Shown piece by piece: positions 1 through 64,000 of a DNA stretch of 64,000 nt. Origin of the DNA: a virus. Below the pieces are notes generated by a model. The model had not been told where the DNA came from. It did not search any database and saw only the letters and a list, made by a program, of their open reading frames with translations. The stretch's first letter is position 1. Each line of letters opens with the position of its first letter. The translations under genes and the position numbers were made by a program. The stretch lies in IMG/VR virus record IMGVR_UViG_3300035182_000466, positions 32,001-96,000 of that record; one strand, 5' to 3'.

Positions 1-1
1 T

Positions 2-994
2 GGTATCTATGTATTTAATACTGCTTCTACTCCTTTAGTCCGTTCAACTGATGCGGATAACGCTGATGGCGAAGCTGATTTCACTTGTGGATTATTCACC
101 TTCGTTGAGAGTGGTACTTATGCTGGTGTTGGCTTCACTTGTACTACTCCAGACAGTACACAAATTGGTGGTGTTGCAGCTATTAACTTAGGTAAAGATG
201 CAATTAATTTCACACAATTCTCTGCAGCTGGATCTTACAGCGCAGGTACTGGACTTGAAATCAATGGTCAAGAAATCTCCATAGCTGCTACTGGTGTAGC
301 TACTGGAACCTATACTCAAGTAACTGTGAACAAGCAAGGTCAAGTAACTGCTGCTAGTAGCCCAACTACATTAGCTGCTTATGGTATTACTGATGCAGCC
401 TCTCAGTCTGCTTTAGATGCAGAGACCTCAGCTCGTACTGCTGCTGATACTGCAATCCAAACTACCGTGACTAATGAAGTAACGGCTAGAGCAGCTGCCG
501 ATGCAACATTACAAGCTGCAATTAATGCAGAGGCTACTGCTCGTACTTCAGCAGACACTACCCTACAGGCTAATATTAATGCAGAAGCATCTACACGTGC
601 TGCTGCTGATGCAACTTTAACTACTAACTTAGCTGCAGAGACATCAGCTCGTCAAGCTGCTGATACCACTCTTCAAGCTAATATTGATGCTGAAGTTACA
701 GCACGTATTGCAGCCATTTCAGCAATCACCAATACAACTGGCTCAAACCTGACTGCAGAGACATCAGCTCGTCAAGCTGCTGATACCACTCTTCAAGCTA
801 ATATTGATGCTGAAGTTACAGCACGTCAAGCTGCTGATGCTGCCTTACAAAGTTCTAAGGCAGCATTAGCTGGTAGTCCTACTCAAGTTTTTTCTGTTGC
901 TAATCCAGTTTCAGGAACAAATGCACTTAACTTAGATTTTGCAGATGCACGTTATGTCAACGTTGATGAAGTTGTAGACTTAGGTACATTCTAA
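2..994 (+). CDS. Fibre/appendage protein, 5'-truncated (paralogue of 17210..18511 plus coiled-coil repeats)
   Basis: The frame of ORF 326..994 is open back to position 2 (GIYVFNTASTPLVRSTDAD...GLFTFVESG...INFTQF), matching ENGIYV...RSND...VFVETG...WTQF in 17210..18511. It has 18-residue E..AR.AAD..LQ..I repeats and ends in DLGTF. Confidence 0.8.
   Translation, partial: GIYVFNTASTPLVRSTDADNADGEADFTCGLFTFVESGTYAGVGFTCTTPDSTQIGGVAAINLGKDAINFTQFSAAGSYSAGTGLEINGQEISIAATGVATGTYTQVTVNKQGQVTAASSPTTLAAYGITDAASQSALDAETSARTAADTAIQTTVTNEVTARAAADATLQAAINAEATARTSADTTLQANINAEASTRAAADATLTTNLAAETSARQAADTTLQANIDAEVTARIAAISAITNTTGSNLTAETSARQAADTTLQANIDAEVTARQAADAALQSSKAALAGSPTQVFSVANPVSGTNALNLDFADARYVNVDEVVDLGTF
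633..826 (+). repeat. Exact 74-bp direct repeat (633-706 and 753-826) within the coiled-coil coding region
   Basis: ctgcagagacatcagctcgtcaagctgctgataccactcttcaagctaatattgatgctgaagttacagcacgt occurs twice, 120 bp apart, in frame. Confidence 0.9.
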
Positions 995-1016
995 TAAAAT
1001 AATTAAAGTTATACCA

Positions 1017-1047
1017 TAGGAGTGTGGATAATAAATCCACACTCCTA
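1017..1047 (+). terminator. Intergenic hairpin, probable terminator or processing site
   Basis: Perfect 13-bp stem TAGGAGTGTGGAT / ATCCACACTCCTA with a 5-nt loop just after the stop at 994; weak U tail. Confidence 0.6.
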
Positions 1048-1131
1048 CCTTATATTAAAAATAAAGACTTTGTTCTATTACATAATTTAATAATATAAAA
1101 GGTTATTCATATCTCATAAAGGAGAATCTAT

Positions 1132-4100
1132 ATGAAGCTTTTGATAAAACGAGGGCTAGATACAACTCGCCAATTAATAACGTTTGATGAAGGTGAGTTA
1201 ATTCTGGCTACCGACACTGGGCAATTATTTATAGGTGATGGTAAAACCGCAGGTGGTATTAAAATCAGTCCAAGTCTAAAAGGCTTATGGTCTGAAAAAA
1301 CGTTTGCAGTTAACGATATTGTAAGTAACAATGGAAGTTCATACTTCTGTAAAGTTGCACATACTGGTACTTCATTAACTGAACCTGGACTAGGAGCAAA
1401 TTGGGATCAATATTGGCAATTAATGTCAGAAAAAGGTGAAATTGGAATACAGGTTAAAGGTGATTGGGATGCAACTCAATCCTACAGTGTTGGTGATTTT
1501 GTATCTTACTTAGGATCTGCATGGGTCTGCAAAACTCCATGTGTAAATGTTGTTCCAGAAAATGGCACATATTGGATTTTAGCTTCAGAAAAAGGTGATC
1601 GTGGATTATATCCTGAAGGCATTTGGAGCAACGCTACCAATTATAAAAAAGATAGCATTGTAGTTTATAATGGTGAAGTATTCAGAAGTCTGGTAGACAA
1701 TAATAAAAATTCAGTACCTGATAAAAATGCCCAAAATTGGGAGAAGTTTGTAAGTAAAGGTTATACACATAAAGGCGAATACCAAGTAGCAACATCTTAT
1801 ACTAATGATGATATTGTTTTTTATAGTGGTAGCACTTGGAGATGTATTTCTGAAACTACAGAGGCTCCAGATACAACTAGTTCCAGTTGGGAACTAGTCG
1901 CAGGAGGTATAGTAGTAAGAGGTAAATGGAGTAACGCTTCTAATTATCAGAAAAATGATATAGTAGAACATGCAGGATCAACTTGGAGATCAAACTCTGT
2001 AAACGTAACTAGTGAGCCATCTTTGAATAATACTGACTGGGAATTAGTTTCCGGCGGTATAGTAGCTAAAGGGGAATGGCAAGATTCCATAGAGTATGAC
2101 ATAAATGATATTGTAGCTTATTCAAGCTCCACTTGGAGAGCAAAAGTAAAAACTACAAGTAAACCATCTAAGAGTAATGTAGACTGGGAGCTATTATCAG
2201 GTGGTTTAAGTATTAAAGGTGATTGGGATAAAAACATTAGTTATAAACTTAACGATTTAGTTTACCATAAAGGTTCATCTTACTTAAATAATCAGGATGT
2301 AAACTTAGGTAATGAACCATCAATTACAGACTCGACTTGGAGTGTTTTAGGAAAGCGTGGTCTATACCATAGAGGAGCATGGTCTAATGCTACACAGTAT
2401 TATGCAGGTGATGCAGTTTCTTATCATGGTGAATCTTGGTATGCCTTAAGTGATAGTTTAAATATTACTCCTGCAGAAGGACTGACATGGACTTTATTAA
2501 GTTCTAAAGGTACTATTTTTAAAGGTCAATGGGTATTAACTTCTGAGTATAAAGTAGATGATTTAGTTACTCATAATGGTAGCATGTGGATTTCATTAGT
2601 TGATTCTACTAATAGTGAACCTAGTTTAACAAATACTGATTGGTTACTTGTAGCATCTAAAGGTGATAAGGGTATACAACCAATTGGTCAATGGTCTAAT
2701 TCAACTAATTATGTTGTTGGTGATTTTGTAAACTACCTTGGTTCTGGTTATATATCTAAAGGAAATACACCTTCTGGTACACTACCTACAGAAGAATCAT
2801 TTTGGGCAAAAGTTGTAGATAAAGGTGACAAAGGAGTTTATCCTCAAGGTCAATGGTCTAAATCAAAGACCTACAAAATGGATGATATAGTTGTTTATAA
2901 CGGTCAAGTATTTAGAAGTCTAATTGACAATAATCTAAATATTATTCCTGTTGGTGATAGCACTTGGGAACTATTCTTATACAAAGGTTATACTAATAAA
3001 GGTGTATGGAATAATAGCTCTGTTTATCAGGTAGATGATTTAGTTGTATATGCTAGTTCTTTATGGAGAGCGATAACTTCAGGCTCTAATAACAATCCAG
3101 CTATAACTAAAGATACTAACTGGGAACTAGTCGCAGGAGGTATTACACTTCGTAACGCTTGGGATTCTAATACTGCGTATAAGATAAATGATATAGTAAC
3201 ATACTCAAATTCTACATGGCTATCTAAAACTGAAAACACAAATTCTGAACCAACCACTTCAAGTAGTGATTGGGAAGTGATGACTTCAGGTGTATCGTTT
3301 GCAGGTACGTGGGCTTCTACTAGTAAGTTTAATAAGAATGATATAGTTCTTTATAAAGGTAATTCTTATATAAGCCTTATTTCAAATAACTTGAATAATG
3401 AGCCTTCAGATTTATCATCATACTGGAGTTTAGTAGCTAAGAAAGGTATTGTTGCACGTGGTGCATGGTCTAATATTACACAATACTATGCAGGAGATGT
3501 TGTCCATTATTTAGGTAACTCATGGTATGCTTTAAATGATAGTTTAAATGTTATTCCCGTAGAAGGAATTACTTGGACTTTATTAGCCTCTAAAGGTATG
3601 TCAGTTAAAGGTCAATGGCTATCAGGTACTTCCTATCTTAAAGATGATGTGGTCTTTGAAGATGGCAGCTCATGGTTAGCATTAGCAGATAATACTAATT
3701 CAAGACCAGTGACTGGTAACTCAAACTGGACATTGATTACACAAAAGGGTGATAAAGGTATTCAAGTAAAAGGTGATTGGAATGAAACAGTCACTTATGA
3801 GTTAGGCGATTTAGTTTACTATAATGGAAGTGGCTACGTGGCTAAAGGATCTGTAGCTGCAAATGTTGTTCCTACTGATTCAGAGAATTGGTCAAAGATA
3901 GTATCTAAAGGTGATAAAGGTGACCCAGGTAAAAACTTTACAATAGCTAAAGTTTATGCTTCTTCTTTAGATCTACACTCGGATGTAACACCTAGTAATA
4001 TTGAACCTGGAGAGTTTGCAATAATAAATACTGGTAACGTGGAAGCAGATGAAGATGCACGTTTATACTTATGGAATGGTTCTAGTTATCAGTACATAAC

Positions 4101-7100
4101 AGATATGTCAGGACTACAAGGTATTCAAGGCCCACGTGGTATGAACCATAAGGGTGATTATAATGTAAGTTATGAGTATGCTAAAGATGATGCTGTAATT
4201 TATGGTGGATCTTATTATGTATCTTTGCAAGATTCAAACCTTTCAAATTTACCAATAACTCACCCTGCTTACTGGGCCATGGTTGCATCAAAAGGTGATT
4301 ACGGGATAAAGATGAGAGGAGAATGGAATCTAAGTGATATTTACACCGTTCATGATTCTGTATCTTTTAACGGATCACATTGGATATGTATTCAAGATCA
4401 TAGTGGAATAGCTCCAGAAGAAAATGCTTACTGGACATTGTTAGTTCATAAAGGTGATGCTGGGGTACCTGGTCCTCAAGGTGCTCCAGGATTTAATTCA
4501 CTAGAAGTTCAATATGCTGGTTCACAGATTGGAAATTCCGTATCTAAAGTTGACTTTGTGGGTGGTGGTTCAAATATAAGCTACGATGCTGCAAATGCTA
4601 AAATAGTTATTGACATAGAAGGTAATACCGCAGGATCTATGTCTTGGAGTAATGGTGCGGACTTTGTACAAGGAACTAAAACAGAAAAGATAAAGATAGT
4701 TGGTGATAGCATAACTTTAGGATATGAAAATGGAGAGTATATTGAAGACTGCTATAGTTTAGTAAATGCAAATCTATCAAAAACAACTATTGTATCAGTA
4801 GGAGGCGAATTAGTATCAGGGAAAAATGGATCAAATTATTTGACGTCTTCTACATTCACTTCAGTTAATGTTCTTTCTGGAAAGTTAAATACTTTAGTTG
4901 AGTCTTTTAGTTATGTAACTACTTCTATACCAGATAGATGTGAAGCCAAACTACAATTCTCACAAGACGGAATATCTTGGGTATCTGCAAGTGGTGTAGT
5001 AAATGAGTACACAGAACTTTTAGTTGGATCTAATACATTGGATCTAACAGCATTAAATTACGTTACACCTAATTTTTATTATAAACTGACTTACTTATCA
5101 GATGGAACTGCAACACCTTCTGTTTCTGATATACGGATATCCTATAGTCCTAAAGTTTATGCTTCAACTAATCAGACATGGACTTCTAATGTCATCACAA
5201 GTAGAGACTATCGTTCAATTAAACTGACTGCCTTTAAGGCAGCTTGGAGTGTAACTGCACAAAATGTAAAACCAAGATTTAGAATAGCTGCATCTGATGT
5301 TGAAGATTTTAGTTCTGGTGTAACGTATTTTCCTTCAGCTTATTTATATTATCAAAATGGTTCTACTGCACATATAGAAAATGGAGTATGGTTAGATCTT
5401 TCAGCGGTAATTACTTCTAGTAAAAAGTATTGGAAGATAATAGCTGTATTAAACTCCGGAACAGATACTAATAATGCTCCAGTAATATCACAGTTAGACG
5501 TATCGTATTTAATTGATCCTGTTGTACCAGTAATGGGTAAAACCTTTACGTCCAAAGGTACTTGGAATATAAATACACCTTATGTAGAAAATGATTTAGT
5601 CGAATACAATGGGTCACTGTGGTATTCTGAAACTAAGAACTTAGGATCAACCCCAAGTGTTATAAGTTCTGATTGGGGACTGTTTGCTTCAAAGGGAGAT
5701 AAAGGAGATAAAGGTGATCGTGGTGACATTGGTATTCAAGGACCTCAAGGTATTGCTGGATTAATAGCTAAAGGTGAATGGTCATCAGGAACAACATATG
5801 GACCATTTGATGTAGTGCAATATGCTAACGGGATATGGAAGTCTAAGCAGACAAACAACTCTAACAACATTCCTTCACAATCGCCAGATAATTGGGAGCT
5901 TTTAGTACAAGGAATGAATGTTAAGTCTGATTGGTCTAGTGCAACATCTTATGCTAAAAATGACTTAGTTACTTATGCTAACGCAGTTTATTGTTCCTTG
6001 ATAGACCTAAATGTTAATAACGTTCCTGTTGATGGTAGTAAATGGAAACTTTTAACTCAAGGTCTTTCTGCTAAAGGTTCTTGGTCTTCTTCAACTAATT
6101 ATTATTATAATGATTTAGTTACGTACAAAGGTACTACTTACAGAAGCATTACTAATAATAACTTAAATAATACTCCACCAATAAATGCCTCCGATTCTAA
6201 TTGGGATATTTTATCAAAACGTGGATTAGCTCTTCGTGGTGTTTGGAGCTCTTTAACACAGTATTATGAAGGTGATGTTGTATCATACAATGGACAATCT
6301 TTTGCTTCTATACAAAATTCTTTAAACGTTATACCTGTTGAAGAGGAATATTGGACTCTAATCGCTAGTTCAGGATTAGCTGACAGAGGTGCTTGGGCTT
6401 CTGGATTAACTTATGAGCCTAATGATCTTGTTTTCTATGATGGTTCTACTTGGAGATGTCTAGCTCAAAATATTAACGTAGAACCTGTACAAGGTACAGA
6501 ATGGACTATATTTGCACGTCAGGGTCAAATAGGACCTCAAGGTAATATTGGACCAATTGGACCTAAAGGAGACCCTGGAACTAACATAGTACCTATGGGT
6601 ATTTGGAATGAATGGACTACCTATCCAATTGATGCATGTGTAACATATGAAGGAAGTGCTTGGAGAAGCTTAGGTACAACTACTGGTGATACTCCACAAT
6701 TAGGATCAAGTGCATGGGAAATCTTCTTAGAAGGATCAAGTGCACCAGAAAGATTATCTTCTACTCAAAATATTTGGGATAAAAGTTTAGCGTTTAATAA
6801 TCAAAATGCTATCTTTACTGATGGACTCCAGAAGCCAAGTGTTGATAATGTTATTAGATTAGCTCAAACTGGTGGAACTTTCTATGATGCCTATAGTAAC
6901 TTTAATAATATTAACGCCGCACAAAGTTCTAACTATGCGTATGATGTATTTAAAGCTGGAATAGGTATCAAAAAAGAAATAGATTATGGTACTGGAGCTG
7001 ATGGTAACATAACTATTAGTGCTAATAGCAACATAAATGTCATGATGACTAATGGACGTACTCAACCAGATGGTATCTCTTTTAACGTTACATCTTTGAC

Positions 7101-10100
7101 CTCCAATACAGCCGTCCTTAGCTCTGTACCTAACGTAGGGGCTCTTAATGTAAATGATGAAGTAATTCTTATCAACTTAATGGGTACCCCAACTAATTAC
7201 TCTAACGTAGGTAACTATGAGTTCCTTAGAGTTAAGTCTGTAAGTGGGAGTATAATTACATTTCAGACAAATAAGACAAAATTTTATGGTCAAAACTCTT
7301 TAGAAGATACAAATATTGGAATTACTCCAGGAACAAATCAAATAGTGGTTATTCAAAGAGTTCCTAACTATAATAATGTTACAATTAATAGTGGAGTAAG
7401 CTTAACCTGTAATAACTGGAATGAATTATTAGGAGGAATCATTGCTTTTAGAGTATCTGGTTCCTTATCAAACTTTGGGGTCATCACGGCAGAAGGTAAA
7501 GGGTATCTAGGAGGTGCTTTCCCAGGTAATTCTACAGGAGAAGGTCCTGGATACAAAAACTTTGGCTCAACTGGCATAACTTACAGTGCTATTGGTGGTG
7601 GTTCAGATACTAATTCATATGTTAATTTTTCATATGTTAATTCTAGAGGTGGCGGCGGCGGATATAGAACTCAAGGTATATGTTGTGCCAATTTTAATAT
7701 TAACCCAACTTCCATAGATCCTTATGGAACAACTTATGGTGATGATTATCTGATTAAGCTGTATTTTGGCTCTGGCGGCGGCATCGCTTATAATGGTTCA
7801 GCCACAGTTAATGGAGGTAATGGTGGAGGAATAGTATTTATAGGAGCAAACTCTATATCACTACTTGGATCAATACTTAGTCCAGGTACTTCAGGAAGTA
7901 CAACTTTAACAGGATACTGTGACCCCGGTGCAGGTGCAGGTGGCTCAATTCTTATTAAGACTATAAGTTTAATTACAGGTACTAATATCCTAAATACTAA
8001 AGGTGCTGCTCAACTCGATTCTGCAAACATTTGGAATGACAGTATTTTTGGTGGTTCTGGAATAGCTGCTGTTTATTATAAAAATAAATCTGGAGCAATT
8101 ACTTCTTCTGGTACTACTAAAGAGTATCCTATTTTAGAATATTCTACATCTTCAGTAGTTAGCTCAATAAATTTACTAGCCTCACCTACAACAGTAACTA
8201 ACATTAAGAAGTATAACTATACTATGTCACAATTACCAAATGGAACAACAGCTAAGATTCAATTTAGTAAGGATGGTACTTCTTGGTACAATTCTTCTGG
8301 TATTCAGAATCAATCAAATCTTATGAACACAGGCTCACGCTCTATTGATCTTACAAACTTAGGGTGGACAGGAAAGAACCTGTATACTAAGATTACTTTA
8401 ACCTCAGATGGAACTGGAACACCTATAATTCAAAATTATACTATTGAATTTGATCCAATTATCTATACTTCATCTGAGCAATCTTGGACATCAAATACTA
8501 TCAATGCTCCATTGAATCAAGAACATAGACTTAAGTATATGTCTATTATTTGGAACTATGCTGAGAATGATTTTGCAGTTAATCCTAAGTTCCAATTATT
8601 AGCATCAAATACTGGAGCATTTAGTGGAGAAGAAACTATTTTCCCTGCCGGTATTGGAACGTATTTCCAAGAAGGTGGTACCTACGATTTCCATCCAGGA
8701 GAAGAAGTAGATTTAACGCAACTAACACAAACCGGATTTAAATATTATCGTGTAAAAGCCTACCTGGTTGCTGGTGGTGATTATTCAGATACTCCTGAAA
8801 TCACTTCAATAGAAATTGGCTTAATGGGCCAACCTACTTTAAATTTAGTAAATAGAGGAAGCTGGAATAATGCAGTTAATTATAGTGTAGGAGATATTGT
8901 TACTGACAATGGTATTCTTTGGAGATGCTTAGTCAATAATACTAATAGTCAACCAACAGCTACTAATTCAAACTGGCAGTTGTATTTAACAAAAGGCCTT
9001 AGCTATAAAGGAACATACTCTGCTGCGGTTAGTTATATTCTAGATGATATTGTTGAGTATCATGGACAACTTTACAAAGCTCTAAAAACTACAACAGGTA
9101 ATACACCTGTTGAAGGATCTAATTGGACTATTTTATTAGATTCATTAAAATATGTAGGTGCTTGGAACTCTAGTACTTTGTATGCAGGTTCTGATGTTGT
9201 TACTTATCATGGACAACTCTGGAAAGCATTAGCTACATCAACAAATGTTATTCCAGTTGAAGGCGCAAATTGGACATTATTAAATAACGGTCTAAATATT
9301 ACTGGAACTTGGAACTCTGCTACTGCTTATGCTGCTAATGATATTGTTGTCTATGCAAACTCTATTTGGAAGTGTAATTCAAATAATACAAACAGTATAC
9401 CATCAGTTGACAACGTTTCTAATTGGACACTGTATGCCGGAGGATTGGCTGCTAAGAGTGAGTGGTCTTCTGTTGCTAATTATCAGATTAATGACTTAGT
9501 TACTTACTCAGGAACAACTTGGCGTTGCACTCAAGCAAATACAAATCAAACTCCTTCTGTTGGAGCTTACTGGGAAATCTTTGCGGCAAAAGGTGAGAAA
9601 GGCGATGCTTCTACTATACCTGGACCGCAAGGCATTCAAGGCATACCTGGGTTATCAGGTTCTGGATTAACCTTTAAAGGTCCTTGGGACTTTTCTGTAG
9701 AGTACTCACAGGATGATTGTGTAGAGTACCTAGGTTCTGCTTGGAGAAGTGTAGCTAATTCAAATAGTAATAACTATCCAGATTCTAGCTCCTCTTGGGA
9801 ATTATTTGTACAGGGTGCTAACAGCCCAACTCGGGTGAGTACAAATACCAAAGTTTGGAATGGAAGTTTAGCTTTCAATGCTAAAGGTACTATTTTTAGT
9901 ACTGGAATTGAAAGTCCTTCTATTGATGGAAAGTTAAAGCTTGAATATGAGTCTGGATTATTTAAAGAAAAATTTGAAAATTACTTTAAATTAGATTCAG
10001 CTATTACTTCTAACATTATTATTCGTAGTGGTCGTGTAGAAATTAAGCCAAATATTGATTATGGTACTGGATTAGATGGAAATATTATAATAAGTTCCAA

Positions 10101-13100
10101 CAGCAATATAAACACAATGATGACTAATGGTAGAACTGTTGCTGACGGCATTGCTTATAATGTTACATCTTTAACGGCTACTCAGGCTACTTGCTCTGCA
10201 ACTGTATTAGGTATTGCTGAAGGAGATGAAGTACTACTCATTAACTTACAAGGACCAAATGGTGGTTCTTATGTAAACGTAGGTAACTATGAAACCTTAA
10301 GAATTAAGTCAATAGTTAATAATATTGTTACCTTTGCCACTAATAAACAGAAGTATTATGGTAACGGAGTATCTGATGATACTAATATTGGAACTGCAAC
10401 AAGTAATCAAAGAGTTATTTTACAACGTATTCCTAACTACAATAATGTTACAATTAATTCCGGTGTTACCTTAACCTGTAATGGTTGGGATGGGCAAAAA
10501 GGCGGAATAGTAGTATTTAAATCTGCTGGAACATTAACTAATAATGGAACTATTGATGTTAGTGGTAAGGGCTATAGTGGTGGAAATGCTACTATCGGTG
10601 AAGGATTAAACGGTATTGGTGGACTTGGTGGTGGAGGATATTATACTTATGGTTATAGTAGTGGCACTTTTTCTGGTGGAGCAGGCGGTAACGTTATTGC
10701 AGGTGCAGGTGGCTACGGTGCTACTCCTGGAGGTTCATCTTATAATACCTCGCTAAATAATGAAAAATTATATTTTGGCGCAGGTGGTGGCTCTAGTAAA
10801 GGATCCTCTTATGGAAATACTGGAGTAGGTGGTTCTGGCGGAGGTATTGTACTAATATCCTCCTATGCTATTGGGGCCAGCTCTTTAATAACTGCTAAAG
10901 GTGCTGCAGGTACTGTGGGTGTATATTCAGGAATGTTTGCTCAAGGTGGTGGAGGTGCAGGTGGTACAATTCTTATTAATACACTAACTCTTACCTTAGG
11001 TACAAATAGTAGTGATGCATCTGGCTCACCTACTTATTCACAAGGTTCATATGGTAGGATCGTCTACAATTATAGTACTAAATCAGGTACTATATCTGCA
11101 GCTTCCTTATTGAAAGAAAACGTTGTAACTTTATATCCATTATCTGCTACACTTAAATCAGTAAACGTATTATCTTCTTATGCTAGTGTTACTGATATCC
11201 AGTCATTTAAGTATTATTTACCACAGCTTCCGGCTAATACTAGTGCAACAATTCAATTTAGCCAGAATGAAACTTCATGGTACTCTTCAACTGGTGTTAT
11301 TAATACAACCGACACTTTACTTAGTGGTAATAATACTATTGATTTGTCTAGTTTACTCTGGACGGGATCTAATTTATACTATAAGATAGTCTTTACTTCA
11401 GATGGGAAAGATACCCCATCTTTAGATACTATTTTAGTTAATTTTGCTCCAGTATATTATTACTCCTCTGAGCAGTATTGGGAGTCTGATAAGTTTATTG
11501 CACCTACAAACTCTGAGCATTCCTTAGCTTCATTAAAGGTAACTATTCAGAAAGCCACAAATGATGTAGCAATTACTCCCCGCTTCCAGATATTAGGTTC
11601 ACAAACTGGGGTATTCCTAGGTGAAGAAACAGTTCTTCCTTCTATTTCTACTTATTTAGAAGAAAGTTCTGCAATATCAACAAGCCCTGATTATGAATGG
11701 GACTTAACTTCAATATCTAATAAGTTTAAGTATTGGAAGGTGCGTTCTTACTTAGCTTCAGGTGGTGATTTATTAGATAGTCCTACTATTAGTAATATTC
11801 AACTTAAGCTAGTAGGAACACCTACTGTTAACTTAGTATCTAGAGGTACTTGGAATAATACAGATCAGTATTATGCTGATGATATTGTTATCTATAAGAA
11901 TAGTCTTTGGAGAGCAAAAGTAGATAACCTTAATCAGACTCCAGTTGAGGGTAGTACCTGGACATTATACTTACAAGGTATGAATAACACCGGAGTCTGG
12001 AACTCAGGTACTATTTATGATAAGAATGATATTGTTACTTTCCATGGACAAACTTGGAGAGCATTACAATTAAATTCTAATCAAGAGCCAGCAGAAAATA
12101 CTTACTGGACAATGTACGCAGGTGGACAAAACTTTGTAGGGACTTGGATAGATTCTGTAAACTACAAGGTTGCAGATATTGTAACTTATAGAGGTAATAC
12201 TTGGCGCTGTATAAGTAATCATACTTCTGTAGCAGGTACTCCTCCTATTGAAGGCGCAAACTGGACTATTTATTCAAGCGGTATAAATAATATGGGTCAG
12301 TGGAGTTCTACTACTCAGTACACCTTGAATGATGTTGTTCAATACGCAAATGGTTACTGGCGTTGTAAGACATTGCATACAAATCAAATTCCTGCTGATG
12401 GTACTTACTGGGAAAGTATCGCAAGAGGTATCTACAATCAAAAAGGAACTTGGAGTGCAGCAACTCAGTATGCAGTAGATGATGTTGTTTCTTATTCAAG
12501 TGGAGTTTGGCACTGTTTGGTAGCTAATATAAATAGTGCACCTACAAATACCAATAGTAATTGGGAGTCTATTGCTCAAGGATATACTGATAAAGGAGTA
12601 TGGAGCTCTGCATCTGCTTACTTATTTAATGATGTAGTAACTTATGGCGGGTCCAAGTATAGGTGTATCCTTGCCAATACTAACCAAGTTCCTTCTAGTG
12701 CTGATACTTACTGGCAAGTGTATATTCAAGGTCAGGACTTTAAAGGTGCATGGAGTGCAGCAACGGCATATAAGAAACAAGACATGGTTCAGTTTGGTGG
12801 ACAAGTATATATTGCATTACAAGATGGTACTAATCAGAAACCTTCAACTGCTAATACCTATTGGTCAATTTACAATAAAGGTGTAGAGTTTAAAGGTACT
12901 TGGAACAATGCAACAACCTATGAACCAGGTCAAGTAATTGTAAATGGTGGAACCGCTTGGTACTGTTTAACGACCAATGTTAATAGTGCTCCTGTCGAAG
13001 GTGCTAACTGGACATTGTATGGTCGTGGTGTAGTAGCAAAAGGTTCTTGGTCAAATTCTGCTGTTTATGCAGTAGATGATTTAGTTTCGTATGAAGGCCA

Positions 13101-14157
13101 AGTATGGCAATGTAAACTTTCTAATACTAACCAGGCTCCACAAGAAAATACTTATTGGACATTATTTGTTGCAAAAGGTGGAGGATTGTTTGCACGTGGT
13201 CCATGGGATATTTCTACTGAGTATAATCTAGACGACATTGTTACTTATGAAGGATCTACTTGGAGATCATTATTATTACATTCTGGAATTGCTCCAAATA
13301 GTAGTCCTACTACTTGGGAGAAATTAGCTGCTAAGGGCGACCCAGGTTTATACGGAAAAGGTGAGTATTCTGCTTCAACTACCTACAACTCCGGAGATCT
13401 TGTTAGTTACATGTATTCATCTTATGCCTGTAACTTTGACAACACTACTGGTTTTGTGCCTACAGATACAAGTAAATGGACGCTTGTTGCAGAGCAAGGA
13501 TTAGAAGGATGCTATTGGAAAGGTCAATGGAATTCAAATAATACATATATTATGGATGATGTTGTATTTGATTCTGGTGGAAGTTGGATTGCTTTACAGA
13601 CTAATGTTAATAAGCGTCCTAGTCTTGATGGTGGTTTAAATTGGGATAAATTTACTGAACCTGGGCAATCAACTGTTTCTGCATATTTAGATGGTGGCAC
13701 AATTGCTGAAGGTGATGGAGGTATCATTGGTGTATCAATTGATGACACTCAATTATCTGGTAGCTACTTAACTACTTGGAGTAGTGCTAAGATTTGGGAA
13801 ATGACGCAGAAGCCTAAGCTGTTTAATTACTCAGAAAAATTTATTGACTTAGGTAACTCAGGAGCAAATTGCGTACTTAATTTAGCAAACGCCAATGTAT
13901 TCAAAGTTCTATTAACAGCTAATTGTACTTTTTCTTTTACTGGAGCACAAATAGGTTCATTAACAAGTTTCTCTTTAATCATTCAAAATGACGCTACTCC
14001 CAATCGCACAATTAGTTGGCCCTTAAGTACTAAGTGGGAGTCTGCTATTATTCCCTATAGAACTACCGGTGCAAATGCTATTGATATTTGGACTTTCTTC
14101 TCATATGATGGAGGGAATACTTGGATTGGTAGTCTAACTATGGTAGATATAAGATAG
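1132..14157 (+). CDS. Giant repeat-rich fibre/adhesin (4341 aa): Mtd_N-like N-terminus, about 44 CBM5/12-like repeats, collagen triplets, duplicated Gly-rich cassettes
   Basis: RBS AAGGAG. N-terminus KLLIKRG...EGELILATDTGQLFIGDGKTAGG; ~50-aa units KG.W....Y..D.V.Y.GS.W...P...W; G-x-x triplets (KGDKGDRGDIGIQGPQG); C-terminal domain typical of phage fibres (FSLIIQ.D...R.ISWP...DI.TFFSYDGG.TWIG). Confidence 0.85.
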   Translation: MKLLIKRGLDTTRQLITFDEGELILATDTGQLFIGDGKTAGGIKISPSLKGLWSEKTFAVNDIVSNNGSSYFCKVAHTGTSLTEPGLGANWDQYWQLMSEKGEIGIQVKGDWDATQSYSVGDFVSYLGSAWVCKTPCVNVVPENGTYWILASEKGDRGLYPEGIWSNATNYKKDSIVVYNGEVFRSLVDNNKNSVPDKNAQNWEKFVSKGYTHKGEYQVATSYTNDDIVFYSGSTWRCISETTEAPDTTSSSWELVAGGIVVRGKWSNASNYQKNDIVEHAGSTWRSNSVNVTSEPSLNNTDWELVSGGIVAKGEWQDSIEYDINDIVAYSSSTWRAKVKTTSKPSKSNVDWELLSGGLSIKGDWDKNISYKLNDLVYHKGSSYLNNQDVNLGNEPSITDSTWSVLGKRGLYHRGAWSNATQYYAGDAVSYHGESWYALSDSLNITPAEGLTWTLLSSKGTIFKGQWVLTSEYKVDDLVTHNGSMWISLVDSTNSEPSLTNTDWLLVASKGDKGIQPIGQWSNSTNYVVGDFVNYLGSGYISKGNTPSGTLPTEESFWAKVVDKGDKGVYPQGQWSKSKTYKMDDIVVYNGQVFRSLIDNNLNIIPVGDSTWELFLYKGYTNKGVWNNSSVYQVDDLVVYASSLWRAITSGSNNNPAITKDTNWELVAGGITLRNAWDSNTAYKINDIVTYSNSTWLSKTENTNSEPTTSSSDWEVMTSGVSFAGTWASTSKFNKNDIVLYKGNSYISLISNNLNNEPSDLSSYWSLVAKKGIVARGAWSNITQYYAGDVVHYLGNSWYALNDSLNVIPVEGITWTLLASKGMSVKGQWLSGTSYLKDDVVFEDGSSWLALADNTNSRPVTGNSNWTLITQKGDKGIQVKGDWNETVTYELGDLVYYNGSGYVAKGSVAANVVPTDSENWSKIVSKGDKGDPGKNFTIAKVYASSLDLHSDVTPSNIEPGEFAIINTGNVEADEDARLYLWNGSSYQYITDMSGLQGIQGPRGMNHKGDYNVSYEYAKDDAVIYGGSYYVSLQDSNLSNLPITHPAYWAMVASKGDYGIKMRGEWNLSDIYTVHDSVSFNGSHWICIQDHSGIAPEENAYWTLLVHKGDAGVPGPQGAPGFNSLEVQYAGSQIGNSVSKVDFVGGGSNISYDAANAKIVIDIEGNTAGSMSWSNGADFVQGTKTEKIKIVGDSITLGYENGEYIEDCYSLVNANLSKTTIVSVGGELVSGKNGSNYLTSSTFTSVNVLSGKLNTLVESFSYVTTSIPDRCEAKLQFSQDGISWVSASGVVNEYTELLVGSNTLDLTALNYVTPNFYYKLTYLSDGTATPSVSDIRISYSPKVYASTNQTWTSNVITSRDYRSIKLTAFKAAWSVTAQNVKPRFRIAASDVEDFSSGVTYFPSAYLYYQNGSTAHIENGVWLDLSAVITSSKKYWKIIAVLNSGTDTNNAPVISQLDVSYLIDPVVPVMGKTFTSKGTWNINTPYVENDLVEYNGSLWYSETKNLGSTPSVISSDWGLFASKGDKGDKGDRGDIGIQGPQGIAGLIAKGEWSSGTTYGPFDVVQYANGIWKSKQTNNSNNIPSQSPDNWELLVQGMNVKSDWSSATSYAKNDLVTYANAVYCSLIDLNVNNVPVDGSKWKLLTQGLSAKGSWSSSTNYYYNDLVTYKGTTYRSITNNNLNNTPPINASDSNWDILSKRGLALRGVWSSLTQYYEGDVVSYNGQSFASIQNSLNVIPVEEEYWTLIASSGLADRGAWASGLTYEPNDLVFYDGSTWRCLAQNINVEPVQGTEWTIFARQGQIGPQGNIGPIGPKGDPGTNIVPMGIWNEWTTYPIDACVTYEGSAWRSLGTTTGDTPQLGSSAWEIFLEGSSAPERLSSTQNIWDKSLAFNNQNAIFTDGLQKPSVDNVIRLAQTGGTFYDAYSNFNNINAAQSSNYAYDVFKAGIGIKKEIDYGTGADGNITISANSNINVMMTNGRTQPDGISFNVTSLTSNTAVLSSVPNVGALNVNDEVILINLMGTPTNYSNVGNYEFLRVKSVSGSIITFQTNKTKFYGQNSLEDTNIGITPGTNQIVVIQRVPNYNNVTINSGVSLTCNNWNELLGGIIAFRVSGSLSNFGVITAEGKGYLGGAFPGNSTGEGPGYKNFGSTGITYSAIGGGSDTNSYVNFSYVNSRGGGGGYRTQGICCANFNINPTSIDPYGTTYGDDYLIKLYFGSGGGIAYNGSATVNGGNGGGIVFIGANSISLLGSILSPGTSGSTTLTGYCDPGAGAGGSILIKTISLITGTNILNTKGAAQLDSANIWNDSIFGGSGIAAVYYKNKSGAITSSGTTKEYPILEYSTSSVVSSINLLASPTTVTNIKKYNYTMSQLPNGTTAKIQFSKDGTSWYNSSGIQNQSNLMNTGSRSIDLTNLGWTGKNLYTKITLTSDGTGTPIIQNYTIEFDPIIYTSSEQSWTSNTINAPLNQEHRLKYMSIIWNYAENDFAVNPKFQLLASNTGAFSGEETIFPAGIGTYFQEGGTYDFHPGEEVDLTQLTQTGFKYYRVKAYLVAGGDYSDTPEITSIEIGLMGQPTLNLVNRGSWNNAVNYSVGDIVTDNGILWRCLVNNTNSQPTATNSNWQLYLTKGLSYKGTYSAAVSYILDDIVEYHGQLYKALKTTTGNTPVEGSNWTILLDSLKYVGAWNSSTLYAGSDVVTYHGQLWKALATSTNVIPVEGANWTLLNNGLNITGTWNSATAYAANDIVVYANSIWKCNSNNTNSIPSVDNVSNWTLYAGGLAAKSEWSSVANYQINDLVTYSGTTWRCTQANTNQTPSVGAYWEIFAAKGEKGDASTIPGPQGIQGIPGLSGSGLTFKGPWDFSVEYSQDDCVEYLGSAWRSVANSNSNNYPDSSSSWELFVQGANSPTRVSTNTKVWNGSLAFNAKGTIFSTGIESPSIDGKLKLEYESGLFKEKFENYFKLDSAITSNIIIRSGRVEIKPNIDYGTGLDGNIIISSNSNINTMMTNGRTVADGIAYNVTSLTATQATCSATVLGIAEGDEVLLINLQGPNGGSYVNVGNYETLRIKSIVNNIVTFATNKQKYYGNGVSDDTNIGTATSNQRVILQRIPNYNNVTINSGVTLTCNGWDGQKGGIVVFKSAGTLTNNGTIDVSGKGYSGGNATIGEGLNGIGGLGGGGYYTYGYSSGTFSGGAGGNVIAGAGGYGATPGGSSYNTSLNNEKLYFGAGGGSSKGSSYGNTGVGGSGGGIVLISSYAIGASSLITAKGAAGTVGVYSGMFAQGGGGAGGTILINTLTLTLGTNSSDASGSPTYSQGSYGRIVYNYSTKSGTISAASLLKENVVTLYPLSATLKSVNVLSSYASVTDIQSFKYYLPQLPANTSATIQFSQNETSWYSSTGVINTTDTLLSGNNTIDLSSLLWTGSNLYYKIVFTSDGKDTPSLDTILVNFAPVYYYSSEQYWESDKFIAPTNSEHSLASLKVTIQKATNDVAITPRFQILGSQTGVFLGEETVLPSISTYLEESSAISTSPDYEWDLTSISNKFKYWKVRSYLASGGDLLDSPTISNIQLKLVGTPTVNLVSRGTWNNTDQYYADDIVIYKNSLWRAKVDNLNQTPVEGSTWTLYLQGMNNTGVWNSGTIYDKNDIVTFHGQTWRALQLNSNQEPAENTYWTMYAGGQNFVGTWIDSVNYKVADIVTYRGNTWRCISNHTSVAGTPPIEGANWTIYSSGINNMGQWSSTTQYTLNDVVQYANGYWRCKTLHTNQIPADGTYWESIARGIYNQKGTWSAATQYAVDDVVSYSSGVWHCLVANINSAPTNTNSNWESIAQGYTDKGVWSSASAYLFNDVVTYGGSKYRCILANTNQVPSSADTYWQVYIQGQDFKGAWSAATAYKKQDMVQFGGQVYIALQDGTNQKPSTANTYWSIYNKGVEFKGTWNNATTYEPGQVIVNGGTAWYCLTTNVNSAPVEGANWTLYGRGVVAKGSWSNSAVYAVDDLVSYEGQVWQCKLSNTNQAPQENTYWTLFVAKGGGLFARGPWDISTEYNLDDIVTYEGSTWRSLLLHSGIAPNSSPTTWEKLAAKGDPGLYGKGEYSASTTYNSGDLVSYMYSSYACNFDNTTGFVPTDTSKWTLVAEQGLEGCYWKGQWNSNNTYIMDDVVFDSGGSWIALQTNVNKRPSLDGGLNWDKFTEPGQSTVSAYLDGGTIAEGDGGIIGVSIDDTQLSGSYLTTWSSAKIWEMTQKPKLFNYSEKFIDLGNSGANCVLNLANANVFKVLLTANCTFSFTGAQIGSLTSFSLIIQNDATPNRTISWPLSTKWESAIIPYRTTGANAIDIWTFFSYDGGNTWIGSLTMVDIR

Positions 14158-14174
14158 AAGTTATAGATAAATTG

Positions 14175-14203
14175 GAGGAGAGCACTAAATCTGTGTTCTC
14201 CTC
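14175..14203 (+). terminator. Intergenic hairpin after the giant fibre gene
   Basis: GAGGAGAGCAC / GTGTTCTCCTC, an 11-bp stem with one G-U pair; it lies upstream of the true start of the next gene. Confidence 0.5.
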
Positions 14204-14219
14204 TACTAAAGGAGTTAGT

Positions 14220-15248
14220 ATGCTATCTGCACTAAAATTTGCTTTAAAACTACAACAACCTAGTATTTCAAATAGAGTATCCTCTGTAAATGGTCTATTT
14301 AATAGTAATCAATATAACTTAAATACTTCTCAGGTATCTGTTCCGTCTCCATGGTCGATTGCTACTGATTTTCCTGTTGAACTTGGAAATAGCTATGGTG
14401 ATGGATTGGTTGCTGGTAATAAAGCTTATATTGTTGCAGGCTACCAATCCAGTGTTTATTCAGCAACAATATTAGATAATGGTACTTTATCAAGTTGGTC
14501 TAATGTTAGTACATATCCTATTGCTGACATCAGAGGTGGAGCATGTTTTATAGCGTATAATAGGTTATTCTATTTAGGGGGCGTTAATTCTTCTAATAAT
14601 GGATATTCTTTATGTTATAATAATTTATTAAATCCAGATTATACTTTGTCATCTTGGACGCAACTAGCTAGCTTGCCAGTAGGTCTTTACTATAGTAGTT
14701 ATATCTTGACAAGAAAAGGAATATATATTTTAGGTGGGAAGCAAAATCCATATGTTAGTAATAGAAATATTTATTTCTCTAAGATTTTAAAAACTGGAAT
14801 AATAAGTAGTTGGGAGACTGTAGGAACTACCTCCTTTGATGTAATGAAAGTATTGGCAGTTATTGGTAATAAAGTATATATAACTGATAATAGTGACACA
14901 CTTAAAATATATAAAGTTACTATATCTAATGATGGCTCTTTATCCTCGTTCTCTTTTTATGCTAATTGCCCGATACCTTCATACAATATATTTCAAAATA
15001 GAATTTTAGTTACTAGAACAAAACTATATGTATTTGGTCCATATCAGCAAATATATCAATCACCTATTGATGGATCTGGTAATATAGGTGATTTTACTAT
15101 TGCTGGATATCTGCCAGATGCTATATCAAGAGGACCTAGTATAATCACAACCGCTACTAAAATTTATTTAATGGGTATATTTTGGAATCATACAAACTAC
15201 TATTATGCTCCTTTTTCTGGTGGGTTAAATGAATATCCAACTTATTAA
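14220..15248 (+). CDS. Kelch-like beta-propeller virion protein
   Basis: Start reassigned to ATG 14220 (AAGGAG upstream). Repeated Y.LGG / YIVAG ... G.LSSW blades. Confidence 0.7.
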   Translation: MLSALKFALKLQQPSISNRVSSVNGLFNSNQYNLNTSQVSVPSPWSIATDFPVELGNSYGDGLVAGNKAYIVAGYQSSVYSATILDNGTLSSWSNVSTYPIADIRGGACFIAYNRLFYLGGVNSSNNGYSLCYNNLLNPDYTLSSWTQLASLPVGLYYSSYILTRKGIYILGGKQNPYVSNRNIYFSKILKTGIISSWETVGTTSFDVMKVLAVIGNKVYITDNSDTLKIYKVTISNDGSLSSFSFYANCPIPSYNIFQNRILVTRTKLYVFGPYQQIYQSPIDGSGNIGDFTIAGYLPDAISRGPSIITTATKIYLMGIFWNHTNYYYAPFSGGLNEYPTY

Positions 15249-15283
15249 TAATTTATGTATATATAAAATAATGTGAGGTTCAC

Positions 15284-17194
15284 ATGGCAAAATTAAAAAT
15301 TAAACGTGGAACAGACGCAGAAAGACTTCCAGTAGTCTTTGAGGTAGGAGAGCCAGTATGGACCACAGATACAAAGAAATTATATGTTGGTGATGGTCAA
15401 ACACCTGGAGGTATACAGGCAGGACTATTAACTACATTAATTTCGTGGAAAGGTGACTGGGATTCTAGTTTTCAGTACACCGAACATTCAGCCGTTTATT
15501 ACAATGGTGGTTCTTGGTTGGCTTTAATTCCTAGTTTAAACGTACAACCTGTAGAAGGAGAATATTGGACGCAAATTGCACGTAGAGGTGATCAAGGTAT
15601 TCAAGGACCAAAAGGAGATGCTGGACTTGGTTTTGCTATTAAAAAGACTTATACTACTGTAGCTTCGTTACTAGCTGATACTAATCCTACTGGTATAGTA
15701 AATGGAGAGTTTGCAATAGTCAATACTATTGATCCAAATGATGAAGAGAACTCAAGATTATACCTTTGGAATAATGGCTGGACTTATGTATCAGACTTAT
15801 CTGGTGCTCAAGGTATTAAAGGTGACAAAGGTGATAAAGGTCTACAGTATCAAGGTGCTTGGCTAAATACTACCAGTTATGTTGTAGATGACGTAGTTGT
15901 TTATAATGGTTCATCTTTTATTTGTATCCAAGCAAATACTAATCAGACTCCACAATCTGGAAACTATTGGAGTTTGGTTGCATCAAAAGGTGATAAAGGT
16001 AATGTTGGTGCACAATTCAGAGGTGTATATTCATCTAACACTACTTATGTAGTAAATGATATAGTAACCTATAACGGTTCTTCTTATATCGCTCTTAAAG
16101 AAACCTTAAATGTTGAGCCTGCAGAAAACTCTGATTGGTCTGTTCTAGCAAAACAAGGTAATGCAGGACTATCGCATAAAGGACAATGGGTTCCTGCAAC
16201 AACCTATGTAACTGGAGATTCAGTTACATTTAATGGAAGTTCATATATTTGTATACAAGATAATACTTCTGCTACTATTGATAGTACAACATCTATACCA
16301 GCTATGACTTCTAATACTACTCCATCTGGTACTGTAGATGCTTCAAGCTCTTATGATAGTAATCATTTACCATTTTATGCTGTAGATAATTCAAACACAA
16401 CTTTCTGGAACTCTACCCTTTCAAGTCCTCCACATTCTTGGCAATATACTTTTACTTCTGTAAAAGTTATAGCTCGTTATTCTATTGATGTACAAACTCA
16501 TACAAGTCAAGGTCCTAAGTCATGGTTATTTCAAGGGCTTTCTGGTGCAAACTGGGTCACTATTGAAACTCGAACAAACGTAACCAACTGGGCTTCTAAT
16601 CCTAAACAAACATTTGATATAGCAAGTCCACAAGGTTATACCTCATTTAGATTTTTGTTTAATGATTCAAACTCTTCCAATGGAGATATTGCAATCCATA
16701 ATATTGAGATGTTTAATATGCCTGGAGCAAATGTTCCTACTAATCCAGCTGTTTGGAGTTTGCTAGCCTCAAAAGGAGATACTGGATTAGGCTTTTCTAT
16801 TAAGAAGATTTACTTGTCTGTTGCCTCTTTACTAGCAGATACTAATCCTTCTAACATTGGAATTGATGAACATGCAATAATTCAAAGTAACACAGAAGAT
16901 CCTGATAATGCTAAATTGTATAGATGGTCAGGAACAAATTGGATTTATCTAGCTGATTTATCTGGAGTTTCTACTCATAGTGAACTATCTAACTTACAGG
17001 GAGGTCAGGCAGGAGAACGTTATCATCTAACTCAAGTTCAACATGATTCTTTAGTATCTGGTGAATCTACCAGTATTCACTTTCACGATTTAGACAGAGA
17101 CAGAGCTAATCACACTGGTACACAGTTATCTACTACAATTTCAGATTTTACAGAGGCAGTTCAATCTATTCCGACCGACGGCGGATATTTCTAA
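15284..17194 (+). CDS. Fibre protein: Mtd_N-like N-terminus, CBM5/12-like repeats, collagen triplets, discoidin (F5/8C)-like domain
   Basis: AKLKIKRG...GEPVWTTDTKKLYVGDG; the same W/Y repeats as the giant protein; IPAMTSNTTPSG...ASS...PKSW.FQG...W discoidin-like segment; ends in DGGYF. Confidence 0.8.
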   Translation: MAKLKIKRGTDAERLPVVFEVGEPVWTTDTKKLYVGDGQTPGGIQAGLLTTLISWKGDWDSSFQYTEHSAVYYNGGSWLALIPSLNVQPVEGEYWTQIARRGDQGIQGPKGDAGLGFAIKKTYTTVASLLADTNPTGIVNGEFAIVNTIDPNDEENSRLYLWNNGWTYVSDLSGAQGIKGDKGDKGLQYQGAWLNTTSYVVDDVVVYNGSSFICIQANTNQTPQSGNYWSLVASKGDKGNVGAQFRGVYSSNTTYVVNDIVTYNGSSYIALKETLNVEPAENSDWSVLAKQGNAGLSHKGQWVPATTYVTGDSVTFNGSSYICIQDNTSATIDSTTSIPAMTSNTTPSGTVDASSSYDSNHLPFYAVDNSNTTFWNSTLSSPPHSWQYTFTSVKVIARYSIDVQTHTSQGPKSWLFQGLSGANWVTIETRTNVTNWASNPKQTFDIASPQGYTSFRFLFNDSNSSNGDIAIHNIEMFNMPGANVPTNPAVWSLLASKGDTGLGFSIKKIYLSVASLLADTNPSNIGIDEHAIIQSNTEDPDNAKLYRWSGTNWIYLADLSGVSTHSELSNLQGGQAGERYHLTQVQHDSLVSGESTSIHFHDLDRDRANHTGTQLSTTISDFTEAVQSIPTDGGYF

Positions 17195-17209
17195 CAAAGG
17201 AGAAACAAA

Positions 17210-18511
17210 ATGAGTTTAATCAAAATTAAGCGTAGTACAACGACCTTAGTTCCATCATCATTAGCAGAAGGCGAATTAGCTTATTCAGAACTTAGTGATA
17301 AGTTATTTATTGGTAAATCTGGTAATAACATGGCTGTAATTGGTGGTTCTGGTGAATTTGCAAAAGTAATTGGACAAACTTTTATTGATCCAGAAGCAAA
17401 CACTCCTTCTACTTCAGACAATAGTAATAAACTTGCTACTACTCAGTATGTAAAAGCTCAAGGGTATATAACTAGCAATGCTGCTATTACTGTATCAGGT
17501 GACGCTACTGGTACTGGTACTACTTCAATAGCATTGACATTAGCAGATACTGGCGTAGTAGCTGGTGATTACTATAAGGTAAATGTAGATTCAAAAGGCC
17601 GTGTACTAAGTGGATATAATGCATTAGTTCCTAATGATATTCCAGTTTTAACTTCTGCAAAAATTTCTGACTTTAATACTCAAGTACGTATCAATAGGCT
17701 TGATCAGTTGGCTATGCCACAAGCTACAGTAGACATGAATAATCAACGTCTTACTGGCTTACCTGTACCTACTCAAAACTCTGATGCTGCTACTAAGCAA
17801 TATGTTGATTATGTAGCTCAAGGACTGGATGTAAAGCAGTCAGTTCTCGTAGCAACTACTGAAAATATTAGTCTTAATGACGTTCAGACAATTGATAACG
17901 TAACGTTAACTGCTGGTGAAAGAGTACTAGTAAAAAATCAGACCAATGCTGTTGAGAATGGTATTTATGTAGTTGTGGCTGGTGGAGCATGGGTACGTTC
18001 TAATGATTGTAACAACTCTGGTGTAGCTTCTGTAACTTCTGGTGTATATGTTTTCGTTGAAACTGGTGATATTGGTATTGGTACTGGTTGGGTTATTACT
18101 ACACCAAATAGTGCTACTTATTCTATAAATAATGTACCTGCTATTGAACTTGGAGTACAAGCTATTCATTGGACACAGTTTAACGGCGCTGGTGGTGTTA
18201 CAAGTGCAGCAGGTCCTGGCTTGTGGATAAATTCAGGTGAACTATCTGTAGGTGCTGGCCCTGGAATTGAAGTAACTGCAAATGCTGTTCAAATTTCTGC
18301 CACCTACGCTGGTCAAACCAGTATTAATACTATTGGAACTGTAACAACTGGTACTTGGAAAGGAACAGCTATTGACGTAGCTTATGGTGGTACTGGTAAC
18401 TCAAGTCTTTCAGGTATCCTTAAAGGTAATGGAACCTCCGCAATACAATCTGCTGTTGCAGGGGTAGATTTCTTAGCTCCTGAGTCAGAGATAGACGGCG
18501 GAACATTCTAA
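17210..18511 (+). CDS. Fibre/appendage protein
   Basis: IKIKRS...LAEGELAYSE...LFIG N-terminus; DAATKQYVD; GERVLVKNQTNAVENGIY domain common in phage fibres; ends in IDGGTF. Confidence 0.8.
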   Translation: MSLIKIKRSTTTLVPSSLAEGELAYSELSDKLFIGKSGNNMAVIGGSGEFAKVIGQTFIDPEANTPSTSDNSNKLATTQYVKAQGYITSNAAITVSGDATGTGTTSIALTLADTGVVAGDYYKVNVDSKGRVLSGYNALVPNDIPVLTSAKISDFNTQVRINRLDQLAMPQATVDMNNQRLTGLPVPTQNSDAATKQYVDYVAQGLDVKQSVLVATTENISLNDVQTIDNVTLTAGERVLVKNQTNAVENGIYVVVAGGAWVRSNDCNNSGVASVTSGVYVFVETGDIGIGTGWVITTPNSATYSINNVPAIELGVQAIHWTQFNGAGGVTSAAGPGLWINSGELSVGAGPGIEVTANAVQISATYAGQTSINTIGTVTTGTWKGTAIDVAYGGTGNSSLSGILKGNGTSAIQSAVAGVDFLAPESEIDGGTF

Positions 18512-18523
18512 GTATAAATTAAA

Positions 18524-18556
18524 AGTAGGTAGGGAGATTTTATTTCCCTACCTACT
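18524..18556 (+). terminator. Intergenic hairpin, probable terminator
   Basis: Perfect 12-bp stem AGTAGGTAGGGA / TCCCTACCTACT starting 13 nt after the stop at 18511. Confidence 0.6.
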
Positions 18557-18765
18557 GTAGTAAAGTTAGTATAACCAATTAGAGTATATAGCTGTTTATT
18601 AATCTTCTAGGTACTATCTATAGCAGAATAGAGGAACCTACATGATTACAAAACACATAATACTTGTATTGGTATAACTTCTAATTATCCCGTATATCTT
18701 CCTCCTGTAGATGATGATGCTAATAAGATAATTATATGGTAGTAGAAAACATCTAAAATAAAATG

Positions 18766-18783
18766 TCTTAGTATATACTAAGA
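18766..18783. promoter_or_regulatory. Perfect 18-bp palindrome, possible operator
   Basis: TCTTAGTATATACTAAGA is its own reverse complement and lies about 30 nt upstream of ATG 18814. Confidence 0.35.
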
Positions 18784-18813
18784 AGCATAACTAAGAAGAA
18801 AAGGAGAATCCAC

Positions 18814-20550
18814 ATGGCTGTAGTAAAATTAAAGAGGTCTTCAGTTCCTAATAAAGCACCATTAACAACAGATCTAGAATTAGGTGAATTAGCTATTAAC
18901 ACGTATGATGGTAGAGTATATGTAAAAAAGAATAATGGAGCCGAGTCTATTATAGAACTTGGAACCGATGCAACAAGACTAATACAAGATTCTAGTCATA
19001 GACTTGTTACAGATTTGCAGATAGCAGCGTGGGAAGAAAAGCAAGATGGATTAAATTCTACTGTAGATATTGCATTTAAAGACGCGGTAGTATATGGAAC
19101 AATAATTCCGGATCAATCTAATGCAAGAAATATAGGTAGCGAAACTAACAGGTTTAAAGAAGCTTGGATTGATACCTTACATATCGCTAGTAATACATTA
19201 TACTTAGGAGAAACATCTGTTTTAGGGACTGATACTCTAGGCATAAATCTTCAAGGTAATTTAGATCAAAATGTAATTGTTAAAGCTAACGGTTCAGGTA
19301 TAGCAAAATTACTTTCTTCAGCTGGTTCTGAAGTTATTGCTACTGGTTCAAACGCAGATGCAAAACTTCAAGCAACAGGAACTGGCGGTCGAGTTGTTTT
19401 AGGTTCAAATACTGAGATACAATTAACTGCACCAGATATTACTATTAATGGTAATATCGGATTAATAGGTAATCAACAAGTACAGAATTTAACTGTTACT
19501 GGAATATTTACTGTTTCTGGAACAACTACTTCAGTAAACTCTACTAATATGGACATAAAGGACAACATAGTCCTTTTAAACTCAGGTGAAGCAAACTCAG
19601 GTGTAAGTCTTGGAACTGCAGGATTAAGAATAGATAGAGGACAGCTTGTTGATGAGTTGCTAGTTTTTGATGAGTCTTCTCAAAAATGGAAAACAGGTCC
19701 ATATGGTGGAACCTTAAATAATATAGCTACTGAGAGTTATGTAGACTCAGGACTGTCTAAAATAGTTCAAGCTCCTGTTATAAAAGATGAAAACGTAGCA
19801 TTAACTCATAGATCAAATTTAAATTTTACTGGTTCTAGTGTTACAGTTGTTGATGATGAAGCATCAGATACTTTAAATGTAAGTATTTCCGGTGGAAATG
19901 TATCTATTAATTTAGATTATGAATCTCAATTTTCTCAGTTTGTAGTTCCTACTTCATCTATCACTACAGTGTATACTGCTTCAACTGCTAAGAAACAACT
20001 TAAAGATATAATGATTTGCAATCAGTCCTCAACTACTTCATCTTTTATCGATCTTGCTTTAGTTTTGAATGGTGAGACTTTAAGTGCTAAAAACTATATT
20101 CTAAAGTCTTATGAAGTTAAACCTAATGAAACTCTACATATATCTTGTAAGACAATACTTCCAATTAATAGTACCATTCAGATGTTATCCACGCAGTCTA
20201 CTTCTTGTTGTATAAATGGTAACGTGGGTAGTAACTTAGAAAATACTACATTTTTAGCTCAAGATAATTTAACTACTTCAATGGCTTCTATTTTTACCGC
20301 AAGTCAAAAAACTTTAGCTAAAGAGATTATTCTTTGTAATAATACAGCTAATGCTGTAACAGTAGATATAGCTGTAGTTCAATCTGGTGATTCCTTAGGA
20401 ACGAAGAACTATATCTTCAAGTCACTTGAAGTACTTGCTAACGATACTAAGTATATTAGTACATCATTAATGATTGGAATAAACGGTAGTATTTATATGA
20501 GTGCATCTTCAGCCAATTCAATTAGTACAACTATCTCTGGCATTATATAA
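18814..20550 (+). CDS. Fibre/appendage protein with two tandem C-terminal beta-domains
   Basis: VKLKRS...LELGELAINTYDGRVY; G.TT.VNSTN.DIKDNIVLLN motif; two similar ~100-aa units (K.I.ICN...DLA.V..G..L..KNYI.KS.EV..N.T). Confidence 0.75.
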   Translation: MAVVKLKRSSVPNKAPLTTDLELGELAINTYDGRVYVKKNNGAESIIELGTDATRLIQDSSHRLVTDLQIAAWEEKQDGLNSTVDIAFKDAVVYGTIIPDQSNARNIGSETNRFKEAWIDTLHIASNTLYLGETSVLGTDTLGINLQGNLDQNVIVKANGSGIAKLLSSAGSEVIATGSNADAKLQATGTGGRVVLGSNTEIQLTAPDITINGNIGLIGNQQVQNLTVTGIFTVSGTTTSVNSTNMDIKDNIVLLNSGEANSGVSLGTAGLRIDRGQLVDELLVFDESSQKWKTGPYGGTLNNIATESYVDSGLSKIVQAPVIKDENVALTHRSNLNFTGSSVTVVDDEASDTLNVSISGGNVSINLDYESQFSQFVVPTSSITTVYTASTAKKQLKDIMICNQSSTTSSFIDLALVLNGETLSAKNYILKSYEVKPNETLHISCKTILPINSTIQMLSTQSTSCCINGNVGSNLENTTFLAQDNLTTSMASIFTASQKTLAKEIILCNNTANAVTVDIAVVQSGDSLGTKNYIFKSLEVLANDTKYISTSLMIGINGSIYMSASSANSISTTISGII

Positions 20551-20610
20551 TTTTTATTATTGTTATGAGATGACTACACATGAAGTATATTACGTGTTAA
20601 AGGAGAAAAC

Positions 20611-21243
20611 ATGAGACTTAAATTTCGTAGAGGTAATTCTGCAAATCTTCCACAAGCAGCTGATTCTGGAGAACTGTTACTAGCTTTAGACACAAAGGAC
20701 ATATATCTTGGTAATGGAGATGGTTTTCCTTTATCTAAGATGACTGGTAAACCTCATGCAGATAGACACATTACTGGTGATGACGTAATACCAGTAGCTA
20801 CTACGTCTGAAGCAGGGCTTATGAGTTCAGCAGATAAGTCTAAACTAGATGGTATTGATGGGTCTGCTACTGTTTATGAGTTCGGGACAGGGACAACTAA
20901 GTCTTATGTAATAGCTACAGGTCAAGGAGTAACTTTAACTAAATCAACTAACTCAGCTGTTTTAAACGCTCCTGCCGGTGTAAGAATACTTGGAACTAGT
21001 ATTCACTTTGAGTCATCTGAAATCTCTGCCACTTCTATTACGATAGACTATACAAATTGTGGACTTGCACCTAACTCAAGCTATTCAAACATCTATGTAC
21101 CTCAGTTTCAAGTATGGCAAGATATATCTGGTAATAGAGCTTTTAAAACAGCTGTTGCAGGTCATTTAAATGCTGGAGCAGGTATATTAACCTTGACAAA
21201 CTTGACTGCAAGTCAAGCTATATGGATCAATATGTCATTCTAG
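20611..21243 (+). CDS. Small fibre-associated protein with Mtd_N-like N-terminus
   Basis: RLKFRRG...GELLLALDTKDIYLGNG; ATTSEAGLMSSADKSKLDGI fibre motif. Confidence 0.7.
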   Translation: MRLKFRRGNSANLPQAADSGELLLALDTKDIYLGNGDGFPLSKMTGKPHADRHITGDDVIPVATTSEAGLMSSADKSKLDGIDGSATVYEFGTGTTKSYVIATGQGVTLTKSTNSAVLNAPAGVRILGTSIHFESSEISATSITIDYTNCGLAPNSSYSNIYVPQFQVWQDISGNRAFKTAVAGHLNAGAGILTLTNLTASQAIWINMSF

Positions 21244-21264
21244 AGAAAATAAAGGTACACTTAT

Positions 21265-22674
21265 ATGGCCATGTTTAATGGACGATTAAATATTCAAAGC
21301 TACGAATTAATAGACATAGGTAAATTTAATTTAGTAGCTAATTTATCCGATAATTTTGGTATTTTTTATGCTACAGATGCTACTATCGGAAATATAATCT
21401 ATATTGATGCTTCCGGTTTTGGTTTAGGTATATTAAGATACAAAGTAATTGATATTGATTCAGTTAAAACCGATTTTGGCCTTTTATATTGCACTATACA
21501 ATGGGATCTTAGTACTGAGCCAGTCAAGCCAATTTCTGGAACAGATTGCTTTATAGGCTATAATGGACCTGGAGGAACAACTATACCTAGTTATGCAGCT
21601 CAAAGTTTTACAGAAGGTTTTATTTCACTAGTAATAAATATGGAAGCAGATATAATTGCTCGTCAAGAGGCAGCTCTTAAAGCTTCGGCTAGTCGTGATA
21701 TAGACGCAGAATCTACTGCACGCCAAGCTGCCGATGCTGTATTACAATCAAATATTGATGCTGAAACCATCGCACGTCAAACTGCCGATACTACACTTAC
21801 CTCAGGCTTAGCTGCTGAAGTAACTGCTCGTACTTCAGCAATAGTTAGTGTACAAGCTGCTATTAACGCTGAAGTTACAGCTCGTCAAACTGCTATTACA
21901 AACTTAATAAATGGAGCACCTAAAGCTCTCGATACACTTAAAGAAATTGCAGATATGATAGAAGCAGGTTCTACAGAAGCAACTGTTATCATTGCTTCTG
22001 TAACTGCCGAAACTACGAACCGTCAAGCTGCCGATGCTGTATTACAATCAAATATTGACGCAGAAGTAACAGCACGTAAAGCGGCTATTGATACTGAAGT
22101 TACTACAAGAGCTGCTGCCGATTCTGCTTTACAGACTGCTTTAGACGCAGAAGTAACTGCCAGACAAGATGCAATTATAGCACTTCAAGCTACTGCAAGA
22201 GCTGCTGCTGATGCATTATTACAAGCTGCCATTAACGCTGAAGCTACAGCTCGTACTTCTGCCGATGCTGTATTACAATCAAATATTGACGCAGAAGTAA
22301 TAGCACGTAAAGTTGCTGATGCTGCCTTCACAGGATCTTTAGGTGTTGAGCGTACTAGTAATGATTTCCATATTAAATTAGCTGCAAATTCTAAGCTTAC
22401 TACTACCGTTGATGGTTTAGCCATAGATAGTAGTGTAATGGCAATAGATCGTATGAAGTTCCGTGAGCCTGCAAATGGCAATTGTGATGGTATTAATACT
22501 ATCTTTACTTTAGGCTCTACACCAGTAGAAGATACTGAGCATGTATTCGTCAACGGTATTTTAAACGAGCCCGGTGTCGATAATGATTATACTATCTCTG
22601 GTGCTACTATTACTTTTAACACTGCTCCTTCATCAACTTCTCGTGTACGTGTTAGCTATGTATCCGTAGTATAA
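21265..22674 (+). CDS. Coiled-coil fibre protein with a C-terminal beta-domain
   Basis: E..AR.AAD..LQS.ID repeats; GAPKALDTLKEIA motif; C-terminal G..DG.NT.FTL...VFVNG...DYTISG..ITF..AP domain. Confidence 0.75.
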   Translation: MAMFNGRLNIQSYELIDIGKFNLVANLSDNFGIFYATDATIGNIIYIDASGFGLGILRYKVIDIDSVKTDFGLLYCTIQWDLSTEPVKPISGTDCFIGYNGPGGTTIPSYAAQSFTEGFISLVINMEADIIARQEAALKASASRDIDAESTARQAADAVLQSNIDAETIARQTADTTLTSGLAAEVTARTSAIVSVQAAINAEVTARQTAITNLINGAPKALDTLKEIADMIEAGSTEATVIIASVTAETTNRQAADAVLQSNIDAEVTARKAAIDTEVTTRAAADSALQTALDAEVTARQDAIIALQATARAAADALLQAAINAEATARTSADAVLQSNIDAEVIARKVADAAFTGSLGVERTSNDFHIKLAANSKLTTTVDGLAIDSSVMAIDRMKFREPANGNCDGINTIFTLGSTPVEDTEHVFVNGILNEPGVDNDYTISGATITFNTAPSSTSRVRVSYVSVV

Positions 22675-22737
22675 TAATAGATTTATAAGTAAGGGAGATG
22701 CCTTAACATGGCTCCATTATTTATAAAAGGAGAAAAA

Positions 22738-24267
22738 ATGAGAGAAGCGAGTAAGGCAATGAGTCGCCGAAGTGAGAGTGGGGAGTATACTGAGTATTTT
22801 AAAGGTAACGGAATTGATATTGGGTGTGGCAATGATAATATCATACAACACTCTAATAAATTTCCTAATATGCTATCCTGTATTGGATATGATCTACACC
22901 AAGGTGATGCTGAATTTTGTAGGAATATTATAGATCAATCATTTGATTTTTTACATGCTTCACATTGTTTAGAGCATTTAAAGAATCCAGAACGAGGCTT
23001 AAAGAACTGGATACGGATAGTTAAAACTGGTGGGTACTTAATAATAACTGTTCCTGATGAACAACTGTATGAAAAAGGTCACTGGCCGTCTATCTTCAAT
23101 TCACAACATCTATGGTCATTTAGATTTGGTAGATACAATGAACGAGTGTCTTCTATTGATGCTCTTACTTGGTTTGACAACTTTTTAGACGTTAAAGTAG
23201 TTTCTATAAAAAGAATAACAGATAATTATTATGATACTGAAGATGATCTAACCAAAAGGGAAGACATAAGTGTTGAGTGTGCTATAGAGATAGTATTGCA
23301 AAAAGTTGGTCATACTTATAAGCCTATTGCTAACTGGAGCCTAAATGGATTTTGCTTTATGTTAAATAGCCTGGCAATGGGGGATGTTATTGCAGCAGCA
23401 CCTGTTGTTAAATATATGATAGACACTTATTATACAGAACCTGACTCTTATTTAGTAGTAGCTAAAGAAATGTTTAGATCTATCTTTTGGTTTGTACCAG
23501 ATTCAAACTATCACAACTTTGAAGATAAAGCTAATGATTGGGGTATTCCAAAAGGCTGGGCAATAGGTGTGTTAAACCAGAAGAAAGAGCAAGGCACAGG
23601 TATAACTCGTAACACTCCAAAAGCTATACACTTATCACAATTTGCAGCAATGAAGATTTGTGATAAACTTTTAGATTTTGATAAACTTAATTATGTACCT
23701 TTACCTGAAGTAGATATAAGTCATTTTAATACTGATTTCAGTAATGCTGTTATTATAGTGTCAAGTTATCGGGATGAAACAAGGATGTGGAAGTCCGAAT
23801 ACATTTTAGAGGTAGCTGAATGGTTGAAGGAAAGAGGGTATCTTCCAGTATTCATTGGTAAAACTGATATGAATATGGATACACATTTAATTCCAAAAAC
23901 TTCATTGCCTTTAGATGTATCTGAATACGGACTGGATTTAAGAAATAAAACTTCTATACCTGAGCTAGCTTCTATAATGGCAAAAAGTAAAGCTGTAATT
24001 GGTTTAGACAGTGGTCCTATTCATCTAGCAGGTACAACTTGTACACCTATTGTTTGCGGATATACTTCTGTAGACCCTAAGTATAGAATACCTATTAGAT
24101 CAAAAGGAAATACATATACAGTATCATCCGATGTTCCCTGTAATTACTGTGAGTCTAATTGGGCTTCAAGTTTCTGGAATTATGAAAACTGCTATTTAGG
24201 AACTAATGAATGCTGTAATAAAATGACCGCAAATAGATTCATTGAAAAATTAGATATATTCTTATAA
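22738..24267 (+). CDS. Class I SAM methyltransferase fused to a GT9 (heptosyltransferase-like) glycosyltransferase
   Basis: Start reassigned to 22738 (AAGGAG). IDIGCG, HCLEH and GG.L.ITVPD (MTase); MGDVI...P and DSGPIHLA (GT9/RfaF-like). Confidence 0.85.
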   Translation: MREASKAMSRRSESGEYTEYFKGNGIDIGCGNDNIIQHSNKFPNMLSCIGYDLHQGDAEFCRNIIDQSFDFLHASHCLEHLKNPERGLKNWIRIVKTGGYLIITVPDEQLYEKGHWPSIFNSQHLWSFRFGRYNERVSSIDALTWFDNFLDVKVVSIKRITDNYYDTEDDLTKREDISVECAIEIVLQKVGHTYKPIANWSLNGFCFMLNSLAMGDVIAAAPVVKYMIDTYYTEPDSYLVVAKEMFRSIFWFVPDSNYHNFEDKANDWGIPKGWAIGVLNQKKEQGTGITRNTPKAIHLSQFAAMKICDKLLDFDKLNYVPLPEVDISHFNTDFSNAVIIVSSYRDETRMWKSEYILEVAEWLKERGYLPVFIGKTDMNMDTHLIPKTSLPLDVSEYGLDLRNKTSIPELASIMAKSKAVIGLDSGPIHLAGTTCTPIVCGYTSVDPKYRIPIRSKGNTYTVSSDVPCNYCESNWASSFWNYENCYLGTNECCNKMTANRFIEKLDIFL

Positions 24268-24312
24268 TAATAAGAAAGGATACTAGGTATTATATAGTAA
24301 AGTAAATGGCTT

Positions 24313-24355
24313 CTTCAGTCACTCTGAATATCCTAAGTACTCAGAGTGACTGAAG
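24313..24355. other. Strong intergenic inverted repeat (15-bp perfect stem)
   Basis: CTTCAGTCACTCTGA / TCAGAGTGACTGAAG with a 13-nt loop; no U-run follows. Confidence 0.6.
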
Positions 24356-24409
24356 TGCGCTCCTATTTATCTCTATCTATAAAAATATCTTAGAACTGGA
24401 GTCTATTCT

Positions 24410-24925
24410 ATGCAGAATTTAATTCTTAAACCTTTTGATATTGTAGCTGTAGATGGACAAAAGTATGTTCCTTACCATTGGCTAATTCAATGGAGAGGAT
24501 TAGATAAAGTAGTTCATTGTTTTCCTATTACTAAGGTACATGAAGATCCATTATTAACTGAAATTTGTGATATAGAATGCTCTGGATTAAAAAACTCTAA
24601 GCTATCTGAGTATATTGGAAGAAACATAAAAATATATAGATACAAATATGAACTTGATTATGAAAAATTATATAAATGGTTATACAGAACACAAACTACT
24701 AGCAAAGGTTATGACTTTATACAACAATATTTATTAGGTTTCATTCTTGGAATAGTAAATAAAAAATATGTGGATGATGATACTAGATGGACCTGTAGTG
24801 AATTATGTTATTGGCTATTTCAAGATAACCAGTATATACTTACTTCAAAAGAAGAAGTATTACCTATGCCAAGGCTCTTTGTTTACAGTAATGAATTTGT
24901 GAAAGTATACGAAGGCACACTATAA
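24410..24925 (+). CDS. Permuted papain-like amidase (YiiX/YaeF-type permuted NlpC/P60)
   Basis: PFDI...H near the N-terminus, GYD, and late catalytic CSEL: the His-before-Cys order of permuted NlpC/P60 enzymes. Confidence 0.7.
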   Translation: MQNLILKPFDIVAVDGQKYVPYHWLIQWRGLDKVVHCFPITKVHEDPLLTEICDIECSGLKNSKLSEYIGRNIKIYRYKYELDYEKLYKWLYRTQTTSKGYDFIQQYLLGFILGIVNKKYVDDDTRWTCSELCYWLFQDNQYILTSKEEVLPMPRLFVYSNEFVKVYEGTL

Positions 24926-24983
24926 TTACATAATTTATTTATATTATTATTATGATGATGGATATGAGTTACATGAGGTCAAA

Positions 24984-25349
24984 ATGAAAACCTATATACA
25001 TGGTAGTCAAATTTTAGATAAAACTATAGCAAAGGCATACATTGATACTATTACTCCAGGTAGTGCTTTAATAACTAAAGTGTTGCCAGGAGTAGGTGGT
25101 GTTACGCTTGAATCCTCAGGTATTGACGAAGGTACTGGAGATGTAACTATAAGTATCTCAGGATATGTTCATAATCAAATGTCTCCTTCCATTACTTGGA
25201 ATATATTTCATAACTTAGGTAAATTTCCTAGTGTATCTGTGGTAGATAGTGCAGGAACAATTGTATATGGTGATATAACTTATATAGATATAAATAATAT
25301 AAGCTTATCGTTTTCAGCCCCGTTTGCAGGTAAAGCGTACTTAAACTAA
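24984..25349 (+). CDS. Small virion/fibre protein
   Basis: H.Q..PS.TW.I.HNLG.FPSV.VVDS.G...G...Y.D.N...SFSAPFAGKAYLN motif common in phage fibre clusters. Confidence 0.7.
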   Translation: MKTYIHGSQILDKTIAKAYIDTITPGSALITKVLPGVGGVTLESSGIDEGTGDVTISISGYVHNQMSPSITWNIFHNLGKFPSVSVVDSAGTIVYGDITYIDINNISLSFSAPFAGKAYLN

Positions 25350-25361
25350 AGGAGAATTACA

Positions 25362-26780
25362 ATGCCAAAATTTTTAGCACCAGTAGATCTTAGTAGAAAT
25401 GAATTAAGAAACGCTGTAATTCAGAATCTAGCTTCTGCACCTAGTAGTCCAGTCGAGGGCCTAATTTATTTTGATACTGCTCAAAATAAGTTAGGCATTT
25501 ATTTAAGTGCAGCATGGCAGTATTTCGCTACTCTTTCAGAACTTTCGGAAAAAGCAAATTCTTCAGATGTATATACTAAGTCACAAATTGATACCTTTAT
25601 TTCCGGAGTTACTGGTGGAATGAATTATCAAGGTACTTGGAATGCAAACACTAACACTCCTACATTAGTTAGTGGTACCGGTACAAAAGGCTATTACTAT
25701 AAAGTGAGTTCTGCAGGCAATACAACTATTGATGGAAATAATAATTGGACAGCCGGAGATTTAATTGCGTATAATGGTACTACTTGGGATAAGATTGAAG
25801 GAGGAGCACCTGATGTTATTTCAGTAGCCGGTCGTATAGGTGCAGTTGTTTTAACTACTGCTGATGTTGCAGCTAGTCCTGATAAAAATTATGTTACAGA
25901 TGCACAAGCAACAGTAATTGGCAATACTTCTGGTACTAATACTGGTGATGAAACTACCGCTACTATCAAAACAAAATTGGGTATTACTACTCTTAGTGGT
26001 AGCAACACAGGTGATCAAACCATTACTCTTACAGGTGATGTTACCGGTACTGGTACAGGTTCATTTGCTACTACTATTGCAGCAGGTGCCGTAACCTTAG
26101 CTAAAATGGCAGATCTTGCCGCTAATTCTTTTATCGGTAACAATACTGGTTCTGCCACTACTCCTATTGCAATGACCGTTGCACAGGCAAAAACGTTGTT
26201 AGCAATAACAACATCTGATGTATCTGGTATCAATACAGTAGCAAAAGGTGGTACTGGTGTTGACACGTTGACTGGTTATGTAAAAGGTAATGGAACTAGT
26301 AACATGACTGCTAGTACAACAATTCCTATATCAGACTTAACTGGTACTCTTCCTGTAGCTAATGGTGGTACTGGTGCTACTACACTTACAGGATATTTAA
26401 AAGGCAATGGAACCTCAGCTGTAACCGCAGGAACTACAATTCCAGGTACAGATATTAGCGGGAATATCAGTGGTAATTCTGCAAACGTAACTGGAACAGT
26501 AGCTATAGCTAATGGTGGTACTGGAGCCACTACAGCAACAGCCGCACGTACTGCTTTAGGAGCTGTTGGTAAATATGCAGTGTCTATTGGTAACGGATCA
26601 TTAACTTCTTTTACCTTAGCACATTCATTAAATACTTTAGACGTAGCTGTAAGTATTTATGAAATATCTAGTGGTGCAAAAGTAGAAGTAGATATTAATC
26701 TAGTTGATGCTAACAACGTAACCGTAGCCTTTACTGTGGCTCCTACAACTAATCAGTATCGTGTAGTTATAGTAGGTTAA
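25362..26780 (+). CDS. Tail/appendage fibre protein
   Basis: YQGTWNANTNTP.L domain; repeated V(A)NGGTGATT; C-terminal H.LNT.DV.V...D.N.VTV.F domain related to the preceding gene. Confidence 0.75.
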   Translation: MPKFLAPVDLSRNELRNAVIQNLASAPSSPVEGLIYFDTAQNKLGIYLSAAWQYFATLSELSEKANSSDVYTKSQIDTFISGVTGGMNYQGTWNANTNTPTLVSGTGTKGYYYKVSSAGNTTIDGNNNWTAGDLIAYNGTTWDKIEGGAPDVISVAGRIGAVVLTTADVAASPDKNYVTDAQATVIGNTSGTNTGDETTATIKTKLGITTLSGSNTGDQTITLTGDVTGTGTGSFATTIAAGAVTLAKMADLAANSFIGNNTGSATTPIAMTVAQAKTLLAITTSDVSGINTVAKGGTGVDTLTGYVKGNGTSNMTASTTIPISDLTGTLPVANGGTGATTLTGYLKGNGTSAVTAGTTIPGTDISGNISGNSANVTGTVAIANGGTGATTATAARTALGAVGKYAVSIGNGSLTSFTLAHSLNTLDVAVSIYEISSGAKVEVDINLVDANNVTVAFTVAPTTNQYRVVIVG

Positions 26781-26791
26781 AACTTTAAATG

Positions 26792-26826
26792 AGGAAGAGT
26801 ATCAGGGAGAAAGAGGTACTCTTCCT
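26792..26826 (+). terminator. Intergenic hairpin
   Basis: AGGAAGAGTATC / GGTACTCTTCCT stem after the stop at 26780. Confidence 0.5.
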
Positions 26827-26841
26827 AATTAAGGATATAAA

Positions 26842-27318
26842 ATGGACGATAAACGGCAACGTACACTTAATGGTACACCTTATTCTATATCTGGTCATAA
26901 ACATGTTGTTTCAGATATAATTGATACAATAGCTCTTAGGGTTAAAAAGACAGCTAATCAAAGTATTAATGCAGCCACTAATACAAAAGTTATTTTCCCT
27001 GCGAAAGATTATGATATGGGTTCCTGTTGGGATACAACTTTAAGTAGATTTACTCCTCCTGCAAATCAGACTGTAGGTGTATATAGAGTAAGTTGTAGCT
27101 TAAAATTTGACTCAACAAAAGTAGCTAGGCTAATGATCTACATAAATGGATCTGAATATCAAAGACTTTGGGATAGTACGGTGTCTAATATCTGGATAGC
27201 AGGAACAACTGATATACAATTAAATACCAAAGACTATTTGGAAATATATGTATATACTTCTACTTCTGCTACAATATATGTAGCTAACTCAATATTAACT
27301 ATTTCTAGTATATTCTAA
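26842..27318 (+). CDS. C1q/TNF-like domain protein (fibre tip / receptor-binding candidate)
   Basis: KVIF...YD.G..WD.T.SRFT....GVY......IQLN..DYLEIYV pattern of C1q-like domains. Confidence 0.65.
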   Translation: MDDKRQRTLNGTPYSISGHKHVVSDIIDTIALRVKKTANQSINAATNTKVIFPAKDYDMGSCWDTTLSRFTPPANQTVGVYRVSCSLKFDSTKVARLMIYINGSEYQRLWDSTVSNIWIAGTTDIQLNTKDYLEIYVYTSTSATIYVANSILTISSIF

Positions 27319-27346
27319 TAAAATGTACTAATAGATGGTAGAAAGA

Positions 27347-27570
27347 ATGGATGATAAAAACAGTAAACACTTAATGGTGTACCTTATTTTACAAATAATT
27401 CATCAACATGGATATATAACAAATTCTGAAATTTATCTCCTTTCATGAATGACAACACTGATGTACAGTTAGACGCTAGTGATTATTTAGAGATTTAGAT
27501 CTACTGTAGTACTTCTTCTACAATATCAAATAGTAGAGATATAAACTTCTGTATATCTAGACTATATTAG
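27347..27570 (+). pseudogene. Decayed, internally deleted paralogue of the C1q-like gene 26842..27318
   Basis: The 5' part atggatgataaa...acacttaatggtgtaccttat aligns with the upstream gene's start but carries an indel and a stop. The 3' part reads TDVQLDASDYLEI*IYCSTSSTI versus TDIQLNTKDYLEIYVYTSTSATI. Confidence 0.75.
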
Positions 27571-27581
27571 GGAGACATTAT

Positions 27582-28343
27582 ATGTCTATTGATTACTTAT
27601 CTTGTGCTAAAATTCTTTATCCAGGCTTAACTGATACTGACTTAGTATTATCTAGTTTAGATGGAGAAACAATAACAATAACTTATTGGAATACTTCTTT
27701 TGGACCAGCTCCAACTTTATCTTATTTAGAAACTGCATATTTATCTGTAGTTAAAAATAGTAAGTTAAAAGAGTTTTCTGACTTAGTAGACTTAGAACTT
27801 AAAGAAGGCTCATTTGGATATACTACTCAAGGACTATCTTCTAATTTTAAAATGAATAGCTCTAGAGGAGACTTAGACAACCTAAAGAATCTTAATGATT
27901 ATCTTTGTTCAGCCATTCTTAACGTAATAAATAGCTCTGAGTGTCCTCCTCCCGGTACTATGGTTCGTGATTCTAGCACTGGTGCAGCAGGAACAATAGA
28001 AGCTATGATTCAACTTGGTGGAGACTTAGAACAGGGAACAGGAATATGCAATCTTTATTTATCAAAATGTTATGGCGTTTTTGATACAGGTAGTTTACTC
28101 ATACATACTACAGATATTCAGTTTTGTGAAGTAAACTCTGTTGTTAAAGAGAATGAAGCTAGTACTAAGGTACGTGATTTTAACAACCAGTTTCATGTAG
28201 TATCTCTAGCTGAACTTAATGCTATTATCCTGGAGCTTCGTGCTTATGGATTATGGCTGTTTAAACAAAAATGGGCTAAAGAAGTAGAGATAAATATGGC
28301 TACGAGTGTAGAACAAGTAGAAGCTATAAACTTTTGGACCTAA
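27582..28343 (+). CDS. Tail fibre assembly chaperone-like protein (XkdW-like N-terminus, DUF4376-like C-terminus) with an inserted domain
   Basis: LYP...I.YWN...PT...L N-terminus; RDFNNQFH.VS..EL...K...INMATSVEQVEAI.W C-terminus. Confidence 0.65.
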   Translation: MSIDYLSCAKILYPGLTDTDLVLSSLDGETITITYWNTSFGPAPTLSYLETAYLSVVKNSKLKEFSDLVDLELKEGSFGYTTQGLSSNFKMNSSRGDLDNLKNLNDYLCSAILNVINSSECPPPGTMVRDSSTGAAGTIEAMIQLGGDLEQGTGICNLYLSKCYGVFDTGSLLIHTTDIQFCEVNSVVKENEASTKVRDFNNQFHVVSLAELNAIILELRAYGLWLFKQKWAKEVEINMATSVEQVEAINFWT

Positions 28344-28346
28344 CCT

Positions 28347-29384
28347 ATGAAATATTTAATATTAGTATTATCAGTACTATTAGTTCCAACTTTTTGCTTT
28401 TCTGACTCTACTGTTAATCCTAAGCAACCTTATAAGGTTGCTACTATTATTTCATACACTTTAGAAAAATATTTAGATGAGAAGGAGTCCAGAGATAAAA
28501 CTCCTTTCATTAGGAATACTTTAAACAGTAAAGGAAATCTTAAATTTTGGTTTTTAAATTATTCTTTACTATTATCACAAGAAGAAATTAATCGTAGGAT
28601 AGACTTGTTGGATAAACAAGTAGAAAAATTTAATCCTGATATTATATTAGTTTATGGTGTAGTAGCTTTTGAACATTATTTAAGCTCTAAACTATATCCA
28701 AGAGGCTACACAAATACAATCTTTTATTGTATCCCTGATTATTATTATAGGGAATTAGCTTTAAAGTATCCTTATACCAAGTATAAAAAATTAATGAATG
28801 GTACTATCATAGATTATAACTTTAAGTTTATAAAAACCTTTTTAGCAGAGCGAGATGTTGTATATAAAAATATTTATGTTTTTAGAAATTCAAGATCTCC
28901 AGATAAAAATGTTATTTCAGATATAAAAGAGTATTTTCCTTCTGTAGAAGAGGTTATAGTTGATACAGATGAAGAATTAAAGTCCAAATTAGAATCTCTT
29001 CAAGATAAAGATGTTTCAATTTTAATATTTGTAGGAGCTTATCTTAAGTCAGTAAGTAATAACCGGTATATGATAGATTCTGAAATTGCAGATTTAATAA
29101 AACATTATAATAAGAAACATATAGAAATTTCTTTGTTGCGGAACTTAGCTAAATATGGAGTTTTATCATCCTATATTATTTTAAACACTAAAGATTTTTT
29201 ATTAGACCCTGAAGAAACTTGCAACAAGATATTTTATAGAAAGTATCATAAATTAGATATTCCTTTATCTGATCAAATAGGACATTTACAACCTTCATTA
29301 TTCTTAAATAATAACAGAGCTAAGGAATTAAAGCTAGATTTTATTTTAAATAAACCAGAGGGTATAGCAGATGTCTATTATTGA
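28347..29384 (+). CDS. Secreted/periplasmic substrate-binding-like protein (putative sensor)
   Basis: Signal peptide MKYLILVLSVLLVPTFCFS. KV..I.SY...PDIIL....AF...IF..I pattern recalls ABC_sub_bind-type periplasmic sensor domains. Confidence 0.5.
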   Translation: MKYLILVLSVLLVPTFCFSDSTVNPKQPYKVATIISYTLEKYLDEKESRDKTPFIRNTLNSKGNLKFWFLNYSLLLSQEEINRRIDLLDKQVEKFNPDIILVYGVVAFEHYLSSKLYPRGYTNTIFYCIPDYYYRELALKYPYTKYKKLMNGTIIDYNFKFIKTFLAERDVVYKNIYVFRNSRSPDKNVISDIKEYFPSVEEVIVDTDEELKSKLESLQDKDVSILIFVGAYLKSVSNNRYMIDSEIADLIKHYNKKHIEISLLRNLAKYGVLSSYIILNTKDFLLDPEETCNKIFYRKYHKLDIPLSDQIGHLQPSLFLNNNRAKELKLDFILNKPEGIADVYY

Positions 29385-29664
29385 TAAGATAAAATCCTTG
29401 GACAGAGTTTATATTATTTTAATAATAATGTCTTTATTATTAGCAGCATCTATTTTTTCTAACATAGAAAAATCTTTCTTTGTACCAAAAGAAGTAGACT
29501 CTGCTGTTTCTGAAAATCTTGGCAGTTATAAACTAGGAAAAGTGTGTTATGATAAACAAGGCTTAACTGTTTGCGAAGATATCGACTTAAAAGTATATAA
29601 AATTACCATGTATTCAGAAGGAGATAATTCTAATCTTCCTATTTTATATATAAAACTTAAGTAG
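29371..29664 (+). CDS. Small single-pass membrane protein
   Basis: Hydrophobic stretch VYIILIIMSLLLAASIF; overlaps the upstream gene by 14 nt. Confidence 0.6.
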   Translation: MSIIDKIKSLDRVYIILIIMSLLLAASIFSNIEKSFFVPKEVDSAVSENLGSYKLGKVCYDKQGLTVCEDIDLKVYKITMYSEGDNSNLPILYIKLK

Positions 29665-29673
29665 GAGTAATTT

Positions 29674-30345
29674 ATGGATGAACTTTTAAAAGTACTCCAA
29701 AGACTAGTTGGATCTGATACTGCTATTCTTGCAGTCTCTATAATAGGTATTTTATGGTATAAAGATCAGATAAAACCTAGTCTTGAAAAGAAAAATGAAT
29801 ATGAAACTACCTTAATGGAGAAAACTAAGATATTACTTACAAAAGACGATTTAATTTCGCTTAAAATAGGTAATACTGAAGAGATTGTAGAAAAAATAGC
29901 TGACAAGATTAAAGACTTACTTGAAGACTATCAACAAGATATAAAAGAAGCTAAAATAAAATCTGAAGAGATAAAAGCTATTTTAAAGGGTCCTTTAAAA
30001 GATGATATTCAAAAGATAAAATCAATCTTAGAATCAATGCAACTAAATATCTCTGAACATGATGTAAGAGTAGATTTTTCAGAAAGAATAATAGAAGATG
30101 TAAAAGAAACCTTATCTATTATTTATAGTCTTGTTGATAAGATTTTATCTCAGTTAGAGACTAAAGGTTTAGTAGATAAAATAGATAGAGTAGACTTTAA
30201 CAAATCTAACATCTCATCAAAAGATATAATGAATATATTGGATATGATGGGTAGAATAGCTCCTAGAGAACGAAAAAGAGATTCTAAATTAAGTAGATTA
30301 ACTAGAAGTAGTAGAGACTTTTCAGGAGAAGAAGACTATGAATAG
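29674..30345 (+). CDS. Membrane-anchored coiled-coil protein
   Basis: RBS AGGAG; TM AILAVSIIGILWY followed by a long heptad-rich helical region. Confidence 0.65.
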   Translation: MDELLKVLQRLVGSDTAILAVSIIGILWYKDQIKPSLEKKNEYETTLMEKTKILLTKDDLISLKIGNTEEIVEKIADKIKDLLEDYQQDIKEAKIKSEEIKAILKGPLKDDIQKIKSILESMQLNISEHDVRVDFSERIIEDVKETLSIIYSLVDKILSQLETKGLVDKIDRVDFNKSNISSKDIMNILDMMGRIAPRERKRDSKLSRLTRSSRDFSGEEDYE

Positions 30346-31225
30346 ATTTAGTTTAGAGTTAGCTCGATTAATCTTAGATCTAGAAATGCAGGCAGATAAA
30401 CTTGTAAATGAATCTGTGGTAAATAAGATGTTATGTTGTTGTAGATCTAGACTGCTTAATAACTATATATCTACTTGTCAACTTATGGCTATAAAATTTG
30501 TAGGAAAAATTATAAAATTTAAAGAAGACTTTGATGTACAAAAGACAACAGTAAAAGATTTACGTCATTGGTTTTATTTAGAGAACTATTCTAAGATGTA
30601 CATTAAAAATGCTGTTTCAAATAAAATGATTCTTTTGTTACACCTCTTACAGTCTAAATCAGATAATAGATTTTTTGACCGATTTGAAGTTATGTTTGAT
30701 GAAATAGTACATAGTTTCCAAGGAGAAGAAGAAGATTATTTTAAAAATAGTATATCAAAGATTTTTGATGAATTACAAGACTGGATGGATGACCATATAC
30801 TAGGATTATTAAGTTTAAAGATAAATTGCATGGCTATTGATAATAAGATTCTTGAAGATTATAAAGAGCTTCTAGGATTTAACTCAGAAACAGATGAACA
30901 TAATCTGTATCAAAATTTAGAAGGAATGTGTGGATCAAAACATCTATATGACACTGGAGAAATATTGCACTTGTATTTAACAGAAGAAAATATACTAGAC
31001 GCTATGCCTTGTGAATATACTACTTTAATAACTAAGTATCATGAAAATCCAAATAAAATAGAGCTTATACTTGATTTCCAGTTGTTAGAAAAACCTATAA
31101 TATGCGATGGAACTCATTTATCAGTACTCGAGAGAAATTTGAATAAATTTGGTTCAGTTAAAATAGTAAATCATGAACTTATTACTTTTACTAAGGATTT
31201 TAAACATAAATACTTATTAGCATAG
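30338..31225 (+). CDS. Hypothetical cytoplasmic protein
   Basis: 295-aa ORF overlapping the upstream gene by 8 nt; no motif recognised. Confidence 0.6.
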   Translation: MNRFSLELARLILDLEMQADKLVNESVVNKMLCCCRSRLLNNYISTCQLMAIKFVGKIIKFKEDFDVQKTTVKDLRHWFYLENYSKMYIKNAVSNKMILLLHLLQSKSDNRFFDRFEVMFDEIVHSFQGEEEDYFKNSISKIFDELQDWMDDHILGLLSLKINCMAIDNKILEDYKELLGFNSETDEHNLYQNLEGMCGSKHLYDTGEILHLYLTEENILDAMPCEYTTLITKYHENPNKIELILDFQLLEKPIICDGTHLSVLERNLNKFGSVKIVNHELITFTKDFKHKYLLA

Positions 31226-31236
31226 AAGGTACATAG

Positions 31237-33153
31237 ATGATATTAACTAACAAAAAAGTAGAACCAGAGGAGTATGAGATAAACACTCCGTGTAAATATT
31301 TTGGGGTAAAAATAATCTTAATATTTAGCATGACTTCAATCCTTTGGATATTTAGTATGCAAGCTCTAGGCTTGGTTAATACTTATACTTTTTTAATCTA
31401 CATTTTAGTTTATACAGTACTTTTGTACCTATTAATTTATCAGGACATTAATTACGTAGTTCAAGCTAAAGAAAAACTATCTGTAATTACTACAAATCTA
31501 ATAGATTCAAAACGCGCTTTTTATCTTGTATTTAATAATAGCCTAGTAGGTGTATGCTTAATAGAAAATAAAAAGATAATCAAGGCTAATGAAAAATTCT
31601 TAACTTTATTTAAGATAAAAGAAGAAGAAATATCCCAATTTTCTTGTTACAACATTTTTAGTTCAAATAAAGAATATAAAGATTTATGTTTTATTTGTTC
31701 TAATCTTCCTGTTGATACTACGAAGACTTTAGTTAGAGAAATAAAATTATTAAGTTCTGATGGATCATATTTTTGGGCTAAAGTTAGTTCTAAAGCACTA
31801 ACTAAAGATCCAATGTTGAAAATTGCTTTAATTATACAAGACATAACGGAGTTTAAAGAGTCTGAAGATAAACTTAATAGGATTGCATTTAAAGACCCTT
31901 TAACCAATTTAAACAATAGAGTAAGTTTTAACTTAAAAATTCAAAAGCTTATAACTGAAGAAGAAGTAGATAAGTTTGGTGTGTTATTCTTGGATCTTGA
32001 TTATTTTAAGGTTATAAATGATACCTTAGGACACACTATTGGTGATAAACTTCTAGTTAAAGTTGGTAAAAGAATACAAGAGTGTTTAGAACATGATGAC
32101 TTTTTTGCTAGGTTAGGTGGAGATGAATTTGTTATTCTTATCACCCAACCTTTTTCTTATGGAAAATGCAGAGAAATTTGTAATTGTATTTTAAAAATGG
32201 TAAAAAGACCATTTCAAATAGAAACACATGAAGTATATATAGGTACATCTATTGGTGTAGCAATATATCCTACTGATGGAACTACTAAAGAAGAACTAAT
32301 TAAATGTGCAGATATAGCTATGTATAAAGCAAAAGAACTATCTAGAAATAATGCCTGTTTCTATGACAAGTCTATGAATAAAAAATCAGAAGAGCACTTA
32401 TTTATAGAAACGAATTTAAGACAGGCTATGGACAGAAATGAATTATTCATACAATATCAACCCATTCTTGATTTAGAAACTAATACTATAACCTGTGTAG
32501 AAGCGTTAGTTAGATGGAAGTCTGACAAATACGGTATTATACCACCAAATAGTTTTATACCAATAGCTGAAAACACTGGGTTAATTTTATCTATCGGAGA
32601 GTGGGTGTTAGATAGAGTTTGCAAAGATCTAAATAACCTTTTGGAATATGGATTATCGGTAGTAATGTCTGTAAATCTAAGTCCTAGACAACTTCAACAT
32701 ACTGAAATAGTTAAGTCTATAAAGCAAATACTAAATGAAAATAAAATAGATCCAAAATTGATACGTCTAGAACTTACAGAAACTAGTCTAATGTGTCAAA
32801 AAGATATAATAAATTTGTTAAAATCTTTGAGGTCTTTGGGTGTAGATTTAGCTATAGATGATTTTGGAACTGGTTATAGTTCATTATCTTATTTAAAGTA
32901 TCTTCCAGTATCTACCTTAAAGATTGATAAGTCTTTTATTGATGGAATTCCAGTTGATGTAGACGATACCAGTTTAGTTAAAGGTATAATTGGTTTAGGA
33001 AAAAACTTAGGACTTAAAGTAATTGCAGAAGGTATTGAAAGTCAAAGTCAAAGAACGTGTCTTGAACGATGTGGCTGTGATTCAATACAAGGATACTTAA
33101 TAAGTAGACCAGTTGATTTTGAGGTATTAAAAAACTTTCTTCTAAAAGACTAA
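31237..33153 (+). CDS. Membrane-bound PAS-GGDEF-EAL diguanylate cyclase/phosphodiesterase
   Basis: Two TM helices; PAS (N.KF...F...DGS.FW...IIQDITE.K); DPLTNL.NR, DLDYFK.INDTLGH..GD, RLGGDEF (32116-32130); YQP...EALVRW (32500), SVNLS, ELTE, DDFGTGYSSL, KID, AEGIE, QGY. Confidence 0.97.
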   Translation: MILTNKKVEPEEYEINTPCKYFGVKIILIFSMTSILWIFSMQALGLVNTYTFLIYILVYTVLLYLLIYQDINYVVQAKEKLSVITTNLIDSKRAFYLVFNNSLVGVCLIENKKIIKANEKFLTLFKIKEEEISQFSCYNIFSSNKEYKDLCFICSNLPVDTTKTLVREIKLLSSDGSYFWAKVSSKALTKDPMLKIALIIQDITEFKESEDKLNRIAFKDPLTNLNNRVSFNLKIQKLITEEEVDKFGVLFLDLDYFKVINDTLGHTIGDKLLVKVGKRIQECLEHDDFFARLGGDEFVILITQPFSYGKCREICNCILKMVKRPFQIETHEVYIGTSIGVAIYPTDGTTKEELIKCADIAMYKAKELSRNNACFYDKSMNKKSEEHLFIETNLRQAMDRNELFIQYQPILDLETNTITCVEALVRWKSDKYGIIPPNSFIPIAENTGLILSIGEWVLDRVCKDLNNLLEYGLSVVMSVNLSPRQLQHTEIVKSIKQILNENKIDPKLIRLELTETSLMCQKDIINLLKSLRSLGVDLAIDDFGTGYSSLSYLKYLPVSTLKIDKSFIDGIPVDVDDTSLVKGIIGLGKNLGLKVIAEGIESQSQRTCLERCGCDSIQGYLISRPVDFEVLKNFLLKD

Positions 33154-33163
33154 TGAGGGCTGC

Positions 33164-34105
33164 ATGAAAGCAATCTATATAGAAAGTTTACGTCCAGAAG
33201 AAGTTGTTTCTTTTTCTTTATATCTACGTTATGGTAGTAAATATGTTTTATACAAAGCTGAAGGAAATGTCTTTACACAATCAGATAAAGATAGATTAAT
33301 AGAAAATGATACTACACACCTCTTTATTGATGATTTTAAAATATTAGACTATAACACTTATATTAACGAAAATATCTCAAAGATTTTATCTGATACAAAC
33401 ATGGATTCTAAAGTAAAAGGGCAGTTGTTGTATCAAACTTCAGGCTTTTATTTTGAAGAATCATTTTTAGGACACTCAGTTGAAGATGTAGATAGGTATG
33501 AACATCTTGTAGAACACATTATAACTTTTTGGTTATCTGATCCTAATATTGTGGTAAATCTTGCTAATCTTATTAAACATACTAATTATGAATATGGACA
33601 TTCACTTCAAGTTGCTGCATTATCTGTGATACTTGCGGAGGAGTCTTACACTTTATTAAAAGAAGAAGTGCTTGATATAGGTGTAGGAGCTATACTTCAT
33701 GATCTTGGAAAAATGTTTATTCCATCTTCAATTTTAGATAAGCCTACTATTCTTACTGATGCAGAATTAAAGATTATACAAGAGCATCCTATAAAAACAT
33801 ATAATTTATTAAAAGAAAAAGTTTCTCTGGATAAGACGGCTTTAATGATCTTATTGGATCATCATGAGTATTTAGATGGAACAGGTTATCCAAATAAGAA
33901 GAAAGATCAAGATATAGGTAGGAACGCTAGAATAGTTACTATAGCTGATATTTATTGTGCCTTAACTTCCGATCGACCGTATAGACCTGCCTTTACAGAG
34001 AAACAAGCACTATATATAATGCAGCAAGAATTTAAAGGAAAACTAGACTTAAAAATCTTTGAAACGTTGAAAGCGTATGTAAACAAAAAACTAAATAATC
34101 TGTAG
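33164..34105 (+). CDS. HD-GYP cyclic-dinucleotide phosphodiesterase
   Basis: HS..V, LHDLGK (33698), EHP, HHEYLDGTGYP (GYP at 33884), ADIY.ALTSDRPYR. Confidence 0.95.
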   Translation: MKAIYIESLRPEEVVSFSLYLRYGSKYVLYKAEGNVFTQSDKDRLIENDTTHLFIDDFKILDYNTYINENISKILSDTNMDSKVKGQLLYQTSGFYFEESFLGHSVEDVDRYEHLVEHIITFWLSDPNIVVNLANLIKHTNYEYGHSLQVAALSVILAEESYTLLKEEVLDIGVGAILHDLGKMFIPSSILDKPTILTDAELKIIQEHPIKTYNLLKEKVSLDKTALMILLDHHEYLDGTGYPNKKKDQDIGRNARIVTIADIYCALTSDRPYRPAFTEKQALYIMQQEFKGKLDLKIFETLKAYVNKKLNNL

Positions 34106-34133
34106 TAAACCTCTCACTGAAAGGAATCTATCA

Positions 34134-35405
34134 ATGCTTAAGGTATCAATTTTTACTCCCACTCATAATCCTGTACATTTACTAGACATTTGGACAGACT
34201 TAAAAGATCAGCCTTTTTATGAATGGATAATCGTAGCAAATGGAGAAGAGCTAAAGAAACAAAGAGATGAGTTAGGAGAACACTGGATTTCTGGTCTTTT
34301 TCCTATGTCTGAAGATGAGAGAGTGAAAGTTCTATGGTTTGATGGCCCTGCTTACGTAGGGGCTTTAAAGAAGTTTGCTTGTGATAATTGTATCGGAGAC
34401 ATTTATCTTGAATTAGACCACGATGATATTTTACTTGAAGGTGCAGTAGAAAAAGTAATAGTTGCTTTTGAAAATAATCCTGAGGTAGGATTCGTTTATT
34501 CTAACTGTGCTAACTTTAGAGGAGATTTCGAGAAAGCTGAAAGATATGGTGAAGGTAATGGTTGGAGATATAGACCTTTTATTTATAAAGGTAAAGAATT
34601 GGAGGAAACCTTATCTTTTAAAGATACGCCAGCTTCAGTATCCCGTATTTGGTTTTGTCCAAATCATTTAAGAGCATGGAGAGCAGATGTTTATAAAGAA
34701 GTTGGTGGGCATAATCCTAACATGAGAGTATTAGATGATCAAGAGCTTATTAGTAGAACTTATATTCATTCACCTTTTTATCATATTGATGAGTGTTTAT
34801 ACTTGTACAGAATTGGTGAAAAGAATACATGGTTAGAGCATAATAAAGAAATTCAAGATAATGTATTACCTATTCATTCTAGATTCATCCAAGACATAGC
34901 TGTTTCTTGGAGTAAACGGAACAGTTTGAAAGCAATAGACTTAGGTGGTCGTTTTCATAATAAAGAAGGTATAATAAGTGTAGATCTTAAAGACGCTGAA
35001 GTAAATTGTGATCTAAATGAAACCTGGCCTTTTGAAGATAACTCCGTTGGATGCATAATTGCAAATGATATTGTGGAGCATCTTAAAAATCCTATTCATT
35101 TTATGAAAGAAGCTCATAGAGTATTAGTAGATAATGGAATGTTACTGATCTCTGTTCCTAGCACTGATGGACGTGGAGCTTTTCAAGATCCAACTCATAT
35201 AAGTTTTTGGAATGAAAATAGCTTTTGGTATTATACTCGTGCAACACAAGCTCGTTATATTGATACTCCAGTTCGTTTCCAAGAAGTATACTTAACAACT
35301 TATTTTCCAAATCAATGGTATAAAGATAATAATATCTGTTATACTCTGGCACATTTGTGTGCTTTAAAATCTAACTTTCGTAGACCAGGTCTTATCCTTA
35401 TTTAA
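34134..35405 (+). CDS. GT2 glycosyltransferase fused to a C-terminal SAM methyltransferase domain
   Basis: VSIFTPT, EWIIV, LDHDD (DxD), GFVYS, VGG; C-terminal IDLGG...DIVEH...RVL...G...ISVP...DPTH. Confidence 0.88.
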   Translation: MLKVSIFTPTHNPVHLLDIWTDLKDQPFYEWIIVANGEELKKQRDELGEHWISGLFPMSEDERVKVLWFDGPAYVGALKKFACDNCIGDIYLELDHDDILLEGAVEKVIVAFENNPEVGFVYSNCANFRGDFEKAERYGEGNGWRYRPFIYKGKELEETLSFKDTPASVSRIWFCPNHLRAWRADVYKEVGGHNPNMRVLDDQELISRTYIHSPFYHIDECLYLYRIGEKNTWLEHNKEIQDNVLPIHSRFIQDIAVSWSKRNSLKAIDLGGRFHNKEGIISVDLKDAEVNCDLNETWPFEDNSVGCIIANDIVEHLKNPIHFMKEAHRVLVDNGMLLISVPSTDGRGAFQDPTHISFWNENSFWYYTRATQARYIDTPVRFQEVYLTTYFPNQWYKDNNICYTLAHLCALKSNFRRPGLILI

Positions 35406-35433
35406 CTAATATTTTGGCATGAGGTGTTGCAGA

Positions 35434-35862
35434 ATGAAAATAACTAAATTTAAAGTTCAATCTGGTGCAAGAGGTAGATCTATTGATACTCCCATAAGAT
35501 TTCCTTCTGCAACACAGCCAAGCCTATTAACTGCACCAGATACTAGAATAACAATAAAAGATGCTTCTGGTGAGATAGACCTAGATGAGAAGACCAAACT
35601 AGAAGACGCCAAAAAATCTATAAGATTCGGTGGTAAAGTGTTATCTAATAGTTCAAGTCCTATTCAAATAACAACTAAAGGTAGCATGGGTTATGACGGA
35701 CCTTTCTTTTTTATAGCAGTATTTCCTGATGGTAAACGTTACAAGTATTGGTTTGATAGTCAATTCAAAAGAGATGATGCTGTAAAAGCTAGATTTAATA
35801 TTGGAAAGTTTGTAAATCTGGTTAAGAATACTTCGTATCAGTATGAAAGGTTACAGCAATGA
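35434..35862 (+). CDS. Hypothetical protein (possible internal head protein)
   Basis: Start reassigned to 35434 (GAGGTG upstream); begins MKITKFKVQS. Confidence 0.55.
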   Translation: MKITKFKVQSGARGRSIDTPIRFPSATQPSLLTAPDTRITIKDASGEIDLDEKTKLEDAKKSIRFGGKVLSNSSSPIQITTKGSMGYDGPFFFIAVFPDGKRYKYWFDSQFKRDDAVKARFNIGKFVNLVKNTSYQYERLQQ

Positions 35863-36209
35863 AGATAAAAAAAGTAACCCTCTCAGATAGTAGACTGTCT
35901 TATAATGAGTCTGGAGAGTCTACTACTTTCATGATAAGAGACAAACATTATCTTGAGGAAGACGAAGATAAAGATACAGTATTATCTATGTATGAAGACC
36001 AATGTAGAAAGCAACCAAAAGATATAGACATAGAGTATGTAAAAAATGATGTTTCTAAGAATGATATTATCATAGAGACAAAAAAATCTGACTGTAAAAA
36101 ATATGATAATAAGTTTAAAGGTTTTAAAAGTAAAGAAAGTAATATTTCATGGAGAACAAATGATGTACCTACAGAATCTTTAGGTCCTAAAAGCAAAATA
36201 TTACTATAA
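35859..36209 (+). CDS. Hypothetical protein (possible internal head protein)
   Basis: ATGA overlap with the upstream gene; begins MKIKKVTLS. Confidence 0.55.
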   Translation: MKIKKVTLSDSRLSYNESGESTTFMIRDKHYLEEDEDKDTVLSMYEDQCRKQPKDIDIEYVKNDVSKNDIIIETKKSDCKKYDNKFKGFKSKESNISWRTNDVPTESLGPKSKILL

Positions 36210-36219
36210 GGATATAACA

Positions 36220-36522
36220 ATGGATCTTCAAATTAAAGTTGCTCTTATTACTGGGTTCTTTACACTATCTTCAGCTATAATAACAGCTACGATTGCAGCA
36301 CTTATAAGTAGACGTTGGTTAAACCAAGAAAAACTAAAAGAACAATTAGAGACAGCTAAAAAAGATATAGAGTTTCTCTTATTACTAGAAGATAAATTAT
36401 ATGAAGACCTACAAGTATTACAAAATATGAAAGGTTCACCTAAACTAAAATATAGAGCCTTAATGTTTAGACGTGGTTATAAATTTAGTGGAAAATTTAC
36501 TTTGAGTAGGGTGAGAACATGA
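36220..36522 (+). CDS. Small membrane protein with a coiled coil
   Basis: N-terminal TM (VALITGFFTLSSAIITATIAALI) followed by heptads. Confidence 0.6.
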   Translation: MDLQIKVALITGFFTLSSAIITATIAALISRRWLNQEKLKEQLETAKKDIEFLLLLEDKLYEDLQVLQNMKGSPKLKYRALMFRRGYKFSGKFTLSRVRT

Positions 36523-38120
36523 AATGGACCGAAAAAGTAATAGAGTATAAGAAAGAACAATATCCAAAAGACGAAGTCTTAAGGTATATAAAATCTATCT
36601 TTACTAAAAGAAAAATAAAATGGGAACAACGTCATCTACAACAATTTGAGACTGCTTGGAAAACTAAGGTTCAAATAAACCCAACTGTAGAAGATATTGT
36701 TCCTGAAGTTGATTTACCTGCGTCCATGCTAAAGCTAACACCACTACAAAAGAAACAACTTATAAACGTCTTTAAAAACTTAAATAATAATGAGTTAAAA
36801 CGAAGAAAGAAGTTATTAGATATAGCTTTGAATCTAGCAGTTCATAGAAACAAAAAGAAAGATGTAGATAATTTTTCAGTTATAAGTGATATTATTTTTG
36901 AATCTCGTATGGTTAAAAAACAGAAGATAGAATCTGCAGGTTATAATAATAAGCCTAGTATAAAGTGCAAACGAGTTGATATTTTAAAAGTATCTAAATC
37001 TGAATTAGATGAACTACGTGCATCCATTTTAAAAGACGGTTATATTTTTGTAAAAGATGTAGATGATTTTTATGTTTATAAAGTGTCATGCGATGGTGAG
37101 AATGGTATAGGTGTAGGACCAGTGGAAGGAAAAGTTGTACTTTCTAACTTAAAGAAATGTGACTCTTTCCATACAGACGATGTTAATGTAACTTTTGATG
37201 ATAACTATGACAAGGTATTACGGGATTCTCTTAAAAGAAGAAAGAAAGAATTATCTGGAATATCTCCTATCCTGTATCATTTAACAGAACCACATAAATT
37301 GTTATCTATGTTAGAAGATAACAGAATCCATATGACTTCTAATATAGGAACAAGATCAGATATAATTGGAAATAAGAAAAAGTTTAAACCTTATTATTTT
37401 TCAATGAGTAGAGTAAAATATGGTGGCTTTAATCGTTCTTTTGGTAAAGACACTAGTGTTGCAAATTTAGTACTTGATGGACAAAAATTATCATATAAAT
37501 ATGAAGGTATGCCAGTAGATTATTGGGGTCCAGAATATAGAAAAGGAAATGATTTAGATCAAAGACTAAGAAATGATGAGAATGAAGATAGGATAATTTC
37601 GCCAGATCCATATATAGAACCTTTAAACAAATATGTAAAAGAAATTCATCTTTTCGCAGATTCAAAAGCAAGAGAGTATTATAAAACTGGTGAATATACC
37701 GAAGAAGGTTATGAAAAACATCGCCAGATACAAAAAATTGCAGCATTAGCTAAATCGTTAAAAATACCATTCTATGTTTATATAGATTATGAACCATTTA
37801 AACTATTAGATAAAAGGAGAGCATTACCTAACGAAAGAATAATTAGATCTACAGAATTGGATGAATTACTTGAAGTATTCACTAAAAAGTATGAAGATTT
37901 ATCTGATTCTGCTAGAGAACGTGTATATAGATGCTACATTAGTCCAGATGAGAATAGATCAATAATTGGTAATGTTTTCCATAATGCTAAATTTGGCTCA
38001 AAGTCTGAAAAGTTGCAAATAGACGAAGTTATTGTCTATATGAGAAAGAATAAACTTCATTCAATAACAGATTTAGTATCATTTTTAGGTAAGATTTATA
38101 AAGAAAACAAAGATCTGTAG
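36519..38120 (+). CDS. Multidomain protein with a putative ADP-ribosyltransferase-like domain
   Basis: LYHLT ... FSMSR ... LVLD ... ENEDRI spacing matches the ART H/R - S - ExE strand signature. Confidence 0.45.
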   Translation: MKWTEKVIEYKKEQYPKDEVLRYIKSIFTKRKIKWEQRHLQQFETAWKTKVQINPTVEDIVPEVDLPASMLKLTPLQKKQLINVFKNLNNNELKRRKKLLDIALNLAVHRNKKKDVDNFSVISDIIFESRMVKKQKIESAGYNNKPSIKCKRVDILKVSKSELDELRASILKDGYIFVKDVDDFYVYKVSCDGENGIGVGPVEGKVVLSNLKKCDSFHTDDVNVTFDDNYDKVLRDSLKRRKKELSGISPILYHLTEPHKLLSMLEDNRIHMTSNIGTRSDIIGNKKKFKPYYFSMSRVKYGGFNRSFGKDTSVANLVLDGQKLSYKYEGMPVDYWGPEYRKGNDLDQRLRNDENEDRIISPDPYIEPLNKYVKEIHLFADSKAREYYKTGEYTEEGYEKHRQIQKIAALAKSLKIPFYVYIDYEPFKLLDKRRALPNERIIRSTELDELLEVFTKKYEDLSDSARERVYRCYISPDENRSIIGNVFHNAKFGSKSEKLQIDEVIVYMRKNKLHSITDLVSFLGKIYKENKDL

Positions 38121-38248
38121 TATAATGGATTTTGAAGAATGTAATTTATATTAACGATATAATCAATATGGAAAAAATAAAAAAACTCTTTAAACTGTTA
38201 GAAGTAGCAGTAAACACTAGAAGTGTTATCAAACGAAAGGAGAATCAA

Positions 38249-39973
38249 ATGGCAAGAAAGCTAAGATTCAAAGGTGTAGCAACCGTAGGTAAGAACCTTA
38301 AAACTGCTACTGCGGCATTTCTTAAAGTCATTATCGGTAATAACAGAAAGATGATTGTATCATCTGACCGTTCCGTTTATGCTGTTAATGCAATGCCTTC
38401 AGTAAAGTTTTGGGATCCAAAAAAAGGTGTAAGTCATGCAGGAGTTTTAGCCAAAGACTTTAATTTAACATTAGCGTCTGATGGTAATCCTGGTGATACA
38501 TTAAAAGCCTATACGGTTGTATGCTCCGGTTGTAAAGAAGTTATTTTGACTGAGTCTAAACTGAAACATTGTATCCTTTGTGCTTCTGAAATTGAAGACT
38601 CTGAATATGAAGATGTTGAGTTAGACTTACCTCCTACTGAAGAAATTGAAGATGCTACTAATGGGGATTTCCTTGAAGATGATGATGATGATGAAGAAAT
38701 AGAAGACGAAGATGGTGATGATCTTGAAGATTCAGATGATGACGAAGAAATAGAAGACGAAGATGGTGATGATCTTGAAGATTCAGATGATGACGATGAT
38801 GCAGAAGTAGAAGAAGATGGGGATTTCCTTGAAGATGATGATGATGAAGAAGTAGAAGAAGATGGGGATTTCCTTGAAGATGATGACGAAGATGACATCG
38901 AAGTAGGCGATGAACTTGAAGATGATGACGACTCAGACGTTGAAAATACCGATGAAGATGACCTAGAATTAGGTGATGATCTTGAAGATTCAGATGATAA
39001 TGATGAAGAAGTAGAAGACGAAGATGGTGATGAACTTGAAGATGAAGATTGCGTTGATGATGCTGACTGTGAAGATCAAATCGGTGATGAGATTGATGAA
39101 GAAGAAGAGCAAGTTGATGAAGATGATGAGCAGGGCGACCTGTTTATTGAAGATGATGGCTCAATAAATATCGATCTTGTTGATGGTGCTGAGTTAGAAG
39201 ACACTGATGAAACAGACGTAGAGTATTCTGCTTCTATCAAAGGTGAAAAGCGCTGGATTGTAAATGTTAATGGACTACCTGTAGCTCATTTAACTGAGAC
39301 AGCATCCGGTACAAACAAAGACATCTTCCATACCGAGAAATTCGGTAAAGTAATTAGTCAAGTAGTTGCTTCCGAAGGTTTAAAAGGTCTGAAGAAACTT
39401 GGATTCCAGTCAATCATAATTGCAGCTCCTATTAAGAGTCTTATTAACACTGCAGTACAGACTGAGATTTCAAAGCATGAGACTGAGGTAAGTAAGCAAC
39501 TCAAGTCTTTAGTTTCTGATTTCCAAACAACCTTAGGAATGGCTTCGGTTGGTATTAATCGTGGCTTCTTCTCTGATGCGGTTAACCCATTAAAAGTAAG
39601 AATGTGGGAAGAACTATCATCTTTAGGTATTCCACAACCACACAGACTTATTGACAGAGTATTTAAAGAAACCGCAGAAGATTTCTGTAAGATTCTGATT
39701 GAAAAAGCTTCAGAGCTTTATGCAAAGCCTGTTGAAGTTCGTGCAGAGCTTTCAAAAGCTATTATAGGAAGTAATTTCATTTCTGCTTCAGAAGAAGAAG
39801 ATGAAGAAGAAGTTGAAACTGTAGATGATAATGGATTGGAAGAATCAATTGCAAATAGAATCGAAGCTTCTTCAATTCCATTTGGAACTCGTTCAATAGT
39901 TGAAGCTGCGTCCACAACCGTTAAGGAAGATGCATTTACATCCAAATTAAAGACTGCTTTCAGCAGCTTATAA
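38249..39973 (+). CDS. Putative prohead core/scaffold protein with a Zn ribbon and a long acidic tract
   Basis: Start reassigned to 38249 (AAGGAG). CSGC...CILC; ~170-aa D/E tract; lies just upstream of the head genes. Confidence 0.65.
   Translation: MARKLRFKGVATVGKNLKTATAAFLKVIIGNNRKMIVSSDRSVYAVNAMPSVKFWDPKKGVSHAGVLAKDFNLTLASDGNPGDTLKAYTVVCSGCKEVILTESKLKHCILCASEIEDSEYEDVELDLPPTEEIEDATNGDFLEDDDDDEEIEDEDGDDLEDSDDDEEIEDEDGDDLEDSDDDDDAEVEEDGDFLEDDDDEEVEEDGDFLEDDDEDDIEVGDELEDDDDSDVENTDEDDLELGDDLEDSDDNDEEVEDEDGDELEDEDCVDDADCEDQIGDEIDEEEEQVDEDDEQGDLFIEDDGSINIDLVDGAELEDTDETDVEYSASIKGEKRWIVNVNGLPVAHLTETASGTNKDIFHTEKFGKVISQVVASEGLKGLKKLGFQSIIIAAPIKSLINTAVQTEISKHETEVSKQLKSLVSDFQTTLGMASVGINRGFFSDAVNPLKVRMWEELSSLGIPQPHRLIDRVFKETAEDFCKILIEKASELYAKPVEVRAELSKAIIGSNFISASEEEDEEEVETVDDNGLEESIANRIEASSIPFGTRSIVEAASTTVKEDAFTSKLKTAFSSL
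38693..39050 (+). repeat. Acidic tandem repeats (51-bp and 45-bp units) in the scaffold gene
   Basis: EEIEDEDGDDLEDSDDD occurs as an exact 51-bp tandem pair (38693, 38744); EVEEDGDFLEDDD is repeated (38804, 38849); further degenerate copies follow. Confidence 0.85.
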
Positions 39974-40000
39974 TCTAATTCAAGAAAGGAATTTAAAACA

Positions 40001-40735
40001 ATGCTTAAACTTCAAAAAACCCGTATTATGAAATCCTTTCATCGTAACGTAGCTACTGGCTATGATATTAAGAATGAAGGGGTTGCACTCGTTTATGTAA
40101 ATGAGAATGGTGAAGGTAAAGTTAAACCTTCATCTGGAGCACCTAATGAGAAGTTTGCTGGTGTTTCTTTATCTCAAGTACAAGTTCCTACCCAACTTAC
40201 TGGTGTAGAAAACTTCCTAGTTGCTGGTACTACCACAATTAAATTAGCTCGTACTAATTTAGTAGCTGGTCAGATCACTGTTAAATCTGGTAATACTACT
40301 TTAGTACTTGCTGCCAATGCCGCTGCTGGTCAATTCGCTGTTAATACTTTAATTGGCGAAGTTACCATTGACTCTTCAAACGCTGGTACTGCTATTTCTC
40401 CAGTAGAAATTTCTGTTGTTTATAAGTATGTACCTTCTGTTCAAGAAGCAATCAATGCTCAAGGCTATGGCCCAGCAGGTGGCATCCATTCAGCTTCTTA
40501 CTATTCAGTAGTTGGTGTTATTACTGAAGGCGACGTCTCTACTGATCAATTCGATGTAACCGATGATTGGTCTGCAACTACTGGTCCTGTTTATCTTGGT
40601 CCTAATGGTTTATTTACTCTTAAAGCTGGTGGTACTGAGCTAAAGGGTTGTAACATTATTGGAGCTCCCTCTGCTCCTAATGGCTCCTTCTTTGGTGCTT
40701 TTATCACCCTTAACTTTGGTCCTTACAGCGGCTAA
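40001..40735 (+). CDS. Head structural / decoration protein
   Basis: Lies between the scaffold and major capsid genes; strong RBS and codon usage like highly expressed genes; beta-rich. Confidence 0.6.
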   Translation: MLKLQKTRIMKSFHRNVATGYDIKNEGVALVYVNENGEGKVKPSSGAPNEKFAGVSLSQVQVPTQLTGVENFLVAGTTTIKLARTNLVAGQITVKSGNTTLVLAANAAAGQFAVNTLIGEVTIDSSNAGTAISPVEISVVYKYVPSVQEAINAQGYGPAGGIHSASYYSVVGVITEGDVSTDQFDVTDDWSATTGPVYLGPNGLFTLKAGGTELKGCNIIGAPSAPNGSFFGAFITLNFGPYSG

Positions 40736-40793
40736 TCGCATAATAAACTAAACTACTACTTTAAAAATAAACAGGAAAAGGAGAATTAAACAA

Positions 40794-41894
40794 ATGTCTA
40801 AGGCAAAACACAATCCTTATGCTGGTGTAAAGTTTACACTCGCTTCTGGCGCTGAAATTACTGATCTTCGTCTCGGTAAATCCGCTGAGCCTGCATTAGC
40901 AAGTAATGGCGAAATTAATGCACATAGCCAAAAGGAACTTCTCTCTAAGATTTCCGAACTGGTTACTGCTTCTTCTAAAGGTGAGATTGTTCGCCAAGCT
41001 CCTGAGAAAGATCGTCGTCTTCATCGTGAAGTTTTAGCTGCTGCTTTTACTGATAAGTCTGGTTCTAAGTGGAATCAGTTAGGTGTTGCACTAGCTGCCA
41101 AGATTGAAGAAGCTGCTTACCGTGAAGGTTTCATGCGTAACCTGATGATTGAAGAGCAACTTAATCAAGGTGAAATCCCACGTTGTCGTATGCGTGTAAA
41201 TAACGTAGTTGCTATGATTGCAACTTCTGTTGCTGATGTTGTACCTCAGCTTGTTCGTGAGCGTATTTTTTATCCACCTGAGTTTTATATCAATGCAAAC
41301 GTAGAAGTTGAAAACCGTGACATTGATCAAATCTCTTCTGACATTCTGGATGAAAAGTACACCGAAGGTTTACAGAACATCATGGTTCAAGAAGACCTGG
41401 TTTGGAAGCGTCTTGCAGATGGTACTGTTGGTTCCGCTAACAACATTACTTATATTGCTGGTCAGCTCACTCCTACAACTTTGAGCACCTTACGTAACAA
41501 CGTAGCTCATTGGAAAATTCCTGCAACTACTTGTTTATTAGCTCAAGATTACTGGAATGACATCGTTGGAAACAGCGAATTCCAATCAATGCTTGATCCT
41601 GTCAGCAAGTATGACCTGGTTCTGAATGGTGAACTCGGTATTATCTTAGGCCTCCGTGTTGTTACAGATGGCTACCGTGCACCTGAGCTTCAGGTTCTTA
41701 ATCCAGGTGAGATTTATGTTGTTGGTGCAGCAGCTAACCATGGTCAGTATACAACCCGTGGTGGTGTAGAGTCAACCCCAATTGATGGTGCATTACAAAG
41801 CCGTAACAGCAAAGGTTGGTTCCTTGCAGAGAACATCAGCTCCATTATCACCAATGCTCGTTCCGTAGCAAAAGGTATGAAAATTGGTATGTAA
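40794..41894 (+). CDS. Major capsid protein
   Basis: Size, position, strong RBS, biased codons (cgt, ggt, aac) and a following terminator; HK97-like features (G.LG.I.G..V.TD, L..GEIYV). Confidence 0.85.
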   Translation: MSKAKHNPYAGVKFTLASGAEITDLRLGKSAEPALASNGEINAHSQKELLSKISELVTASSKGEIVRQAPEKDRRLHREVLAAAFTDKSGSKWNQLGVALAAKIEEAAYREGFMRNLMIEEQLNQGEIPRCRMRVNNVVAMIATSVADVVPQLVRERIFYPPEFYINANVEVENRDIDQISSDILDEKYTEGLQNIMVQEDLVWKRLADGTVGSANNITYIAGQLTPTTLSTLRNNVAHWKIPATTCLLAQDYWNDIVGNSEFQSMLDPVSKYDLVLNGELGIILGLRVVTDGYRAPELQVLNPGEIYVVGAAANHGQYTTRGGVESTPIDGALQSRNSKGWFLAENISSIITNARSVAKGMKIGM

Positions 41895-41927
41895 CAAATA
41901 GTAGGAACAAAACAAGGATGTATAGAG

Positions 41928-41961
41928 AAAGGGGAGAGGACATTATTCTCTCCCCTTTTTT
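41928..41961 (+). terminator. Rho-independent terminator after the major capsid gene
   Basis: AAAGGGGAGAGGA / TTCTCTCCCCTTT followed by a U-run. Confidence 0.85.
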
Positions 41962-42020
41962 AATGGCAAAATTATATGTAATTTATAATAACAAATATAT
42001 ATAAGATGAGGTGAAGAAGC

Positions 42021-42731
42021 ATGTATACTTTAGCTGGGGATCTTATTATTTTAGCTACTTCTGCTGCAAACTCCGGTGATTTAAAATCAGCGGCAAGATT
42101 ATTTCTTCAGGCTTGTGTTACATCTGATTTACCTGTGTTAATAAATAAGATTTCTAGTAACAAAGATGTAACAGCTTCTGATACTATAAGTTCTTATAAT
42201 TTTATCAATAAAAAGATAAATAAACGGTTCATCGTTGCCTTAACGGAAGAACTGGATAATACAACCCTTTTTAGTAAAAAAGAAATTATGGATGCAGTAA
42301 GAGCCATAAAATCTTCTGACACTTCTTCTAATAAAGATAAGTATTCTTTTGAAATAGTAGATAAAGAAGTTTGTCCTGAAGGATGTGATGAAACCTGTGA
42401 TTGTAATGAGGATGAGACTCAAGATGAATTTGATTTAGATGGTGCTGTTATAGAAGACGATGATATAGAGATATTAGCTTCTTCATCTACTTCTCTAGAA
42501 GAAGATATTAAAACTGCCTTAATCTCTTTAAAACTAAGATCAGATGATTGGGATGTTAAGAAGTTTATACCAATATTAATGACCATATTTCCGGATCTAG
42601 TTATAAAAGGATCATCTAATAGAGAGATAAGAAATATAGTCAATAATATTATAAACAGGTTAAAGACATTAGATAAAAACAAATTAAATGAATTACACAA
42701 TGCAGTAAAGCCGTTATTAACTCAGGAGTAA
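42021..42731 (+). CDS. Hypothetical head-associated protein
   Basis: RBS GAGGTG; directly after the capsid gene; acidic/Cys central patch. Confidence 0.55.
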   Translation: MYTLAGDLIILATSAANSGDLKSAARLFLQACVTSDLPVLINKISSNKDVTASDTISSYNFINKKINKRFIVALTEELDNTTLFSKKEIMDAVRAIKSSDTSSNKDKYSFEIVDKEVCPEGCDETCDCNEDETQDEFDLDGAVIEDDDIEILASSSTSLEEDIKTALISLKLRSDDWDVKKFIPILMTIFPDLVIKGSSNREIRNIVNNIINRLKTLDKNKLNELHNAVKPLLTQE

Positions 42732-42733
42732 AT

Positions 42734-43522
42734 ATGTCAACCACTCCAGATTTTTCGGATATCTCCTTTGTTTTTGATACAGATGTTTCTAAATTTAGTG
42801 CAGGTTCTATAAATGCTATCTATGAAACTACACTATTAAGTTTAACCTTGCATGGATTAAGAGCTTCATTTAACAGGATATTACAGTGTCCTAGTCCTAT
42901 AGATTTTTCTTTTACAGACAGACTTAAAGAATTACAAGAAAAAAGAGAGTCTAATAACTTAAAGTATCCATATGCCTACATAGTATTAAACGATTTAGAT
43001 CTTTTAAAAGATCAGGCTAATACTACGGCAATGTCACATCGTGGATTAGCAGGAAGAAAAGCCTTCATAGGAGATTCAGTAGATGTAACATATGCATTTC
43101 CAATGAAGTTAAATATAACTTTGAATGTATTAGATTCAGATGTTGTAAGACTGTTAAGCTACGCACAATCCTTAATTTTGGCAGACGTAGCTAGAGCTTT
43201 TAATTTCAAAATAAATGCTTTTGATACACAAAGTATTTGTAAAGTTCAGAGATCTGGTAATATCTCTTTTCCAGAGAATCTTATATCTACTGATAACGAG
43301 CAAGACTACAACAGTGGTAAGGTATCTTTATCATTTGAAGTTCAAGGATGGATTGGATTTACTTGTTTAGTGCCTGGAGTTAAAACTATTAATTTAAGGT
43401 TCTATCAACAAGAAGTAAATTCAGATAAACGTACATTAGAACAAGCTTATATCTTAGAGTTGAAAGAGGAAGACGATGGCAAAGTCAATCTCTACAAATT
43501 TCTCCCTGCGGATAAACAATAA
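42734..43522 (+). CDS. Putative tail completion / sheath terminator protein
   Basis: Position before the sheath gene; YP...I, P..LN..L and F.VQGW pattern like gp15-type tail terminators. Confidence 0.5.
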   Translation: MSTTPDFSDISFVFDTDVSKFSAGSINAIYETTLLSLTLHGLRASFNRILQCPSPIDFSFTDRLKELQEKRESNNLKYPYAYIVLNDLDLLKDQANTTAMSHRGLAGRKAFIGDSVDVTYAFPMKLNITLNVLDSDVVRLLSYAQSLILADVARAFNFKINAFDTQSICKVQRSGNISFPENLISTDNEQDYNSGKVSLSFEVQGWIGFTCLVPGVKTINLRFYQQEVNSDKRTLEQAYILELKEEDDGKVNLYKFLPADKQ

Positions 43523-44039
43523 GAATCAACCTAAGGTAATTGCAGATTCTAAAATATCCAGCGGATTGACTGAAGAATATTTTTATACAACAACTTATAA
43601 AGTTGATTCTATAGGTATATACTTAGGTGAAATAAAAGACTTTTTAGCGATTCAACCAAAATCTCCTATACTTATTGATTTTCAACGAGTAGACATGATA
43701 GAGCCTACACAAATATACTGTTCTAAACTTTTCATTAATCATGGAGAAATGGGAAAAGTTTGGTTACGAGTAGTAGGTGAACCAGTTATTACAACTGTTT
43801 GGTTTAGTACAAATAATTTGAATCTTGCTGGAAAGTTCTACATAAAAGTTAAGACAAAAGACTTGAGAATAAGAGAAAAGCAGTTAGAATTAAAGAATCT
43901 AGATGGTATAGACTTCAGTCTTCCTGTTAAACAATCTGTAAGATTTAAAGGAATCCGAAAGAAGAAGATACCATCAGATGGAATACCTGTGATAACTCAT
44001 TTTGGAGAAAATAAACTTTTAGTTGTAAATTCTAAGTAA
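43476..44039 (+). CDS. Hypothetical virion protein
   Basis: ORF with a GAGG RBS in the neck/tail region; overlaps the upstream gene by 47 nt. Confidence 0.5.
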   Translation: MAKSISTNFSLRINNKNQPKVIADSKISSGLTEEYFYTTTYKVDSIGIYLGEIKDFLAIQPKSPILIDFQRVDMIEPTQIYCSKLFINHGEMGKVWLRVVGEPVITTVWFSTNNLNLAGKFYIKVKTKDLRIREKQLELKNLDGIDFSLPVKQSVRFKGIRKKKIPSDGIPVITHFGENKLLVVNSK

Positions 44040-44051
44040 AAGGAGAGCAAT

Positions 44052-44378
44052 ATGTCTCAATTGGTTGAAGTTATTAATGTAGGTACAATGCCTGCAAGTA
44101 TTGAGTTTATAAACTCCAATGGAGATCATGACTCAGCAACTTTAGCAGCAAAGACTAGACATATTATTGATGAAGAGTGTATAACAACTTCAAAAGAGAA
44201 TTTAACTAAGAGGTCTATTAAGGTTAGACCTATATCTTCATCTACACCAGTAGTAGAAACTTCAGTAGCAATTGAAGCTAAAACTAATAATCAACCTAGT
44301 GTAGTTAAGCCAACTTCAGGTACTAATAATTCAAAGTCAATGCAACCTGTAGGTATTGTAGATGGGAAAGATAAATAA
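44052..44378 (+). CDS. Hypothetical protein upstream of the sheath gene
   Basis: Strong RBS AAGGAG; low-complexity C-terminus. Confidence 0.55.
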   Translation: MSQLVEVINVGTMPASIEFINSNGDHDSATLAAKTRHIIDEECITTSKENLTKRSIKVRPISSSTPVVETSVAIEAKTNNQPSVVKPTSGTNNSKSMQPVGIVDGKDK

Positions 44379-44432
44379 ACAATAAGATAGCAACAAAATA
44401 GATGACTCATATTACGTGAAAGGAGATAGTTC

Positions 44433-46187
44433 ATGGCGACTATTGTAACTCATTCCTCTGCTGGTGTATATACTTCTGAAAAAGATAATTCTCAGGGTAT
44501 AGTACAAACAGCACAAGTAAGTATTGGAGCTATTGTATTTTTTAGTGAAATAGGACCAGTAGATCAGATTATAGAAATAACTGGAGGTCAAGCAGAATTC
44601 CTAAGTAAATTTGGTTCACCTAAGTATGAAGTGTCTTTAGGTCATTATGCAGCATTACAAGCTCTGACTAAGATGCCTAAACTATTGTGTACCAGAGTAC
44701 ATAATAGAGCTAAATTCGGAGGTTTAGTTGTAACGTTAGATAACTCCGGTTTAGTATCAATGCGCCAATTTACTACTGCTAAAGATGTACATCCAGAAGA
44801 TCCTAATATGTTCTTCATGGAGCTTGGTGATGCAGACTACAATGACGTTAATGACTTATTTTATATTTACGGAGCAGATCCAAACAAGTATAATGGAGAT
44901 TACCGTATAGTAATTACGGATGTTAGAGATGAAGACGACAAGTCTTTACCTAATACATTTAAGATACAGGTATTTGTAAAGGGATCAAATAGTGTTATTC
45001 CTGTGGAGTCTTTTGTTGTAAGTAGAAGTCATCAAACTGATGGTTATGGACGTCAACAATTTTTATCAGATGTAATTAATGGTAGATCAAGATTTATTCG
45101 TGTTTATAATAATGATCTTAACACTACTAAAATTAGTACTTCTATAATGCCTACCATGACGTTAAACTACTTAGGTACAACTCCTAGTGCAGTTCCTAAT
45201 GCATACTTATCAAATGGAGATTCAGGTTTAGATAATATTCCACTTAATGGACTATCGGCAATTATTATGGGAAGAGATGCACTTCCTAGTAATATGTCAA
45301 ATCCTTATACACCATATAAAAACAGTGGTTGGCAGCTTTACTATGAACGTGAAGAGGTTAAATTCCAATTGCTGATAAATGGTGGTTATACTAATCCACA
45401 GATTCAATTAAAGATGTTAGATCTTTGTGAAACTCGTGGTGACTGTATGGCAATTCTTGATATACCATTTGATAAGCAAGGATCAAAGTATGATCGTACT
45501 ACTGATCCTGTTGATTATCGTAATAATCCTTACGGTGGATTAGATGCAGATTCATCTTATGGTGCATTATATTCACCATGGTATTATGTTAATGACGAAT
45601 TTAGTGGTAAGCAGATTTGGTTACCACCTTCTGGATTTATTGCAGCTATTTATGCTGAGACAGATATCAATTACGCAACATGGTTCTCACCTGCAGGTTT
45701 AAATAGAGGTATGCTTCATAATGTAATTGACGTTGGTGCTAAGTATAAACAAGAGGATAGAGATCTATTAGTAACAAATCAAATTTGTCCTACTAGAGTA
45801 TTTAAAGACATTGGTATTGCGGTATGGGGAGATGTTACTCTTCAAAAGAAAGACTCTGCAACGTCTAACATAAACGTTAGACGTTTATTGAACCTCATAA
45901 AATTGGATGTAGAATTTAATTTACAATATTCAGTATTTGATCCAAATGACGAGATTTTAAGATCTGAGATTCGTCAAAGAGTAAATAACATTCTTGAACC
46001 TATTAGACTGGGACGTGGTTTATATACCTACTCTGTAGTATGTGATGGTACAAATAATTCCGTTGACGATTTAGCTAATGGTATACTGAATGTTGATGTG
46101 TATCTTGAGCCTGTAATTCCGGCTAAGAGAATAATGGTTCAGTTGATTATTAATCGTACTTCTGTAAAGATTGAAGTTCAATCCTAA
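44433..46187 (+). CDS. Contractile tail sheath protein
   Basis: AGVY..E.D.S, GPVD, FG.P, R.DC.AILD, PPSG, WFSPAGLNRG, INVRRLL, F(D/E)PND motifs of gp18-type sheaths. Confidence 0.95.
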   Translation: MATIVTHSSAGVYTSEKDNSQGIVQTAQVSIGAIVFFSEIGPVDQIIEITGGQAEFLSKFGSPKYEVSLGHYAALQALTKMPKLLCTRVHNRAKFGGLVVTLDNSGLVSMRQFTTAKDVHPEDPNMFFMELGDADYNDVNDLFYIYGADPNKYNGDYRIVITDVRDEDDKSLPNTFKIQVFVKGSNSVIPVESFVVSRSHQTDGYGRQQFLSDVINGRSRFIRVYNNDLNTTKISTSIMPTMTLNYLGTTPSAVPNAYLSNGDSGLDNIPLNGLSAIIMGRDALPSNMSNPYTPYKNSGWQLYYEREEVKFQLLINGGYTNPQIQLKMLDLCETRGDCMAILDIPFDKQGSKYDRTTDPVDYRNNPYGGLDADSSYGALYSPWYYVNDEFSGKQIWLPPSGFIAAIYAETDINYATWFSPAGLNRGMLHNVIDVGAKYKQEDRDLLVTNQICPTRVFKDIGIAVWGDVTLQKKDSATSNINVRRLLNLIKLDVEFNLQYSVFDPNDEILRSEIRQRVNNILEPIRLGRGLYTYSVVCDGTNNSVDDLANGILNVDVYLEPVIPAKRIMVQLIINRTSVKIEVQS

Positions 46188-46218
46188 TACTTATATACAG
46201 ATTCGGAGGTTTTCTATT

Positions 46219-46779
46219 ATGGCAAGCACTATATCAAGAACTAGAATTGGAGACGTATTGGCTATAAATGACCCTCTTTATGGGGACAATTTTGAGTTAT
46301 GGATACCTACATTACCTACTGGTGTTTCTGGTACTCCTGGTAACGCAAAAAATGCTTTACGTATCCAGTGTAAATCAGTTTCAATGCCTGGAGTTCAAAA
46401 CGAAGCACAAGATCTTACCTTACATGGTTATAAAGTATCAGTAGTTGGAAGAACAGTATTTCAAAATACTTTATCCATAACCTATGTAGAGACTAGACAG
46501 CTTGAGATTTATCAAACTTTAAAACAATGGGTTAAAGCCTGTAGGGATTGGCAAACACAAATAAGCAAAGGTAAACAAGCCTATTCAACTGTTGGAAACT
46601 TGGCTCTATTTGATGAGCAAGGTCAAGTAATAACTGGAAGTGCTTGGACTATAGGTAACATGTGGTGTGAACAAGTTCAAGACATAAACCTTGATGGTTC
46701 ATCTGCTTCAATTGTTGAAGTTTCCGCTTCGTTTAGATATGATTGGTTTGACCAAGTTGAAACACCTGCAAAATCATAA
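46219..46779 (+). CDS. Tail tube protein
   Basis: Start reassigned to 46219 (GGAGG). Follows the sheath; C.S.S.PG...GRT......TY.E...W...F.YD.F gp19-like pattern. Confidence 0.85.
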   Translation: MASTISRTRIGDVLAINDPLYGDNFELWIPTLPTGVSGTPGNAKNALRIQCKSVSMPGVQNEAQDLTLHGYKVSVVGRTVFQNTLSITYVETRQLEIYQTLKQWVKACRDWQTQISKGKQAYSTVGNLALFDEQGQVITGSAWTIGNMWCEQVQDINLDGSSASIVEVSASFRYDWFDQVETPAKS

Positions 46780-46789
46780 GTAATTCCTG

Positions 46790-46818
46790 AACAGGGGTAT
46801 CTTATGGTACCCCTGTTT
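46790..46818 (+). terminator. Terminator after the tail tube gene
   Basis: AACAGGGGTATC / GGTACCCCTGTT stem with a short U tail. Confidence 0.7.
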
Positions 46819-46832
46819 AATTAGGTGATGAT

Positions 46833-47399
46833 ATGTCTAAAAAACCTACTATATCTACAGTAATAGCACTAGCTAATACTGGGCCTTTAATGAGTCATAA
46901 TTGGTCAATTGAAAGTGTAACGTTACAAGATTCAACTAATGCTAATAGTTTTAACAGCTTTTTCCCTTCCAGGTTCTTTCAAAATTATGTAGAGTCGATA
47001 GAACTTCCCTTCAGACAATTCAACGCTGATGATCGTCACCTCGCTACGACCAAACAATTCTACGCAGGGTTTAATACTGTAAATAATTTTACGGTAACAT
47101 TTTTTGAAGATTCAAATGCATCTACAATTAAAGGATTCTCTAAATGGCAGGATTTAATAATGGATTCAGATCCAAGTAAACCTGAAACCTTTGGAAACTA
47201 TTATCCTGCATCTAACTATAAAGCTAAAGTTATAGTTAATCTTTTAAGTGATACCATTCAAGGTAAAATTATTAGAACCGCAAGTTTACTTGGTGTATTT
47301 CCATTGATTATTAATCCTTTAAACATGACAAGTGTAGTAGACATAGTTACAGTTCAAGTAACATTTAGCGTAGATAAAGTAAATTGGTCAAACATCTAA
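46833..47399 (+). CDS. Tube-fold baseplate/tube initiator protein (gp54-like)
   Basis: ESIELP, F.VTFFED, F.KWQD, YY...Y, L.GVFP, V.VTFS.D pattern. Confidence 0.7.
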   Translation: MSKKPTISTVIALANTGPLMSHNWSIESVTLQDSTNANSFNSFFPSRFFQNYVESIELPFRQFNADDRHLATTKQFYAGFNTVNNFTVTFFEDSNASTIKGFSKWQDLIMDSDPSKPETFGNYYPASNYKAKVIVNLLSDTIQGKIIRTASLLGVFPLIINPLNMTSVVDIVTVQVTFSVDKVNWSNI

Positions 47400-47423
47400 A
47401 GAAAAACTAACTAGGAGACACTG

Positions 47424-48320
47424 ATGAACAACAGCAATGGACAAATTATGCCACCGAAGAGGAAAGCTATTCTAAAACCTGTATCATCACAACTACAAGA
47501 ACCTGTATCTAAAACTCAAGATCAAGCTCATTCTGAGAAACAAAGATTTCAGAATGATGGTCGTTATGTCTTATTACAAGAACTTCCTTCACAGTATCAT
47601 CCACGATTTGGGTACGACTTTGAAGAACTATGGATCAGACAATTAACTACTAATGAAGCTCGCTTGATACATATGGCTAAAGTTAGTAATAACATTACTT
47701 ATTTGATTAGTGCAGTTGGAGCATGTTTAAGTCAACCAATAAACAAGTTAATTGTGGAAGACTTTGAGTTCTGTCTTTATTGGTTACGTTTAAATAGTTA
47801 CCCTGCAAGACCTTTTCATGTTACTTGGACTTGTGATAATGAACTTGAAGATCTAGATGAAAATGGTAACAAGAAGATTTGCGGTCATAAAGATCAATTA
47901 TCACAAATAAAGAAATCCGATATAACTATTAACCATATACCAGATGATTTTAAAATGTTACCAGAGGTTGCATTTCCTACAATGCGATTCTTTGAAGAGC
48001 TGGATTCTCTTAGACGAAGGATCGAGTCATTTAAAAACTCCGATCTTACAGATGAGGATGAAGAAAAAGAATATACCTCTTTAATGGGAGATCTTTATTT
48101 AGCAGATATAGCTCAATGGATTAAAGCTGGAGATTCATTAGCTGAAAAATTGATGATTTTAAATGAGCAACCTAATCTTGTGCTTCAAGAAAAAATTGAG
48201 GGGTTTGTAGAGAAACTTCCTCAATTTGGGGTATCTGAATGGATATCTTTAAAATGTCAAGCTTGCGGAGGTATAATGAGAAGGAAACTGACATTGAATT
48301 ATCTTTCCTTCTTTCCCTAG
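47424..48320 (+). CDS. Baseplate hub assembly / tail chaperone (gp26-like) with a Zn ribbon
   Basis: LPS, D.EF.L..LR..SY, C...CGH, C..CG and terminal LSFFP as in gp26-type proteins. Confidence 0.7.
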   Translation: MNNSNGQIMPPKRKAILKPVSSQLQEPVSKTQDQAHSEKQRFQNDGRYVLLQELPSQYHPRFGYDFEELWIRQLTTNEARLIHMAKVSNNITYLISAVGACLSQPINKLIVEDFEFCLYWLRLNSYPARPFHVTWTCDNELEDLDENGNKKICGHKDQLSQIKKSDITINHIPDDFKMLPEVAFPTMRFFEELDSLRRRIESFKNSDLTDEDEEKEYTSLMGDLYLADIAQWIKAGDSLAEKLMILNEQPNLVLQEKIEGFVEKLPQFGVSEWISLKCQACGGIMRRKLTLNYLSFFP

Positions 48321-48453
48321 CCTGACTATACAACAGATACTAGATACTCAGTGGACTTTAGCTACAAAATGTAATATACCACCTAATGATAATATGCCTA
48401 TAATGAACTTGTTATACTGGGCTTCTTTATACAAAGAAGATATCTCAAAATAA
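48319..48453 (+). CDS. Unannotated 44-codon +1-frame extension of the gp26-like gene (gp51-like), probably reached by frameshift
   Basis: Open frame SLTIQQILDTQWTLATKCNIPPNDNMPIMNLLYWASLYKEDISK fills the gap before 48465, has no RBS or start at its 5' end, and begins at TTT-CCC-TAG. Confidence 0.6.
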   Translation, partial: SLTIQQILDTQWTLATKCNIPPNDNMPIMNLLYWASLYKEDISK

Positions 48454-48464
48454 AGTAGGATGTT

Positions 48465-51287
48465 ATGGCTAATTCATTATTCAGTAACGTAATGAAAGAT
48501 ATAAAATTAAATACTATAGACATAGTTAAAAATAAGTATCAAGATGTAAAAACTAATGTTAGGAATAATGTTGCAGATAGAGCAGGTTCATTAAGCCAAA
48601 CTCTATCTAAGCATGCTCCAAACACGTATCCAAACTCCTCTTTATCTAGAACCTTAGAAAAGATTGCAGGTAGTAAAGTACAAGATATAAGAGAAGATGC
48701 TAAGAAGAGATTAGAAAGAACTCAGGACGCCGCAGCTCAGGAACAACAGACTGAAGCTTTAGATGGAATGGATAAATCTTTAACAGCGCAGTTAAAGCTG
48801 GTTAATAAAAATCTAGAAAAAATAGACAAGACTATAAGAGTAACTGGTTCTGATGGAGGTTTACTTGGCAAGTACTTAGAGTACAGAGGACTAAAAGGTA
48901 CTTTAAAAGGTAAAGGTACTTGGTATAATCCAAAAACCTGGTTTAATAAAGGTGCTGGTTCTACTACAGAAGCTGCTGCCGAAGCAGCAGAAGCTACAGG
49001 AGCTACAGCAGCAGAGACTACAGAAGCTACAGCCGCAGCAGCAGATACTACAGCAGTCGCAGCTTCTACTGGAAGTCGTGTTTTGTCAGGAGCTACTAAG
49101 GTAATAGGTAGAGTTGCATTACCTCTAACAGGTTTAATTGCAGGATATTCAGAGTATAATTCAGCAGATAATAAAGATCAATCCACTGAGGTAAAAACTG
49201 CAAGAGCTGTAACTACTGGTGCTGGTACAATGGCAGGTGCACTAGGTGGTGCTAAACTAGGCGCAATGGGTGGTGCTGCTTTAGGCTCTGTAATACCAGG
49301 TTTAGGAACTACGGTTGGAGGTATTGTAGGAGCTATAGTAGGTGGTATTGGTGGTGCATTCGGTGGAGAGAAATTTTCAAAGTGGATCTCAAGAAAAGTA
49401 TTTAAAAGTGATGAAACTAAACAAAAAGATGTAGATACTAAAAAAGAACTTACTGATAATTTTGATACTAGAAATGCCTTAATTATAAACAAGGCAGAAG
49501 ATATAACAAATAAATCAACTGCCCTAACAGGTAATGAAGAAGGTGATGAAGAAGGTGAAGGGCCTACTTACTTAGAAAAACAAGACGCTAAAAATCTAAA
49601 AGATTTGACCACAATTACTAAGGAAGCGTATAGACCTAGAGGACTAATGGAACGTCTATTTTCTACTTTAAGTGCACCGTTTGAGTGGCTTAGAAGTAAG
49701 CTTGGTGGTGGTCCCTCAACTCCTACAGGAGGAGCACCTATAGGTGCTCCAAGTTCTAGTGATGCAGAAGTACCTATGGCTTCTTCACATGGTACACCAT
49801 CTTCTTCTTCTTCATATGGTACACCATCTTCTTCTTCATATGATACACCTTCTTCTTCAGGAAGTACCACATCAAGCACTTCAGGTTCTATAGATACTTC
49901 CAACATTGTTGCAGAAGGTTTTGCAGGAGCAGCCCTTTCCGGAATACCTTATAATAACAAACGAGATGGAACAGGAATGGACTGTTCCGAAATAAGCCAA
50001 GCTGCTTATCGTGCTGCTGGAATATCAATTCCAGGTACTGCTGAAGCTCAAAGAAAAGATGTTCTAAAAAATGGTACTCCTGTTACTAGTATAAAAGATC
50101 TTCAGCCTGGAGATCTTATCTTCTATCATAGTGAAAAAGAAGAAGCTTTAAGAAAAGCTGGAATAGCAGGTGGTGGAGCTAGAAAGCCAGTAGGGCCTTT
50201 TGGTGCGACACATGTAGCTGTATACCTAGGTAAGGATCCAGTTACTGGCAAACCTAAGATGTTTGAGTCTGGAAATAGTAAAACTGGTGCTAAGTCAGGT
50301 GTGAAAGACTTTAGAGCCAAAGGTTTTATAATGGGTGGACGCCCAACTAAGTCAGGAGATTCTGGTAAAAGAGTAATGGCTGCCTTAGTAGGAAATCAAG
50401 GTGGTTCAATTCCTAAAGACGACATACAAGTCGCATCTTCTGACAAAGCAGAGCCAGAAACAACTCAAAGTACCAGTACACAAAAAGCTTCTTCAGAAGA
50501 CTTTAAAACTGTTACATCACCAGAAGAAGACATTAAAAAAGAAGAACCTTATGATGTGGCCTCCGTTGCTTTACCTTCTGATATTGATTCTGAACCACAA
50601 GGTCTTGTAAAACAGTTATTAAAATCTGATAATTTTGTAGCTGCTTCTTCACCTGCGGTTAAGAAAGAAGAACCACTGTTAGATACAGTTAGTGCTGTAG
50701 AAGCAGCGTCTAATATACCGGCATCTTCTGGAACTAACTTGCCTATTTCTTCAACTGAAGGTTTAAAACCAGAAACAACTACGAATAACAGTGGTCTATT
50801 AGGATTCTTAAATAAGGTTTTAAGCACAGTTACTGGTGCGGCGACTTCTGGATACTCTGATTTAAAAGATTCTGGTGGAAAACTATATGATAAAATTTCT
50901 AATGGAATTAGTGATACTGTAGGAGCAGGACTAGATACTTTAAAAAATAAAGCACAGTCTGCTACTGATACGGTTATGGGTTCATGGGATAACTTAGCTT
51001 CTTCTGCCTTTCCAGTAATTGATGGAGCTACGGGAGCAGTAAATAGAGCTTTTAGTGGAGTGCCAGATGCCCAGACTGTAAAATCACCTGAGTCAATAGT
51101 ATTACCACCAAGAGCAGAGCTGACATCAAATAAGCCTACTACAAATAAAGATAATAAAGTTAGTCAACAACCAAGCTATCCACCTACTGCTAATCTGCCT
51201 GCCGCAGAAGTTCCAAGTTTAAGAACTGATGGAATGTTTATGGTTGAGGATGGTGGACTAAATCTTATTATATTAGGAGTAGTTTAA
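48465..51287 (+). CDS. Tape-measure-like / central tail protein with an NlpC/P60 peptidoglycan hydrolase domain
   Basis: Coiled-coil N-terminus; Gly-zipper hydrophobic segment (GAALGSVIPGLGTTVGGIVGA); DCS (49980)...LQPGDLIF...HVAVYLG. Confidence 0.8.
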   Translation: MANSLFSNVMKDIKLNTIDIVKNKYQDVKTNVRNNVADRAGSLSQTLSKHAPNTYPNSSLSRTLEKIAGSKVQDIREDAKKRLERTQDAAAQEQQTEALDGMDKSLTAQLKLVNKNLEKIDKTIRVTGSDGGLLGKYLEYRGLKGTLKGKGTWYNPKTWFNKGAGSTTEAAAEAAEATGATAAETTEATAAAADTTAVAASTGSRVLSGATKVIGRVALPLTGLIAGYSEYNSADNKDQSTEVKTARAVTTGAGTMAGALGGAKLGAMGGAALGSVIPGLGTTVGGIVGAIVGGIGGAFGGEKFSKWISRKVFKSDETKQKDVDTKKELTDNFDTRNALIINKAEDITNKSTALTGNEEGDEEGEGPTYLEKQDAKNLKDLTTITKEAYRPRGLMERLFSTLSAPFEWLRSKLGGGPSTPTGGAPIGAPSSSDAEVPMASSHGTPSSSSSYGTPSSSSYDTPSSSGSTTSSTSGSIDTSNIVAEGFAGAALSGIPYNNKRDGTGMDCSEISQAAYRAAGISIPGTAEAQRKDVLKNGTPVTSIKDLQPGDLIFYHSEKEEALRKAGIAGGGARKPVGPFGATHVAVYLGKDPVTGKPKMFESGNSKTGAKSGVKDFRAKGFIMGGRPTKSGDSGKRVMAALVGNQGGSIPKDDIQVASSDKAEPETTQSTSTQKASSEDFKTVTSPEEDIKKEEPYDVASVALPSDIDSEPQGLVKQLLKSDNFVAASSPAVKKEEPLLDTVSAVEAASNIPASSGTNLPISSTEGLKPETTTNNSGLLGFLNKVLSTVTGAATSGYSDLKDSGGKLYDKISNGISDTVGAGLDTLKNKAQSATDTVMGSWDNLASSAFPVIDGATGAVNRAFSGVPDAQTVKSPESIVLPPRAELTSNKPTTNKDNKVSQQPSYPPTANLPAAEVPSLRTDGMFMVEDGGLNLIILGVV
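49788..49859 (+). repeat. Ser-rich tandem repeat (24-27 bp units) linker
   Basis: (H/Y)(G/D)TPSSS(S) occurs three times before the NlpC/P60 domain. Confidence 0.75.
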
Positions 51288-51288
51288 T

Positions 51289-51906
51289 ATGTCTGAAATA
51301 GGTGGATATGAGTCTTTAAATAAAAATTATAGAGTATGGTTAAGTAAAGGTAGTTCAATAGTATCTACACCAATGGCTGAGAATTTTTCTACTTCTTTAG
51401 ATATAACATGGAATCCAATACTTGCCGGTGGTATGCAAGAAGCAATGTCAGCTATGGTAGGTGGAAATGTTACTGAATGGGTTAATAAGACTGCCGCAGC
51501 AGGTGGTTTTAACTTTCAGAATAAACAGTTAAGTGCTCAATTATGGCAAGGATCTTCGTATATTTCATATAATATTCCTTTTGTGTTTAAGGTAGAGAAA
51601 GATCCTCAAAGAGAACTTGTTGAACCAATAAAAGAAATAATGAAGATGGCTCTACCTAGAGAATTTGGTCCTATCCTTAAAGCGCCTTATACACCTATGT
51701 TACCGGATAGCGAAACTAATTCTCCAGTAGAAGTTAGATTTGGAAATTTCATGGTTCTTAAAAATTGTGTAATAACTAATATAAGTCAGACATATGATGC
51801 AATTTTTGATTCTGATGGTAGACCTTTAAGTGCTAAGTTAGATGTTTCAGTAATATCTACTTATATTATCGTCTATGATGATATTCAAACTATGTTCAAA
51901 CATTAA
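51289..51906 (+). CDS. Tube-fold baseplate protein (gp48-like tube cap/initiator)
   Basis: W.GS....F.F, V.FGN.....CVIT.I......D..G.P..A...V.I pattern; position after the tape-measure-like gene. Confidence 0.6.
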   Translation: MSEIGGYESLNKNYRVWLSKGSSIVSTPMAENFSTSLDITWNPILAGGMQEAMSAMVGGNVTEWVNKTAAAGGFNFQNKQLSAQLWQGSSYISYNIPFVFKVEKDPQRELVEPIKEIMKMALPREFGPILKAPYTPMLPDSETNSPVEVRFGNFMVLKNCVITNISQTYDAIFDSDGRPLSAKLDVSVISTYIIVYDDIQTMFKH

Positions 51907-51920
51907 CTAGAGGTTATTAT

Positions 51921-52253
51921 ATGTCGATATATGATAGACATTTATATCTAACTAGAGATAACTTAGGTAATGACCCTCTCACAGATAAATTGGTTGATAA
52001 AATAATGGTAATACCTTATTCTTCAATATATGAAATACCTTTTTATAATGAGAATAGGCCAGATAAAATTTCAGCTTTATTCTTTGGTTCACCTGAGTTA
52101 TATTGGGTAATACTTGTTTATAATAAACTTATTGCAAATACTGAACTGACTGCAGGATCATTTATAAAGATACCTAATTTTACTATTTTAAATGATCTTT
52201 TAGTTAAACAGAGCCAAGGTAAACGTTTATCCAAACAAATTTATTTGAAATAA
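51921..52253 (+). CDS. Baseplate wedge protein (gp53/LysM-like)
   Basis: RPDKIS..FFGSPELYWVIL.YN...L.AG..IKIP motif. Confidence 0.8.
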   Translation: MSIYDRHLYLTRDNLGNDPLTDKLVDKIMVIPYSSIYEIPFYNENRPDKISALFFGSPELYWVILVYNKLIANTELTAGSFIKIPNFTILNDLLVKQSQGKRLSKQIYLK

Positions 52254-52265
52254 CTAGAGGCCTTT

Positions 52266-53840
52266 ATGTCAGTAATAGCACTAGATGGACAACTATTTTT
52301 AGACCTTAAGGTAGATGATCAAGATCTACCTGTAGCTGGAGTAGATTTTTTGGATCAAATAACTATGCTTCAAGACGTATCTTCTGGAATACCAACGTTG
52401 ACATTAACCGTCAATGACTCAGAAGGTATATTTTCTGATTTACATCCTTTGTCTGATGCCAATAAATTTTCAATTACTATTGGTAAAGATAAAGATGAAC
52501 TATCTAGCAATAGACCTTATGAGTTTAGGCTATTTAGTTGGAAGGCTATACAGTATAGCCGTGGTTTAAAATATGTAATACACGCTGTTTTAGACAACTA
52601 TAAGTTTATAAAAAAGATAAAGACCAAAGCATATAAAGGAACAAGCTATAAAGTAATAAAAGAAATTGTAGAAGACTGTGGTTTAGACTTTGTAGGAGAT
52701 AGTTCTGGAGACCCTTGTTCAGATGAACAAACGTGGATAAATGTTTGTGATCCTGTTGCTATTTTCATAAAGAAAATAACTCAACATAGTTATTCAGAAA
52801 ATGGTGTAATGCTAGCTTGTGCTTCTTTTAATGGTGACTTTATTTATAAAAATATAAATAATGCCTTTTCTGAATCTACGCAACCTTATGCTAGTTTTGA
52901 CTCAGACCTAGATTCTAAGAAAACTGATAATACTACTACTAGTCCAGCAACTACTTCTAATCCTTCTTCTATTGGAGGAACAGACTTTAGCAGTTCTCCT
53001 GATAAGTATACAATGAGAGAATATACAACTAGCAGTTCTTCTGGATTCTTAAACTCATGGGTAAACTATGGATATAAGATGATAGAAGATTTAATGTCTG
53101 GAAGTAATGAAGAGTATAGTGGTGTTTCAATACCTTCAGCGGATGGTGCTGCTTCTATAAATACTGAAATATCTGATCAGATAGAAATAGCCCGTAGAGA
53201 TTATGCTCCTATAGACTGTGGAAATACCTATCCAAAATATTGGAAGGCTTACCATAGAAATCTTCGTATGTTAGGATTATTTAGTCAAAAATCAACTTTC
53301 TTGGTTGATACTGTTACTAATTTACAACCATTAGATCCTATTGATCTTAAATTCTATAATCTATCTACTGGAAAGCCTAATGGCTATAGTGGTAGATATA
53401 TTGTTGGGGCACATAAAATTGTCATAAAAGGTACAAAGTATGCAGAGTTGTTTGAAGTGTATAAAATGACAGTACCTAAAACAAGCTCAAGTTCAACAGA
53501 AGCAGATAATTCTTCAAATATAACTAATGCACCTAGTGATAATAGTAGTAGTCAAAAATTACCTAAACTTGCAGATTCACCACCACCTCAAGGGTCTGCT
53601 TTTAGTGGAACTAAAACTAGCTCTGGCGGTATAGCTGTTAATGATATGGAACCTTTAGTATCTGGTGATAAACCTGTTAGTGATAATCAATTGATACAAC
53701 CTAAAGAAGTTAATACTTTGCCTCTTGCTTCTGATGTACTTAAGTCCAATAAAACTTCTAGTACAACGAATACAAGTCAAGTATCACAAAGTAGTAGTAT
53801 TATAGCTGTAAAGAATTTAGGAGAGTTACCTAATATATAG
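52266..53840 (+). CDS. Baseplate hub protein (gp27/GpD-like) with a low-complexity C-terminal tail
   Basis: P...L.V.D N-terminal barrel, GT...VI..I, and YSGRYIV...K C-terminal motif; position after gp53. Confidence 0.65.
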   Translation: MSVIALDGQLFLDLKVDDQDLPVAGVDFLDQITMLQDVSSGIPTLTLTVNDSEGIFSDLHPLSDANKFSITIGKDKDELSSNRPYEFRLFSWKAIQYSRGLKYVIHAVLDNYKFIKKIKTKAYKGTSYKVIKEIVEDCGLDFVGDSSGDPCSDEQTWINVCDPVAIFIKKITQHSYSENGVMLACASFNGDFIYKNINNAFSESTQPYASFDSDLDSKKTDNTTTSPATTSNPSSIGGTDFSSSPDKYTMREYTTSSSSGFLNSWVNYGYKMIEDLMSGSNEEYSGVSIPSADGAASINTEISDQIEIARRDYAPIDCGNTYPKYWKAYHRNLRMLGLFSQKSTFLVDTVTNLQPLDPIDLKFYNLSTGKPNGYSGRYIVGAHKIVIKGTKYAELFEVYKMTVPKTSSSSTEADNSSNITNAPSDNSSSQKLPKLADSPPPQGSAFSGTKTSSGGIAVNDMEPLVSGDKPVSDNQLIQPKEVNTLPLASDVLKSNKTSSTTNTSQVSQSSSIIAVKNLGELPNI

Positions 53841-53861
53841 TAAATTAGCGAGGAAATAAAA

Positions 53862-54407
53862 ATGGGTAATTTTGATTATGCTCAAAGAGTAACAATGTCT
53901 GATGGTGATTATCCTATTGATGATAAGAGTACGTTAAAAAGCGGTGATTGGAATAATACTACAATCCTACAGCCTTGGGATGCAATTGAGTCTAATGGTG
54001 TACTAAGACCACAAACTGGTTCAAAACGTCCATGTTATGCAACATACATGACCAGAAGAAAAGCTGTAAGTCAAATGAAAGTTACAATAGTTGGAACTTA
54101 TAGAAAAATAAGTCTTAAACTACCTGGACTAGAATACTTATTTGACAATGCACCAAATGGTTGGTTAGACTTAACCATGTTATATGATGGGTATGATACT
54201 CCAGGATCTGGAAGAAACAGTAATGGATGTGCTTTAGGTATTGCTGCAAATGGAGGAAGCGGTCTTTTTATTGCTACCTTTGGTAGACAATCTAGCACTA
54301 ATAGTAGTAACAATACTATTTTAGTAAGGATAAAACTCGAAGCTCTTGATGTTATAAAAGGAATAACCTTAGAAGGAATGGTTGAAAATCCAGATATAGT
54401 ATGGTGA
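53862..54407 (+). CDS. Virion structural protein
   Basis: RBS GAGG; NGWLD...PG...NGCA.G...TFG..SS motif seen in jumbo-phage structural proteins. Confidence 0.55.
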   Translation: MGNFDYAQRVTMSDGDYPIDDKSTLKSGDWNNTTILQPWDAIESNGVLRPQTGSKRPCYATYMTRRKAVSQMKVTIVGTYRKISLKLPGLEYLFDNAPNGWLDLTMLYDGYDTPGSGRNSNGCALGIAANGGSGLFIATFGRQSSTNSSNNTILVRIKLEALDVIKGITLEGMVENPDIVW

Positions 54408-54434
54408 CATAGTTGTCGGTAGTGGAGACTAAAA

Positions 54435-55346
54435 ATGGCAATTTCAGATACTAAAAAATTAGATATAGTTTGGAAGAAACTTTTTGGTGTAGCTGAAACT
54501 GATATTTTAAATAAGGATGTTTTGAATGAAACAATTTATACTAACGTAATATCTTATGGTCATGAGATTTGGACAGACTCAGGTAAAATACCTTCTACAC
54601 CGCCTATATCAAATACTAGAGAAATTGGCTTATATAAAGATGATACTATAGCTAAGATGGTTGTTGATGAAACAGTCCCTGGTAATAGAACTTGGTTAGC
54701 AGTAGATAATAGCAATGTACGATTACGAGACTGGATTCCTCCATCTTTAGGCTATAGTTATGCAGTAAGAATATATGTAGAAAATTTAGACTATGGGACA
54801 CATAGAAAGATTATAAATCCTACACTACTAACAATGGAGTATGTATTTGATTATAACGCTGGTGTATTATATTTTCCAAATTGCGTTCCTTCAGATGTAT
54901 TATCTAATAATGCAGTTTTATATATTGAAGGTTACAGATATATAGGGCCTAAAGGCGTTGGAGATGGCGGTGGTCCTATCGAACCTCCTAAACCTGTAGG
55001 AGATTTAGTATATGAACTTTCTGGATCTATCTTCGGTTCAGCTAAGCCTGATGAAGTAGTAATGCGTTTTGTTGTAGCAGCACCAATACGAATAGATAGA
55101 AATTTTCCTAAGTCACAGGCTTACTGTACTATTAAACCTAAAAGAGATACTGAACTGTTGATAACCAGAAATGACAGTATATTTGGCAAGATAGTTTTTA
55201 GAGCAAATGGAGATGGTTACGGAGAGTATAGAGGAATAGAGACTTTATTATTTCCAAAAGATATTTTATTAGTAAAAGCTCCATCTGATTATGATAATAC
55301 GATGAGAGATGTAGAATGGACTATAGTAGCACAACCTGCAGGATAA
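54435..55346 (+). CDS. Virion structural protein
   Basis: MAISD.KK.D..WKKL.G...TD N-terminus, FDY.AGVL.F, and GYRY.G..G motif. Confidence 0.6.
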   Translation: MAISDTKKLDIVWKKLFGVAETDILNKDVLNETIYTNVISYGHEIWTDSGKIPSTPPISNTREIGLYKDDTIAKMVVDETVPGNRTWLAVDNSNVRLRDWIPPSLGYSYAVRIYVENLDYGTHRKIINPTLLTMEYVFDYNAGVLYFPNCVPSDVLSNNAVLYIEGYRYIGPKGVGDGGGPIEPPKPVGDLVYELSGSIFGSAKPDEVVMRFVVAAPIRIDRNFPKSQAYCTIKPKRDTELLITRNDSIFGKIVFRANGDGYGEYRGIETLLFPKDILLVKAPSDYDNTMRDVEWTIVAQPAG

Positions 55347-55372
55347 ACTTCGTCTATACATGAGGTATAAAG

Positions 55373-58300
55373 ATGTTAATTTCTAGTTCATATAAAATAG
55401 GATTTACTAGTTTAACTGAAGTATTTGATTCAGTTTATACTGAGTTTATTTCTGCAGGATGGAACTCTGTTTTTAAAGGTACTGATAAATTTACTATTGA
55501 AACAACTACAACAGTTGATAGTTTATCTCCACTTGAGTCTTGGCGTGTTCACATGGACGCTGGATACATATTAAAATTCAAAAAGCTAATGTATGGATTT
55601 GATGAGCCTAAAGAAGAGGAAATAAAAGAATATGGAAGAATTGTTCTTGGTACTTCTCATCAACTGTTAGATGATGGTACTGTATTACCTACTCCTATTC
55701 CTAAAGATGGTAGATCTACCGATAAACCTTCCGATATAGAGATAGCCGAAGCTCTTATTAGACAGAAGTATGAAACATCTTTGGATGAATTTCTGACAAG
55801 CAAGTTAGCTACACCTAAACCACCAGATGAAATTTATATACCACAATATGATCTTATTGATGGTAAGGAGTGTATAAGGTTTGATACAGATGGTACTTCA
55901 CTACCTTTACCTTATGGTGATATAAGTCCATTATTAAGTGAGGTAGATGCAGTTGGAGAAGGCAGAGTTTTAAGCTATCGTCTTTCTATATCTGATTCTG
56001 GATTTGTTTTAGTGATAAAATCAGAAGGGCACCCTCAAGGCCGTGGAGTAAAATGGCTTTGCGCCCAACGTTTGGTAGACTCAACTACCGGTATTCCATT
56101 TATAGGAAAATTTAATCCAGTAGTTTGTCTAACTAATCATATAGAAAGAAACTATATTAGAACCTTAGGTGATTCTAGTACTGTGTTATATCCTCGGTCT
56201 GGTGATAATGTGGTTTGGCAGTTTATAGTTAGAGAGAAGGATGTACTTATACCTACAGCCCATAGTTATTCTAATATTTGCACAGACTACTCTTCTGATC
56301 CATGGAACAACAAAAAACAAATATCTATTTCAGAACGAGGAAATTATCTAGTTACTATTCCTGATGGAATAACCACTAAAAGGTTTTTATATCAAGATCA
56401 GTGTATGGATCTTATCTCATTTGTTTCTGCTAATGTATTATCTGAAGGTAATACTGCAGTATTTAATTGTTTTAGACAAGGAGATCATTTAGTTAGACTT
56501 GAATATACTGGAGAAAGAGCCTCCATTAATTATAATGAAGGACAAAGATTACTAATTCAAACTAATTTTGATTATCTTAATATTCCTGAACCTATAGCAA
56601 TTGTTTCTGGTAATCCTGATAGGATAACTAATAGTTCTAATCTTGATGTTTCTGTATCTGGATTATACTTAATAAATTATAAGTGGAGAATAGATTTTGG
56701 AGAATGGAGTGATGAATTAGACATAATAACACCAATTAAATTAAAGGATTTACCAGAAGGTCAAAGAGTATTAGAGGTAATAGGCCAGCGTGATGATAAC
56801 AAGTGGCAGATTAGACCTACTACAGTTTTTTGGACTATAGATAAAAGTTATCCTACTGCAATAATAAATTCAGATGTTCCATTTGCTACAAGAAAAAAGG
56901 ACATAACGATTAGTATTGGTGATAATTCTGTATCTGCTTTTAAATATAAATTAGACAATAATAATTGGAGCCAGGAGATTTTAAATTTTCCTACTACTAA
57001 AATTAAACTCACTAATTTAACTGAGAGTACTCATACTATAAAAGTTATTGGAAAAAATAGTATAGGAAATTATCAACCAGAAAATGTTGCTACTGAATTT
57101 TCTTGGGTAGTAGATACATTAACTAATGTTCCTATATTAACTAATGTACCAAAAAGTCTTACCTATTTAACAACCACAGATATAACTATCTCTGGAAGAA
57201 ATGTAAATATTTATAAATACCGTATCAATAATGGAACATGGAGTGGAGAATATTCTTCATCTCAACCCTTACAACTCTCGTCTTTACCAGATGGTCTAAA
57301 TAAATTAGAAGTTCTATCTTTTGATATAATAAATCAGGTATGGCCAGCAGAATCTGAGGCAGTAACTTATTCATGGACTATAAACTCAGTAGAACCAGAA
57401 GCAATTTTAACAAATCTTCCAAAGCTTTTAACAAATGTTACTTCTACTAATATTAATGTGACAGGACAAAATTTAGTTTTATATAAATATAAAATTGATG
57501 AAGAACCTTGGAGTATAGAATATCCACTTACACGTAGTATAGACCTATCTAATTTATCTTCAACTTCTCATACTTTACTAGTGGTGGTTAAAAACACTGC
57601 AGATAATTGGCAGGAAACAACACATCCTACAGAATTTACTTGGACAATAGATACAGAAAAACCTGTTGCAGTTATTTCAACTACAATACAAGATTACACC
57701 AATTCTACTATTGCTATTTTTAATATTTCTGGAGAGAAAGTTGTTAGTTACACCTATAAACTAGATACAGGAGCGTGGACAAATCCAGCACCAATTTCGT
57801 CTCCAATTAGTCTTTTAGGACTTGCATCTGAAACACATACATTGCAAGTTTGTGGAATAGATGCCTTAGGCAATATACAAGATACGTTAAATCCAACCAC
57901 ATTTTTATGGACAATTGACACCACTGCACCAGTTGCAACAATTTCAGGTCTTCCTACTACAGAGTACGCTTTAACTCATTCAGTAACAGATTATGATGTG
58001 GTTGTAGGAGGTACAGATGTAGTAAAATATAGATATTCATTAGATAGAAATGCATGGAGTGGAATAAAGTCTGTCTCAGAAAAGATTCTTTTAAGAAATT
58101 TAACACAAGGCGGACATTCACTACGAGTTGTCGGATCAGATTCTGTAGGAAACTGGCAAACTTCTGCTTCAATTTATAACTGGAATGTTTCTACAGAACC
58201 TAGAATATTTATAGACAATGTACCAAACGGTCCTGTTACTTCTCCTTATAATATTAACATCTCAGTAAAATTAGAAATGTGTTATTACTATAGTTATAGA

Positions 58301-58474
58301 TATTACTTATCTAATGTAGAACCTGTTTGGAGTAATTGGATTACGCAAACAAAAGATCAAAATATAGTTATTTCTGTAAATCAACCTACTACAGCTAATA
58401 TACAATATTGTGGATCTACGTCTTCTGGAGAACAACTTACTGTTTATGGATTAGTTACAATAACAATAACATAA
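55373..58474 (+). CDS. Virion protein, paralogue family member 1, with C-terminal Ig-like repeats
   Basis: Shared core (WR.H.D...GT..QL.DDG...QR.V...RE.DV..P...KQ.SI.E...P.G..T.R.LY...D.I.F.SA) plus about six ~90-aa units YKY.LD...W...L..L....HTL.V.G...GNWQ...WTID. Confidence 0.75.
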   Translation: MLISSSYKIGFTSLTEVFDSVYTEFISAGWNSVFKGTDKFTIETTTTVDSLSPLESWRVHMDAGYILKFKKLMYGFDEPKEEEIKEYGRIVLGTSHQLLDDGTVLPTPIPKDGRSTDKPSDIEIAEALIRQKYETSLDEFLTSKLATPKPPDEIYIPQYDLIDGKECIRFDTDGTSLPLPYGDISPLLSEVDAVGEGRVLSYRLSISDSGFVLVIKSEGHPQGRGVKWLCAQRLVDSTTGIPFIGKFNPVVCLTNHIERNYIRTLGDSSTVLYPRSGDNVVWQFIVREKDVLIPTAHSYSNICTDYSSDPWNNKKQISISERGNYLVTIPDGITTKRFLYQDQCMDLISFVSANVLSEGNTAVFNCFRQGDHLVRLEYTGERASINYNEGQRLLIQTNFDYLNIPEPIAIVSGNPDRITNSSNLDVSVSGLYLINYKWRIDFGEWSDELDIITPIKLKDLPEGQRVLEVIGQRDDNKWQIRPTTVFWTIDKSYPTAIINSDVPFATRKKDITISIGDNSVSAFKYKLDNNNWSQEILNFPTTKIKLTNLTESTHTIKVIGKNSIGNYQPENVATEFSWVVDTLTNVPILTNVPKSLTYLTTTDITISGRNVNIYKYRINNGTWSGEYSSSQPLQLSSLPDGLNKLEVLSFDIINQVWPAESEAVTYSWTINSVEPEAILTNLPKLLTNVTSTNINVTGQNLVLYKYKIDEEPWSIEYPLTRSIDLSNLSSTSHTLLVVVKNTADNWQETTHPTEFTWTIDTEKPVAVISTTIQDYTNSTIAIFNISGEKVVSYTYKLDTGAWTNPAPISSPISLLGLASETHTLQVCGIDALGNIQDTLNPTTFLWTIDTTAPVATISGLPTTEYALTHSVTDYDVVVGGTDVVKYRYSLDRNAWSGIKSVSEKILLRNLTQGGHSLRVVGSDSVGNWQTSASIYNWNVSTEPRIFIDNVPNGPVTSPYNINISVKLEMCYYYSYRYYLSNVEPVWSNWITQTKDQNIVISVNQPTTANIQYCGSTSSGEQLTVYGLVTITIT

Positions 58475-58513
58475 AATTTATAATTTATATAAACAATGTA
58501 AAGCGAGGTTCTT

Positions 58514-61108
58514 ATGGGATTTTCAATAAGTAGAAATGGTATAACAGATATTTATACACTTTTTACAAATTTAGCTCAAGATCTTGTAGATGGAGGATTT
58601 GATCTTATATGGACTGAAGAAGAGCCTGAGAAAGTATTTATTCAGACAAAGTATTTAAAAGTAAAAATAGATGGAGAATTAGTAGATCCTTCTCATTATA
58701 TTGTTTCAACTTCTTCACCAAGAGATATAACCGCAATTTGCTCTATTCAATTTGTTGAAGGTTTTTATCCATCGAAGGATTCTAAAACGATAACGGCAGA
58801 CTTTTATTATCTTCGTGCATTTAAACAAGCTACGGATATTCCTGTACTAGGTACACCAAGCTCTTTTAATAACATTTTTAAAACAACTGGTTTATCTGAT
58901 ACAAATATCTTAGATGAAGACTCATTTAATCTTTATATAGACGATAATTCAGTAACAAAGGACTCTTACACTCTTAAACCAATACCTGGAGATGGAAATT
59001 ACAGTATAACTGTGAATAATTATGATTTATTGCCCTCAACAGGTTTCTCAATCAAAGCTAGCTACACTACTTCTTATTTAGAAACTAGCCCTACTTATTT
59101 GCTTTCTTCTTATAGTGGTTATGATACTGTAACCAGCATTTCTTTAGCTGAAGATAAAAATAGTTTTACTATATCACTTAGAGGTAATATGGGATTTAGC
59201 ATGACTGAGGTTCCAAGTAATGTACTTCAAATATATATAACTAATATTGTTAAGAATGCTTCTAATATTGTATATGAATTAGAAACCACCTTAGGTGGTC
59301 ACCCAAAACGTTTTTACTGTGATACATATGGACCTAATTCACGGTACATTAATATCCCAGAGTCGGCTGTAACTAAGATGTCTGAGAGTAAAGATCTTGC
59401 TGAGGCTGAATTTCTTGTAGATATGACTTCTTTTTCAGCACAAGATAAACAAGATACAATATTTACTATTAATAACTTAAATACCTCTATAACCTATACA
59501 GAGCTTGTTCCAACCGCAGTATATGATGAAGGAGTTACTTTAGAACAAGCTATACCGAAAGTTGTAACCTATTCAATGAACACTTCTGTTAAGAGTAATC
59601 TACGGGTATATAGATTTATAACTAACACTACTCTTAGTGGTAAGAACACAGGATACAATGATATTTTTTATACACCTAAAGATTTAGTATCAGTTGACTT
59701 ATCTACTTTTGAGCTTAAGGTTAAGGATACCCCAACTAGTACTGCTGTTATTTATTCATTAGGTCTAGACTATTTAGTAGATCCGATTCCTTCAGGGCAA
59801 GCAAAAATAACTATTGTAGATAAAACTAAAATTCCAATAGATACTGCAATAGTAACCGCTAGTTTTAAATATCAACTGCCTGGTAAAGAAGAAGTAGTAA
59901 ATTGTGTTTTAAAAGGTGATATAGATGGAGAAAATAATATTTTTGATATTGGCCCAAGATTAGTTGGAAAGAGATTTACTTTAGAAGCAAGCTCAAAAGT
60001 TGATCCTTTAGTTACTTTTCAGCCTTGGAGAATACACTTAGATTCTAGCTATTATATAAATTTTTTAATCAACACTTTGAGGCCTATAGGATCTAGAAAT
60101 GACTTAGAGTCAGATCCTCCAGAACAAATAACAGAGTATGGCAGACTAGTAGTAGGAACCAAGTATCAGTTATTAGACGATGGAACTGTTTATGACATAT
60201 TTGTACCTGAAAATGCTCCATTTCAAGATTATTTTATTTGTATATATGATACTTCTTATGAAGACTTTAAGTCGATTGTTTACACTCAACAGACGGGTGC
60301 TCCGTCTGTTGAGGACCGTGGTGGGTTGTACTATAATCAGATGGAATATAGTTCAGCATTTCCAAATGGTAGACTAAGATTTGATATAGATGGTATAGAG
60401 AGAAAAATGACAGTAGGTAATATAAGTCCTTTAATAAGTGAAGTTGATTTAAACCCAAGTAGACCTGTTTCTTATGTTGTATCTATATCTGATCATGGAT
60501 TTGCTTTCCATTTAAAAACTGAAGCTTATCCAGAGGGTAGACAAGGTAGTTTTGTCTGCGTTCAAAGACCAGTAAATGCTAAAACTGGAAAAGTTTCAAC
60601 CGATGGATTAACACCTGTAATTGGCTTATTTAGTCAGATAGATAGAATATATCAATCAACAGCAGGTGGAAGTCCATATACCAAATTTCCAAGTTCTGGT
60701 TTAAAAACGGTGTGGCAAATAGTTGTTAGAGAAAAAGATGTATGGACACCTTCTGTACCTAAAAATATAACCTACAATCAAAATAATAATGACTTAAATC
60801 AGAGTTATAGCTCAACTTTTTGGAATGCTAAGAAACAGATTTCTATAGCAGAAGACAATAGTTATATAATTACCGTGCCTGATGGAATTGTAACAGATAG
60901 GCATTTGTACCATAATGAAAGACTTGATATGATTGCTTTTATTTCTGCTAATGTTATTGCGGAATCAATGGTTGCAAAAGTTAATATGCATGGAGAGCTA
61001 GACTCAAATGGACAAAAATTAATGCGAGAGTATACTGCTCAAAGATCAACAGTTGGATATCACGAAGGTAGTCGTGTAATGATTTTGACAAAAGGTGGCG
61101 GAGTATAA
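58514..61108 (+). CDS. Virion protein, paralogue family member 2, with a large N-proximal insertion
   Basis: Same core as 55373 and 61130, with ~440 aa of beta-domains inserted after the first helix. Confidence 0.75.
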   Translation: MGFSISRNGITDIYTLFTNLAQDLVDGGFDLIWTEEEPEKVFIQTKYLKVKIDGELVDPSHYIVSTSSPRDITAICSIQFVEGFYPSKDSKTITADFYYLRAFKQATDIPVLGTPSSFNNIFKTTGLSDTNILDEDSFNLYIDDNSVTKDSYTLKPIPGDGNYSITVNNYDLLPSTGFSIKASYTTSYLETSPTYLLSSYSGYDTVTSISLAEDKNSFTISLRGNMGFSMTEVPSNVLQIYITNIVKNASNIVYELETTLGGHPKRFYCDTYGPNSRYINIPESAVTKMSESKDLAEAEFLVDMTSFSAQDKQDTIFTINNLNTSITYTELVPTAVYDEGVTLEQAIPKVVTYSMNTSVKSNLRVYRFITNTTLSGKNTGYNDIFYTPKDLVSVDLSTFELKVKDTPTSTAVIYSLGLDYLVDPIPSGQAKITIVDKTKIPIDTAIVTASFKYQLPGKEEVVNCVLKGDIDGENNIFDIGPRLVGKRFTLEASSKVDPLVTFQPWRIHLDSSYYINFLINTLRPIGSRNDLESDPPEQITEYGRLVVGTKYQLLDDGTVYDIFVPENAPFQDYFICIYDTSYEDFKSIVYTQQTGAPSVEDRGGLYYNQMEYSSAFPNGRLRFDIDGIERKMTVGNISPLISEVDLNPSRPVSYVVSISDHGFAFHLKTEAYPEGRQGSFVCVQRPVNAKTGKVSTDGLTPVIGLFSQIDRIYQSTAGGSPYTKFPSSGLKTVWQIVVREKDVWTPSVPKNITYNQNNNDLNQSYSSTFWNAKKQISIAEDNSYIITVPDGIVTDRHLYHNERLDMIAFISANVIAESMVAKVNMHGELDSNGQKLMREYTAQRSTVGYHEGSRVMILTKGGGV

Positions 61109-61129
61109 ATTAAGATATAGGAGATAATC

Positions 61130-62404
61130 ATGGGGTTTACTGTTGAAAGATCAGGCTTTATTAGAAGACCAGATATATATAACCAAATCATAAAGGACTT
61201 AGTTGAAAATGGTTTTATTCCAGTCTATTATAATTTAGGTGCGTTATCTGATCCTATTGCAGATATTACTGCTACTAAAGCTACTTTAATTGCTGGTCCT
61301 TCTGTTGATATTATGAATGATCCAAGTAATGTTTATCCATGTGGATTACAACCTTGGAGGATACAAATAGATGGCACTCTTCCTGGAGGTCAGGTTATTG
61401 TAGCTACAGAATATCAACTTCCGGATGATGGTAGCTGCTATACATTTACTGGAACTAAAATACCTGCTACTAATACTACAATAACTACTGATATAAGTGG
61501 TTGTATAGGAAGAGCAAATGAAGATGAAGACGGACTAATAACTGAATCTACTATTCATAATGCAAATCCTTACAATTACATACTAAGTATAACTAATAGA
61601 GGTATAGCAATTGAGATTTTTCAACAAATTGCAGTTAATGGTGCCAGGCGTTATAGTTGGTTCTGTATACAAAGACTTGTTAATCCAATTACTGGAAAAA
61701 TTCAGACTACTGGTAAATGTCCTGTTGCAGTATTATATTGTTGTGAGGCTTCAGGTAAACATGCAAGAAGATTTTATGCTAGGGAGGTAGACGTATATGG
61801 TCCTACCCAATCACAAGCAGCTTATGTATATAGCGATTATGTAAATCAAGTAATAAACGTAGAAAAACAAACGGTATTAGCAGAAACAAATCAGTACTAT
61901 ATTATATTCCCTGCTGGATTTAATACCAATAGACATCTATATAATGAAGAGATGGACATGGTAGCATATACTAGTGCAGGTGTTTTATCACAGAACAATG
62001 ATGCTATAGTAAATGTGTATGGTAGGGCTACAGTAGCTTTTTCAAATGGTTCTACCAAACCTCTCTCAGAAGATTTAATAAAAGATCCTATTACCGGAGC
62101 AACTGGTGTTGTTTATGAAGTAGTTTTAACTTCAGGCACCTGGTTAACTTCAACCACTGATCCTATAACAGGAACAGTTACAACTACAGGTGGAGATGCG
62201 AAAGGTTTTATAAATGTTTATAGCTGTAGTGGAACTTTTGTTACTTCTAATCCAATAGATAACGTAACTAAGAATTTAACCAAGATTGCAGTCTCAGATT
62301 TAGATAGCCAATTAGAATACCGATCTTATCGTGGTGGATGTGCTAATATACCAGATGCAGAAGGTATGAGGATGCTATATCTAGTAAGTGGTGGCGGAAT
62401 TTAA
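61130..62404 (+). CDS. Virion protein, paralogue family member 3, with a C-proximal insertion
   Basis: MGF...R.G N-terminus, PWRI, YQL.DDG, QRLVN, REVDV, RHLY..EMDM; ends in GGGI like the GGGV of 58514. Confidence 0.75.
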   Translation: MGFTVERSGFIRRPDIYNQIIKDLVENGFIPVYYNLGALSDPIADITATKATLIAGPSVDIMNDPSNVYPCGLQPWRIQIDGTLPGGQVIVATEYQLPDDGSCYTFTGTKIPATNTTITTDISGCIGRANEDEDGLITESTIHNANPYNYILSITNRGIAIEIFQQIAVNGARRYSWFCIQRLVNPITGKIQTTGKCPVAVLYCCEASGKHARRFYAREVDVYGPTQSQAAYVYSDYVNQVINVEKQTVLAETNQYYIIFPAGFNTNRHLYNEEMDMVAYTSAGVLSQNNDAIVNVYGRATVAFSNGSTKPLSEDLIKDPITGATGVVYEVVLTSGTWLTSTTDPITGTVTTTGGDAKGFINVYSCSGTFVTSNPIDNVTKNLTKIAVSDLDSQLEYRSYRGGCANIPDAEGMRMLYLVSGGGI

Positions 62405-62425
62405 AATTCTATTATTGGAGAGAAA

Positions 62426-64000
62426 ATGATTTTAGATCCAATAGTATATTTACCTTTAGACTCAGACTTAAAAGATTACTCAGGAGGTGGATTTGATGCC
62501 ACCTCCTATGAGTTCTCTGAAATAAAATACTCCAATATTTCATTTAGAAATTCATCTGTAGTATTAGATAGAGACTATTTATATAATCCTTCCGCCCTAC
62601 CTATAGTAAACGACTTTACTATAGTCCTCGCTATTAATCCAAACAAAGATCTAGTTGGATTAATACCTTTAGTTTTCCTTGGCTCTAACTTAACCGGAAT
62701 AGGCCTTAGTTTAGTATGTGGTAGACCTTATGGAGAATATCCATATGGTAAAGATCCATATGGAGGATTCTATAGTTTATCTTTACTAATAGGTACTGGT
62801 TTATCTTTAGAACAAATATTTATTGGTTATGATATTAAATTTTCTCGTTGGACACCTATCTTTTTAAGAAGAAAGTCTAATGTTTTAACCTTACATATTG
62901 GAATGTATAAAGTATATACTGATAATAACTTTTTATATTCTCTTAATTTAGACTCTGGATATAATATAGGGACTATACCTCCAGATAGGTCTTACTATTA
63001 TACTGGCGGATTAGATGAGTTTTATATTTATAATAAAGCCTTAACTGACGAGCAGTATAAATTATTCTTTCCTATAGTTTACAGAAAATACAATCAAAAA
63101 ATTACTATTTCACAAGATAGATTTATAAAGTATAAGATAGGTTCAGATCCTATTGATACAACAGAAAAAACTTATGAAAATAGTATATGCCATTGCTCCT
63201 TAGCTACTAATTCCTATGATTTTATCTCAACTTTAAAACATGTTGCAACCAATTCTGAAATAAAAATACTTGGTAATATAAACCACTCCACTCCCATAGA
63301 CTTTTCGTACTCTGCTTCAACTTCTGTTGATAAAGCCACTTTATGCTTTAATACAACTAATTTTAAATCTTGGGTTTATCATAAAGACATTAATACAATA
63401 GTACCTTCTTACGTTTCAAGTATTTTAGATAGAGCTATTAATACAATAATTCCTTTATACTTAATGAATATACCACATGCTTATTTAGCATCTCTTTCAA
63501 AAATATTTTCTATAAGTTCTTTAATGGAATACTCTATATTAACTTGTTTACCTGGAGCATTAAGTAATGAATTTAAGTATAGTCTAACTTTAAGTTCCTT
63601 AGATACAGAGACTAAAAATTTATCTAAGTATATTTTCTTTAACTTAGGATTAGATACAACTGGTACTATAGCAATTTCAAAAGAGGCAACTTTCTCGAGT
63701 GTTAAAGTACATCCAAAAGAATTATCTAAAATTAGAACATTCATAGAAAGAATAGTTAGTAATAATCTTATTAATACTGAATCCTTATGCATAGATTTAC
63801 CTATGTATAATGTACATGAACTTTATTCTAATCCTTCTTATATAAACTTTTCTATAAGAAATGGTAAATCTTTTAGTGTTAATCATGTTTCATTTGTTTA
63901 TAACAATAGAAAAAATGTTAGCCCTCTTTATATAAATATAGTATACCTTAATTATAAAAAACAAAAAGAAACTAAGTGGTTTACACCAGTTCAAAAACAT
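62426..64000 (+). CDS. LamG/concanavalin-like domain virion protein, 3'-truncated (absent from the ORF track)
   Basis: RBS GGAG and ATG at 62426; the frame stays open to the window end. VYLPLD...DYSG...GGLDEFYIFNKALT are LamG-like motifs; also PYGEYPYGKDPYGG. Confidence 0.75.
   Translation, partial: MILDPIVYLPLDSDLKDYSGGGFDATSYEFSEIKYSNISFRNSSVVLDRDYLYNPSALPIVNDFTIVLAINPNKDLVGLIPLVFLGSNLTGIGLSLVCGRPYGEYPYGKDPYGGFYSLSLLIGTGLSLEQIFIGYDIKFSRWTPIFLRRKSNVLTLHIGMYKVYTDNNFLYSLNLDSGYNIGTIPPDRSYYYTGGLDEFYIYNKALTDEQYKLFFPIVYRKYNQKITISQDRFIKYKIGSDPIDTTEKTYENSICHCSLATNSYDFISTLKHVATNSEIKILGNINHSTPIDFSYSASTSVDKATLCFNTTNFKSWVYHKDINTIVPSYVSSILDRAINTIIPLYLMNIPHAYLASLSKIFSISSLMEYSILTCLPGALSNEFKYSLTLSSLDTETKNLSKYIFFNLGLDTTGTIAISKEATFSSVKVHPKELSKIRTFIERIVSNNLINTESLCIDLPMYNVHELYSNPSYINFSIRNGKSFSVNHVSFVYNNRKNVSPLYINIVYLNYKKQKETKWFTPVQKH

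Follow-up and report, generated by a model that had tools for sequence, protein, structure and literature searches.

HD-GYP proteins occur across jumbo phage groups, and a function against nucleotide-based defence was predicted for them (Iyer et al. 2021, PMC7824862). Diguanylate cyclases have also been described in viruses on the basis of homology, as an auxiliary gene of a Cariaco Basin Mu-like virus (PMC7785012) and as the 'DgcQ' annotation of phage G (PMC12484599). The locus presented here shares features with both groups. As in the jumbo phages of the first one, among them the Microcystis phage MaAM05, an HD-GYP protein is encoded by a jumbo phage, but here it adjoins an intact GGDEF-EAL protein and a GGDEF occurs in a related phage as well, which points to c-di-GMP turnover and not to signal destruction alone. 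As in the second group, the function of the phage GGDEF enzyme is read from homology, but in those cases the cyclase stands alone, whereas this jumbo phage combines cyclase, EAL and HD-GYP domains at one interior locus of its genome. Such prior work makes the novelty claimed in a first-pass annotation of this DNA too strong, and GGDEF proteins of other jumbo phages were also detected in the present analysis; among the best 80 GGDEF-EAL loci of IMG/VR, an HD-GYP beside a GGDEF-EAL was found once (1/80), on a short contig with the HD-GYP at the contig end. The reading that we prefer, with a probability of about 0.5, is that the locus is a mosaic, in which four units have come to lie side by side within a single packed block of seven genes; of these genes, ORF5 and ORF6 alone concern cyclic dinucleotides and would serve to override host c-di-GMP.

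A packed gene block in a PaBG-like jumbo phage

The source is an uncultured, PaBG-like jumbo myovirus of the virulent type, represented by an IMG/VR record of 170 kb that is ~63% complete, so that further relevant genes may be missing from it. A major head protein, a tail sheath protein and tail-fibre proteins are all encoded, the capsid protein is 46% identical to those of PaBG and Erwinia jumbo phages, and the order of the ATPase, structural protein, major head protein and sheath genes is the same as in PaBG. A tyrosine integrase was found neither in this record nor in the complete 295-kb genome of the closest relative, G001, whose capsid is 88% identical; the lineage as sampled comprises these two phages. 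In the window (the whole stretch of 64,000 nucleotides that was analysed, to which all positions refer), the features of interest are the following:

25362-27318, + strand: upstream tail-fibre cluster, with a 472-aa fibre-like protein and a 158-aa virion-protein-like gene (PHROG tail and virion-structural matches)
27582-28343, + strand: 253-aa gene of the fibre cluster that opens the packed block (from its position and its G001 homologue)
28347-29384, + strand: ORF1, secreted PF04392 (ABC_sub_bind)-like protein of periplasmic binding fold, first gene of a four-gene module (ESM Atlas fold match)
29371-29664, + strand: ORF2, 97-aa single-pass membrane protein (hydrophobic helix at 7-25)
29674-30345, + strand: ORF3, 223-aa protein that spans the membrane once and has a long, charged C-terminal part of helical structure (hydrophobic helix at 11-29)
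30338-31225, + strand: ORF4, 295-aa soluble Cys-rich protein, last gene of the module (small family, 51 representatives)
31237-33153, + strand: ORF5, membrane-anchored PAS-GGDEF-EAL protein of 638 aa (Pfam)
33164-34105, + strand: ORF6, predicted HD-GYP phosphodiesterase whose N-terminal domain resembles that of Bd1817 (HD_5, 2.6e-30)
34134-35405, + strand: ORF7, soluble GT2 glycosyltransferase-methyltransferase fusion (Pfam Glycos_transf_2 and Methyltransf_11)
38132-41894, + strand: downstream head module with a PaBG gp082-like ATPase, a virion structural protein and the major head protein (PHROG matches)

The seven co-oriented ORFs at 28347-35405 are as tightly packed as first described, with coordinates and strand confirmed: from the fibre-cluster gene to ORF1 and on through ORF7 the successive gaps are 3, -14, 9, -8, 11, 10 and 28 nt, and all gaps are of 28 nt or less from 27582 to 40735. 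No intergenic terminator-like site was found in 27.5-36.5 kb, in agreement with the earlier claim that no terminator intervenes; the sole + strand site in the cassette falls within ORF1, and the total of 6 terminator-like sites is what chance would give (4.8 ± 2.2). An ORF-free gap of 263 nt precedes the 253-aa gene, which had been called a tail-fibre chaperone and has no match in Pfam or PHROG; a homologue 34% identical to it occupies the same place, after the same fibre genes, in G001. Virion genes do flank the cassette on both sides, tail-fibre-like genes upstream and the ATPase, structural protein, major head protein and tail sheath downstream, with four unannotated genes (35419-38120) between ORF7 and the first recognisable gene of the head module. 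In G001, the HD-GYP gene comes after homologues of the 472-aa and 158-aa genes (61% and 48% identity). The head module of the source phage is syntenic with PaBG gp082-gp080 and 47-88% identical to that of G001. The slot between fibre genes and head module varies among relatives.

Two predicted cyclic-dinucleotide enzymes

ORF5 is a predicted bifunctional diguanylate cyclase/phosphodiesterase of the type of MorA and PA0575 from Pseudomonas aeruginosa (PDB 4rnh and 5m3c). Pfam recognises PAS_9, GGDEF (PF00990; 2.5e-46, 157.8 bits against a cut-off of 23.8) and EAL (PF00563; 6.7e-70, 235.6 bits), and profile matches to the PDB reach 1.4e-106 for 5m3c and 1.8e-103 for 4rnh. Both proteins align with ORF5 over the entire GGDEF-EAL tandem, in which all cyclase and phosphodiesterase motifs are retained. 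On the cyclase side, DLDYFKVINDTLGHTIGD at 253 and GGDEF at 294-298 align with PA0575 and MorA, and the active-site motif, the metal-binding Asp and the guanine-binding Asn/Asp are all present; on the other, the EAL motifs are complete (EALVR 422, VNLS 479, ELTE 512, DDFGTGYS 541, KIDKSF 562, EGIE 598 and IQGY 617). ORF5 is also membrane-anchored with a PAS input, as MorA and PA0575 are, but it is phage-encoded and much shorter, and has one PAS domain. Moreover, its N-terminal anchor consists of two hydrophobic helices joined by about three residues, and therefore lacks a periplasmic domain that could receive a binder. A further difference is the RxxD I-site five residues before GGDEF, which is absent, with EHDD in its place. 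Such an inhibitory site is common in GGDEF cyclases but optional.

ORF6 carries an HD_5 domain (PF13487, 105.8 bits) with the H, HD, H, HHE, GYP and D motifs intact (GHSLQV, LHDLGK, QEHP, HHE, GTGYP and IADIYCAL); the earlier reading is supported in so far as the genes are phage-borne, the catalytic motifs of GGDEF, EAL and HD-GYP intact, and the packed block placed among virion genes. Domain and motifs are those of PmGH (4mcw, 3e-24; c-di-GMP), V-cGAP3 (5z7c, 3e-26; 3'3'-cGAMP) and Bd1817 (3tm8, matched over residues 4-262), and the N-terminal domain of the last one aligns with that of ORF6. Unlike Bd1817, ORF6 has an intact GYP motif, and unlike all three it is phage-borne, lineage-conserved and adjoins a tail-fibre cluster. 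It scores alike against the cGAMP enzyme V-cGAP3 and the c-di-GMP enzyme PmGH, and its sequence does not reveal the substrate. V-cGAP3, which is the closest protein of solved structure, is specific for 3'3'-cGAMP, an observation that counts against a reset of c-di-GMP.

In G001 the same fibre cluster is followed, after 3.4 kb, by the gene for a full-length ORF6 orthologue that is 42% identical and retains the motifs. Far from this gene, G001 also encodes an unlinked PAS-GGDEF protein with the GGDEF and RxxD (RAED) motifs present, so c-di-GMP-type enzymes have been kept across the lineage. ORF5 itself is absent from G001. In this lineage of two phages the GGDEF proteins are not orthologous (26% identity, different architecture), which also speaks against a c-di-GMP reset. 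Judging from the sequence comparison, the HD-GYP is the older, lineage-conserved part and the GGDEF-EAL a later addition in the source phage.

A serious rival, somewhat unlikely in our estimation, is a function in counter-defence, in which the HD-GYP, perhaps together with the EAL domain, would destroy CBASS-type cyclic-dinucleotide signals (3'3'-cGAMP, or c-di-GMP read by bacterial STING) and keep abortive-infection effectors off. The match to V-cGAP3 is in line with it, as is an HD-GYP conserved in the lineage while its GGDEF partner varies. The full-length bacterial relatives of ORF6 belong to Desulfuromonadaceae and Geobacteraceae, a group that uses cGAMP signalling. The gene of MaAM05, the one comparable gene in a cultured phage, is annotated as a cGAMP phosphodiesterase, and this same role is the one predicted for jumbo-phage HD-GYPs (PMC7824862). 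However, an intact cyclase domain, superfluous for pure signal degradation, is found in both phages, where the HD-GYP lies within a structural-gene block and not among early genes, and PmGH scores nearly as well as V-cGAP3.

It is improbable that the c-di-GMP genes are host-derived passengers of no benefit to the phage. It would suit passengers that ORF5 has its closest homologues in bacteria without exception, none above 47% identity, and that the slot between fibre genes and head module is variable, but the third-codon-position composition is fully phage-like, every catalytic motif is retained, and the HD-GYP of G001 remains full-length with its motifs despite its divergence.

Neighbouring units of the block

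By their distribution, ORF1-4 are a phage module separate from the c-di-GMP genes. As a complete set they are found in four more phage contexts that are distinct from one another (L007, L012, L014/L015 and L016), mostly T4-like phages with the set placed between tail-tube paralogues, and as a partial set in L101/L102; ORF3 homologues keep their order in L007, L014/L015 and L016. No GGDEF, EAL or HD-GYP homologue was found around these other loci, in flanks of up to 10 kb on each side as the contig permits, and the co-occurrence that the first-pass annotation had itself named as a test is therefore not seen. ORF1 starts with a signal-peptide-like N-terminus, and its predicted fold matches PF04392 clusters of the ESM Atlas (feature score 0.93, TM 0.67-0.71 over ~295 residues), the family of all ten best matches. 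These traits are shared with PF04392 binding proteins and sensor domains. Unlike them, ORF1 has no HMM-level match (none in Pfam at E ≤ 0.01, nor among PDB profiles at E ≤ 10; its AF2 model is too poor to add to the fold evidence) and no ABC permease or ATPase genes adjoin it, either in the window block or at the other ORF1-4 loci. It is instead accompanied by three conserved, phage-specific partner proteins, and a predicted complex places it on the 97-aa membrane protein, in a modelled interface formed by ORF2 residues 57-70 within a C-terminal part where C59 and C68 are invariant across six homologues. The ORF4 family, without known domain and with a poor AF2 model, conserves C33, C35, C164, C198, Y234 and H235; in one relative a response-regulator receiver domain replaces the C-terminal part. 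Altogether, ORF1-4 probably constitute a secreted binder that sits on a small membrane protein, together with two partner proteins, a device for trans-envelope sensing or one that acts on the envelope.

ORF7 is, again from gene distribution, a common phage backbone gene outside the c-di-GMP set. It is 60% identical to a G001 gene at the same backbone position relative to the head module, a slot where G001 lacks ORF1-6, and none of the 40 IMG/VR loci of its family (0/40) has c-di-GMP genes nearby. It has no hydrophobic or membrane segment, its sole extra domain is the methyltransferase, and PilZ is absent from both the source record (~63% complete) and G001. On these grounds, ORF7 was rejected as a c-di-GMP-controlled GT2 glycan synthase of the NfrB/BcsA type, and the analogy once drawn with the NfrB glycan receptor fails.

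The first-pass view that the genes make a single sensor-synthase-degrader-output circuit, where the binder and membrane proteins signal to the GGDEF-EAL and the GT2 makes a regulated glycan, is largely refuted by this distribution and must be considered very improbable. It could draw on the packed, overlapping genes without intergenic terminator, on a membrane anchor in ORF5 as in ORF2 and ORF3, on PF04392-fold domains that act as sensor domains of histidine kinases, and on the receiver domain of the ORF4 relative. Nevertheless, ORF1-4 and ORF7 recur elsewhere with no c-di-GMP gene nearby, G001 has HD-GYP and GGDEF yet no ORF4 homologue, the ORF5 anchor offers the binder no periplasmic domain, and ORF7 has neither a membrane segment nor a PilZ partner.

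Finally, an assembly chimera or host contamination that fused bacterial to phage DNA, which had been the main worry about contiguity, can practically be dismissed: total GC does fall to 0.27-0.28 over 28-33 kb, but in GC3 the cassette genes (0.17-0.20) do not differ from the genome at large (mean 0.189 ± 0.029), so that the dip reflects amino-acid composition; phage genes lie on both flanks, on one strand and with gaps of 28 nt or less; and cassette and flanks were assembled in at least three independent samples: beyond the source record, contigs from JGI 3300035181, JGI 3300035661 and Logan SRR11727985 span both junctions in identical gene order at 99.7-99.99% DNA identity.

A proposed reset of host c-di-GMP

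The most likely role of ORF5 and ORF6, as read from their domains, is that the phage resets host c-di-GMP. The infecting phage would make two enzymes, a PAS-GGDEF-EAL protein of the inner membrane and a soluble HD-GYP phosphodiesterase, probably late in infection if gene position is a guide, and both would override the host c-di-GMP pool. As the phage lacks a PilZ receptor, the consequences would be left to host effectors. Whether a GGDEF-EAL tandem raises or lowers c-di-GMP on balance is not predictable from sequence, which counts against the proposed reset. Still, since two degrading domains face one cyclase domain without feedback inhibition, we infer that the net effect of the proposed reset would be to clamp or lower c-di-GMP, under the control of whatever signal the PAS domain receives. 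Lower c-di-GMP would in turn suppress the production of matrix and surface polysaccharides, and so favour the release and spread of the phage progeny.

Phage context and integrity of the block

Seven co-directional genes, which the first-pass annotation had taken for a single sensor, synthase and degrader circuit of c-di-GMP inside a late virion operon, were confirmed at the following coordinates, with gaps of 3, -14, 9, -8, 11, 10 and 28 nt counted from the preceding 253-aa gene of the tail-fibre cluster.

28347-31225, + strand: ORF1-4, four genes that match no Pfam family
31237-33153, + strand: ORF5, with Pfam PAS_9, GGDEF and EAL
33164-34105, + strand: ORF6, with Pfam HD_5 (HD-GYP)
34134-35405, + strand: ORF7, with Pfam Glycos_transf_2 plus a methyltransferase

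The IMG/VR record, of which the window covers bases 32001-96000, comprises 170 kb and is ~63% complete, and all sizeable ORFs of the window lie on the + strand. PHROG and Pfam searches revealed tail-fibre proteins upstream of the block and, downstream, a PaBG gp082-like ATPase, a virion structural protein, the major head protein and the tail sheath, with the same ATPase-to-sheath order as in PaBG. In its capsid protein, the phage shares ~46% identity with Pseudomonas phage PaBG and with the Erwinia pEa_SNUABM jumbo phages and, judged by sequence, it belongs to the PaBG-like jumbo myoviruses. A tyrosine integrase was found neither in this genome (G000) nor in its closest relative (G001), which is complete, measures 295 kb and has an 88% identical capsid. 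Elsewhere in the window, a single ORF of 4,341 aa occupies positions 1132-14157, and ahead of a fibre gene comes a gene of 121 aa (24984-25349) whose PHROG matches are weak and HNH-endonuclease-like; in G001 (L017, 1643-2257) it corresponds to a pair of neighbouring ORFs, 82 and 121 aa long.

All gaps from 27582 to 40735 are of 28 nt or less. As originally pointed out, no intergenic terminator-like site occurs within the block, the regional terminator count being at chance level, and the first convincing hairpin with a T-run lies after the capsid gene, near 41.9 kb. A 263-nt ORF-free gap at the head of the packed genes (27319-27581) may hold a promoter; when the larger intergenic gaps were compared by k-mers, a ribosome-binding-site motif was the only one to emerge, with no common promoter motif. 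It is the position of the block among closely packed virion genes that suggests its late expression.

The contiguity of the region was corroborated by two JGI metagenomes and one Logan run, in which gene content and order across the two junctions were reproduced with DNA identities of 99.7-99.99%, and an identical ORF5 protein is found on nine contigs. Total GC falls to 0.27-0.28 across 28-33 kb, a dip initially read as the result of a recent transfer. The GC3 of the cassette genes (0.17-0.20) equals the genome mean (0.189 ± 0.029), so that the dip is attributable to amino-acid composition and not to foreign DNA, and the former reading was dropped. With the junctions reproduced in other samples and a phage-like GC3, an assembly chimera or host contamination is very unlikely. 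Between samples, the gp082-like ATPase gene varies by indels and repeats where it encodes an acidic, Asp/Glu-rich stretch (~38661-38857); contig L004 departs at this stretch and is 99.7% identical in the remainder.

Composite origin of the seven genes

Three lines of evidence split the proposed circuit: ORF1-4 form a separate module, ORF7 belongs to the phage backbone and the HD-GYP gene is older than the arrangement. In G001, a GT2-methyltransferase 60% identical to ORF7 directly follows a 1,744-aa ORF and is in turn followed by the same small genes, ATPase, structural protein and capsid gene as in the window, with no ORF1-6 between. Moreover, the ORF7 family was found at 40 IMG/VR loci, many of them on 90-375 kb contigs, none of which (0/40) had c-di-GMP genes nearby. 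With these counts and the same backbone slot in G001, the membership of ORF7 in a c-di-GMP cassette does not stand, and sequence comparison places it as a common phage backbone gene unconnected with this messenger. A second fusion, of a methyltransferase and a GT9 heptosyltransferase-like domain (22708-24267), lies among the virion genes; both it and ORF7 are possible modifiers of virion proteins or of glycans on the host surface.

The HD-GYP of G001 is a full-length orthologue of ORF6 (42% identical), encoded 3.4 kb downstream of homologues of the fibre cluster, among them the 253-aa gene that precedes ORF1 in the window, and was the sole match when IMG/VR was scanned with the HD-GYP alignment. 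By this comparison the HD-GYP is ancestral to the phage lineage. Since G001 keeps the ORF7 slot without ORF1-6 and its HD-GYP behind the fibre cluster, ORF1-4 and ORF5 are taken as gains of the window phage, inserted between the fibre cluster and the HD-GYP. G001 also encodes, distant from its HD-GYP, a soluble PAS-GGDEF protein with intact GGDEF and RxxD motifs (L019, 3178-4128); no EAL, PilZ or ORF4 homologue was found in this genome. The PAS-GGDEF region has no counterpart in the 170 kb of G000, whose missing part may hold further GGDEF-type genes.

ORF1 has a signal-peptide-like N-terminus, and ORF2 and ORF3 carry one hydrophobic helix apiece. In the ESM Atlas, ORF1 corresponds to the PF04392 binding-protein fold (features 0.93, structure TM 0.67-0.71); its profile gave no match among PDB sequences, and AF2 models from two-sequence alignments were poor (pLDDT 38 for ORF1 and 50 for ORF4). 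Single-sequence IMG/VR scans with ORF1, ORF4 and also ORF5 returned no useful relatives. A profile search gathered 51 representatives of the ORF4 family; one relative of ORF4 (P0136) has a response-regulator receiver domain in place of the C-terminal part. Divergence made the broad ORF4 alignment unsuitable for pattern scans, and a metagenome scan with a narrower one gave no matches. Contig L007 has homologues of all four genes in the same order, followed by convergent small genes and no GGDEF. The layout is also kept in L012, L014/L015 and L016, and partially in L101/L102 and one more contig. Copies outside the window include:

L012, 6102-8909: ORF1-4 module
L015, 8026-10870: ORF1-4 module
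L016, 8092-10918: ORF1-4 module
L101, 237-2285: ORF1-4 module, partial

Where these copies belong to T4-like phages, the module is always placed with a tail-tube gene on one side and a paralogue of it on the other; a TnsA-like gene, gp2 and Portal_T4 come next. Homologues of GGDEF, EAL, HD-GYP or GT2-methyltransferase were found at none of the other ORF1-4 loci, so the expected co-occurrence of the upstream four genes with GGDEF/HD-GYP genes is not seen at any of them; the module is not tied to c-di-GMP. Members of the ORF2 family combine a membrane helix with two invariant cysteines in the C-terminal part. Complex prediction for mature ORF1 with residues 36-97 of ORF2 scored 0.75, in comparison with 0.02 for the best control. 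Among solved complexes, 58 of 80 attained this mark, as did 2 of 110 mismatched pairs; the counts are only approximate here because our own alignments were used. At least 97% of contacts were common to the runs, with a partner pLDDT of at least 73 and the interface on the Cys59-Cys68 loop, which supports a predicted binding of ORF1 to ORF2. ORF2 and ORF3 were rejected as a spanin pair: both lack a lipobox, no endolysin or holin gene lies next to them, and the binder and ORF4 are present in every instance of the module. Altogether, ORF1-4 are read as a phage device for sensing across the envelope or acting on it. Recurring in unrelated phages within their structural regions, and with a binder predicted to form a complex with a membrane protein, this module constitutes a separate lead.

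Precedents for the GGDEF-EAL and HD-GYP pair

Phage c-di-GMP enzymes are not new as such: virus-encoded diguanylate cyclases are known as auxiliary genes (PMC7785012), phage G has an annotated cyclase (PMC12484599), HD-GYPs have been recorded across jumbo phages (PMC7824862), and PHROGs already holds a GGDEF-EAL family (phrog_11823). GGDEF-EAL relatives are encoded on ~320 IMG/VR stretches; among the best 80, 67 have a contig end at most 10 kb away and one (L070) also has an HD-GYP, being the sole other viral contig of this set where both genes adjoin:

L070, 423-4534: genes for a DUF4118-PAS-GGDEF-EAL and a PAS-GAF-HD-GYP protein side by side, at one end of a temperate-phage fragment of 12 kb with terminase, S24 repressor and serine recombinase

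This pair may be cargo or host flank. Because the only such case in the best 80 loci sits at the end of a temperate fragment, neighbouring GGDEF-EAL and HD-GYP genes in a jumbo-phage interior appear uncommon, and no description of them was found in the literature searched. A GGDEF-EAL also lies in the interior of four large IMG/VR contigs, which were discarded as kin of the window phage (no PaBG-type capsid; one sheath). Most GGDEF-EAL and HD-GYP matches in the GenBank phage collection were either faecal 'Bacteriophage sp.' fragments lacking annotation or bacterial contigs entered as phage, and were left out of the phage examples.

Predicted activities and role in the infected cell

ORF5 has two hydrophobic helices joined by a linker of ~three residues, and its GGDEF-EAL tandem aligns end to end with those of PA0575 and MorA (E 1e-106 and 1e-103). 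The cyclase part keeps the metal-binding and guanine-binding residues and GGDEF itself, the motif check found no RxxD feedback site, and the EAL set is complete (EALVR, N, ELTE, DDFGTGYS, KIDKSF, EGIE and QGY). All HD-GYP motifs are likewise kept in ORF6, and both predicted enzymes appear active. The closest relatives of ORF5 come from bacteria and share no more than 47% identity with it; for ORF6, full-length bacterial counterparts (~323 aa, 33-37% identity) occur in Desulfuromonadaceae and Geobacteraceae genomes. Among solved structures, ORF6 matches best V-cGAP3, a 3'3'-cGAMP enzyme, and PmGH, a c-di-GMP enzyme, whose scores are nearly the same, so that its substrate may be either.

In an infected cell, these phage-made enzymes would turn over c-di-GMP and host effectors would respond. 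Two degrading domains would stand against one cyclase domain lacking feedback inhibition, and a PAS-controlled clamping or lowering of c-di-GMP would suppress matrix and surface glycans, favouring release. We give this reading a probability of about 0.5. The main alternative is counter-defence, with the phage hydrolysing cyclic dinucleotides of the CBASS type, a role that Iyer et al. (PMC7824862) predicted for the HD-GYPs of jumbo phages. It fits the conservation of the HD-GYP in the lineage and the V-cGAP3 match of ORF6, but leaves unexplained why both phages retain an intact cyclase, and we regard it as distinctly less likely than c-di-GMP turnover. Less likely still is a wider scheme, in which a jumbo-phage lineage with its own c-di-GMP toolkit (the fibre-cluster HD-GYP and changeable GGDEF-type enzymes), here beside a trans-envelope sensor formed by ORF1-4, would sense a cue, external or periplasmic, and adjust host c-di-GMP during virion production; if true, the phage could, for instance, time matrix shut-down and release.

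c-di-GMP is the switch between biofilm or surface polysaccharides and movement, and the same traits govern phage adsorption and spread. A phage with one maker and two breakers of c-di-GMP would represent a direct takeover by a virus of the lifestyle switch of its host.
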